Of a stretch of DNA of 64,000 bases, positions 1 to 64,000 are shown piece by piece. The DNA comes from Cycas panzhihuaensis (lineage: Eukaryota > Plantae > Cycadophyta), in contig CM041465.1 in the NCBI GenBank assembly GCA_023213395.1, positions 42,167,741-42,231,740 on the forward strand, in the 5' to 3' direction. Position numbers and translations under genes: made by a program. Under the pieces are notes generated by a model that was not told the DNA's origin, ran no database searches, and saw only the letters and a list, made by a program, of their open reading frames with translations. Every line of letters starts with the position of its first letter. The first letter of the stretch is position 1.

Positions 1-82
1 CTCTTAATCTAATGAGTTAGTAATAAATTCGCTTATTTCCAGTCTCAAATCTAAGTTCTAACATCGATCCTTGCTTCCTCAG

Positions 83-511
83 GCTTTGATACCATGTGAG
101 AGTATATGTATATACAGAATACAGGTTGATTATTAAGCCAACTAGAGGCAGATATTGCTACACACTAGGATCATTAACAAGGGGACTCGAACACTAAATA
201 TATCATGGAAAACTCCCAAGAGAGAAAACCCACCAACATAATGTTTTAATATATTAAAAATAAAACAACACAGAGTGTTTCAAAGGTGAGATGGAACATG
301 ACAAGACCATTGAGATTACATTGTTCTTGAGTTAATGATAGGAATACCAAAGAGGTATGAATATATATATCCTGAAATGGTACTATATAAGGTCATGCCT
401 CTTCATCATGTCTTTTCACTAATGGACATGTCCTTTCATCATACTTGCACACACTAATTAACCCTAATAAAGCATTAAGTTATAGTTAACCTAAGTTAAT
501 TATTGCTAACA
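83..511 (-). mobile_element. 5' LTR (95-511) and PBS (83-94) of an LTR retrotransposon extending left out of the window
   Basis: GCTTTGATACCA at 83-94 is the reverse complement of a tRNA-iMet PBS (TGGTATCAAAGC, 1 mismatch). It abuts TGTGAG at 95; the segment closes with ...GCTAACA at 511. Confidence 0.65.
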
Positions 512-2061
512 TATGTAGACTTTATTTTGGTAGTTAACTTGGTGATAGCACCTTTCTTTTGATACGTATTTGGTTCAATTCTACATGTGGTTCAACTTTT
601 TAGAGTAATTATTTTTTCTATTGCTCCTTCTTTATCAACATGTTTTGGCAATGTTCCCTTAGGATCAATTAGTTTTAGACTTCTTCATTTTAAGTTCTAG
701 AAATTCCTTTGAGTTCCTAGATATGACTTGTATTACCTTTGTAGTTGTGCTTTGGTGCCCTTTTCATTCTTAGCATACCTCTTTATAGATCTTTATCTAT
801 TGATTACACACTCGGTAGCAGTCTTATCCTTCTTATGTTGATTAAATTACATTAGATTTTGTGATTTTCCACCATCATGATTGGTTACTCTTCAACATCT
901 CATTGTACCTATCTAATGTTAGGTGATTTGATGGTTGCCATTTGCCAACATTTCATTCTCCAGAGTTATAGACGGTGTTTTCACAGATCTCAACCTTGAT
1001 TGATCCTTTTTAGTATTAGCTTAATGGATTTAGATATTAATAGTTGATAATGATCACCTCTCTTCAAAAATGGTTTTTGATACATAGGATCTACTTCCTT
1101 TAGTTTTGAGGCATGATCATCAAAGTTGCATTCTTTTCTCAAAACAATCTCTTTTAACAACTTTTGATTACATTAAAGATGGCTACGAGTTAGTTTGATC
1201 AGTAAACTAACTACTTGATTATTGAGAGACCTTCATACTCTTTTAGCATTAGAGATTGGATTTTAGAAGTGTCATTCTAATTTCTATTTGACTTGTATTT
1301 TTTCCACCATCACTCCTTTCATAGTGACTTTGCTTCCCAAAGTACTATGATCTGTATAACTTGTAACTTGTTGGTTGTTACTTTCTACTTTTGTTCTAGA
1401 TTTAAATGGTGATGGAGATTCCAACTAGATATCATTTTAGCTTCTTCAGAGATTTTGTTCTAGATTTCTAGGTTTTCAAATTACTAAAATCAACTTATAG
1501 TGGACATCTTCAGTCTTATCAAACTTCGAAGCCCAAGGGGCATTATGTTAATACAAGAGTTAGTTTCTAATGTCAGTCCCTAGGTTTGGGTTAGTATCCT
1601 AGGGCTTAGTGCGTTTTCCCCCTTTATTTTATTACTTTTTATATCTTATGATACCCCTTTGAGTGGGTTCTTTATATTAAATATTAAATTATCTATTTTT
1701 TAAAGTTTAATTAAGAATAATTAGGGGTGGGTTGTTGGGTCTTATTCAATCCATTTCATAATAGATTAAATGAACAACCCCCCCCCCCCAAACTCCCCAC
1801 CCCCATAATCTCATTATATAAATTTATTCTTTAATTAATAGAGAGGTTAAGGGTGATTTTTTTAGACTCGTGTGTAAACTAGTTTTAAGATGACCCTTTC
1901 ATAGATATTAGGACTTAAAGATTAGAGTTTGGTTTTAAAGGCTTAGATGTTTGATACTAGTTTCTAGTTTTAGAGAGTGTCATATTCAAATATATGTGAT
2001 TAATTACTAGACAAGAATAATGAGAGAATAAATATCATAAACACTTATTGGTGCATTATCA
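512..2061 (+). mobile_element. Degenerate Ty3/gypsy 3' end (integrase C-terminus/chromodomain-like remnant), PPT and 3' LTR (1546-2061)
   Basis: Purine-rich AAGGGG just before TGTTAATAC at 1546; the segment ends GCATTATCA at 2061 (7/9 terminal inverted repeat). Upstream stop-riddled frames weakly resemble a gypsy integrase tail (GYEL.., DSN*IS). Confidence 0.45.
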
Positions 2062-2299
2062 GGTCACTTTATTTCTTTATTTATTCATAATAAATAATAG
2101 AAATTAAATCTATGGTGAATTTCACTTGACAAAAGTAATTAGATTGGACTTTTGTTTTATCTTCCATATATTGTAAGTTCAGGTTTTCACTGGTCAAATT
2201 TATTTATCTCCATTGTGCCAACTCTTTTCTTACAAAATCTTCAACCTTTAATGTGTTGCTATGTTACTTACCATGTTGAAACTATAAATATATTTTTAA

Positions 2300-5200
2300 T
2301 ATTAGAATCTTTGACCAAAATTATTGAAATTAGTTGTTGTTTTTCTTGAGGGAGGAAATACCTCCTTAAATATACATAACAGATTGTAACCAAAGCATCT
2401 ATAGATGACACATGGTAGACAAGTGTCTAATCCTCCATTGGGAGTTACATAATGAGGGTCTTATAACATTACCCCTTAAAGATCTTAGGATAAAACATTA
2501 TACTCTAACACCCTCTCTTAATGTTTTATCCTTTTTAATCATATTCTTTCTCTAAGAATATGAAATCTATCTCTACCAAGAGGTTTTGTCAAAATGTCTG
2601 CAACTTATTCTACTGTGGGTTAATATTCCAAGTTAATTTCTTTGTTTTGTACTTTCTCTCATATGAAATGATGATGCACCTCTATGTGATTTATTCATAC
2701 ATGAAGAATAGGATTTGTATTGTATCTCTCATATATCCTTTTTATTATCATAATTCAGTATTATTGGTTCTTGTTGTTGTTAGTCCAAATCCATTAGAAG
2801 TTGTCTCAACTAGATTGCTTCACTTATTATATTAATCATTGATTTGTATTTAGCTTCAGTTGAGGAGAGTGCAACTACTGGTTATCTTTTACCACTCTAA
2901 GAAATGGCAGTAGGTCTTAGAAAGAAGTAGTACTTACTTGTATACCTTTTTTTTTCTTTATCATCAGCCTAATCTAAGTCAAAAGACCCTGACGATTGGG
3001 TTGATTTTTCTTTTAGACAAATAAGTTTTAGCTTAATTATTCCTTTTAGATACCTATGTATCCTTTTGGCTACTTTCTAGTGTCTTACTTTTGGCTCTTT
3101 CATGTATCTTAAAACCAATCCCATAAAATATAAGATGTCAAGTCTGGTTGCAGTAAGATAAATTAGGATACCAATTAATTGTCTATACAAAGTCGTATTG
3201 ACTTGAGGCTCTCTTTCATCAGGGACCAAATTACAATTTATTTCTATGAGAGTTCCGCATTCATTGAAATTTTCCATCTGAAATTTGGTTAGTAAGTCTT
3301 TAACGTGCTTACTTTGGGATAGTGTAATTGAATCTTTACTTTGACCAACCTCTATTCCCAAGTAGTAGCTCACATACCCTAGATTTGTCATCTCAAATGC
3401 TTTCTCTAATTGAATATTTATACTTAAGACTATATTTTATCACTTCTTATAAGAACCATATCATCTACATATATAATAATTATTGTGATTGGCCTATTCT
3501 TTTTCCTTACATATATGTTTGAATCTGAGCTACACCAGTGAAAGCCATTTTAACAAAGATGTTTGTTCAGCTTGGCATACCACACTTGAGGAGTTTATTT
3601 TAATTTGTACAATGCCTTCTTCAGCTTGTATATTAAATGTCCTTATCTCTTTTTTATATAGCCTTCTAGCTACTTCATGTAAACTTCTTCCTCCAGTTCC
3701 CCGTTTAGAAAAAAACTCTTCATATCTTACTAGTAAATTTTCTAGTTCTATTGAGATACTAGTAACAGTGTTCAGTTTGACTATAGGAGAAAATATTTCT
3801 TCAAAGTCTACCCCTATTGTTTGAGTGTATCCTTTTATAACAAGTTTTGCTTTGTGTTTTTCTATATTGTCATTGGCATCTTCTTTAACCTTATCGATCC
3901 ATTTGTAATTAACCACCAATTTGTTAGGAGGTAAATCAATTAGTTCCCAAGTTTGGTTTTTTATAATAGAGTTCATTTCAACATCCATTGATACTCTCCA
4001 TTCAGCCCACTCTTTTACTTCTTCAAAACATTATAATTCAATATTTCTATATAAGGCTCGAGGCTTTTGACTTCTAGTCCTTTGAGTATATATGTCTCCC
4101 TTTCCTTCTTCAATGGTTTTGATGTACCATTTTGGTACTCTCTTTTCTCTCTTTAGTTCTTCTTCTGTGGTTGAGCCTTCGAGTGATTGTTCCTCGTCTT
4201 TAGGTGGTGAGTCTTCATGAGATATAGGTGTGGCTTCTGATTCTTCTAAGATTTCCTCAGAGGTTAATCCAAACGTTTCCTCCATGGGAGTTTCTTCTTA
4301 AGGTATTGCTTTTAGTGCTTCTTCAATTATTTAAACTAGAGATTTACTTTCAGTGTCATCTTCTTCATTGAATACTATGTCTCAACTTGTATAGATCTTA
4401 TTAATTTTTAGATCCATGCATTTGTAAGCCTTTGAGTTCTTATTGTATCCTATCATGATGCACTCTATGCTTTTGAAATCCAGTTTGGATCTCCTTTTAT
4501 CAGGTATGTGAACAAAAGTATGACACCTAAACACCTTTAGATTACTTACATCTGGTTTTCTCCTAGTCCATGCTTCTTTTAGAGTGATTTGTTCATGTAT
4601 GTTTGTTGGGCTTTAATTTATTAAATAACATGTTGTGCTCACTGCTTCTCCCCAATAAGTTTTTAAAACCTATTTTCCATAAACCATGTTGCATGTCATT
4701 TTCATAATGGTTCTATTTTTCTTTTCTGCAAACCCATTGGATTGGGTTATATAGGGAGTCGTAAATTGCCAATGTAGTTCATTGATTTTACAATAATTCA
4801 AGAACTCTTTGGAGATGTATTCACCCCCACAATCAAACCTAATATATTTTATTTTAAGTCCTAACTTCAGTTCTACTTTTGCTTTAAACTCTTTAAAGAT
4901 TTCAAATACTATTGACTTATTATAGAGAAAATAAATCCACATTCTCCTAGAAAAATCATTAATAAAAGTTAAGAAATGCCCTGATCCCTTAATCGAATTT
5001 GGTGTAAGAGGTCCACACAAGTTTATATGGACTAACTCCAATTTGTTTTAATCCTACCACTCAATTTCCTTGAAGGGAAAATAATATTGTTTTCCAAACT
5101 GACAACCTTTGCAGATAAAATTATCAGATGTAATGGTAAGAAGTCCACTAACTATGCCCCCTTTTTGCATTAACTTTAATTTATCTAAAGGAAGATGCAT

Positions 5201-7523
5201 ATACTTCAAATCACATAATTTACTATTAGCATCAAAATTGATAGTAGTATAGACTTTTATATCCATGTTGGATATCATAGGGTTAGAAAGTAACCTATAA
5301 AGGTTATTGTTTTCTATGCCTTTGGCAATTACATTACCATTATTTTTGATATCCAAGACATAACAATTACCTTCTTTATCAAATATGGTTCTTAATTTTT
5401 TTCTTACTAAGTTGAGATAGAGAGAGGAGATTCATTTTTAATCTAGGTATTAGAAGAATATTTCCAATCTTCTTCACACTTCCTTATAAGTCAAAAATTA
5501 TGGTACCAACCCCTTTAATGTTTAAGGGATATTTGTCTCCTAACTCGACTAAGTTATCTGCGGTAGAGGGTTTGAGTAATTCAAGTCAATCTTCTTTATT
5601 TGGCATATGTCTTGAGGCTCTAAATTGATGTACCATACATCTTTATCTTGAAGACCGGTGGTAAGGCCTACAATAAATGTTGTTTCTTCTTCTTTATCTG
5701 TTTACTCCTTACTATAATTCCCTATTAGTTATTTCCCTTTCTAGATATCAACTCTCCTTTGTATGCATTGGTAGGGGTAATGTCTTGGTTGACCATAATG
5801 ATAACAAACATCAACTGCCTTCCATGAGCTTGAAAAATGACTAGGCTTACCATAATTATAGCACACCCTTGCATCTCTTAGTGGATTTGTGTGACTGTGA
5901 CCTCTACTTTTCTGCCACCTTCCTCGTGATAGATTCTTGATTTCTAGAGTTTATCCTCTTCATCTGAATTAGCCTCATCCTTTAGACCCTATGTTCAATT
6001 TTTTCAAGAAGACATCTTCTATTTCAATCATGTCTTCATAGTGTCTGTTTCTTTACTCCTATCTCAACAGTAATCCAATTAGTTTATCTAGAGTTATTGT
6101 ATCAATTTGGTCATTATTAGTTATTGTATTAACAATCACATTAAAGGTCTTTAGTAGTTTATTAGATATCATCTCTACCACTTCTTGCTCCATAATGGTT
6201 GCCCCTACACTCAAGAGATCATTTCTTATTGAGATGACTTTATGTATGAAATATGATACTACGTCTATTTCTTTTATATACAACTTAAATAGTTCCTCCT
6301 TAAGAGCTATAATTCTAGCCTTATTTTTCTGACTATATAATTTCTTGAAATTTTTCCATATTGTAGAGGAAGAATTCACTTTTTCCATATAAAAGAGTAG
6401 TGGATTAGAAATTAAGCACTTTAGGATTATTATCCATATATTATCTCTTTTTTGCCAATTAACAAAATCAAGACCTGCAACAGCAGACTTTAATTTAGTG
6501 CCATTAACTATATTCTAGGTATTTTTTGCCCTCAATAGGGTTTCCACCTTGATTTTCCAAATATGATAGTTAGTGTCTGGCAACTTATCCTAATCAGAAA
6601 GAGCTAAGATTAATGAGCCTATTTTATGAAGAAAAAATAGAGTCTAAGAAGGTCTAACCATATAAATGTATGGATTTCTGTATAAAACCCTAACTATATA
6701 GATTAGTATAAAGTGTACCTTAATTGAAAGATCTTTTTATTGAGATTATAAATCTACAACTATTTTTTTCAAATAGTCTTCTGTTTGGAAGAAAATGAGC
6801 CTAGAAACCAAAAATTAACGGCTAGGGTTTTGGACAAAAAAGCTTCAAACTCAAAAAAATCTTAATCAAATTTGATGAACTCTATCTTCATGCCTTTGTA
6901 TCATTGAGACATAGAGATTATGAGTAGATTTACCTAGATTTCATGGGACTTATGTAGAAATTTGATGTGGATATGCCAAATCTTCGCAGACTAGTAAAGG
7001 GGCAAAAATTGCCTCATGATGATCTCTGATGACTTCGAGCTAATTGAACAAAATGATCTATGTATGAAAATCTACTTATTGGTTAATTTTTATGTGATTT
7101 TTAATACTTAAAATATTTATTGCTTGTATAGGTTTATACAGGTCCATACAATTCAAAATCTATTATCTCTTTTCTTTTCCTAAAGAATTCAACTTCTTCT
7201 TTCTCCTCTAAGTGCTTTAGCATCTAAATCTTGCTTTAGTATCATTCACAATGATTGAACTTCCTCTTGTTCTTTCCCTTTTAAGAGGTCAGACTAACCT
7301 ACTCTAATATCATATTAGAATCTCTAATCAAAATTATTGAAATGAGTTGTTATTTTTATTGATGGAGAAAAAGCCTCCTTAAATATATATAATAGATTGT
7401 AATCGAAGCATCAATAAATGGCACATGGTAGAGAAGTGTCTAATCCTCCATTAGGAGTTAAATATTGAGGATCTTATAACATTACCCTTTAAAGATCCTA
7501 GGATAAAATATTACACTCTAACA
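2300..7523 (-). mobile_element. Full-length degenerate Ty1/copia retrotransposon
   Basis: 211-bp LTRs at 2300-2510 and 7313-7523 (~26 differences counted), TSD TTTAA (2295-2299, 7524-7528), decayed PBS 7301-7312, PPT 2511-2520. ORF fragments in copia order: gag/UBN2 6059-6388, GAG-pre-integrase 5054-5356, integrase 4670-5041 (ELVHINLCGP), RT 3077-3988 (YRQLIG), RNase H ~2540-2980. Confidence 0.95.
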
Positions 7524-8125
7524 TTTAACTTGCCCCTTTACTCAAGGAATAGCAGCTCAAGCTTTGGTTATTTTGGCATCAATCCAATTCCATATTTCTA
7601 ATAATCATGAACTCTTATTAATGACAAAATTTATGTATATTCCTATAATAGACTTACAACATAATTATGTTTTTCTATAGTTTATCATGTTGATTACATT
7701 TGAGATCACCTCATTCATGCATCTCCAAATAGAAACTATCAATATCTTCATCCTTCACAAGGCACTCAATAATCAAATTCAAGATGTTTTAGCTTTAGTC
7801 TATCTCGAGTCAAAATCCACATTTACCACCCTTTCTTAATCAATTAAGTTTAATTGGTGTTTAATATTTGTTTAGTTACATGACTTAGCATTTAGAGGTT
7901 ATTTTTTTAGGGGGGAATAAGAATTCAATATGAATTAGTCAAATCATATAAAGGTTATGTGACTGAGATCCAACTCTTATTAAATCACATAATATTACCT
8001 TTTACAACCTATAAACAAATATATTATATCATCATTTGTAATTGCATATATATAATTATGATAAGGCAAGTATACATTAATATGGTTTATTTTTTATCAT
8101 GAATATCATACATCAAATGAGTATT

Positions 8126-11100
8126 GGATTAAAAAGAGAATACTAGAAAAGTCATATTAGGACTTAAACCTATAATCAATACATCAAAGGGTGATGTTTC
8201 ATCGCTCTACTAGGGTTTCTATACTAACAATGACATTTATGATACAGAAGGTCTGGATCTATTTTGGTAGAGATAGAGGTCTCTCAGATGGCCGTGAGGG
8301 TGAAGTTAGGCCCTAGGCAGTGATGTAGAGCAGTTTCTTCCCTTATGCACAAAGGATTGAGGAGGTCTAGGAGTTGTGGACTATGGTTGGTTGGCGAATC
8401 AAGGAGGCTCATGAAGGTGGCGACTTGGTTCCATTAAAGAGGAGGTCATAGTAATGGCATAAGATCATATCACCATACTTTCAGTATTGGAGTGGCTAGT
8501 TGAAGAAAGATAGAGATTCCTTTAGAGAAAATCATAGACACAATTAGCACAAAATGCAGAGATAAGGAAGGAAGATACATAAGATGGCTTTTCTTAGAAG
8601 GGCAACTCAAACAGTAGTCAATCTATCGATCAAAAGGAAATCATGCAGCCTCAAGGGTTTGGGTTAGTACAACCTCGTGTTTTTTGAGATTTGGCTTGTA
8701 TAGTTTTATTTTGGTTTTTTATAATGGAGGAATAAAAAATTAATATTTTAAACTAAATTTAAACTTTCCCTCTGAAAAGATCCTATCGAGATGAGCTAAA
8801 AAAAGGGAGAGATAAAACCATATGAAATTAACCCCATATTTTAGAATGACTTAATCAAAATACCTATTCTAAAGAAACTCACTAAGAGGATAGGGAAATA
8901 CTGGGAAAATAGCTTGGTAGGGAGGTTTTTAGGTCCTAGACCAAGCCTAGATATCATTAGGAAGTGGCTTATAATCAATTGGAAGATTAAAAATCTAGTT
9001 GAGGTGATGGAACTTCCTAAAGGGTGTGTTTTATTCAAATTTATGAACGAGGAAGACATGGTGAGCACTCTTTTAAAATCACCCTAGATGTTGGGAAGGA
9101 AAGTAGCATTCATGGAAAAGTAGTACCTAAATTTTAATATGTCAATACCTACATTGAAATAGGCTATGATTTGGGTTCATATGTTAGGGCTCCCACTACA
9201 AGTGTGGGATCTTGAGGTGATAAAAATGGTAGTGAAAGACATAGGACCATTATTGGCTATTAACTTTACTACCAAAAATAGGAGCAGGTTGATTAATTCT
9301 AGATTTTGTGTGATGGCTAGATTATACAAAATACTCTTAGATCTGGTAAGGATTGAAACTAAGGATTGGAGTAAAGACCAGAACCTGGTCTATGAATTGG
9401 ACAACGTAAGATGCTCCATTTGTAAATGTTTCGAGTACATTCCCCTCACTTGTCAAAGAGAGATGAAGAAGGCCAAGATAGGAGTGAAGGAGGGTGATAG
9501 AAGCTCAAACTTAGAAAGTATTCATGGCATCCTTGAAGAGACAAAAGGGGTAGGGAAGTAAGAAAAGATACAGGAGATTACACTTGTTGTTTCTCACGAG
9601 ATCAAGGGAAGGATGGGGGAGGATAAGATTATCAACCCGGAAGAAGAGGACACCCTTTTTTAGGAAGGGGAGGAGCTCCACCAGGCCAAGAGGTTAGAAG
9701 AAGGACCTCGAGGGGTTGAGGAGGTTGGGATTGATAAGTAGGTCACATGTGAGATTCAAGAAAGGCATTAGTCAGAGGGGGTCCAGTTTAATGTGGGTAG
9801 ACAAGAAGAGTCATTGAATGTAGACCATATGTGGAAAATCAAGGATAAGGAACCATAGGAAGAGTGGAGGGCGACGGGTCAACATAGAGGCCCAAATCTA
9901 GGTAGTGATAAAAGGTTTGGAAGACCCACCTGATAAATGGTCTGAGAAAGGGAGGTCATATCTCAAATTGATCAAGGTTATCAACAAACCCTAAGGGAGA
10001 GGGGAGGTGATGGACCGACTTTAAGAAGCAAAAGATGAAGCTCTAGGGATGGTGGGGGAGCTAGTGGGTTCAGGGGTAATTATGAGGATTATCTCTTGGA
10101 ACATTAGGGGCTTAAACGCCCCCTCTAAGTAGAGGGCTATAAAAGAGTTACGTATCAGGATGGAATTGTATATTCTCATGATGTAGAAAATAAAATTGGA
10201 AAGAGAGAAGAGGTTAGAGGTTAAAATCAAGATGTGGAGGAAAGTAGAGATGATAGTGGGGATGGTTTTCAAGGCTTAAGGGGAATGGTAGTTCTTTGGA
10301 ACTCAAAGGTATGGCATGGAGAGGCTTATGCCCAGGATGATAATTTTTTATTAATTTGGCTAACATGTGGTAGGGTAAATATTTGTTGGTTAGCTACTAA
10401 TATATATGCCCCCGCATTGGCAAATGAAAGGAAGAACCTTTAGGACATAATTCTAGAGGTTCATAAAGAGTTGAAGGGTCCTTAGCTAGTGATAGGCGAC
10501 CTCAATACGATGTTGTCTCCTAGGGAGAAAAAAGTGGGACTAGAGGGATGAACAAAAAGTATGTTTGATCTAGGAGACTTCCTCCAAAAGGGGGGTTTGA
10601 TGGACATTCATCTAAAAGGGACTAAGTTTACCTAGTCAAATAGAAGACTAGGGAATCACCATATCTAGATAAAGTTGGATAAGGTTATGATTAACTATGA
10701 ATGGGCTTGTTTCCATAATGATATTAAACTAGATGCTCTTCCCAAGGTGACATTCGATCATTCTCCCCTATTGCTTGAAGTTAATACCATAAAGAAACAC
10801 CTTAGTGCTCCCTTTCACTTTGAACTTATGTAGACAAAGCATCTAAGACTTAAGAAGCAGATTAAGGAACGGTGGAGGAAGTTGATAGAAGGGCATACTA
10901 TGTTTAGGTTCTCGAAGCAACTTAATTGGGTGGAGAGACAAATTAAAGTTTGGATTAAAGAGATTTATGGTAACATCTTTAAAGTAAAGGGACAGATAAT
11001 TGGGGAGTTAAAAGAGATCGAGGGGAGGATTCAAGAGGAAGGTAGATCCCAATTATTGTATCAATCAGAGAGATATCTACACAGAAGCCCAAAGGATATT

Positions 11101-13743
11101 CTGATAAAGGAGGAGATATATTGAAGACAAAATTCTAAGGCCCTCTGGTTGGCTAAGGTGGATAGGAACACTAATCTCTACCACATGACTAACCTAAAAC
11201 ATAGGGTCAACACATAACTATCTCTAAGAATTTGGTTTCAAAGATGTTTGGAGGAAGTGGGTAGCATGTTGTATCTCCAAGCCCTAATATTTGGTCCTGG
11301 TTAATGGTACCTTGATAACTTTCTTTCCTGCCTTTAGAGGGTTAAGGTAAGGGTACCCCTTATCTTCCTATTTGTTTATTATTATGGCTGAAATCTTGGG
11401 AAGGGCTTTGGAGGAAGCTAGGAGGAAAGGTTTGTTAACAAGTATAAAGCCCACTTCAGGTGTAGATAATATTGTTCATCACCAATATATAGATGATAAC
11501 ATTATATTAGGGAAGGCCAATGTGGGTGAAGTGTAAACTATTAAAGATGGCCTCCAGAGATTTGAGAGAGCTACAAACAAGAAGATAAATCTGGAGAAGA
11601 GCAGTGTCTTCTTTGTAAATACTAAGGAGAGGGTGTAAAGAAAGATCAGTAGAATGTTGGAAATGTCCATCAGAGCCTTGCCTTCAACCTACCTAGGGAT
11701 GCCCTTGTTTGTAGGGAAGATAACAAGGGTGCTATAAAATCCTATTAATGACCGTATGCAAAAGAAGCTGGTAGGTTGGAAAGGCTTCTTGTTAAGTCAA
11801 GCTGGCAAAAACCAGTTGCTTTCTGTATCTCTTTAGAGTATTTTAGTCTACATGATACTAATATTTAGGATTCCTTCTAAAGTTATAATGACTTTGGAGG
11901 GTATTTAGAAAAGATTTCTCTAGTCAGGGTTTAAGAGAAAGACATGATCCACCTGGTGGCTTGGGAGAAAGTTTGTCTCCCTAGATGGGTTGGTGGGCTT
12001 AATATTCATAGATTGGCCTCTTTTAATAGGGCCTTGGTGGCTAAACTAGGATGGCAATTGGCAAAGGAAGAAGGGGGCCAATAGGAGAAAATTCTCTTCC
12101 ATAAATATCTTAGGGGAAAGCATTTCTTAAAGGAGGATATCGAGGTGGCCTCTAAATCACCGATATGGAGAAGCTTATTGCAATCGAGACCAATACTAAC
12201 TTCTAGATTAAGCTGGAAGATGGGGCATGGTGAAATAATAAATTTTTGGGAAGATACGTAGTGCAGTAACACTAAGCTAAAAAGTAGGTTTCAAGTTGGT
12301 CATCTACAGGGTGTCTATGAGAAAGCTTATGGTAAAAAGGTTAAGAATTATTGGGAGGGACAGGGTCATGCTAAATCTTGGAGATCTTTTGAGGACCTTC
12401 TAGGGGACCAAGACATAAGGGAGGGTATTACTACACTTAAAAAAGAAATAGATCAATGTTATATCCCCAAAACACCCAAGGTTGATTTAGTTGTTTGGGT
12501 TGCATCTCCTTCAGGGGAGTACTCAGTGAAGTTGGGGTACCAGGCTATCTGTAAGGAATGGGGGGTCTTTAAGAATCCAATACTGGAAGGAGTATGGAAG
12601 ATATGTTTAATCCCCAAAGTTATAGTATTTTGGTGGTTGTGTTTGAAAAATAAGATATTGACGATATATAACCTTCAAAAAGTGGGCTTTGCTATGCCAA
12701 ATATGTGTGTGTTATGTAAAAAGGAGGAGTTATTAGACCATATTAGCCTCCATTATTCCTACTCTAGAAAAGTCTAGATATGCATATGGAACTAATTTGG
12801 GATGATGTGGGTGGCCCTTAGGACACTTAAAGATCAAGTGATGATGTGGAAGTGTCTTTTTAGAAGTAGGACTTTGGATCATATTTGGAAAAGCACGTTG
12901 CCAATGCTACTGTGGAATCTCTAGACAGAACGTAACAAGAGGAATTTTCAGGAGAAGGAATTGGATGAAATTAGAATCCATGGAATTATTGGCACAACAA
13001 TTGTGGAGTCAATGAAAATAACAGGAGAGAAGTACATCATGAAACCTGAGGGACGTATCATAGAAAGATGTGGGATAGACAGACCAAAGATCATAGCAAA
13101 TACAAGAAGAATATACATATGGTGTCCCGCATTGGAAAATTGAATTAAAATTAATTTTGATGGAGCCTCAAAAGGTAACCTTGGAGAGGCTAGAGGGGGT
13201 GGATTATGTAGAAATTTAGAAGGACGAGTTATGTGGGCTTATGTGAAGTACTATAGGCAGCAGTCCAACCATAGGGCAGAGCTTAAGGCTATGCAAAGGG
13301 CGATAGAAATGGCCACTAAGGAAGGCTGTGAAAAGGTGATAATAAAAGGAGACTCTTTAAATGTGATAAAGATGCTGAGAGGGGAAATAGGAGCTAATTA
13401 GAATATGGAAGTGACGTTAAGAGATGTTCAAGAAACCTTAAAGGCCAGAGAGAGCTCTCAGGTTAGCCACATGTAAAGAGAGGGGAATGGGACAGCTAAT
13501 AAGCTGGCCAATTGGGGGGTCCTTAATAAGAGATCTAGGGTATGGAGGGAGGACATCCCAGATGAGATTCGAGTCTAGTCAAGAAAGATATGGAAGACTT
13601 CCTCCATGTTGGAGAAAATAGCTAGCAATTGGGCTTGTCATGGCATATTTGTTAGCCAAATTGTAACTTTTGTAATAGGGTTGGGGCCCCTGTAAAACCC
13701 CTTCACTTTTTTATGATATCAAAAATAAATAAATAAATAAAAA
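8126..13743 (+). mobile_element. Degenerate L1-clade LINE with ORF1 (DUF4283 + zinc knuckle) and ORF2 (APE, partial RT, zf-RVT, RNase H)
   Basis: ORF1 motifs LVGRFLG, IWVHMLGLPLQVW, CSIC (8910-9450). ORF2 starts MRIISWNIRGLN at 10082, with SDHSP (~10754), YLGMP (~11689), zf-RVT 12526-12777 and RNase H INFDGASKGNLG (~13150). A-rich tail 13721-13743. 5' boundary approximate. Confidence 0.92.
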
Positions 13744-14021
13744 TACTATACATCAAATGAATATTTCATAATGACCATTACCTTTTATTTGCCCATTTTG
13801 CGAACATGTATAATGCTAATTCTAGTGTTTATGTGATCTTTTCTTAATATTAATATATTTGAGTTGTATGTTATACTTTGTTCTAGTTTATACCCTCTAA
13901 AGATCAATGATTTGTCACTAAAATTATATCATCTATATATATTTGAGCTTAATCATGATTATCGATAAAAATATTTCCTTTTCTTTAATTATTCAGTCTT
14001 AGCAATTACCTACTAAATGAG

Positions 14022-14107
14022 TAAATCACCCTTTACTACTACTTGTATTAATCACCCTTATTACCACTCATATTAGTCGCCCTTGCTCCAACTCATATTA
14101 ATTGCCC
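14022..14107. repeat. Short degenerate tandem repeat (~26 bp, ~3.5 copies)
   Basis: Recurring AATCACCCTT...ACTCATATTA-like units. Confidence 0.5.
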
Positions 14108-14233
14108 AGATAAGAACTTCTCTTTAACCTTGTTTAGCACTTCATTAGATGACATCAAATTCATTGTTTACGTACCAAGTTCTTTTTTTATATAGAGTCA
14201 ACAAAGTCTAAAGATCTTGTAGCTATAGTAATT

Positions 14234-14282
14234 TGTGTGTGTGTGTGTGTGTGTATGTGTGTTTATATATATATATATATAT
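14234..14282. repeat. Compound (TG)n(TA)n microsatellite
   Basis: Directly visible. Confidence 0.95.
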
Positions 14283-17200
14283 TACACAAGTATTCAAAGT
14301 TTTAGTTTTTATCTTCATGAGTGTGTTAGAGAATTAGCTGGAAAGTTAGATTTGTGATATTAATCATAGGCAAGTTAGGGGATCAAACCTTATAAATCGT
14401 TCTCTACACATACCTTCACTAGGTTAGTATAGTTTTATGTTTTATTTATATTTTATCTCTTTATAAAGTGTTGGAAATTTTTGCAAGAAATTTTAGTTTG
14501 TATTATTCAAAACATAATAATATCACATTTTGGTTGAATGCTTAAAGAAAATCAAGTATGTTACATCATGTTTATTTAAAATAAATTTTGGGTTTTTCAT
14601 TCTATTTTTTACACATTGTGCATAAACATTATTTCAATTATTTCATACAAATCTTGATATAATCATGCATTATTTCAATTAAATTTTTGAGGTGTTTTAG
14701 TTAAAGGACTTCAGAGAATATTTGTTTTCAATCAAATAAGATTTGATAAATCATGTTTTCATGTGGTTAATAAAAATAGTAAAGACCTTATTTGATACAT
14801 TGCATAAACCCCTAAAATTTCACATAACAATATACATTTATTTACATCAAGGCATTACAATGCCAAATATTTTGAAGTCAATTTCTTAATAGGTATGCAA
14901 TGTAATAAACAAACAAACATGTATTTGTTAAATCACATTCATTCTAGAGTAAAAGCGAACTTTATGCATATTTAATAGTGAATGTAAAATGTCACATTTT
15001 AGTAAGGTTTCTGAATTAGTAAAAGCATCTATATAAACCTCTATGTTGACATTCATTTTAAGGATATAAAATACATATTAAATACACTTTATAGTTGCAT
15101 GATGTGTCATCTTTTCTTAATACAAGTATGTGACATGTCTTGGGTTGAATGAACCAAGGTTCTTTATTTATGAAATTCTCATTCACTATTTTGAAGGTAA
15201 GATGTATTGAATTTTATTGTACATCGAGATCTATCATTGAAATTACTCCACTGTTTGTCTTTGTGCAAGGCACGAATAGGCCATTTCTTAGCCTTTATAT
15301 AGGTAATCCAAAGGGAGTTCTAATAGGTAATAATTTGCATGTAAGTTAGCGGAATCTATAATTGCATGCACACCTTAAGTTTGCTAATTAAAATGAATTG
15401 GGAGGGGAGGAATTTAATACATTTTCATATAGTTTGATTCTAAAAACCAAAGATAAATGAAAAAATCTGCTTTAATTAGTTGCAGTTCCACGTAGATGCA
15501 TTGGTGATTTTAATGTTCATATGAATTTTAGACTAACTCCTATAGGGGCTATGCACATATTGCTATTACTAAAATAACTTGCAAAAAATATAAGCAAAAC
15601 ATAGCAAAAAACAAAAAACTATTTTAGCTACATAGACAAACATAGCAAATTCAAGATTTGGTAAATCTTTGGTGCCACCTCTGGCATCGTCTATGTATGT
15701 TGTTCGTTCAATGTCTTAAGTTGTAGCTTTTGTCATACTGGGTTTTAAAACAAGGTGTTATTGGCAAAGTGTTTCTACTCCATCAACTTGTCATCGTCAC
15801 GTGGGATCCTTAAGTATATCTTAGGTGTTTGTAGAGTCAAATTTTCTATCTAACTACTTTTATTAAGAAATTACTAGACTAAGGCCCTTCACAGACACAA
15901 GGCCATGTAGTATGTCAATCCCTCAACCAACTAGAGCTAGTTCCGTAGTAGGGGTGTAGTCACATGGGTGTGCTTTACCTACTTAGGCTTATACATAAGA
16001 ACCTAGACTATAAGTAACTTTGATAGCTATGGGAGTACCAAAGAGTAAGTGGGTTGACTATATACTTGCTCTTTAATAGCGTGTCACGAAGTCATGTTTG
16101 ATTGAGTAGTCTTCTCTCGAGAGACCATATAAAGCTTTATCTTACCACCACCTATATTATTCATCATTGTTTGACGCATCTTAGGGTTTTCCCTAAAATT
16201 CATTAGCAAGGTTAAAGATATGGTTTTTGTAGGGATTAAACCTATATAACAAAGGGAGACCACTTAGTAATCCTTGGTTAAAAGAGTGTATAAGTAGCTT
16301 TAGAGACCTTAGGGTGACCAATTCTACTTATTGTGGAGAAATATTTATATGATAGATTGGTACCAGTATTTTCTTTGAAGTGAGTTGAACCCCTCTTTTG
16401 TGGACTCAATTTTTGCCCTTTAGGTTCTTTTGAGCCCCTTAGGTTGAAATTTCATGTATAAGTGATACACACATTTCATTGTCACTCTATTGAGCCCTTC
16501 TCTTTAATAATTTTATCTTTAACTCATAAAATGTTGACTAGGATGTGATCTTAGCTTCGCATTAGACATACAAGTTACTTTTAGGTGGAATTTAAGGTTA
16601 TCACATTTTTTGTATCAACAAAAAGTATGTCCTATAACTTTCCACATATGCATGAACTAGTCAAGCTTGCTTGTCATATGTCAAGAAACGTCTTAATTGA
16701 TGTACCAAACATCATTGGACTTTCTTTGATGCACTGCCATATTCTATCGATCATCTCCACTCTACAAATTATCTATATGCTTTTGACCAATCTACAATAA
16801 CGTATAGTTTTTCTTAATGTGGCCTAGTTTGTTGTAATTATAGTAAGTCTTTTAAGGTAATTTTTTAGAGTAAGAAAATAAATATTTTTCACCTATTATG
16901 ATGTGAAAAAATAATAAGATTACACTATAAAGCACATAATTACAACAAAGTGGGTATTAAATAGTCCTAACATAACACACATAAGATTTTATTAAAAAAA
17001 AAAAATTGTGGGTCCCTCATTCACTACGCAGAATATTGACAAAATAATAAAGTCCTTTGACACCATGCAAGGAATAAGAATCTCACTATATGACCATCCT
17101 CAACACAAAAAGGACTAAAAAGTATAATATAAAAATAGTCTTTATTTTTACAAATGACTTCTAAATGAGCCAAAAAGACTCTTAGCACCTTTTATACAAT

Positions 17201-20200
17201 GTGAGCGAGCTAATAAGCATATTTCAACCGATTAATAAAAATAATTGAAATAAATAAAACATTACAAAAAAAATAGACCTATGTATCTATTAATCAGTTG
17301 AATATTCCAAAAACAAACATAATTTGTTCTGCATTACTATAAATAATAATTTCAGTCTAGTTAGTTGTCGAGTCGATTAAATTTGACTCCACTCATTACT
17401 ACGTCTTGGTGGGCATTTTCTCTCATTGTGTTGTATGTAATTCCATTTACATTATTTTTTGTAGGTCCATTCGAGCGATTGGTGTTCTCATGGAAGTGTT
17501 GAGCGTTGTTTGTTTGTGTGCAAGTCTTTATTGGTGCTTGGTGTTGTCTCATTCATCTCACATATTGGGTGTCTACTTTCTCTGCGTTAGGGCAACTCTC
17601 CATGTATGGCATTCTTTATCTATGCAATGTTGTCACCTTCCTTTATGGCATCTCTGGTGTTGAAAATTAATGACATTACCCCCTACATGAGTTGTTGTAA
17701 ACTAGTATTCCTTGACATGACAAGCTGACCAATACTTTCATAAAATTATTTTTTTTATTTTAGTTAATATCTTATACAATCTATAGAGTGCCACTACTTA
17801 ACTCTTTCACATAGAATTTCATCTTAAGAATCCAACGCATGACACCTTTCATACATAGTTGCTTTCTAGAAATAATGATCCCCATTACACCTATTCAAAC
17901 ATACACCATTATATACACACACGATAAACTCTGGCATTTTGAAAGAACTCCATATCACAACTTAATTCAACATTAATTATTTAACTTTTAAAACCGAAAT
18001 CACCAACCAACTAATTAGCTCCAAACATTACAAGTAAAAATTTAATTATTAACCTACAAAGACCACCTTTGATACCACATGAAAGTTTAACAATCAAAAT
18101 GGAACTAATAATAATGAACATAACTTTATTTGATGGAATTAGTCTATATTCAATCTAAATTTTCATATCTCATATTGAAATAAGAAAGAAGCTCTTTATA
18201 TTGATTCAATCTATCTCATATAGCAAGCATCATTATCTTAAATATGTTGATTGAAATGGAACATATATGGTTTGCATACTAGGTCTGACACTTCTCATAT
18301 TCCCCCCATGAAATAATGGGGTACAAGGGATAAACAGAATTTTCAAACCACGAAACCAACTGGTTCTGCACCAATGAAGGGAAAACAACATCCATAGTAA
18401 TGAACCCTATAGTTTGGAAGAGGTTTTGAGAAAAGGTTTTAGCGCCAGTGTATTCCACATGTACTTTGGTTCATTCAACATTATTTACATAGAAGTTTTG
18501 ACCATGAAAAGTAGCCAAGAGTTCTCGAGTTGCTTGATCACTAACTTTTGAATCTTTGCCAGTCATTTTATTCATTTTTCAATTGGCTTAAGTTGATTCA
18601 ATATTATTGTCACAAAGGCTTATCACACCTTTCTATTCAAATAAGTTTGGGTAGATGTCTATATTGTAAGCAAACTTTATATCAATGCATAATATAAATC
18701 TGTACAAGTGAGATCGATAACAGTCTAAACATGAACTTGTAAGCGCATTGCACGTGTCACAAGCTTATTAAGGGCTTTGTAATGACTCACTAAACTAACT
18801 CGTCTTATATTAACATTTATCCTAACATTATTGATCACATGATATATCAGACCTGGTATTAAATGCTTTCATATTAATGTGCTTGTATTTTGAACAAGGT
18901 GTTTGATATTAAGTCCTGATGATATCAAATCTAAAAGTTTAATCACCATTACATGACAAATGTTTTACATCGAGCACCATGGAACCATTTTTTATACAGG
19001 ATTAATTACTTTATAAAGAAGTTTACAGAGTAATATTCTTCTTTTTAATACTTTACCCCACATAAACTACTTTACAAAGGATTTACAAATGTCCCTTATA
19101 CAAGGTTTACATTACCAATTTGGCTTTACTACATGCTATTACATTTCTATAATTTCCTAAGAGAATTAGGCAACCATTTTTGTAATTTCCTAAGAGAGCT
19201 AGTCAATCATTTCTGTAATTTCCTAGGTGCTCTACTAAGTCCATGGTTGTATCATCTAAACTTTAGATGTTTTCCCATTTGAATTCTATTTTGTTTCTCA
19301 TTGTTATTTTTCAATTCATAATTCCACTTTCTATTGTTCTATAATATTCTCAGCTAGTGGAGCCAACTCTTAAAATTTAGTGTTATATCCAAACACAATG
19401 CCTTGGTATTTTAAGTTGAGAAGCTTAAAAAAATAAAAATAACCGTAAATTTCATTGAACTTTTAGAAAAATACAACACAATAGGAAGGGGGGTGTGGTA
19501 GCGGGGTATGAAGAAGGTGACAAAAAATAATTGATATGAAAAGCTATTGCCAAGCAATTCAACAATAATGTCATACTTAAGTTCTTTAATTATTTTCTTA
19601 CATAAATAGTTACAAACATGAAACTCCTGTTATAAAATGAGCAAGGCTTAACACCTACTTCTAGACTAGAATTTTGTTTGCTAATAACTAGCAAGCAATT
19701 GTACAACTCTCTCAAATAGAAATGTGAGTTCTTCAGAAAATTGCTTGTACCTTCGTCAAAGAAACTTAGAATATCACCAAATTCGAGGCGTAACTAAAAC
19801 AAACAAGGTCACACCCTTATTCCATAGATCACCTTATTTCTTTCAATTTCTACACAAGTTCCTTCAATCTATGTGTTTGGTCACCTTCATCATAGCCTTT
19901 TCCAACCTCATCACCTTTAGATCTATGCAAATGATGCCTCATTTACTATTAATTTGCCAAAAAAGGCTATGGAATTCACCTCACATTTTACGAACTTTCA
20001 TCACATTATACGAAATCCAATATGGTAGAGGGCATGGTTGTGTTCAAATTGAATGCCTCTACGTCAAGAGCACTATGCCAAAATTTAAAGCCCATTGGTA
20101 CAATGATTATCTAGAGTGAGCAAATGAAGCAACATGTATTGAAATGGCTATTGGTTACCGCCAAATATTTGACCAAATATCTTATAAAGTAATGAAGAAT

Positions 20201-20721
20201 ACTAAAGAAGACATTAACTTGATTATAAACTCACTCCAATATCATTGATATGAATGCTAAAAGAAAGTATTGATTATTTGAGAGCAAGAGAGCATAAAAA
20301 GTCTAGAGGATAACACAATTCCATTAATTCAACAAAGTACCATTTACATAACGATGAGCCCTTTACTTATACTTAATATAAGCTTGTACTACAAGCTTGT
20401 ATTAATGGGTTATTATGAAAACCACTACTAATAGCATTTTTATTAAACTACTTCTTGTTGGACCCTTATGGATTCTTGCCTCACTAAGACTCTCAATATA
20501 AAAATGGGTTTATAACATGATTCCTAAGTTTACAATTGATGCTATTGAAAATAATGTTTTAAAAATAATAAACAAAGATGTTTAAGAGTGGATTGGTAAT
20601 GTTAATCCCTTTGATAATAAAAGAATATTTTTATAACAATTTTCTATGGACATGTATCATTGTATATGTATAACCTATTGAAAATTAATGATTTATCCAT
20701 AATCATTTGTTGGTTATCCCA

Positions 20722-21078
20722 TTAAAACTACTTTAACATTATCAAGTTGTGTGCATAGAGTTGCTCATATTTTAAGTGATTCTCATAAGATTCTTAATAT
20801 ACAAATATTATTAAATTGTGTGATGATAACTCATATGTTTATATATTTTCATAGGTCATCTACAAGGTTCTCTAGCCTCATTAGTTCTCTATGAAGTGAA
20901 TTGTTTCTATAAATATGTACATGTTTTAATGTTATAGATGAAAATTGATCATTTTTCCAATTTGTTTCATATTTTGAATTGATGCATATTTCATCTTTCT
21001 TCATCATAGTATCATAGTTTCTTGTATAATATATTTAACATGATATCAAAGATTTTCACTCTAATATTTCTAACATGG
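20722..21078. repeat. Old dispersed repeat, copy 1 (paralog at ~34340-34692)
   Basis: Collinear shared blocks, e.g. TTTTAAGTG.TTCT.ATAAGATTCTTAATATA and ATTTTGAATTG.T.C.TATTTCAT; roughly 70% identity by eye. Confidence 0.75.
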
Positions 21079-23297
21079 TATCTAAACCAACGATTTAATC
21101 TTCGAAACTTATGGTTTGGTCTTGGGTATGGAACCAATTTGCAAATGTTACTATCCGCACCTAATATAATCGACATGTATTTTAAAGTATTCTATTTGCA
21201 AGTATAACAAATCTCACGTCTAAAATGTGTCCTACAAAGCAATGATCATGGAGATTGGTTATCCATGCAATTTAATGATAGTTGCAAATTACAAAGATCT
21301 CGTAACTATATCGTAAAGACATGTTCAACATTGTGAATTTCTTGCAACACAAAATAGAAGTAAATGAAGACCTACTAACATCTAGACTTCAAGGATTTAA
21401 CCTATGTTGAAGCCCTTTGATAATTCCTAAAAACCCTATGCACCAAATATTTTGCAAACACAACAATTGCGTTTATGGGTGTTTCATCACTAGTGATTTT
21501 TTTCCTAAAATTGGAAGACTTAGAACTTATATGGTTGATTGGAACCTAAATATGTAACATACAGGAGTGATAGTGATTGGGCCCATAAATTTAATTGTCT
21601 CAAGTATTTCTCTACAAATAATTTGATTTTCTCATATTTATGAGTGGAAATTAAAGTTGGATGCTAATACTAGACAACCAAGGAAGACACTGAGAAATCA
21701 CAAATGCAAGTACCCACCTAATACATAGTAGGAATTTGAATTTTTCAAGTGCAATTTTGGTAAAAAGAGTTGTTAAATATAAATGCTAGTAAAGGAGATT
21801 GTGTGTTGGAAGCAATGAAATTCTTAACTACATGATAAATGTAAAAACATAAGTCATTGAAATAAAGTCATTGACCATACTTAATAGGAGCAAACACTAA
21901 AGACGTATGTTGCTAAGGAGGATCATGGTGGGCCTAGAGAGGCAAATCCAAGTAAAAATATAAGATGCTCGCATTGAATAAAATTGCAAATACAGAGAAC
22001 CCACTGTAGAGTTAAAATGACAATGCAATTGATGAGTTGGCACATTTACATGCAAGAATCAATTACCATGGCTTAAAGTAAGGTCAACATGTTAGAACCT
22101 TCATTCCCAGCATTAAGTCTTGACCTTGTGTATTTATATTTTTGTCACTTTAGGCCCTTAATCCTAAAGTGTCATTTGTTGCATTATAAAATTGCCTTTT
22201 GTCCTGTAGTGACTTTCCTCACATGTGCTTGTGAAAAGTCAACGTTTGTGGGCTTTGTCTCTTATGAGAAGTCAATGTCTGTAGGCACTTACCTTATCCT
22301 TGGAGATAGTAGAGTCCTAATAAGATTAGGCTCCTAGTCTTGCCAGTGACGTGTTGAGATCCTGATCATCCATTCTCCTTTATAAGGAGCCCTATTCTTA
22401 TATTTTGGATGTAGTGTCTTGTTAGAATTATGCTACTATAAGTGTTTCTTATAGGTGAAGTATTCAGAGTAATTCTCCTTCATGTTTAGATGTGAGATAG
22501 GTTGAGTTGAGGTTCAATACTCCTCCCTATCATCTTTCATCTTTGTACTACATCATTTTCATTAATCTAAGTCTATTGTCCTTCATATTACGATGTCCTC
22601 ATCGACTTCTCAATAGATTTTGGTTCCTGTACTGTCTCCATTGAGTCTTTCAGTTTGGTATCAGAGCTGCAGGAACTTGAGGAGCAATTTGGGGACGTCG
22701 AATCTCTCCAGAACTGGTGACGACCTTCGCCATACGAAGGTGATCTAATTGGAGCGAGGAGTAATTTCTCAAGGTTTGATGTTAAAGGACTTGGTTTACA
22801 TTCATGATTTGCAAATTCTCTTAAGAATCTTTATGCAAAATCTTGAATATTTACACCTTTTGGAGGACTAATTTGATTGCCAGGAAAAGGGACAAATATA
22901 CTAAGTTTGCAGGCACTCTGGAGCTAGTTTTCTTGTCTTTTTCACAAAACTAAGTTGTTGTAATCCTTACATTATCTGTTTTGTTGCCAAAGCTTTGTGA
23001 ATAAGCTGATTCCTTTGGAGGTTACAAGGAAGAAAAAGTGACTGCTTATAAGGTTTCTCATTGTCAATATTGAGGATTAAAGATTTTATAAAGTTTTTTT
23101 ATTAAAAAAAAGATTATGATTAAATCTTTTTTTTGAAGAGTCATTATTTATGCCAAAAATCCTCATTAAGCCCATAAGTGGCTGGCTCACTTTGTCTTTT
23201 GAATTAAAAAAAAAAAAAAGGAGAGTTGATCAAATGTCTCTCTTTTTTTTAGACAAAAGAATCTTAAATTTAAGACCTTGTCTTGGAGAGTTAGTTA

Positions 23298-23943
23298 AAA
23301 TTTCTGTGCTGAGGTACCCACATTAGAAGAACCAGGTCCTTGCCTTCTCCTCATACCCTCCTCTGGAATCCCTCCAAAGATTGCAGCCTCAAGCATTACT
23401 GCTTCATCTTGTTCCACAGAAGATATTCCTCCCCACTCATCGGTATGAAAGGGATCTCCATTGTGCTGAGGAGCACTGGCAAGACCGTGTGGTCTTGGGC
23501 TAGACAAAAGGTTGCTCTCTCTGATTGATCTGCGCCTGAGCAAAGGCTGCTCCTCGTGATGCTCTGTGCGACCTGCGGTTACGCGTGGCAGTTCCGTGAT
23601 CCTCCGTCTGGACCTGCATAGCTACTCAGCAACTCCCGTCCAAGCCCCGGTTCTCCACACTAATCATTGTTGCTCTGCAGCTCTCACTTCGTCTGATTCG
23701 TCCCTCGACTCCCGGTGATCCATGCTCTACGGTCTCTCTCTGGCCTGGCCCATTCAACTCTTTAAATGCAGTTGGTGGCTCTCGCACTTTTGCTCTGTCT
23801 GCATGGCTGCCCCGAGCTCCCACGTCTCTTCAACAATGTCCGCACCTGCTCCGACGGCTCCAAGATCCGACGACGCCCATAATCTCAGCACAACTGGTAA
23901 GTCGTAAAACCACGGGCAGAATCGATATTCTCCGCCGCCGCCA
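23298..23943 (-). pseudogene. PUX8: Captured fragment of a plant UBX domain-containing protein gene (PUX8/PUX9/PUX13-like, SAY1); core 23356-23555
   Basis: GC-rich island. Minus frame reads EEQPLLRRRS...DEWGGISSVEQDEAVMLEAAIFGGIPEEG, matching the PUX8-family motifs EEQPLVRHR and EWGGISSEEHDEAVMLEAAMFGGIPE as I recall them. No UBX domain present. Confidence 0.85.
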
Positions 23944-24855
23944 CATTATTCATTTGAATTCTTTTCACATAGCTTTTAAACTATAGTGTATATAAGGTAG
24001 AATATACTTTAAGTATATTCTTTTTTGAATTTTCCTTTTCAAACTTTATATTTATAAAGTTTTTTGTTATTAATCTTTATTCTATCATTAAGGGCTTCAT
24101 TTAGCACATTTTTTTAGTGTGTAAATCACCCTAAATCTTACAAAAAAAAATTGCAAGTACCTTTTTGATCAAAATCATCATTATTAAGTGATTTGTTGAT
24201 CACTTTTTTGTAAAAATCTGTGTTTTTTAATGACTTTAAGTTCTTAAGTCATTATTTTTGAATTAAAAAGTGATCTTTTGAAGACTTTTAAAAGTGTGTT
24301 AATCATATTCATTTTTGTATACATCTTCCAAGTGTAATTTGGTGTTTCAAACATCACTTTTTGGCTTATTTTTATGCCTAAAATTGTATCATTTTAAAGT
24401 CTTGTTTTCTCACTGGACTCCTTGCGAGGTGACCCATTTATAGTGAAAAACTACATCATTAAAAAGAGGAAAAGGATCAATAAAAAGAGAATTTTTTGGT
24501 GTGTAGGGATCAATTTTTCGATTCCAGGAGTTCTTTGTGGACTTGCTTCGTTTTCTAGCTTGATTAAAGGCATTACAAGTGTGATGTTTCTGCTGCTATT
24601 TATGTCTTTGTGATATTGTTATTGAACTTAGTTGCATCACTTGTTAATCAACACAACTATAGTGTAATTTGGAACATTTTTCAACAAAGTCTTCAGCAGC
24701 AATCAGGCCTACACGCACACATTGTTCAGCACTCAAATCAACCCACTTCTTTTCATTAAAGCACTTAAGTGGTGAGGCTCGAAAAGGGTTTTTACTCTGC
24801 CTCAAAGTACCAAAAACTTGGCAAATACTGATCTAGTTATCAGATTGGACGAACT

Positions 24856-27800
24856 TGTTGGAAAATAGACCTACAATAAGATATTTACAAACAGAACAAA
24901 ACACACTTCCACAGGATCGAACAGTACCCTTAAGGTACCTCCATTGTATTAACAAAACATCCTTACAACATGATTACAATATGATACACTATGTTGTGTA
25001 TTTATAGTACATGCCAATATAGAGAGAGTAGGAACCCACTTGCATGTGGGATAAAACAAATGTGCATTAATATTCCAACACTCCCCCTTAATGCACATTT
25101 GGATCATTTGTACTTATAACGCCTTGTCCTTGGAAGTGTCTCGAAAATGATGTCTTCAACTTGATCCTTGTCTTCAAATTTGTAATGATGTCTTTGCTGT
25201 AGAATGATGTCTTTATCTTGATTTGTATCTTCAATTATGTACTGATGCCTTTGTAGGATGATGTCCTCAACTTGATTTCTATCTTCAATCTTGTAGTGAT
25301 GATGTTGAAGTAGCAACTCTAGCAAGTACAAATCATGATTCTTCATCGTACCTGGTCTAATCTGATTTTGATGTAGACCCTGTAAACAACCATCTTTAGT
25401 CACAACTTGCTTGTCATAATTATCTTGTATAAACTCTTGATCACCATGTACAATAGTGAGTTCTTCAACCTTAGGAGTGGAGTCTTGATCAACTTGCATA
25501 CTCTTTGAATTTGAAACAATACTCAAAGAAGAAATATCATTCAAACTTGAATCAATACTCAAAGTAGGAATATCATCAATATAAGACTCGTCCTTTATAG
25601 AACCATCGGATTCATATTCAATCTCCCTTGAAATCAATTCATCACTTTCAATGTCTTCATTTGTAATCTCGTTAATGCATTCAACAGTAGAAGTTTCGTC
25701 AGTACTTAAACATTCTTCATCTTGACATCTTTGTCATCGTTGTTGATGATACTTTCTTCATTTGTTGTACCTGTACCATAACTAGCCTTAATTGCTTTTT
25801 CAATCATTCGTTGTGTTTCTTCAGGAGTTTGTTCAAATACTTCCCTTAGAAGATCCCAAGCTTCTTTAGCATTACTTGCATGTAGAATCATAGGAATAAC
25901 AAAATGGAATTTGGAAGGAAGATCAATATCATTGAATGCAGCACGAATCATAATGAATGCTTTCCTATCTTTCTTCTCAAGCATTTCCTTTTCTTCTTCA
26001 TCATTAGGGATATCATATTCATCAGTAACAATCTTCCACAAAACCTCCAGCTATGAATAGACATCTCATTTTAATTGTCCAAAAGAAGTAGTCTTCACCA
26101 TTGCACTTAGGTACTGGAAGAAATGAATCCCTTAAGTGATATTCATTTGTTTCAGGAGCATATATAACCACATCATTATCCTCCATGATTGTAAATGCCA
26201 TTTTCTAACACCATGTCCCTTTTCCAATCAACAAATTCACCCATCAATCTCAACAAACTTTCTCATGTCTCATGTCTCTCATATTATTGACTTCATCACA
26301 TCATTGCCTTATACATCTCACATATGCCAAATAGTCACATAAAATCCAAACACTCACTTCACCAAATCAATGCCTCATAAATCTCATGATGATCATACAT
26401 GTCATATGTCGCTACCAAGACACATACTTCACTTGATTTCCCAAAAAAATAACTCATGCCGCTACACCACTCAATAAGGTTTGCTTCCCAATAACTCAAC
26501 TCATCCTTCTTTGCCCATTCAGTTAATTAGAACACATCATCAACCATGCCTAATCTCATCCTTAAACATGCCCAACAAACACCCAATCCTTTCATGTAAC
26601 CTCACATGCAACAAGCATCTCATCGCCTCATATCACTATCTTTCTTACCCTCAAATTAGCCTTATCATGCCCATAAAGTCCCTTCACATAAATCATATTC
26701 CAAGGATAACTAAATCACCATATTCCACCCAACTCATTCATGTAAACACATGCACTGTCACTTCACCACCATACTATGTCATCATCACAATAGCTCTCTC
26801 ATATGAACACATGTAAGAAGGCACTTAATTTTCCATTAAACAATCACCATCATGCACTTCAAATCACCAATAGAGTGCCAAATACATTCACATCAATGTA
26901 ACTTAATATCATCTCACATTGCAACAATACTCTCCCATGCACAACATACGCAACACCTCATATTGCAACATCACCCAACTTATGTAAATCACATGCAAGA
27001 TAGTACTATGCCAATGCCAAATTTCACTACTTTGTCACCAATTAAGAGTATAAAACACTTATATCACCTCATTACCATTGCCTCATTCATGTCACCATAT
27101 AAATATGAAACCCTTAAATTCTCAAAAACTTATTTCTGAAAAAAAAGTATAGCTCAAAAATACATAAAATATGGATGGAATGATGGCCTCTGAAATACGA
27201 TTCCAACAATTCAGACGAAATTGAATTCTGATATCCAGATCAAAAGTTATGATCCTTTTAAGAATTTCACAATTAGGGTTTCTAGGGGCTATAATAGTAC
27301 CTTTTGATAAATTACTCATAACATTTTATTCTGAGCTCTGATAAACCTCAAACCACTTCCATTAGAAAGAGAATTCAAAAACGCACAGAATCAAAAAAAA
27401 ATTGAGGTCATTTGGATACCTGTAGCCAAAGTTATGCCTCCTTGAAGTTGAGGTTGCAAATCTATCCCAAAAAATCGTGACGGAAAAATGCGGTAAAATT
27501 AATTCTCTGCAATTTTCGCACTTTCACCCCAAAATCAGAAGTCGACCACTCAAATTTTATGGAACGAACTATTTCATCTCAATTTCGCTATTGCTTTTCA
27601 GAAATTTCAACGTTATGGCACCTCCCAAATCAACGCTCTGTCTAGAATAAAAACACCTCTCTCAACCCCACGATACCATGTTGGAAAATAGGCACCGATA
27701 AGATATTTACAAACAGAACAAAACACACTTCCACAGGATCGAACAGTACCCTTAAGGTACCTCCATTGTATTAACAAAATATCCTTACAACATGATTACA

Positions 27801-27902
27801 ATATGATACACTATGTTGTGTATTTATAGTACATGCCAATATAGAGAGAGTAGGAACCCACTTGCATGTGGGATAAATCAAATGTACATTAATATTCTAA
27901 CA
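24856..27902 (-). mobile_element. Nested non-autonomous gag-only copia-type LTR element (TR-GAG-like)
   Basis: LTRs 24856-25080 and 27679-27902 (~96% identical), perfect TSD GAACT (24851-24855, 27903-27907), PPT 25081-25089. Gag N-terminus VPKCNGEDYFFWTIKMR..LWKIV..NAKEAWDLL (26130-25706, one frameshift) followed by an acidic tail; no pol. Confidence 0.92.
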
Positions 27903-28036
27903 GAACTTGCGAGTCAAGCCCTTCATTCCGTCCACAAAATTTTCAATCTCGTATTGATCTTTTGTTGGATATCGAGTGGAACTTAAGCGGCGTCAACTCA
28001 ACAATTTTCAAGTTTTCATCTGGTACTGCACTCAAA

Positions 28037-31000
28037 ATGGCGAGTCGACACAGATGCTAAATGCAAACACCATTAAATTGACAGGTGCTGAAAATTATCT
28101 CACTTGGAAAAAGCAAGCAAAAAACTTGCTGATTATGAATGAATTGTGGGGTTATGTTTCAGGCGAAATTGTCAAACTAGAACCCACTTCTGATCCAGTT
28201 AATCCTCAAAACTCGATTCCAGCAGATCCTGTTGCCTTAGCTTTATTTAAAGCTAAAGATGAGATTGCATTTGCTTTTATTCATTTGTCAGTCAGTGACA
28301 ATGTTGATCAGAATATTGAATCTGCTGCAACTTCAAAAATTGTTTGGGATATAATCGTTTCATTGTATGAACGAAAAGATGACGCACGAATTGTAATGTA
28401 TAAAGCGAAATTATTCAGTTTGAAGTATGTTACTCTAATGGTAGCTTACTTATCATCAATTAAAGCTATCAATAATCAACTGACAACACTTGACAAACCA
28501 ATTACAAATGAAGACCTGGTTACTACAACAATTCATGCTTTTTCCAAAGAGTACAATAGTTTTATTTCTGATATTTCACGAAATGGAACTTTGTCGATTC
28601 TAACTTTTAATGAGTTAGAACGTTTACTGCTGCAAGAAGAAGAAATTTACTCGCGACAAGATGAAGCAAGCACATCTGGTGCTTTCTCCGCAAAGTTTAA
28701 AACTAAACAGCAATTTTAGCCCAAGTAAAACTTTCAGAAACAATTTGGCAATCTTAACATCAAATCTAAGACAGTTGTCTGTCATTACTGTGGCAAAGTT
28801 GGCCACATTCAACCTGACTGTCGAAAACGTCAATATGACTTGCAACAACCTCAACAGCAACAATTTCAACGACAATAGAATTTTCGTCAGCGGCAACAGA
28901 ATCAACAACAGCAGCAACAAAGACCAACTCGAGGTGCATTCCGAGGTGGTCGACAACGAAGAACAAATCGTGGCGGTTTTCAAGGCCACACAGTTCAACA
29001 TGATCTAAGTGAAATGACATTTTTTGCATACAGTGGCAGTCACAATGACAATACTTAGATCATCAACTCTGGCGCATCACATCACATGACAGGTTATGTA
29101 AATATCTTGAATTTTCAAGAATGTCAGGGAGAAACAGTGACATTTGGGGACAATGCCACTATTGAAATATCAGGTCTAGGACAAATTATACCTCTTGATG
29201 AACATTCTGCATTTCCTAATGGAAATATTTTCCTAGTTCCTGGAATGCCTAAAAACTTGCTTTCTATCAGTCAGCTTGATAAGCAGCAGATGAATGTGCT
29301 CTTCAAAGATAGAAAGTGTATTATCAGGAACAAAGACAACCAGATTGTTGCAGTTGGTCATGAAGATCATAGCCTCTACAAATTAGGGACAACATCTGAA
29401 TTTTCACATGCATACGTCTCCTATTCTGTAAATAAAACTCAATTATGGCATGAAAGACTTGGACATCTGAATTTTGATAGTATCAGAGAGATGTTCAGAC
29501 ACAATTTAGTCTATGGCTTACCCAAAATTTCTGGGGGTAATTGCCTTTGCAAATCATATCTTATGGGGAAGCAACATCAAGAACCTTTTCAGAAAGGTAA
29601 GGCCTGGCGAGCACAACATCCACTTCAGCTTGTGTATTCTGACATCTGTGGTCCCATAACCACTCAATCTCATGGAGGATCATCATTCTTCATGACATTC
29701 ACTGATGATTTCTCACATAAAGTGTGGGTATACTTTCTGAAACATAAGTCAAAAGCTTTGAACAAGTTTAAGGAATTTAAACTTGCAGTTGAAAATGAAT
29801 CAGGTATGCAGATCAAAATCCTTCGTACAGATAATGGTGGAGAATATACGTCCAATGACTTTAGTCAATTCTGTATTCAAAATGGCATCAAACGCCAATT
29901 TTTTGCCCCATACACACCGCAGCAGAATGATGTAGCAGAAAGAATGAACAGAACCTTGGTCAATCGAGCAAAAGCTATGATCCATGCCAAAGGTCTCTCA
30001 TTATCATATTGAGCATAAACACTTCATATTGCTGCATACTTGTCAAATCGCAGCTCAACTTCTGCACTTTCGGGTATGACACCCGAGAAGCCCTGGACTG
30101 GCCAGAAACCAACGGTCAGTGATTTACGAACATTTGGATGCACAGCCTACATGAACAACGTCGGAAATTCGACAACAAGAGTCTCAAATACATCTTTGTA
30201 GGATATGCTCTTTGCAGTAAAGCATATCACTTATTTGATCCTCTTACCAAAAAGACGCATACTTTACGAGACGTTGTCTTTGCAGAAAACAATAGGGAGA
30301 TCGACATCAGCATTCCTTCTCTCTCCCTTGACAAAGGCAAAGCCATTCTTGAAGAATTAGTTCCTTCATCTTTCTCAACACCTTGTACTTCATCTGCACC
30401 AGCTACTTCTTCTTCCTCCTCATCTTCCTTTGTGCCTTCATTGAATCCTTCTACTTCTTCTTCAGAGGTTCAGCAATCACCTCCAACACAGGACCATGAA
30501 ACCACATCGTTGAAGAAGCTACCAAAATGGTATATGCAAATGATTGCAGATTCACAGATTGTTGAAAGAAAACGACCATCCACAATGCGGCCATCGTCCA
30601 CTGTCAATTACGCACTTATGGCTGAAGTGCTTACTGCTCCTGAGCCTTCCACTTTTGAGGAGACATGCGAAGATGAAAAGTGGCTGGCTACCATGGATAA
30701 TGAGATCCACTCCATTTACCAGAATGACACATGGGACTTGGTTGAGTTGCTACATGGCAATCAAGCCATCAGTTGTAAATGGATCTATAAATTCAAGTAT
30801 AAGTCTGATGATACTATTGAGCGACATAAGGCTCGCATTGTTGCTAAAGGCTTCAAATAACAAGAAGACATTGACTACACCGAGACTTTTGCACCAGTAG
30901 CCAATATGAATACCATCATGATTGTTATGGCCTTAGCTGCCCAATGCAAATGGCCATTATATCAAATGGATGTCAAAAGTGCCTTTCTCAACGGCGATTT

Positions 31001-32186
31001 GACTGAAGAGGTCTATCTGGAACAACCTCTTGGATATATTTCTGTTGGCAATGAACATCTTGTCTGTCGCCTTAAGAAGGCCTTGTACGGTCTCAAACAG
31101 GCGCCACGTGCTTGGTATTCAATGATCGATGACTACTTTTTGCAGCACAGTTTTCATCGATCCATATCAGATTCAAACCTGTATATCAAGGTTCAAAACC
31201 AGTACATCACAATAGTAGTTTTTTATGTTGATGACTTAATTATCACAGGCAATGATGTAAATCTGATTGAGCGTCTCCAAAGGGACTTGAAAATAAGTTT
31301 TGAGATGACAGATCTCGATCTTCTTCACTATTTTCTTAGCATGGAAATGTGGCAGCAGCCAGGTCACATCTTTATTTCTCAAGCCAAGTACACATGGAAC
31401 ATTTTGCAGCATTTCATAATGGAAGACTGCAAACTTTCACCAACGCCCATGGAGACAGGTACAAAATTGTCGATGAATGAAGAAGGAAAACTTGTTGATT
31501 CCACCCTTTTTAGGCAACTAGTGGGTAGTCTTATCTACTTGACTAACACTAGACCTGATATTTCATATGCAGTTGGAATATGTTCCAAATATATGATCAC
31601 CTAATCGACACTGGAATGCTACAAAACGCATCCTCAGATACCTTAAAGGTACTTTGCAGTATGGACTTCAGTACACACGCAACGAAAACTTCACACTAGA
31701 AGGTTTCTCAGATTCAGATTGGATTGGTTGCCAAGATAGCCGGAAATCCACCTCAGGGTATTGTTTCAACCTTGGGTCAGCCATTGTTTCATGGAATTGC
31801 AAAAAGCAACCAAATGTTACGCTTTCCTCCACTGAAGCAGAATACAAAGCTGTCGGTACGTAGCATGTGAGGCTATTTGGCTCAGACGGATTCTTGAAGA
31901 GCTTGGACTTGAGCAAACACTCCCAACATCGTTGTATTGTGACAATCAGAGTGTTATCAAAATTGCCAAGAATCCTGTATTTCACGCTCGCACCAAACAT
32001 ATTGAGGTTCATCACCATTTCATCAGAGAACATGTGCAGCAAGGTGAGATTGACCTCATCTACAAGCCGACCGATCATCAACTAGCTGACATCTTCACCA
32101 AGCCACTTGGGAAAGAGAAGTTCGAGCATTTCAAAAGCGGCCTCAGCATTCGACTTAATACTGTATCCATTCATGGGAGATGTTAG
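28037..32186 (+). pseudogene. Disrupted copia gag-pol polyprotein of the 22090-32779 element
   Basis: Gag KLTGAENYLTWK, zinc knuckle CHYCGKVGHIQPDC, protease (NSGASHHM), integrase (LWHERLGH, DNGGEY), RT (QMDVKSAFL, YVDD), RNase H (SDSDW, ADIFTK); several stops and frameshifts. Confidence 0.95.
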
Positions 32187-34339
32187 AACCTTCATTCCTA
32201 GCATTAAGTCTTGACCTTGTGTATTTATATTTTTGTCACTTTAGGCCCTTAATCATAAAGTGTCATTTGTTGCATTATAAAATTTTCTTTTGTCCTGTAG
32301 TGACTTTCCTCACATGTACTTATGAGAAGTCAACGTTTGTGGGCTTTCTCTTATGAGAAGTCAACGTTTGTAAGCTTTGTCTCTTGTGAAAAGTCAATGT
32401 TTGTAGGCTCTTACCTTATCCTTGGAGATAGAAGAGTCCTAATCAGATTAGGCTCCTAGTCTTTATTAGTGACATGTGTTGAGATCTCGATCATCCATTC
32501 ACCTTTATAAGGAGCCATATTCTTATGTTTTGGATGTAGTATCTTGTGTTAAAATTATGCTGCTGTAAGTGTTTCTTATAAGTGAAGTATTGAGAGTAAT
32601 TCTCCTTCATGTTTGTATGTGAGATAGGTTGAGTTGGAGTTCAATACTCCTCCCTATCATCTTTCATCTTTGTACTACATCATTTTCATTAATCTAAGTC
32701 TATTGTCCTTCACATTACGATGTCCTCATCGACTTCTCAATAGATTCTGGTTGCTATGTTATCTCCATTGAGTCTTTCACAAAGAATGTTATGTAAATTG
32801 CTAGAAAGATCACTCACATGGTTGAGAAGACCATGAAGAATTATAGAGCATGAACGTCACCCACATGTTAAGAATAATCACAAGACATCTCACAAGTTAG
32901 TCGAGAACTGCAAGGGCTCAACTAAAGATGAACCATAACATTGAGAATTTAGTAGCTGACATAATTAGAGCCCACAAGTATTCGACAAAGGGTAGATACA
33001 CCGACATGAAAGGCAATCATTGAGATAGTAGAAACTTCAGACTACAAGTCAAAAACACACACATAGAAAGCCAAGTTTGAGATTGGGTTACAAAGACTGC
33101 CATGAAACATAATTTGAATTAAGCATAGTTGAAGAAGAAACCATATAAGTTGTTTACATTAAACAATGAGCTAATCCAGGCATAATTCAATGACACCAAC
33201 TCAAAAATACAAATTTGTATTCACACAAGTAGGCTTTGACTACTTTCTCGTCATCGATGACAACATTAGAGATTGGGGGCTGCACATGAGCATATGAGAG
33301 CCCAAGCAAGCATCTAAGTTCGGATATTGATTTGAAAGATACAATTCAAAAATTATTCACTAAATCAAACACCCAAGTCAAATTTATTCGATAGGTAGTA
33401 TACATGTATTTTTTAGAAGTTGTATTTGTTCAAATTCTATTTCATAAAAATTTTAAGTCCATAGTCAAATACCCAAGCCACCAAGCCTTGGTCATGTGAA
33501 AAAAAAGTGTCAATATAATTTGCGGCCACTTGTAGTATCACATTAAATTTTTAATAATACAAGAAGATTCATAACTAAATTTACTCCATTTTTATAGTGG
33601 TCACATTACTCTAAGGTGTCTATTTTTGATTAAAAAAAAAAACTAAATTTTATTTTTAGTGGTGATCATTATTTTTAGTCTCTTTCAACAATATTTCAAA
33701 CATTTGTTGTTCTACAAGTGGCTAGTATGTTGATTTTAATGGCAATATATGTAAACACCAATTCTAAATGAAAAGTTTACGTTCAAACACGATGAAATCT
33801 CATATCAATGGTACAATGCAATTTATAACTAAAAATTGAATGGTTTGATTTATGATGGTTAAATGCTTGAAAATGGATTTTACATTTTTTTAAATAAAAC
33901 AACACATAATTTATGTTCAAATTATCTTATAAGGATGACTATAAGAGTTGTAACAAATTAAAAAAAAGACTACTCCGAATATAGATTACTTTGTTGTAGA
34001 ATTCAACAAAGAGTACTATGATACATCTCATCTGTCCATTAAAGATTTTTTAACTCCTAAGAACACATACAACATTTTGTAAGTGTTGATAAATCATGTA
34101 TACAAATAACTTGCTAATAGGCTAACAATTAAAGAAGATGGTTACCCAACAATTCTAGTAGATGGTTGATTCTTTAATTAAATATTAACAAATGTATCAA
34201 AAAAAAAAATAAAGAAAACAACCCACATTTGAAGCAACATATTTAGCAGAGATTAAAATGTGACAAAACAATGGATCAAATATTATGAAAAAGTGTTTGA
34301 AATAATAATTAATTTATAATTGTTAATTTATTACTCATC

Positions 34340-34692
34340 TCAAACTATTGAGCATTATTAAATTGGGTATACAGATACTCAAGTTTTAAGTGGTTCTTAT
34401 AAGATTCTTAATATATGAACTTTATTAAATTGTATGATTATAACTCACATTTTTGTATATTCCCATAAGTCATCTATAAGAGGTTTTCTAATCTCCTTAT
34501 TCCTCTAAAGTGAACTATTTCTACAAAGATGCATGGGTATTAATGTAATAGATAAAAATTAATCATTCTTCCAATTTCTTTTGTATTTTGAATTGGTACG
34601 TATTTCATATTTTTCTTCAACGCAACATCATAACTTCTCGCATAATATTTTTAAGGTGGAATCCAAGAAATTCATTATAGTATTTCTATCAT
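34340..34692. repeat. Old dispersed repeat, copy 2 (paralog at ~20722-21078)
   Basis: Same orientation and collinear blocks as copy 1. Confidence 0.75.
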
Positions 34693-37490
34693 AATTAAAA
34701 GTTGACAGCATATTCATCCATTATCCAATTAGGTGGTCAATCTAATAATACGTATAAGAGAAAATATGTGAGAGAGTGGTTATACAAGTTAGATTGGGTT
34801 ATAAATTTTATATCCTAACCTCTCAAGTTAGCCATTTAGTTCTACATGGGACTTGTTTTGTGGCAATGGAAGCACCTCAAAATCATCATCTTAAAAAATT
34901 AAGCAAAATCCATTGCTTTGCATTGGAGTGACATAGATAGAATCCAGCTCTCCATAAGTAATTGCAGTACTACCAATTCTCCAAATCCCTATGATATTAT
35001 CAATATTACCCTGACAATTGTAAATATTTGGCAATAGTGAGATTTTCGCCTCAGCTTTGAGTTTCCACAGATCAACCCATAAACAGAAATAATGCTACTC
35101 CATTATTTCCATCAATCCATACCCCGATGCACTTTCATATAATCATGTGTTTTTGTGAAAGCCACCCTAAAAAATCAAGAATCTTCAATTCTACCATCCT
35201 CTCAACTTTAGATGTGCCTATCGGAGTATAACCTGCTTCCACGAGAGGGGTGATTTCTGAATTGCTCGGCTGGGTGTTCTCTGATTGAAAACTATATTTG
35301 AAGCTGTTTTTATGGTTGTAATGGCATGGTTGAAGTCTTGTCAAGTCGTTATCTTGCACTTTGCCCTCTTTGTCATATGTTCTAAACCTACAACAATTCC
35401 CTCCCTTCTGATATGTTGCTAGTTACAGAACACATTTGACAGATGTGATTCAATCAACACTATTTATACGCCAAGTATTCATGTTGATGAGGGTGCCAAG
35501 CCTGTGGATTAGAAGGTTAAATATGTGTATCTGCAAATATCTATCCTACCTACTACAAATTAACTCAAATCTAACCTATGAGCTTCACAAGAACATACTC
35601 GTAGGTCCAAATTTTACCTTACTAATATACTTGAAAGAACTAATGAAAACAGTTTCATAGAAAACACAATACCTTACAAGCTAAGTGCATGGACTGCCTC
35701 TACAAGCTCCTTGACAATACTGAACATTAGGGTTCAACCATTTAGGAAGCTTTGGGTGCTACTGGCAAAGATACAGGACATCCATGCACCAAAGAGAGAC
35801 TTATCTATTAGTTATTTGTTCTGCAAACTCATGACTGATCTCCTCCAAAATCCCTCCCTTAAAAATCTTCCAATGCCTTCCTCTTAGAGTTTCTCTTTCT
35901 TTTGCAGAGCAAGGAAGGAACCCCATACTAATATCAAAACATCAGCTTCAAATAGAGAATGTTCAAGCCTTTTCATTGAGGATGAAAGAATCAGTTCATA
36001 CAGAACACAAACTATTAAACATTTACAAATACAATTCTCTCTTAAATGGCAAGTGATGAGACATAAAAAGGTTCAACTTCCAAGACTTCCAAAATATGAC
36101 TATTTAGTGCTAATGCCAAAATACATCTGATGGATAGTGGGGGTTGATCTTTTGGCAAGCTGTCTCAGATATGCAGAGTATCCACCCTATAAGCTTGGCT
36201 TAGTGCTGGTTCAATAAAATGGCTGCTGTACTTCCCAAGACTCTGGGGAGCAGCCATTCTTACAGGATGGTTCAATTGGTCCATTTCAGGTTGTCATCTT
36301 GATTGTTTTTTGGCTAAAGGAAATCTTAGATTCGTATATTGGAGACAATTCTTGTTTAATTCATTAGTTCTGAATATTTTATCCATGAACTTCCCAATCC
36401 TTTATTTCTGACAAAATCCGTTTTGGGGTAACCAGTCCTGATATCCCACCTTAATGGTACCAAGATTCTGCCTCTATTGATATTCATGTGTTCATTTTCC
36501 ATAAAATAAGCATTAAACAAAATAATATATTTATCCATGTGCTAGATCAATCTTTCCCTCTCCTATCCCTAGGATACAAATACACTTTGGTTCACTCTGA
36601 AGGAAATATAGCCAAGATACACATTTGAAAAACAGGTAGAAACTAGACCCCATTACTGGGGACTCCCTAGACGTGACGCTTTGTATCCCCAGAAAGGTTG
36701 AAACAACCACTGCAAGGTAATTCATACAAGAAATGCAGGTAACCAGCTTAAACAATTATTATGCAATCTAGATGCCTTGTACATGGCATTTTGGCTAGCG
36801 AAACATTTTGTTCTCACTCTATTGTAAATTTTGATATTGCGTGGAGAGCACATTCAGTTAAGAACATAAGAGGAGTCAAAATGTAAATTGCGGTACTCTG
36901 AAGCATATAATGTAAAAGCAAAATATAAAATCTTCTGTTCATCACCAAGGCTGCTGACATATTATGTACCTGAAGGGTAAAAAAATTGCAGATCATCCTG
37001 CCAACCAAACACAGCTGTTCCACTTTTCCAAATAACCAGCTCATAATTCTTCAGAAAGATAGTTTCCTAGACCAGAATGTATTTAAAGCATGAAGATGAA
37101 GTTTACCTTTCACTCCATACTTGGAATTGCAGCAAACAATTGTTCAAGCACAGGCACCATCCTGGATAAATTTAACCTTTCTCACTGGCTGGCTAAGCCA
37201 GGAAATCTGAGAAAGCATGCGCTACTGCATTTGAAGTATACATTGTCTAATTCATGCTAAATGCACTTGGATCTCTACCAAGAACAAACAACTTATTCAC
37301 CAGATTCCTTGCATCACTCACTACAAGGGTGGTTGTTGCATATCAAAACCCATCAAAATCACATAGAAAACAACCTTCCTTCCTAACAGTTCAAATTATT
37401 CACTCTGCAGCCAAGTTAGAACATTGCCACCTTGTCCAAAATTTAATACCGAAATTACCGAGATTAAATCTTATCCCAAGCTTTGTGTGT

Positions 37491-37673
37491 TTAGACAGCA
37501 GGGTTGAGAGCACGCTCAATCTCCTCCAGTGAGCGGCCCTTGGTCTCCACCACATTATTCAGCACATAGATGACAGCAACAATGCAAACGGTAGCAAATC
37601 CTAAGTAAACAGAACTAATTCCAAACTTGTTAACCACACTGAGAAAATATAAACCAATAACAAAGTTTGAAAC
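37491..37673 (-). CDS. pGlcT: Plastidic glucose transporter (MFS sugar porter), last coding exon
   Basis: VSNFVIGLYFLSVVNKFGISSVYLGFATVC...VETKGRSLEEIERALNPAV*; CAG acceptor at 37674-37676; matches the Arabidopsis pGlcT C-terminus as I recall it. Confidence 0.95.
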   Translation of the reverse strand, partial: VSNFVIGLYFLSVVNKFGISSVYLGFATVCIVAVIYVLNNVVETKGRSLEEIERALNPAV

Positions 37674-37781
37674 CTGCAGTAGCAATCAACAAGCACAAGT
37701 CAGTAGCCCACATTAAAAAATGTCTGAAATATAAATCAATATTCATTGTACATAGAAAGGAGGAAAGCTGCAGAATCCTAC

Positions 37782-37896
37782 CCAATGCATTCCCAGAGAC
37801 AGAGCAACAGCCTTAGCACGGATGCGTGAAGCAAATATCTCAGGCAGAAGTAGAGCTGGGACAGGACCAGCTCCCAACGAAAATGAAACCACATAC
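37782..37896 (-). CDS. pGlcT: Plastidic glucose transporter, penultimate coding exon
   Basis: 115 nt: G + YVVSFSLGAGPVPALLLPEIFASRIRAKAVALSLGMHW; CAG acceptor and GT donor; phases fit the neighbouring exons. Confidence 0.95.
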
Positions 37897-38024
37897 CTGT
37901 AAGCAAAACCAGTGATCTCAGAAGAACAACCCTATAAGGTTTAAGACAAATTTTCTTAAACATTCACTGCCAAACAAATGGGCAAATTTTAGAAAGTCGC
38001 TAGTTTGAGAGAGAGTGAACTTAC

Positions 38025-38113
38025 AATACTGTCCCAAGAACAGCAAGAGTACCCGAGTATGGTGCCAACACTTTCCAGGAGAGGGACAGAGAAAGCAGCA
38101 ACATCGACAGAGC
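38025..38113 (-). CDS. pGlcT: Plastidic glucose transporter, third-last coding exon
   Basis: 89 nt: ALSMLLLSLSLSWKVLAPYSGTLAVLGTV + TT; CAG acceptor (38114-38116) and GTAAG donor. Confidence 0.95.
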
Positions 38114-38879
38114 CTGGTTAACCAATTCATCAGCCAGGTATAATAACATCATGACATACAACAGTAGATGATCCATGTTACCAATGAAAATAGATGTGAC
38201 TACCAGATAGATACTCCTAGTTTTCTCCAGCATTGTAGCAGTGCTATATACTGGATTAATCTATGACAAAGTTTGGTTTCTAACATCGCTGTTTTCCCTA
38301 GCACGGCAATTCTTCTTCCTTGTGTACTTGAGCCGCCTCCTACAGCATCCATTCCTATACTCAATGTGCTCTAGAAAATATGGAAGTTGAGAGCTGTTCT
38401 TGGAAACAGGGAATATGGAATTAAGATGACAGACCCCCTAACAAAGAAGAATTAAGACCTGTGGAAGTAAAATGTCAGAAACCATCCAATATTCTCAAGA
38501 TTACACAATACATAAACAACAAGCTACAACTGCCTAAACTGTCCCAAACGTCCCCCAAGCAAAGGGGTCACATTTCAGTCCAAAACATGGTTTGAACCAT
38601 GATGGAACACAAAATAGGAGATGGATATTCTGATTACGTACCAAAATGCAAAAATTGCGTTTCAGAATGGCCGAAATATTTTAACCCCTAGATACATGCA
38701 TTCCAGCCGAAAGCAAAATGCATTTTGGGTTTCTCTGAAGCATGTTTGACGTATGGATAAAACACCCTTCACATTCACAGGCACCATTTTTGTCGCATAG
38801 AGGGTTTTACAATGGTTAATCATGCGATCACACAGCAGTTATAAGGGAAGTGTTCTGTTATTGAAATTGCAAGTATTAG

Positions 38880-41800
38880 ACTCGCAGCCATGGCTCTGTG
38901 AACCCACCATAAAGCATTTACATGCACATTGCCCGCAGTGCGCAACTGCAGTCTAGTGGCCACCCTCATGTGAATACCATTAAGAGCACCCTCTGCAATG
39001 CATCAACTCTGCGGGTGGGCATCACCCACAATGACAACATGAAAATGATGACCAACTCTCATTTTTGGACAGCAGATGACAACACATAGCAGTGATCTTC
39101 CTCCGGATCGGTTATCCACTATGGAGTCATCCGTGAATGCAAAGACTCATCCTGGAAGAACTGGCCATGTGCATAACCAGGAAAGGTCATCAACACAGGT
39201 CCTCATTGGGTAACCAGTTACCAATTCTCCTTCAACTTGGCCACCTACCAACCTAAGAGTGCCATCTAGGACTTACTACCCACATTAAGGTCAGTTTTCC
39301 TGGGACTTTTAGTCACACGGGAATGGGGAGCTGAGAGAGGGATGGGAACCTTTGTACGATAGGGTGGCCATCCTTCATCATTTCGTATAGTGTTCATTCA
39401 AGCCTTTGGTGTGATAGGACCTGCTTGTCATACCACATTTGGTGTGGAGTAGCTTTTTCAATTACCCCCCTTGGGGGAGCTGTTATGACCTAGTAGATAA
39501 CTAGCATCCATTTGAAGATTTTGTGGATAATCAAAGGGAAAAAGATCTTAGCAACAACCTCTATTTGTGTGATAGCAATGGCCCCCAAGACTTACAACAA
39601 TGCGAGCCTAATTTATCTACAATTTCTTTGGATAAGCAAGTGGTTCATACTGCAATGTTAGAGGTGCATTACAGGACTCTCATTGCATGGATCAAAGACT
39701 CCACAGGTTGTGCTTAGACAATGCGTCAAGAACTCTCTTGAAGTTTTGGTTGAAAGGTGAGCTCAATCAAAATCCTGTCTAAGGGTGTCTACTCTTTTAT
39801 CTTTGAATCCCTTGAAGCCTTGAAGCAAGCACTCAAATGAGGCCCATGGATATGCCAATGTAACCTAGTAGCTTTTCACCACTCAGACCTTGATTTTTTT
39901 GTGAATAAAGCTGTAGCTTTCATATGCCCAATGTGGATTGAGTTTCCTGGACTCGGCCTCTACCTGTACATGTTTATCAAAGAGCTCACTAGTCCGTTAG
40001 GAGAGTTTGCAACCCTAAAGCCTCGTAGAGAATTTTGTCCAAGGCCAAACGTTTGAGTCTATGTTAGGGTTGATTTATCCAAAGATCTACTAGAATACAT
40101 CCAATTTTAGTATAGTGATGAACCTCTCAAGCAAAGGGTTGTTTTTCTCAATGCACCTAATGCATGCTTTAGGTGCCACTCAAGGGATCATAAAATTAAG
40201 GATTGCCCATTAGTCTTAGTTAAATTTGAGCAAGCCAACCTTGAGAAAGAGGCTAACCCCTCCCCCATTATCAAACTTGAAAGGAAGTGTATTGAGGTTC
40301 ACAACAAAAAATCCATTGCCCAAGGTGCTAAGCCCAAACCTACTCAAGGAAGAAGCAAAACTCTTGTTAAAACCATGAACAAACAGCCAACTGCTCCTAA
40401 AAAACCTAAAGCCCTAGATAAAGAAGCAAAGAAACCAACTGACGAATCACCCAAGTACCATGACCCTCCCCAGATAATTCCAAAATTTGTGTCAAACATT
40501 GTTTTGACTAGGTTATAGAAGGGGAAGGTTCAAGTTTAACAGCCTCAAGAACCTTCCATCAAAGACTATTTTGAGTATGTAAGCAACAGACATAAGCAGG
40601 ATGTGAACAGGTTCTAAGTGTTAGCCTCTATCTTGGAAGAAAAGGGTAGGGGTATGGACATAAAAAGTGATCATGTTGAGTATCCTTAGCTGGAATATTA
40701 TGGGGATTATTGGCATATGTAGGAGGGCTACGGTCATAAGAATGGGTCGTATGTTCCCTTAGTTGGATATTATGTGCTTGCAAGAGGTCAAATTTGCCAA
40801 TTTGAACCTCAAATTTGCCTTGTCTTATATTTGGTCTAGTTGTTTGCAATATTCTACCTCTCATTTGAAAACAAGAGGTGGCACCTCCTTTTTTGTTAAA
40901 CCCCGGACTAGGGAATAAGATTGTTCAATTTGTATTCGGCCTTGGGAATAGGTATTTTTTCATTATGATTAGGGTTGACAATCTTGTCTTTAGGGATTTC
41001 CAATGTTTATGCTCTAAATAGTCTAGCAGAGAGGGAAGTGCATTGGTCTTGGTTTAGTTCCAACATCCATGAAGCTTCCTGGGGTTTGTGTGGCAACTTT
41101 AACATGGTGGAATCCCAAGAGGACAATGTGGGGGGGAGATCCTTTAGGTGGAATCATGAGGAATGTCATATATGGCAAGGTTTAAAGAGCAAGTTGACAC
41201 TACATGACCCCAATGCATGGAGAGAGAAATTAGGTTCAAGACCCATAGTTTACGTGGTCCAATATAAGGGCTATGCATGATAGAATCTTGAAAAGGCTTG
41301 ATAAGGTCATGATTTCTAACAATTGTCAATTCCAAATAATGCCAAAGGATGGAAGGCCAATCAAAGTCGTTAGCGAGATCGTCTTGTTAGACCATTACCC
41401 TAAGCATTTTGTCATTTCCTGGTGGGATGGAAAAGCGCCTGGCACTAAATCACCTTTTAAGCTTAATACTTCGCACCTCTCCTCCCTAGTTTGCTTCAAC
41501 AACATCAAACAAGTGGGCTTTGCCCCCCTTTCCTAGAGGTCCAATGGGATGGATCACATGGTGGGAACAAGCCATAAGCCTAGTTTCATCCTTCCTTCGA
41601 GGGTATAGGAAGCAAGTAGCTCTTATTAGGAGGAACACTAAGAGAGAATGTATTAGGAAGTTGGTTGCAAGTAGATGCCTGCTAGACTCCAATCTCTTTG
41701 ATGAAGACCACCTTGCTTCTCTTGTTCAAGAGGTTACGTTAGCAAAACTTGGAAGAGCTACAAGTGCTCATGTTAGAGCATGTCTCTATTGGATTAAGCA

Positions 41801-42174
41801 AAGGGATCATTGCTCTAAATTCTTCTTCCAAACCCCAAGGAATAAGCAGGCAAGGGAAGACATAATAGCTCTAAAAACTCCCTAGGGTAGGCCAACCAAA
41901 CAGGAAGAGATTGTTGAGAAGTTTCAAACACATTACCCTCAAGTGTTCTAGGCACAAGCCCCCTCTATGGAGGTTGAAAATACTATGGAAGAGTGTACAT
42001 AGTTGGCCCCTCTTGGAAGGATGATTATGACACCCTTTTCAAGCATGAGAAGTTGAAGGAAGTCCTTCTCAATATGGCCAATGAGAAGACTCCAACAGTA
42101 GATGGTCTTCCTTGTGAATTTTCCAAAGCTGCCTAAGAATTCACGAGTCTTGTACTGTTAAGGATGTATTAGGA
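38880..42174 (+). mobile_element. Intronic L1 LINE, 5' part (ORF1, APE endonuclease, start of RT)
   Basis: ORF1 GPW..MWIEFPGL and CFRCHSRDHKIKDC (~40165); ORF2 ILSWNI (~40683), GNFN, RLDK, DHYP, DGLPCEF. 5' boundary approximate. Confidence 0.88.
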
Positions 42175-44009
42175 TGACAAGTGTGGGGTTTTTCACAAGT
42201 GTAGTGAACCTTGAATTCAACATTGGTTCCGTTGCTTGTGTCCACCAAGGAGGGACTAGGGCCAGGAGTTTCATAAGGGGAAAATGTTTAAAGGACAAAG
42301 GAACTTGACTATCATTATGATGGCAAGTTGCACCTAAGCCTCCAATAACCAAGAAACCTTCCAATGACACCTAAGAGGCCTTCGAAGGTAGGAGAACCAC
42401 AAAAGGATACTTCACCTAAGGGGAAAGAAACGAGAAAACAAAGGCCATTATGATGGTCAAAGGAATCAAAATTAAGAAGGGCAAGAAGATTGAGTCTACA
42501 TAATAACAAAACTAAGGGATAGTCCATTGAAGAATCTAAGGCAAGTGGAGCCCAAACACCTCAAGAACAAGGAGAGAAAAATAATGGCAAACAAATGGTA
42601 CTAACACCTGCTCCAATCAAGTATGACCTTTTAAGCCCGGAAAAGGAGGAAAACCCAAGAGGAGATGTGGAACAAAACGACACCCTAGGGAAGAATATAC
42701 AAGTGTGGATGATACCTCGAAGGACCTAAGTGATAACGAGAAGGTGGTGGAGGAAGGTCCCTCAGCATACTAGGAGAATAAATTAACAAGGCAACTATTT
42801 GAGGATTCATCGGATAGGGGGTTTGAACAATCATATTTAGTGGTCACACCATTGACGGTACAAGTGCCAAGAGTACCGAAACCAATATATTTAAAAACAC
42901 CATTTAAGAATCCTCCATTTGGAAGAGATTGTGCTGCACCAAGCACCCCAAATACGCCACCTAAAGTGAAGGGTGGAGAAAACGAAGTAGAATCCTTTGA
43001 AGAGACAAAAAGAGAAGGGCCACCACTCAAAAGGACACCAGTGCAATCGCCAAAGATGAGCGATTTAAGGGATTTCAGGAAACTTATCTTCAACGACACC
43101 TTGGATGCAGCAGAGCACGTCTACCTATTTTAGAATCTGATTGATGTGAATAAAATTACAGACGAGAATGAAATAAAGGCAAGATTTGCTTGCACATTAC
43201 GGGGAGTACCATTGACATGGTACAAAGAGTTGGATAAAACAAAAACATAGCCGAATATAAAGAAATCATTTGAGGAAAGATTTCAGAAATTTCGAAGTAA
43301 CAAAGTTGTGGAGGTTGCCCTAAGAGAAATAAAGCAGAGGCATGGCGAATCAGTGTTAACCTACATCAGTCGCATGAAAATAATTGTTGTCAACATGATT
43401 AATGAGACGATTACAGACCATAGCATGAAGAACTATTTCGTCAGAGAGTTAAATGAGAAATTGACGTCTATGATGCATGCGCATCCCCTGAAGTCATTTA
43501 AAAATGCTCAAGATTTGCCATTGGACTTTGAAGCGGAGATGGATGCCCAAGTCGGAGGGCATGATCCCCTGTTACTAAGGTTACAAGAGGAGATAAGAGA
43601 AATGAAACAATACCAACATAATCAACCCCTTTGCCAAGTGGGAATCTCAGAAGAAGAGTCGAAGATCAAAGCTCTAAAGAAAGAAGTGGCAAGACTCAAG
43701 ATGAGAAATAACAAAGAGGAGGAAGAAGTGAAGAAAAGAAAGGACTGGGGATTTAAAATCGAGAAATGGTGTCATATTTGCCAGGAAAGTTCGCACACAA
43801 CCAAAGAATGTGAAATCAATCCAAAAATTAATGCAATGCACCAAAATGATAGATGATGTCATATAAGTGACATGGATAGTCACAATACAAGGGATTGTTT
43901 CTATAACCCTAGGAGAAGAGCTTATAGAGGACGAGGTCGGGGAAGAGGGAGCAACCCACCTCGGAATGTATATACAACAAAAAGTATGTAGGAACCTTCA
44001 AAGAAAAAT

Positions 44010-47000
44010 CATGAAAAGTTCTTTCAAGATTTTGACTCTGACGTTCGTGGTGTTGTACACATGGCTGACAAATCATCTCGACCAGTCGAAGGAGTTGGAG
44101 CTGTTTGCCTAAAACTCCCAGGCCTTCCAGATTTTACACTTGTTGATGTTTTATATATTCTCGCCTGCGAGAATCTGCTCTCCCTGTCCACCCTTGTCTC
44201 TCGTGGATTTGATCTGAGTGTAACTGCAAACAATCAAATTCTCTGTCATTCACCCTCCTTCAAATGCTGTGGTCATGACCGGAATTCTTAATGGCAAACT
44301 TTTTCGCCTAACTGGCTCACCATCCTCTGAAGCCAACTATGTTGATGATGACTCTACTTTTACCACAACCCTAACTTCTCAAAAGTTGTCCCAAGCGGCC
44401 CTATGGCATGCTCGTATAGGCCATATCAAAATTGATCGTTTAAGAGAACTACAAGCCACTCTTCCTGGTTTACCTAGGCTCTCCTCTAAGCCCTTCAAAT
44501 GCGAAGCATGTATTATTGCCAAATCTCAAAGACAACCCTTTCCTCGTAGTCAATGGAAATCTAGTCAACCTTTGCAGCTTGTACACTTAGATATATGCAG
44601 TCCTATGCCCATCCCTTCTCTCAAACAAAAGTGGTACTATATTACTTTCATTGATGATATTACCAAGAAAGTATGGTTTGCTTTTTTTGCAAAGAAAGAT
44701 GAAGCTTTTTCTATGTTTCAAGCTTTCAAGGCTCGTGTGGAAAATGAATCTGGATTCAAGATCAAAATACTCAGGACTGACAATGGTGGCGAGTACACAT
44801 CCAATGAGTTTGAATCGTACCTACGTCAACATGGAATCAAACATCAGACCACTGTTGCAGGTACACCCCAACAAAATGGAGTTGCCGAGCGCATGAACAG
44901 GACCATCATGAACATGGCTCGTGCTATGCTGGTATATAAGAATCTCCCTGTCTATTTTTAGGCTGAGGCTATCTGGACTGCTGTGTATTGCATCAACACT
45001 GTTAGTCCCTCCAAGCTCGGCCCCTCTCCACATGAAATGTGGTATGGACAAACCCCCTCTATCTCCCACTTCAAAATTTTTTGCTCTACTTGTTATACTC
45101 ATATTCTAGAGGAACATAGAAATAAACTCCAAGATACAGCCATCAAAGGCATGTTTGTCGAATACCCTATGGACAAAAAGGGATACAAGGTTTTCATACC
45201 TTCACAGTGCAAAATTATCATCACTAGAGATGTTATCTTTGCACAGACTGAAGATCAATTACTCAGACTTGACTCCAAGACGCCTTCATACCGATTTAAT
45301 AATGCTACTGAATTTGATGTCCAGATTCCAAAATTTAGGGGAGGGAGATGCTCAACAGTTGCTCAAAATCTTGGAATTTGACAATAGAGCCTCAGAGGAT
45401 ACAAGTTGTGACTCCCAGCCAATGTGTACACATCCAACACCATTATTTGTGAACAGCCAAGTTGACAAAGGCAAAGCCATAGCAGAAGGATCATCTTCCC
45501 CAACATCTGTGACTAGCCCATCTTCTCCAGCATCGTCAACTTCCTCTGTGCCAAACATTTCACATGATTCTTTTCAGGATCAAAACGAAGTCCAAGAGGC
45601 TGTGGAAATGAAAACCTCATTCCCAACTTGAGGTTTTTGTGAAGCCTACCAGCTACACAAGGACATGCGGCCAGATGAGGTAGGCAAAATTGGCACTAGA
45701 AGTGCCCATAGAGCAAGGATGCATGAATCACTTTCCGTTGAGCTTGAACCAGCAACTGCACCTTGCTCTTAATGAAGAGACCCTAACGTACCAAGAAGTT
45801 GTAAAGCATGCAGCTTGGAGAAATGTCATGAACGATGAGTACCAATCTCTTATCAAGAACGATACATGGGAGCTTGTTGATCTACCACTTGGAAGAAAGG
45901 TAGTTCAAAATAAATGGGTGTTCAAAAACAAGTACAGATCAGATGGCACCCTAGAAAAATACAAGGCAAGGTTTGTAGCAAAAGGATTCACGCAAAGGGA
46001 AGGCATCGACTACACTAAAATCTTTGCTCCTACAACCAAATGGCCTACAATCAGAACTCTTATAGCCTTGGCTGCTCAACAGGGTTGGAAAATCCACCAT
46101 CTTGATGTTAAGACCACATTTCTCGATGGGGACCTTAAAGAAGAAATTTACATGGCTCAGCCAAAAGGATACGAGATTGTCGGTCAGGAGCATAAGGTTT
46201 GCAGGCTCAAAAAGTCCTTGTACGGCCTAAAGCAAGCCCCTCGTGCTTGGTTTACCAAGTTGTCTGAAAGAATGAGGCAACTTGGATATGAGGTTTGTGA
46301 CTATCAAGATATTGATGCAACATTATTCATCAAGCGCCAAAATGATAAAGTCACCTACCTCTTACTCTTTATGGATGATATGCTAATAACGGGGAATAGT
46401 GAACAGGTAATCAGCCAGCTGAAGAAGGACCTTGCTAAAACTTTTGAATTGTCTGACCTCGGGTTGATGAAATATTACTTGGGAATTGAAGTAACTCAAA
46501 AGAATGGCAAAATCTTTCTCTCCCAAGAAAAAATATATCAACGATCTCCTGACAAAGTTTCAATTGGAAGGTGCTCGACCAATGGATACACCTATGGAGC
46601 CTAATATTAAACTCTCAGTTGATGGTGACATTAGGGAGGCAGACACAACACTCTACAAGCAACTTGTAGGTAGTCTCATCTATACTACCAACACAAGGCC
46701 AGATATTACATACTCTATCGGCATTCTTGCAAGATTCATGACAAATCCTAAGCAAAATCATTGGCAAGCTACAATACGAGTGTTGAGGTACCTAAAGACG
46801 ACCTGCAAATATGGTCTATTGTATGAACCCAATGCAGAATTTAAACTTTATGCATACACAGACTCAGACTTTGCCGGAGATAAAGACACATGAAGATCTA
46901 CATCTGGGTACGTAACATTTCTTGGAACAGCATCAACATCAGGGAGATCAAGACGACAGAAGATAGTTGCAGACTCAACCGCCGAAGCTGAGTATATTAC

Positions 47001-47864
47001 TGCTTCTCAGACAAGCAAGGAGGTGATATGGCTTAGAAAATTGTTGAATACATTAAATGCCACCCAAACAAGTTCTACTAGCTTACATGTAAATAATCAA
47101 TCTACAATCCAGATGGCTAAGAATCCTGTATTTCATGATCGTTGTTACACACTTGGGTGGTCTTCACTAACACCTCGGGGTTTTGGTGTAACGGTTTGTT
47201 ACAAGTGGTATCAGAGCCAAGGTCACGGGTTCGAGTCTTGGAGGGGGCGACCTTGGAGGGGACGACCTCGGTAGAACGCCGGCATAGTAGTGTTCGTCCG
47301 GGGCCCGATGGGGCGCGAAATTACCGAGAGTGGGTCACCAAGAGTGGGTCGCCGAGACGTCGATGCCCTGTGGGGGAGGTATTGTTACACGCTTGGGTGG
47401 TCTTCACTAACACCTCGGGGTTTTGGTGTAACGGTTTGTTACAATCGTACCAAACATATAAGTACGAAAGTCCATAGGATTAGAGAACTAGTTCATGATG
47501 GCACAATTCAACTGGAGTACTGCCCCACAGCAGATCAAGTGGCCGATATCTTCACCAAACCACTGAAGAGGGTGAAGTTTGAACAATTCCGAAAGCAACT
47601 AGACCTTAGAGCCTCCATCTCCGACTGATTGAAGGAGATGACAATAGGACCATCATACTTTGTCTCATTCGTAAAAACCCCTTGTGGGCGCGGAAGGACA
47701 AGAGTAAGTCTCTGCTCTATCCCATTCGTGAAAACCCCTTGTGGGCGCAAAAGGATAAGGGTTGTATCATTTTGGAAAATCGGAACCGTGAAAACCCGAA
47801 AGGGCATGGGGGATGACCAAATGGTATATAGAGACTCAGTAGATTTCAGCTACAAAATTCATTG
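44010..47864 (+). mobile_element. 5'-truncated Ty1/copia pol (end of protease, integrase, RT, RNase H), PPT and truncated 3' LTR (47639-47864)
   Basis: ORFs 44269-44961 (LWHARIGH, DNGGEY), 45690-46604 (RT), 46504-46893 and 47290-47628 (ADIFTK); GAAGGAGA PPT then TG at 47639. Confidence 0.93.
47143..47443 (+). mobile_element. Micro-TRIM / SMART-like 301-bp LTR element
   Basis: 61-bp LTRs 47143-47203 and 47383-47443 (60/61 identical), TSD ATCGT, PBS TGGTATCAGAGCC 47206-47218, PPT GGGGGAGG 47372-47379; it interrupts the copia RNase H motif PVFHDR|TKHI. Confidence 0.97.
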
Positions 47865-47906
47865 TACTTGTTGATCAATGTACTGTTGTGTGTAATCTAT
47901 GATGAT

Positions 47907-49290
47907 ATTCCAAGATTTTGAGCAACTGTTGAGCATCTCGCCCCCCCCCCCCCCCCCTAAATTTTGGAATCTCGACATCAAATTCAGTAGCATCATTAAA
48001 TCAGTATGAAGGCATCTTGGAATCAAGTCTGAGTAATCGATATTCAGTCTCCGCAAATATAGCATCTCTAGTGATGATAATTTTGCACTGTGAAGGTATG
48101 AAAACCTTGTATCCCTTTTTGTGCATAGGGTATCCAACAAACATGCCTTTGATGGCTCTATCTTGGAGCTTATTTCTATGTTCCTCCAGAATATGAGTAT
48201 AACAAGTAAAGCAAAAAATTTTGAAGTGAGAGATAGAGGGGGTTTGTCCATACCACATTTCATGTGGAGAGGGGCCGAGCTTGGAGGGACTAACAGTGTT
48301 GATGCAATACATAGCAGTCCAGATAGCCTCAACCTAAAGATAGACAGGGACATTCTTATATACCAGCATAGCACGAGCCATGTTCATGATGGTCCTGTTC
48401 ATGCGCTCGGCAACTCCATTTTGCTGGGATGTACCTGCAACAGTGGTCTGATGTTTGATTCCATGTTGACGTAGGTATGATTCAAACTCATTGGATGTGT
48501 ACTCGCCACCATTGTCAGTCTTGAGTATTTTGATCTTGAATCTGGATTCATTTTCCACACGAGCCTTGAAAGCTTGAAACATAGAAAAAGCTTCATCTTT
48601 CTTTGCAAAAAAAGTAAACCATACTTTCTTGGTAATATTATCAATGAAAGTAATATAGTACCACTTCTGTTTGAGAGAAGGGATGGGCATAGGACTGCAT
48701 ATATCTGGGTGTACAAGCTACAAAGGTTGACTAGATTTCCATTGACTACGAGGAAAGGGTTGTCTTTGAGATTTGGCAATAATACATGCTTCGCATTTGA
48801 AGGGCTTAGAGGAGAGCCTAGGCAAACCAGGAAGAGTGGCTTGTAGTTCTCTTAAACGATCAATTTTGATATGGCCTATACGAGCATGCCATAGGGTCGC
48901 TTGGGACAACTTTTGAGAAGTTAGGGTTGTGGTAAAAGCAGAGTCATCATCAACATAGTTGGCTTCAGAGGATGGTGAGCCAGTTAGGTGAAAAAGTTTG
49001 CCATTAAGAATTCCGGTCATAACCACAGCATTTGAAGGAGGGTGAATGACACAGAGAATTTGATTGTTTGCAGTTACACTCAGATCAAATCCACAAGAGA
49101 CAAGGGTGGACAGGGAGAGCAGATTCTGCTTCAGAGCAAGAATATATAAAACATCAACAAGTGTAAAATCTGGAAGGCCTGGGAGTTTCAAGCAAACAGT
49201 TCCAACTCCTTCGACTGGTTGAGATGATTTGTCAGCCATGTGTGCAACACCATGAATGTCAGAGTCAAAATCTTGAAAGAACTTTCCATG
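47907..49290 (-). repeat. Inverted copy of copia integrase region 44010-45377
   Basis: Minus-strand ORFs 48001-49239 reproduce plus-strand ORFs 44061-45381; 4 differences in a 120-nt sample. Confidence 0.97.
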
Positions 49291-49769
49291 CTAAGAAAAA
49301 TCAATTGGTTGTACCATAACGTGTTGCTTGAAGTCGAAGGCAAATCAAATTGCCCCGATGCTGAAACATGTTTCATTTCGATATGTAAACAAAAAATACA
49401 AAAAAAATAAAGAACAGAAAAAAAACAACAATAACTCATATCATACAAATAAGCAATATGACAAAAAAAAAAAGTGAAGGAAAAATTATAGTAGAAAAAA
49501 TCAAAATAAGAACATCATGGGGAAATGAATGAAGAAATAAATCGAAAAAAAAAAAGAAACTTATGCACCAAGAAATGAGGATTTATTAAAACCAAGTAAA
49601 AATAATTGAGGCTCGGAGCCAAGGCTATAGAGGCAGCCCTCGATGTAAAGCAGGGGAGGAAGAACACAAAATTTTGAAGAAAGAGACAACACCAAAATTT
49701 TAATTTTTTAAGCAAGGATGCTCAACCCTTTTTGTTGACCCAGGATAGATGTTGGCGAATAAAATGATC

Positions 49770-49992
49770 AACACGGTCAAAAACGGCCACAACGGCTCAA
49801 AAATGATCAGAAATGGGCCCAGAAATGGCCAAAACGGCTCAGAAATGACTAGAAATGGGCCTAAAACTACCAGAATGTTTCAGAAACAACCATAAACGAG
49901 CCCAGAACAGCCAAAACGGCTCATAAATGACCAAAAATGGGCCCAAAATAGCCCCAGAAACAACCAGAATAGGCCCAGAAACAATCCCAGGA
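49770..49992 (+). repeat. Degenerate ~10/40-bp tandem subrepeats in gypsy LTR U3
   Basis: Recurring CAGAAATGGGCC / CAAAACGGCT units. Confidence 0.75.
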
Positions 49993-50728
49993 TCACATAA
50001 CAAGGTGCGTACCTTTTCAGGTACGTTAGCAGACAGAACATACCAAAACGATATGCACGACTAGAACAGACTCAAATGCGCCCAAAATTGATGTGGCAGC
50101 AAGGATATATGTACGTACAGACAACGAATACATGGATTGGTAGTGTTAATCATGTGTTAAGTGAAAAGGCACATGTCATGAAAGGAATGGTTATGACCAT
50201 GGGTCATAACCATTCACCCAAGGGACACCAAAATGGGTATTCAATGGCACTTTTGAGGATCATTTCAATGGTGAGAGCCGAGTTATTCATTCCATGGCAT
50301 GTTCTCAAGGGTGAGAGCCGAGCATTCACTCCACATGGTAGTACATTAACCAGCAAGCCAAGATAGTGGTACGGACTAGAGTTGCAGCAGATGCATTCCC
50401 TTTTGGAACGTCTGTGATAGAATCTTGTATATGAGACTGGAATGTATATAGCATACATTCCAGAACTGAATGTATAAGACATTGCTTAATAAAGTGAAGA
50501 GTTACGTAGAATACTGTGCTTTATGCGTACCATGATGATCGCATAATGGATACTTGTTGATCAATGTACTGTTGTGTGTAATCTATGATGATATTGTGTT
50601 GAATTATGGGTGAATATGTGAAAACCTTAGGTATATGAAGTATGTTGATTATATCCTAAGCTAGATTACCAATGATCCCTTGACAAGTGTACCTACCTCA
50701 ATAGGGAGATCATGTAAAAGTCAACGGT

Positions 50729-53088
50729 AGCCTTCCAAATAGGTTAACTAGGTAGTAAGATCAACTAGGGTAGCATCAAGTTGATTCCCAAAGGCAAGGA
50801 CCCTGACCTAATCACAAACTAGAAGTCAATCACCCTATTGAATGACTCATGCAAAATCCTTAACAAAGCTCTAGCCAAGAGACTAAGGCACATACTACCT
50901 GAGATGGCCAGACCTAAATAGATTGGGTTTATCAAGGGCAGATATATCCTAGATAATGTTAATGCAATATGAGAAGATATGGAATGGGCTAGATCCTTTC
51001 TCTCAAGATGTGATGTTTATGAAGATTGAATTTGTTAAGGCATACGACAAGATGGAATTAGGGTTCTCATCCCTTGCATGTTAACAACCCTAGGATTTGG
51101 AGAGAGGTTCAAACCCCTTTTGTCAATGCCGTGATAAGAATCTCCATTAATGGAGCTTTGACTAAGCTTGTCAATTTTGATAGATCAATTAGGCAAGGGT
51201 GCCCATCGACCCCATCACTTTTTGTGCTCACATCTAATGCTTTAGATTAATTGTAACATAGGAAACTCAGTCAAGGGATTCTTAGAGTATCTCTCCACAA
51301 AGGCTGGAGGACAAACAATTAGTCAATGGCCACTTTGCTAATGACTCCTTCCTTACGGCCAAGTCTGAGCCAAGGTATGTAAAGGAGGCATTAAAGGCTT
51401 TAAACATTTGTGCTCAGCCTTGAGGTCCAAAATTCAATGAAAGAAAATAGCATGCTTCCCACAATCCCCCAAATATAAACCATAGTGGTTCCAAAAATTT
51501 GAAGGGGCATTGATCAAAATTGGGCATATTTTAAAGTTCCTTGGCATCCCCTTTGAGCTCATAGTCTCCTTAACAAAAATGTGGGAGTACGTGATTAATA
51601 AAGTAGAGAAGCAACTTAGAGGTTGGTCTTCCAAATGCTTGCCTTTGGCTAAAAGGCACCATATTTGCTCGAAGGTGTTGGTTGCCACTCATGCATATTA
51701 CTCCTCTTGCTATGTCCCACAAGATGCAACCTTTAACAAGCTTGTCAAATTGCTAGGATCTTTCTTGTGGGCCCCTGGCAAAGGCAAGAAAGGATTTAGC
51801 AAGGTAAGCTAGAAAGTATGTTGCAAACCTGAGGTTAATGGTGGCTTGGGAATTATTGACATCAAACAACAGAGTCAATCACTCTGTGCCAAATGGCTAG
51901 TCAAGGCGAGAGAAGGGGAAGAGCCATAAAAGTTTCTCATCAGTGACACCCTGTGTAAAGCCAACATCTAGCCAACTTAGTGGGACATTCTAGCTTTAGC
52001 TTAAACCCCCATATAGTGTTGGTTGCCCTTGTACCATTAGAGGTTGTGGGATCTCCCATCTTCAAGACCATTTGGAAATCATAAAAGACCATTTGGAAAT
52101 CATAAGAAAGATGCAAGAAATGGCTAGCTTGGTAAAGAGATGAGCCTCAAAAGGGGCTTTCTTTTATATAACACTCCATATGACAGTCGTTATTAATATA
52201 AAAGGATGGAAAGTGCCTTGAACATCATCAATGGTTTGAACCCTAGCCAATGAATAAGAAAGGGCTAACCACAATTAGGCAAATATTTGATAACGGACAC
52301 TAGAAGTAGTGGAGGATGCTCAGAAAGGAGTTCAATACCAAAGCCTCTGATAGATTCATCATTGAAGAGATACACAATTGTTGTTCTACTTCTCAAATCA
52401 TTAATCTAGACATTAATGACAATAAGAGGTGGCGGAAAGACCAAGCTTGGTATGTGCTTAAGTCAGTTGCCAAATCCGTCATGCCCCACGTGTATAAGTT
52501 GATGGCGACAAGGACTAGTATCTCTCATAGGGTGAACAAAATTTGGAATATTGTCAACAGTGATAGGGCATGGCACAAACGTTTCTAAAGACTTAGGGAA
52601 ACTCCCATGGAGCCCAAAACAATTTTTGTTTAGCTAGTCTCTAGTGCACAATAAACCGACTATCAAATCTAGGCTAGGCAAGCTTAGACAGATGGACATG
52701 ACCTACGTGATACATGGTCAAGTAAAACCCCTCTACACTTATTCCGGCAATGCTCATCAACCAAGTCAACTTGGGGTTGAGTCAAGGAATTTGCAAAACC
52801 CATCATCTTCAACACCATTTAATGGAACAATCCCATTCTAAAGGACAACAAACCCCTTTCTCAAACCTTTATTGTGCCTTGGGACATGTTACACATAGAA
52901 GTCACACATTACATTTGGAAGCATAAGAACTCTAATTTTCAATGGTAGATCTCCTTCATTGTTTTTCGTCTCTGATATGCTTCCCAATGTGCTGACTTAA
53001 TCCTCTCTACACATAAGTGCATAAGAACAAAAGGTATAATTGGAGTTGTCCCATCTCCTATAACTAATAGACCAGTAGAGCTCAACCA
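50729..53088 (+). mobile_element. Intronic L1 LINE, 3' part (RT, zf-RVT)
   Basis: Joins 42174 in frame (MY*E|AFQIG..IKLIPK); motifs GFIKGR, RQGCP, FANDS, FLGIP, GGLGI. Confidence 0.9.
52064..52105. repeat. Perfect 21-bp tandem duplication
   Basis: AAGACCATTTGGAAATCATAA x2. Confidence 0.9.
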
Positions 53089-55730
53089 TGTAAGAAAAGT
53101 GACTAATACTCCTTGATTCTATTGCATTGATAAGAATACACATAGATACAAAGAGAACCCCTCAGCATTAGTGACAAGTGTCAGACATGCAAAAAGATGG
53201 GAAAAGATACATGACCCTTAACTATTAGATGCTAAGCCTAAGTTTACAACTTAAGAATAAACATTATTCCTAACACCACCACCACCCCTCCAATGTTTAT
53301 TCTCCTGCTTTAACCCCAATTTGTTGTCTAAAATGTTGGAAGTTTTCTTTTCTAAGTGGTTTGGTGAAAACATCTACTAGTTCTTTTTCACTTACACAAT
53401 ATAATAACTCAATCTCCTTTTGTTGAACTTTTCTTTGATAAAGTGGTGATGGAGCTCAATATATTTGGTTCTAACTTGGAATACTAGACTTCTGGTCATT
53501 TTGATAGTGCTCTAATTGTCACAGAATATTGGAGTAGGAGAAGACTGTGTTTGATTTAGATCTTCCAACATTCTTTCGAGCCAAATGGCCTCACATAAAG
53601 TGCTTATAATAGCTTTATACTCGACTTTTGTTGAAGACAATACAATCATGGATTGTTTCTTGCTACACCAAGAGATGATACCTGTGCCTAGACTAAAGCA
53701 GTCAACAGTGGTGGATTTCCTATCATTGACTTCCCCAAGCTAGTCAAAATTTGTGTATCCAATTAGTTTGACATCTTGAGCTTTTGAATAGTGCAGCCCC
53801 AAATTTAGGGTGCCTTTGATATATCTTAGACTTCTCTTAGTTGCCTTCCAGTGAACTTCTTTGGGAATTGTCATGAATCAAGAAATTATCCCAACAACAT
53901 ATACAATATTAGACCTGGTGATTGTTAAATAAATTAATTAATTACCAATCTTCTACATAGAGTTTCATCCATTGGTTTGCCTCCTCCATCTGTAGTAATT
54001 TTGTTTCCTATCTCCATTGGTGTGACTGCAAGTCTACAATTTTCCATGTTGAAGTCCTCTAAAAGTCTTTTCGCAATCTTAGTTTGACACAAAAAAATAC
54101 CATTATGTTGTTGATCTACTTCAATTCCTAGATAGTAGTGCAAAAGTGCCATATCTGTCATTTCAAAGGATGTACACAAAGTTTGTTTTGGGTCTTGTAT
54201 CCTTTCTTTGTTATCACTAGTGATGAGAAGATCATCTACGTGCAAGACAATTATGGTGATCTTTTTTGTCTTGTGAACATAGAGACCAAAGTCTGCTTTA
54301 CATCTAGTGAACCCATTTTGTTTTAAATGTTGGTCAATCTTATCATACCAAGATCTTGGAGCTTGTCTGAGTCCATACAAGCCCTTTTTGAGTTTGAAAA
54401 CTAGATGCTCTTCTCTATTCTTTGGATAACCGAGAGGTTGTTCCATGTATACTTCTTCTAACAGATCGCCATTAAGGAATGCTCCCTTTACATCAACCTA
54501 GTATACTTTCCAACCATGTTGGGCTGCAATTGCTAGAATTGTTCTAACAATGATCATGTTTGCTATTAGAGCAAAGGTTTCTGTGTAATTTATTCCTTTA
54601 GTTTGAGTGAAGCCACGAGCAACCAAACGAGCTTTGTATTTTTCAATTGTTTCACCTGACTTCTCTTTTGTCTTAAAGACCCATTTGCACCCCACAATGG
54701 GTTTATCTATAGGAGGCGGAAACAAATCCTAAGTGTTGTTTCTATAAATTGTGTTGAATTCTTCATTCATAGCTCTGGTCCATTTTACATCTTTGTTGGC
54801 CTCTTCGTATGTTAGAGGTTCAACATTACATAAGAGAGAGTGTTGTAACTATATCCAAGTCCTTCCTCTTTTTAGATCTTTTGACATTTTGGATACCTAA
54901 ATCTTGCAATGTTTTAAGATACCATATGTTAGTCTTCTTATAGTATTTGATTTTGATTGATGTTATGGTTGTCATCTTGGACATATGTTGGAGCTTCGAA
55001 AGCTGCAAGCAAGCAAGTTGGATATTCTTGTGGTGTTATTTCTTCTTTATCTATCATCTATGGATGAGAGGACAAGAGTTCTTCAGTTATGATGAGGGAC
55101 AAAGACTCGTCAAATGTTACATTTTTGTTTATGATTATTTTGCTTGTTTTCAAATCCAAGCATCTATATGCTTTGGATTTCTCACCATACCCTACAAGAA
55201 TACATTTGATATTTTTGTTTTCCAACTCTTTTCTTTTCTCATCTAGTATATGAACATAGGTTGTATAGCCAAAGATTCATAATGTGAAATATCAAATTTT
55301 TGTTCTATCCATTCTTCTTCAAGAGTTAGTCCCTTTAAAGCTTTAGCAGGACTTCTATTGAGAAGATAAACAATTGTATGTACAACTTTTGCCCAGTATT
55401 TGTTTTTAGAAGAATTTTAGCCATTTCAATGATGGTCATATTCATTCATTCTACAACTCCATACAATTGAGGAGTGTATGCAGTAGTGAGTTGCATCATA
55501 GTTCCATGAACCTTGCAATATTTGTAGAAGTTGTTGGAGGTGAATCCTCCTCCAATGTCTGTACTCGAAACTTTGATCTTTTTATCACTTTCCCTTTCAA
55601 CCTATGCCTTGAATTCTTTAAAGATATTGAATGCTTCTAACTTGTTCTTGAGAAAGTAAACTCATAATTTCCTTGTACAATCATCTATAAATATCAAAGA
55701 GTATTTTTCCCCTCCTATGGAAACAGGCAT
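53089..55730 (-). mobile_element. Ty1/copia 3' portion (3' LTR 53089-53275, PPT, RNase H, RT, integrase), interrupted by a gypsy insertion
   Basis: ORFs 53934-54446 (LYGLRQAPRSWY, HVDD) and 54498-54725; LTR TGTAAG...CCTAACA followed by a C-rich PPT complement. Confidence 0.88.
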
Positions 55731-58014
55731 GCGTGTGCAAAAAATGGAATCAAGGCAGATTTTTGGGTTTGGGAAGTACGATCCAACATGGAAAGTTCAA
55801 CCAAAGGTACAATCAAGAGTTTGATCACAGCTAGAAGTGCAATCGACAACTTGATCACAGTTGAAGGTCTGATCAGAGGTTTGATCCAAGTTTTAATCGC
55901 AGTTCACGTACGACCTGAGATACAATCCGAACCCCAATCACAGTTTTGGTATGACCCAATGTATGACCAGAATGTCAATCGCAACTGTAAGTCTGATTAG
56001 TAGTGCGACCAATTATTTGAACATAGTTCAAGTGCAATTCGAAGTACAATCAACAACCTGATCGTAGTTCAAAGTGGGACCAAAGACTTGGAAAATCACT
56101 TGATTATATTTTCACATGTGATTAAATCAGTCAACAAAGAGTTAGTTGAAAGTTCGGCTATAACTGAATGTATTCTTCTTGTATAAGTAAAGATTGTATG
56201 TAAGACGTTGTATTCTGTTGCATAGGATTTCTATCTTTCTTATTGTAGTGGCTCATTGTCACACCTCTATAGCAACTTCCATATTGCATTGTTCGGGACT
56301 ACATCTAGTTGTGAGAGAACTAGACATAATGCCCTCTTGGAATAAAGAGTTTGTTTTGCATTCCTAGATTGATGTGTATATCATGATGTATGTGCTCACT
56401 TTATCTACATGAATGGTTAGAACGTTTGCCCAGTATCTGTTTAGAACATTTCTTACTTTCAAAAGGTCTTTAGCCATTTCAGTGATGGCCATATTCTTTC
56501 GTTCAACAACTCCATATGATTGAGGAGTGTATACATGAAAGACGAAATGGAGACAATATAGGAGCTAGAATCTATTGAGAAGCTGGAGAGGACATCGAAA
56601 TATGAAGGACAATACACTTAGATTAAAGAAACGGTGTAGTACAACATAAAAGATAATAGGGAGGAGTATTGCACGTCAACTCAACCTATCACAACATACA
56701 AGTATGAAGGAGAATTCCTCTCAACACTTCACCTACAAGAGACACTTACAGCAGCATAACTCTTACTCAAAATACTATATGCCAAAACATGATAATAGGG
56801 CTCCTTATAAAGGAGTATGGACGATCAAGATCTCAACACATGTCACTGATCAAAACTAAGAGCCAAATCTGATTAGGACTCTTCTATCTCCAAGGATAAG
56901 GATAGAGCCCACAAAAGTTGACTTCTCACAAGCACATGTGAGAAAAGTCACTACAAGACAAAAGACAATTTTATAATCCAACAAATGAACACTTTAGGAT
57001 AAAGGGCTTAAAGTGACAAAAATATTAATACACAAGGTCAAGACTTAATGCTTAGGAATGAAGGTTCTAACAATACAGTGGTGAGTTGCATCATGGTTCC
57101 ATGAACCTTGCAATATTTGTAGAAGTTGTTGGAGGTGAATCCTCCTCCATTGTTTTTACTCGAAACTTTGATCTTTTTATCACTTTCCTTTTCAACCTAT
57201 ACCTTGAATTCATTAAAGATATTGAATGCTTCTAACTTGTTCTTGAGAAAGTAAACTCATGATTTCCTTGTACAATCATCTATAAATGTCAATAAGTATC
57301 TTGCCCATCCTATGGAAATAGGCATGTGTGTGCAAAAAATGCAAGAACCTTTCTAGGTTTGGGAAGTACAATCCAACGTGTAAAGTTCAATCAAAAGTAC
57401 AATCCAAAGTTTGTTCACAACTAGAAGTGCAAAGAACGACTTGATCACAATTGAAGGTCTAATCAGAGGTACGATCCAAGCTCTGATCACAGTTCAGGTA
57501 CAACCTGATATACAATCTGAACCCCAATCGCAGTTTAGGTATGACCCAATGTATGACTAGAATGCCAATCACAACTGTAAGTTTGAATGGTAGTGTGACC
57601 AATTACTTGATCATAGTTCAAGTGCAATTTGAAGTATGATTAGAAACCTAATCGCAGTTCAAAGTGGGACCAAAGACTTAGAAAATCACTTGATTAGATT
57701 TTAACATGTGATTAAATCAGTCAGCAAAGAGTTAGTTGATAGTTCAGTTATAAACTGAATGTATGCTTCTTGTATAAGCAAAGATTGTATGTATGACATT
57801 GTTGTATTTCATTGTGTAGGATTTCTATCTTTCGTGTTGTAGCGGCTCATTATCGCATCTCTATAACAACTTCCATATTGTATTGTTCAAGACTGCATCT
57901 AGTTGTGAGAGAGCTAGACATAGTGCCCTCTTGGAATAAAGAGTTTGCTTTGCATTCCTAGATTGATGTGTATATCATGATGTATGTGCTCACTTTATCT
58001 ACATGAATGGTTAG
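55384..58014. repeat. Tandem duplication of ~1.04 kb spanning a copia integrase/gypsy LTR junction (units 55384-56420 and 56421-58014)
   Basis: Both units run from AAC.TTTGCCCAGTAT to CATGAATGGTTAG; unit 2 also carries a solo LTR. Confidence 0.9.
56536..57072 (-). mobile_element. Solo LTR of the same copia family as 22090-32779
   Basis: Reverse complement of the TGTTAGAACCTTCATTCC...CTTTCA LTR; perfect TSD ATACA (56531-56535, 57073-57077). Confidence 0.95.
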
Positions 58015-61000
58015 TAATTAGTATGCATGGGTAGCATGACACACATTGGTTTCGTTGCCCTATTGAACTTAAGGGAAGAAAGAACGTAAGATAAACATGG
58101 ACAAAGCTGACTGAACGAATGGTCCTTCTGCCATGCCACCAAGGATTATTTTGGAGAGAAAAACTAAGACATGCTAGGAGTGAAGCGAACATTAGGCAAA
58201 GGATAAGGTACAAGTAGGAGTAAGTAAACCTAGGTTCTCAATTACACCCAGAAGGCAAGTAAAGAGGCGACTACTTGTGGGATCAATAGAGGAGAGAAAG
58301 CTGACTCCAAAAGACAAGTCGAAGAAAGGAGACCAAGTTAAAGAGACAACAACTGAAACCCTTGTCTAGCAAGCGACAATCCAAACAAAAGAAGTAAATT
58401 AACAACGTGCAATGGAAGAGGATCCAATTAGTGATGGGAAGTTGCAATCAATACCTGCGAACAAAGAACCATTAGGAAAAATAAAATCATCAAGTGGTGA
58501 AAGTAATTCCATAGTGGTAAAATTATATAGTGCAACTAATGGAGGGCGGGACCATCACCTAGTGGAAATTAGAACTCCTTTTACCCACATTTTGAATCTC
58601 GTTTTTCATAAGATAAGTGAAAAAATTATAGGTTCAATTTTCTCAAGACCCTGTTCTCCATCAGCAGAAGGAAGTTTGGGACCAATGGGGAGTATTGTAG
58701 GGGTTAGTGGCACTTCGCCACTATTACGAAGTGGGACAAGCACACGAGGAGGTAGCTCGTTGCAAAGCACATCATTGCTTACAAATATGGGAGGAGGCAG
58801 CTCGTTGCAAAGCACGTCATTGCTTACAAATATGGGAGGAGGTGGTAATCAGGCATCATCTGGTGGTGCACCTAGAGGAACTGCATTAGGGGGAAAGGGA
58901 CCTAATATTATTAGTGGGGCATAACAAGTAACTCCCCATGTAATTGTCCAGAATGATGCAGCTTTCTCAAATCTACAGTTTGATGGTTCCCATGATCTGG
59001 GTGGTCATTTGGCACTATTTCTCAATGTTAAAAATAAAAAGATTTAGGATCTAGATGAAATTAAGCCGAGATTTTTTCAACATTAAGAGAAGCCGAAATT
59101 TCATTGTTCTAGTATGCCTCAACACAGAACTTAAGTTGGAATCAATTGCAAGTATGTTTCATGGACCGATTTCAAAAGCTCAGATATCCTGTGGCAATTT
59201 TCTAGGCATTAGAAGAAATCAAACAACTTCCAGGAGAGTCAATCAATTATTTCAATGGGCGAATGAGAATTATTATGAATAGAATAGATGTGTCCACTCC
59301 AATCAACCCAATGCTCATATTGAAGTATTTTGTTCAAGGGTTAACCCCTCAGTTGAGGGAAAAGGTAGCTTCACATCCAATGAATAATTATGAACAAGTA
59401 CGAGAATTGGCACTTAAATTCGAAAAATAAATGAAAATGACATATTTACAGTCGGTAACATAGTTGAGTCTAAATTTTCAATTGTACCTAGTTTTTGCCA
59501 AACACCCCAAATGGACATGAGTCTGCAAGAATCTTTGATGAACAATTAGTAGATGAGCTAGACTCCACAAATGGGCTTAAATCCAGAAATGGAAGCCTTG
59601 AAGTGGGAAGTAGAAACACTTAAACAACAAGCATCAATGTCATTGCCAATAGCAATGCAGTAGAATCAAGAGATTGAAAAGCTACAATCTAAACTAGCCT
59701 ACTTGCATCTAGAAAAGTCTAGAGAGAATGTATGGTGCCCCCTGACTTGCAATCAGCAAGGGCATTTAAGAAACAAACTTCAAGAAGTAGGGAAGTAGTG
59801 CGAGATTTATAGGAGAACCAACCATAACACATGGGAGTGTTTCTTTCAACAAGGCCCTAGAGGCCCAGAAGGAAAAGTTTGCAATGTGTTTTTCCAAAAA
59901 TCGATCAAGGAACAGGGAAGCAATATAAGGGAAAACAAAACCAATCAAAATACTTGTGCCAAAGATGGGGGCACTACAGATCAAAATGCCCATTGGAGAA
60001 AAAAGGAGGTGATTTTATTTGCAAAGAATGTAGGCCAATCGATCACGAGTGGGTTAGCTATTCAAAAAATGTTACAATTCAGGCGACCAATTTGATCACA
60101 AAAGTACTAGACAAAGAAAATCCCTCCTCCTTACAGACCCAAGGTGGAAAAGTGCCTATCCACACTGACAATAGGGAATTTTCTAAAGCATGTGGTAGAG
60201 AAACAAAGGCTCCAAAAAGTTGTGAAGATCTTGCAAGAAGATTTGAACAAAGTACAATAGGAGGAGACTCAACAAGACCAATGTTTTAGAGGTCAAATCT
60301 GTAAAAGAAGAACTTCTTCACAGGAATCTTCACAACAAAGATAAGGATTAAATCCATGGCAACAACTCCAATCAGTTCAAGAGTTGTTGATAGAGTTAGG
60401 GGTGACCATCCCAATTGCTATAGTGTTTAGATGGTGGGAAGCAAGTTATTTCCAACAAATTGTCTTTAGACCAGATTGAAAAACCAATGTTGAGGGCACT
60501 AAAAAATAATACGGTGGACCCACGAGTCCCAATAGTAATTCTAGGGACAACTCTATGTAAGACTATTGTGGATGAAGAATCGAATGTAAATGTTTTACCA
60601 AAGACCTCTTAGATAACTCTAGGAAGCCTAAAAGTGGTGGCCCCAAACTATTCCATCAGGCTAGTCAATCAGTTACAACTCAGGCCAATGGGGACTTTGA
60701 TGAATGTCCCTATCACAGTGGCAAGTATAACTGTCTTGATGGACTTTGCAATTGTTCGGATGCAAAGTCAGAAAAAGACCTATCTAGCATGCTTGGTAGG
60801 CCATGGTTCTTGACTACCAAGGCAACCTAGGATTAGGGAAGGTACATATTTATTTTGTCAGTAGAGGGAAAAACAGTTACCCTCCCTCTGTGTTCAGACA
60901 ATCCCCATATTAAAAAAAATAAAGATGTAGAAAAGACCTCTTCCACCACAACAAAGACAGAACCAACAATGAGTCTGTGTTCAGAAATAGCTTATCAAGC

Positions 61001-61985
61001 ACAATCTACACCAAGGTTGTCTAATGAAGTGCTATCTTCATATGTGCTTAATTGCTTGTTGAACACATGGGAGGAGATCGAGCCAACAAACTGCTATCAT
61101 CTAAAGTTATGCCCTAACTCTTCTGAAGATGACAAAGAATGAGACCCAGTAGAAAAGACATTTTTAGATGAGACTTGATAGCATTGCAATGAGGAGAAAG
61201 TTTGATCCAAATTTTTAAGAATGAAGAAGCAACAGAAAAGACAAGTTCAAATGAGACTCAGCACTTGCAGATTGTACAAGGTAATCCTAATCTGTTTAGC
61301 GAAGTTCTAGAAATCTTTTTGTAATTTTGGGAACAAATAAATGGTGTTGAAAAACATTCGGAATCATGTACTTGAATTCTAAATGATAATAAATGGCAAA
61401 AAAGTGTTTGGAGGTATTTATTTCCCTTGTCCCTATCAAGACAAGGTTTTGCTCAGTATTGTATTCATTGTGTGCAAATTAATGATTCGAATGATATGCA
61501 ATAGAAATTTCAAATTAGATATCAGAAAAATAATCTAGAACTTCCAAGGTTCCACAATGGGGATAATCCCCAAAAACATGTCGAATAGTGTGTCCAAATA
61601 TGGAAGGAGAACAATATTTCCAAACATGAATGGACCCATTTATGGGTAGTAATTTTCGAAGGTATTAGCTCAATATAGTATCAATACTGTGAAAAATCGT
61701 AATTAGTAGAATGGGAACCTTTGACAGAAATTTTCTGCCATATTTTTTCATACTAGAGCAAAAATCCTAGGGTGCAAAAAATTTGACTATTTTGAAAACA
61801 AAGATAACTAACTTGATTGTGGAATAGTTTCAAATAGAATCTGTTAGGGAGGAAGGGGAAAAATCAAAACCTGAATCCTTTTCAAAAAAGGATAGTCGAA
61901 GGAGGTTGCAGAACTTTCCTTTTGCATATTCTTTAACAAAATATGGCAATAGAATGATAGATGGAACACTAGGCTATGTACTAAA
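57325..61985 (+). mobile_element. Degenerate Ty3/gypsy element, 5' portion (LTR 57325-58045, PBS, gag, zinc knuckles, protease)
   Basis: TGTGTGT...ACACACA termini, PBS TGGTTTCGTTGCCC 58047-58060, CQRWGHYRSKC, protease-like IVDEESNVNVLP (~60565) and LGRPWF. Confidence 0.8.
58748..58842 (+). repeat. 45-bp tandem duplication in gypsy pre-gag ORF
   Basis: Encodes GGSSLQSTSLLTNMG twice. Confidence 0.9.
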
Positions 61986-64000
61986 TGAAGATTCTTAGAA
62001 AGCATGAATGAACGCATACACATTTACACTCACAAAATCTTTTACCATACACAGTAAGCAAACAAAATAAACACAGAAAACAATTGCACAGTACATAGGA
62101 TATACGTAGGAAACCCTTTTAGGAAAAAAGCCACCACAAAGATCTATCAATCACATTGGTTAACACTTGATTGATGTGAATATACAAGGATTTTAGGATA
62201 TTAATAATCCTTCCAAGAGGCATCAACCAACAAAGGCTACAACTCTCTGCAAACTCACACCATTTTATTAATCACATTAGTTAAACCACCATATTAACAT
62301 TAACAAATGGCTTAACAAACAACTGCCACGTTAACATCCCCCCCTTAATATGAATGTAGGGAACCTCGAACCTACAACAGTTGAGTTATCACAAAGGTTG
62401 GGACTATCTGCTTCTTTATCCTTGTAGATACATCCACCCTCAAGGATAACATCTATGAGTCTCAATCTAGTATGCATCTTTGTGAATCGATATTCAGTAA
62501 GCGCTTTAGCGAAGACGTCTGCAAGTTGATATTCACTCAAACGATAGTCGACCTGTAACTTCCTTGACTTGATTTGTTCATGAATGTAGTGGTGTTGTAT
62601 CTCAATGTACTTCATACGAGCATGAAACTCTAGATTCTTTGACAAGCAAATGGTACTATGATTATCAACGAAAATAATCAAGTTGCCATTTGAAACTCCA
62701 AGAACTTCCAAGAAACCTTACAACCATACAACTTCTTTCGCAACAACATTAAATCCTTGATATTTTGCCTCCATAGAAGATAACACCACCATTTGTTGAT
62801 TCTTTAACTGCCACGAAACAAATCCATTACTGACACCAAAAATGTATCTGACAGTGGATTTATGATAGTCAAAAGTCTCCTTCCCAATCAGCATCAACGT
62901 AGCCATACAACTTTATCTCTTTACCATGAAAGTATTCAAAGCCAAGATTAAGTGTCCCCTTCAAGTACTTTAGAATACGCTTCGTTGCAACCCAATGTGG
63001 TTCTTAAAGATTTTGCATATATCATAAAACCAATCGAACAACATAAGCAATATCTGGTCTGATATGAGTCAAATAGATTATACTCCCTACCAATTGACAG
63101 TACAATGTTCCATCTATAGAGGGTTTGGCCATGTCTTTTTGTAGCCTTGTGCCCTTAGTACATGGTGTTGCAACTAGCTTGCAATCCTGCATCCTAAACT
63201 TTTCCAGTAGGTCACATACTGTGTCTGCAACAACATGATCTGATCTTCTACATGCATGCCTTCAATTCCCAAGAAGTAGTGTAGCGGCTCGAGGTCTGCC
63301 ATATCAAAGGCAGTTCCCAAATTGGACTTGACTCTGACAATAGTCTTATTGCAATTGCCTCCAATGAGTAAATCATCTACACATAACACAATAACTACTA
63401 TTGAGATCCTACTCTTTTTCACATACAGATTCAAGCCCATATCTATAACAACAAATCCTTCTTCCTTCAATTTGGCATATTGATCTTCTCATACCAAGCA
63501 CAGGGTGCTTGTTCCAGACCATAGAGTGATTTCTTCAACTAACACACAAGATGCTCTTGGCCTTTCTTAATGAATCCCAAAGGCTACGACATGTAAAACT
63601 CCTCTTTTAGGTCTCCATTAAGAAATGCGCACTTAATGTCCATCTAGAGTAACTCCCAACCATATGCAGTTGCTAAGCTAGTGATCAAATGGATCGCGGC
63701 TATCTTGGAGACTTGTGCAAATGTCTCCTCATAATCACTTCCCCCCTTAAACCCTTGAGTGACAAGCCTAGCCTTATATTTGTCCACCTCTCCATTAAAG
63801 CAGAACTTTGTCTTGTAGACCCACTTGCATTCATCAAGGTTCTTCGGAGCTAAGGGAACCAAGTCCCATGTGGCATTCTTCATAATTGAGCCATACTCCT
63901 CCTCCATTGCAACCCTCCATTGTGGATCATCCTTCACTTTGTCATATAAAACGGGATCACTGGAGTTGTTGGTGTCTACCTGCAAAGTCCAACTGGCATG
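61986..64000 (-). mobile_element. Ty1/copia 3' portion (3' LTR ending 62336, PPT, RNase H, RT), continuing beyond the window
   Basis: ORFs 62331-62711 (LADVFAKAL), 63174-63470 (CVDDL), 63644-63985 (YKARLV). Left LTR boundary uncertain. Confidence 0.88.

Follow-up and report, generated by a model that had tools for sequence, protein, structure and literature searches.

A rotated, single-LTR Ty1/copia unit, probably not inserted by integrase, in a putative LINE of Cycas panzhihuaensis

Insertion of LTR elements without integrase is known mainly from experiments in yeast, and the usual view of one-LTR circles and of open-circle intermediates is that they are dead ends or transient steps in the retrotransposon life cycle. 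In yeast, for example, cDNA intermediates of the Ty1 retrotransposon have been shown to be captured at breaks by end joining (PMC11372161), and integrase-independent insertion has been documented for Tf1 as well (PMC11042837). A review cites a PBS-guided circular intermediate, not covalently closed, as the source of 1-LTR circles (PMC12786077), and template switching has been found to generate three-LTR complex elements (Sabot and Schulman 2007, PMC1950507).

The locus described here lies in a 64,000-nucleotide stretch of the C. panzhihuaensis genome (the window), and all coordinates count from its first base and refer to the plus strand unless stated otherwise. Like plant Ty1/copia elements (Pseudoviridae), the insert has an integrase that precedes RVT_2, a TG...CA LTR, a PBS one base further on and a hugely repeated family; it differs from them in that a single LTR is split over its two ends, the 5-bp duplication is missing, and a foldback and a U5 patch lie inside. 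With the one-LTR and open-circle forms described in the same review (PMC12786077), it shares a single LTR and a discontinuity between U5 and PBS, and rotation of the insert yields exactly their topology. Those forms are extrachromosomal by-products or intermediates, however, whereas the insert lies in a chromosome, was opened into a linear form 38-48 nt inside U5 and has a 10-nt terminal overlap. The yeast Ty1 and Tf1 routes likewise proceed without integrase or a regular duplication, feature extra bases or microhomology, and use reverse-transcription intermediates as donors. Yeast captures, though, are mostly of short fragments, whereas here a whole rotated 8.5-kb unit sits in a plant LINE, and Tf1 relies on PBS or PPT homology and yields tandems, whereas no homology is found at the present target. 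Three-LTR elements (PMC1950507) are comparable as non-canonical LTR architectures that aberrant template switching produces during reverse transcription and that are later encountered in plant genomes, but the present insert has fewer than two LTRs and no TSD.

The host appears to be an old, degraded LINE that is broken at 42174/42175 and picks up again in frame at 50729. Its left part (40111..42174) comprises an ORF1 zinc knuckle, an endonuclease and a linker ending just before the RT motif LIPK, with weak Pfam matches in the expected order (zf-CCHC at 40111-40515 and Exo_endo_phos at 40763-40915). The right part (50729..53100, the right limit being approximate) runs from the reverse transcriptase onwards, as judged from its translation and from a weak match to RVT_1 (profile positions 12-36 at 50829-50903). 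Zinc knuckle, endonuclease and RVT_1 stand in LINE order on one strand, each of them below the Pfam cut-off (E 0.02-0.05), and motifs such as WIKQRDHCSKFFF and IKLIPK are readable in translation. The frame-2 translation of the left part terminates in ...DGLPCEFSKAA*EFTSLVLLRMY* with GA remaining, that of the right part in frame 1 reads AFQIG*LGSKIN*GSIKLIPKGKD..., and the left GA joined to the right A across the insert gives GAA, which keeps the LINE frame. The flanks, TAGGA on the left and AGCCT on the right, have nothing in common, and direct reading of both revealed no 4-6-bp target duplication around the insert. The in-frame resumption of the LINE, the missing TSD and the 38-nt filler described in the earlier note are all present, but the exact point of rejoining (TAGGA/AGCC) is putative, being placed by frame and by the spacing of motifs. 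When a piece of the LINE was used in a protein search, only short fragments were returned and no homologue crossing the insertion site.

At its left end, the insert opens with the U5 tail of a copia LTR, 48 nt long (42175..42222), which begins with TGACAAGTGT, continues with GGGGTTTTTCAC and ends in TTCAACA; the terminal CA is followed by one base and then by the primer-binding site, the PBS side reading TTGGTTCCGTTGC. The putative PBS itself, TGGTTCCGTTGC (42224..42235), has its sole exact match in the window at this position, one base past the CA, and is presumably complementary to the 3' end of tRNA-Glu. A one-mismatch copy of it stands behind another LTR end at 58047, and a second copia element in the window also has the CA-T-TGGTTtCGTTGC layout, at 58046. 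The 48-nt tail is a true LTR end adjoining the PBS, and the opening of the insert proposed earlier, with the last 48 nt of the LTR and then the PBS, can be read directly at 42175-42235. A protein search with a 70-aa ORF that crosses the left junction produced no candidate.

The right end is formed by the head of an LTR, 941 nt in length (49750..50690), which starts with TGTTGG and ends with TGACAAGTGT (50681-50690). Within it, where the U3/R/U5 limits were set by eye, are a 20-nt tandem array in U3 (49762-49984), a TATA-like box near 50446, AATAAA at 50489 and most of U5. Its start is defined by sequence and by the loose ends of contigs of related copies mapped over 45050-51000: 93 and 77 such contigs reach the TGTTGG and then diverge (loose ends at 49755), which upholds 49750 as the LTR start. 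The occurrence of one and the same 10-mer at the start of the insert and at 50681-50690, likewise claimed at the outset, is evident on direct reading. The LTR head ends in ...CCCTTGACAAGTGT, after which comes ACCTACCTCAATAGG, in a filler of 38 bases (50691..50728, starting with ACCTACC) that separates the head from the LINE; the final CA is lacking at this end of the insert. The only counterparts of the filler in the window are chance-level 9- to 13-mers, the longest of which is a 13-mer at 30290. The bin that contains it (50622-50820) is as deep in contigs as the LTR bins, and among the loose ends listed there is no pile at 50690, a hint that repeated sequence might run past this position. 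The filler and the missing U5 tail are equal in length (38 nt), which is a coincidence if the insert was captured at a break.

Three other interpretations of this end were set aside. As diverged homologues, the filler and 42185-42222 score -7, compared with -9.6 +/- 5.7 for shuffles. A short LTR of 132 nt, starting from TGTTGAATT (50597), has no preceding purine tract, and related copies diverge at 49755. Finally, the 10-mer might have been a LINE-type target duplication, formed by a LINE inserting into an LTR; the left part of the LINE ends where the right part begins, and no poly-A tail is found there.

The two LTR pieces are linked by several features. The opening 10-mer of the insert has one further occurrence within the 979 nt of the right end, against an expectation of about 0.001. 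In addition, 42185-42222 and 50597-50623 form a stem of -24.7 kcal/mol, compared with -16.4 +/- 3.0 in shuffles, an energy matched by 0.5% of the shuffles and by 1.2% of 1309 natural 38-mers, and the fold-back between the two pieces reported in the earlier note is thereby corroborated; the filler is without a comparable stem to 50597-50623. The LTR termini across the two pieces are TGTTG...CAACA. From the 10-mer overlap, the U5 stem and these matching ends, we infer that the two pieces are one LTR, the insert as a whole containing one LTR equivalent, whose tail of 48 nt stands on the left and whose head of 941 nt stands on the right. Neither the LTR nor the 48-nt tail was found a second time within the window. 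Scans with an LTR 22-mer gave 0 matches in metagenomes, a scan of viral contigs gave 0 matches, and a scan with the LTR end plus PBS gave one, to an unrelated bacterial contig (L001).

Canonical insertion would leave two complete direct LTRs and a 4-6-bp duplication; what is found instead is a rotated order (LTR tail, PBS ... PPT, LTR head) within an otherwise continuous LINE. Because this rotated single-LTR unit has no target duplication, insertion by integrase is unlikely, and the unit in the LINE probably arrived by other means. It is very improbable that integrase did insert the element and that damage followed, the filler being the true LTR end, the left LTR having been deleted to 48 nt and the duplication having been lost or having decayed. 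Such a history would be in keeping with the position of TGACAAGTGT exactly 48 nt from the end of the insert on both sides and with the high depth retained by the filler-containing bin, but the LTRs of one insertion begin identical and the two 38-nt tails are unrelated. Moreover, the right end has no CA, and the deletion would have had to halt at the LINE border, take the duplicated bases and spare the LINE frame.

Ty3/gypsy elements have an RVT_1-type reverse transcriptase and RNase H ahead of their integrase, and the Ty1/copia order is protease, integrase and RVT_2 reverse transcriptase. The internal region of the insert (42236..47868) contains a leader, gag, protease, integrase, an SH3-like domain and RVT_2, interrupted by many stops, with Pfam matches to integrase at 44269-44961 (gag_pre-integrs and rve; rve E 9e-16), SH3_retrovirus at 44983-45381 (E 3e-24) and RVT_2 reverse transcriptase at 45690-46604 (E 1e-72). 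Because the integrase, with gag_pre-integrs, rve and SH3_retrovirus, lies upstream of RVT_2, the element is a decayed Ty1/copia and not, as had been proposed, a gypsy element. The terminal features of Ty1/copia are also present, namely TG...CA LTR ends, a PBS after the LTR tail and a purine tract before the LTR head. In a protein search with the reverse transcriptase, no match exceeded 57% identity; the best ones were from Pinus taeda, Taxus and Ginkgo. Upstream of the LTR head is an A-rich 3' untranslated stretch (49291..49749), which opens with CT and AAGAAAAATCA (49293-49303), an 11-mer that also occurs at 44001-44011, and which closes with a few purines, AGGATAGA, ahead of the LTR.

The insert is composite rather than a simple element, since it includes an inverted copy, a U5 patch and about 306 extra bases. 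The inverted copy (47907..49290, minus strand) derives from the element's own 44010-45377, comprising the protease end and integrase, to which it is about 95-96% alike; on the minus strand it matches the Pfam families Pol_BBD, gag_pre-integrs and rve. The arms of this foldback differ by 53 substitutions in 1368 positions (3.9%), 44 of them transitions, plus 16 indel columns. Its turning point is the U5 patch (47865..47909), a 45-nt exact copy of 50551-50595 whose first 4 nt (TACT, 47865-47868) are common to the internal sequence, and microhomologies are found at the inner joints in the form of this TACT and of ATT near 47907. The extra bases (47138..47448) are bordered by 63-nt direct repeats (47142-47204 and 47382-47444; 98%) and are missing from most family copies: contig joints bypass 47137-47444 in the runs X1, X5 and X7 and 47124-47445 in X3, and depth drops about 20-fold. 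Neither the foldback inside the insert nor the U5 patch figured in the earlier account. An autointegration circle was considered and rejected, there being no LTR terminus at the inner joints 47864/47865, 47909/47910 and 49290/49291.

The foldback is genuinely old and did not arise as a chimera during sequencing, given that its arms differ by 3.9%, mostly through transitions. The same divergence bears on the question of assembly. Repeats may be mis-joined at junctions, and the copia family is extremely repetitive, but an artefact of this kind is hardly credible here: both flanks belong to one LINE that continues in frame, the LINE flank is low-copy, with a contig depth of only 1-5, and foldback arms 3.9% apart do not stem from a read chimera.

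Across the family, contig depth is very high over 45050-47835; related copies part from this copy after 47868, as indicated by loose ends, and no continuation of other copies past 47868 or 49755 was found elsewhere in the window. Related species (runs X1, X3, X5 and X7) have the LINE flank at single-copy depth. The LTR head and the stretch at 49291-49749 have a depth 50-100 times below that of the coding part and may derive from a different subfamily or a different molecule. This difference in depth would suit a break in the LINE that was filled by separate copia fragments, possibly from different copies or subfamilies, with the rotation accidental and the 10-mer a product of chance or microhomology. 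The fragments would be a left part truncated at its 5' end, a scrap of U5, a piece of integrase in inverted orientation and a 3' part that includes the LTR head. The patchwork nature of the insert, with short microhomologies at its inner joints, points in the same direction, and for yeast it is known that several pieces can be inserted at a break (PMC11372161). We nevertheless consider separate fragments rather unlikely, since the outer ends are tied together by the 10-mer (about 1e-3), by the U5 stem (about 1%) and by the TGTTG/CAACA termini, and both ends fall within one 48-nt stretch of U5.

A plausible origin, to which we would give about an even chance, is that rotated one-LTR copia DNA, likely an open circle, was end-joined into a break in the LINE without integrase. 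The DNA so joined would have had the order U5 tail, PBS, genes, PPT and U3-R-U5 head, and host end joining would explain why the 5-bp duplication is missing and why one junction has 38 extra bases. The likeliest donor is the open-circle stage of reverse transcription that follows the second strand transfer, in which the minus strand is interrupted exactly at the U5/PBS border and plus-strand strong-stop DNA serves as a bridge. Strand-displacement synthesis of about 48 nt into U5, combined with trimming of the displaced end by about 38 nt, would then produce the observed ends and their 10-nt overlap. To judge from the 1.4-kb inversion and the 45-nt patch of U5, template switches had a part in shaping the molecule too, be it in the particle or afterwards in the chromosome. 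The two break points are 38-48 nt away from the U5/PBS border of the 8.5-kb unit, a placement with a probability of about 1% for a random break; because the breaks adjoin this border, a nicked open circle fits better than a randomly broken sealed circle. As an alternative donor, a sealed one-LTR circle with a 10-nt staggered cut would create an identical picture. The integrase-independent insertion of one-LTR DNA put forward in the earlier note is partly supported, in view of the rotation and the missing TSD, but the sealed circle opened in U5 becomes one of several routes.

Another such route would start from a tandem array or concatemer (LTR-internal-LTR-internal), either in a chromosome or outside it, of which one unit plus 10 nt was copied or excised into the break. 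The same rotated layout would result, with a terminal overlap that calls for no staggered cut, and arrays of plant LTR elements and three-LTR complexes are known (PMC1950507, PMC12786077). This origin is improbable, however, in that the PBS-adjacent ends and the near-exact length of one unit are left without a reason, and none of the copia family occurs in tandem within the window.

With regard to open-circle capture by end joining, this is a single locus, old, decayed and internally rearranged, and as such it is suggestive only; that such capture constitutes a recurrent entry route for copia elements in this genome, which is very rich in repeats, with breaks adjacent to the PBS, is distinctly doubtful. 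If the capture of one-LTR DNA is true, a whole rotated, TSD-less unit would mean that such molecules can enter the plant germ line, and the position of the break points would reveal which intermediate was captured. Were the route also recurrent, the rotated copies without a TSD that it leaves would form a class recognisable by breaks that cluster next to the PBS.

Judged from its domains, the rotated insert at 42175-50728 is a copia element. Pfam matches on the plus strand place gag_pre-integrs and rve (44269-44961) and an SH3-like domain (44983-45381) all upstream of RVT_2 (45690-46604; E 1e-72), and the gypsy class assigned in the earlier note was therefore wrong. The closest proteins in a large protein database were gymnosperm copia fragments with just 52-57% identity, so a close relative is absent from that database. 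Two more copia-like stretches, at 29788-32132 and at 54347-55691 (minus strand), are found in the window and are 63-77% alike to the element studied here.

The insert opens with TGACAAGTGT, followed by 38 bases to TTCAACA, a single T, and then TGGTTCCGTTGC (the PBS, 42224-42235), of which this is the sole exact copy within the window. Because the arrangement CA-T-TGGTTtCGTTGC recurs at another copia LTR end, at 58046, the stretch from 42175 to 42222 reads as a genuine LTR end adjoining the PBS. The end of this other LTR (within 57800-58060) reads ...GCATGACACACA, then T and TGGTTTCGTTGC, a primer site of the same type differing by one transition. A third exact TGACAAGTGT, at 53172-53181, lies close to the LINE's approximate right limit and is probably a chance occurrence, since the flanking sequence shows no relation to the LTR. 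At the opposite end, contigs from four public runs show related copies tracking the window as far as TGTTGG (49750-49755) and then diverging (93 contigs in run X1 and 77 in X5), as copies should where a variable U3 begins. From there the LTR head extends to 50690, where its last 10-mer, TGACAAGTGT, is identical to the insert's opening, and the previously claimed 38-nt filler (50691-50728) is indeed present between it and the LINE. The filler does not match the 38-nt tail (42185-42222), and comparison with the rest of the window returned chance k-mers only. The start of the LTR (49762-49984) is a tandem array in which a ~20-nt unit is repeated 8.6 times with 64% matches, accompanied by a 21-nt doublet, and is nearly unique in the runs, with a depth of ~200 versus 5,000-15,000 elsewhere in the LTR.

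Tail and head are quite likely pieces of one LTR, a reading favored by the 10-mer recurrence, the pairing of the tail, and the TGTTG...CAACA termini. The opening 10 nt have one further occurrence within the right end (979 nt), versus 0.001 expected. When 140 and 38 non-coding bases were joined and folded, the 38-nt tail paired with 50597-50623 at -24.7 kcal/mol, a value that only 0.5% of shuffled sequences and 1.2% of the window's natural 38-mers (n = 1309) attain and that the filler falls short of; the fold-back proposed between the insert's ends was thus recovered. Two observations speak against a single LTR. The missing tail and the filler are of identical length (38 nt), and, as a hint only, contig depth is as high in the bin 50622-50820 as in the LTR bins, with no pile of loose ends at 50690 among the contig alignments listed. 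No second copy of the LTR or its tail occurs within the window, the LTR was not found in metagenome and viral collections (the lone match was a bacterial contig and was rejected as a family copy), and the ORF across the left junction left no protein-level trace in the protein database.

The host appears to be a single degraded LINE, as supported by weak Pfam matches in the expected order on the plus strand: a zinc knuckle (40111-40515), Exo_endo_phos (40763-40915), and RVT_1 profile positions 12-36 (50829-50903). Upstream of 42175, translation gives the LINE stretch directly before the reverse-transcriptase core, ...DGLPCEFSKAA*EFTSLVLLRMY*, after which the two bases GA remain; beyond 50728, the LINE resumes with one base (A) and then AFQIG*LGSKIN*GSIKLIPKGKD.... 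The leftover GA and this A thus complete a codon across the insert, which upholds the in-frame rejoining described earlier, except that a few codons may have been gained or lost. The 30 codons from the W-equivalent stop to LIPK presumably agree with plant LINEs; a protein search with the LINE piece found no LINE homologue across the insertion site. Direct reading of both junctions bore out the rotated layout and the absence of a TSD, as no 4-6-bp repeat flanks the insert.

Integrase yields two LTRs and a 5-bp duplication. An ordinary integrase product could have been reshaped later into the present layout, but this would require two deletions, each with an endpoint precisely at the edge of the LINE. 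A sealed one-LTR circle, a tandem array, and the open circle of reverse transcription all fit as donors of a rotated single-LTR unit. In the open circle, the two ends of the minus strand are bridged at the U5/PBS border by plus-strand strong-stop DNA. Since both break points lie near that border (38 and 48 nt away in an 8.5-kb unit, ~1% by chance if breakage were random), we tentatively favor the open-circle intermediate as the source of the insert. The left end would then be fixed by limited displacement synthesis into U5 and the right end by trimming of the displaced end, the 10-nt overlap would be what synthesis exceeds trimming by, and the filler would be added during end joining. The earlier proposal of integrase-independent capture of a one-LTR circle is partly supported, with its layout without a TSD upheld, its class corrected, and its mechanism refined as a plausible route. 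The principle of such capture is already known. End joining in yeast captures Ty1 replication intermediates at breaks (PMC11372161), and Tf1 can insert without integrase (PMC11042837). A PBS-guided, non-covalently closed circular intermediate leading to one-LTR circles is cited in a review (PMC12786077), and odd LTR-element architectures in plants have been attributed to template switching (PMC1950507). Our literature search turned up no paper on a comparable insertion of an entire rotated LTR element.

Copies of the coding part (45050-49228) are present in enormous numbers in no fewer than four organisms carrying different labels (runs X1, X3, X5, and X7), and they differ from the window mostly by C>T and G>A, the pattern expected of methylated repeats. 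Contig depth over 49291-50690 is 50-100 times below that of the coding part, which is expected if the non-coding ends are subfamily-specific and also fits a different donor. A segment of ~306 bases (47138-47448), bounded by 63-nt direct repeats that are 98% alike, is missing from most copies, with contig joints skipping it and depth dropping ~20-fold; most family copies part from the studied copy directly past 47868. The insert itself is composite. The stretch 44010-45377 recurs inverted at 47907-49290 (minus strand) with 53 substitutions in 1368 positions (44 of them transitions) and 16 indel columns, forming a foldback within 44001-49303 whose 1.37-kb arms are 96% alike and 2.5 kb apart. A read chimera is excluded because the arms differ by 3.9%. 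At the foldback turn, 45 nt of U5 (50551-50595) are duplicated without a mismatch at the inner end of the inverted segment, and the first four of these bases (TACT) are common to the internal sequence. Both outer sides of the foldback are flanked by the 11-mer AAGAAAAATCA, found next to the inverted segment at 49293-49303 and again at 44001-44011. The inverted arm has ~18 C at 47941-47958 versus 7 in the forward arm, an 11-base homopolymer expansion. If transcribed, the foldback could yield a hairpin RNA.
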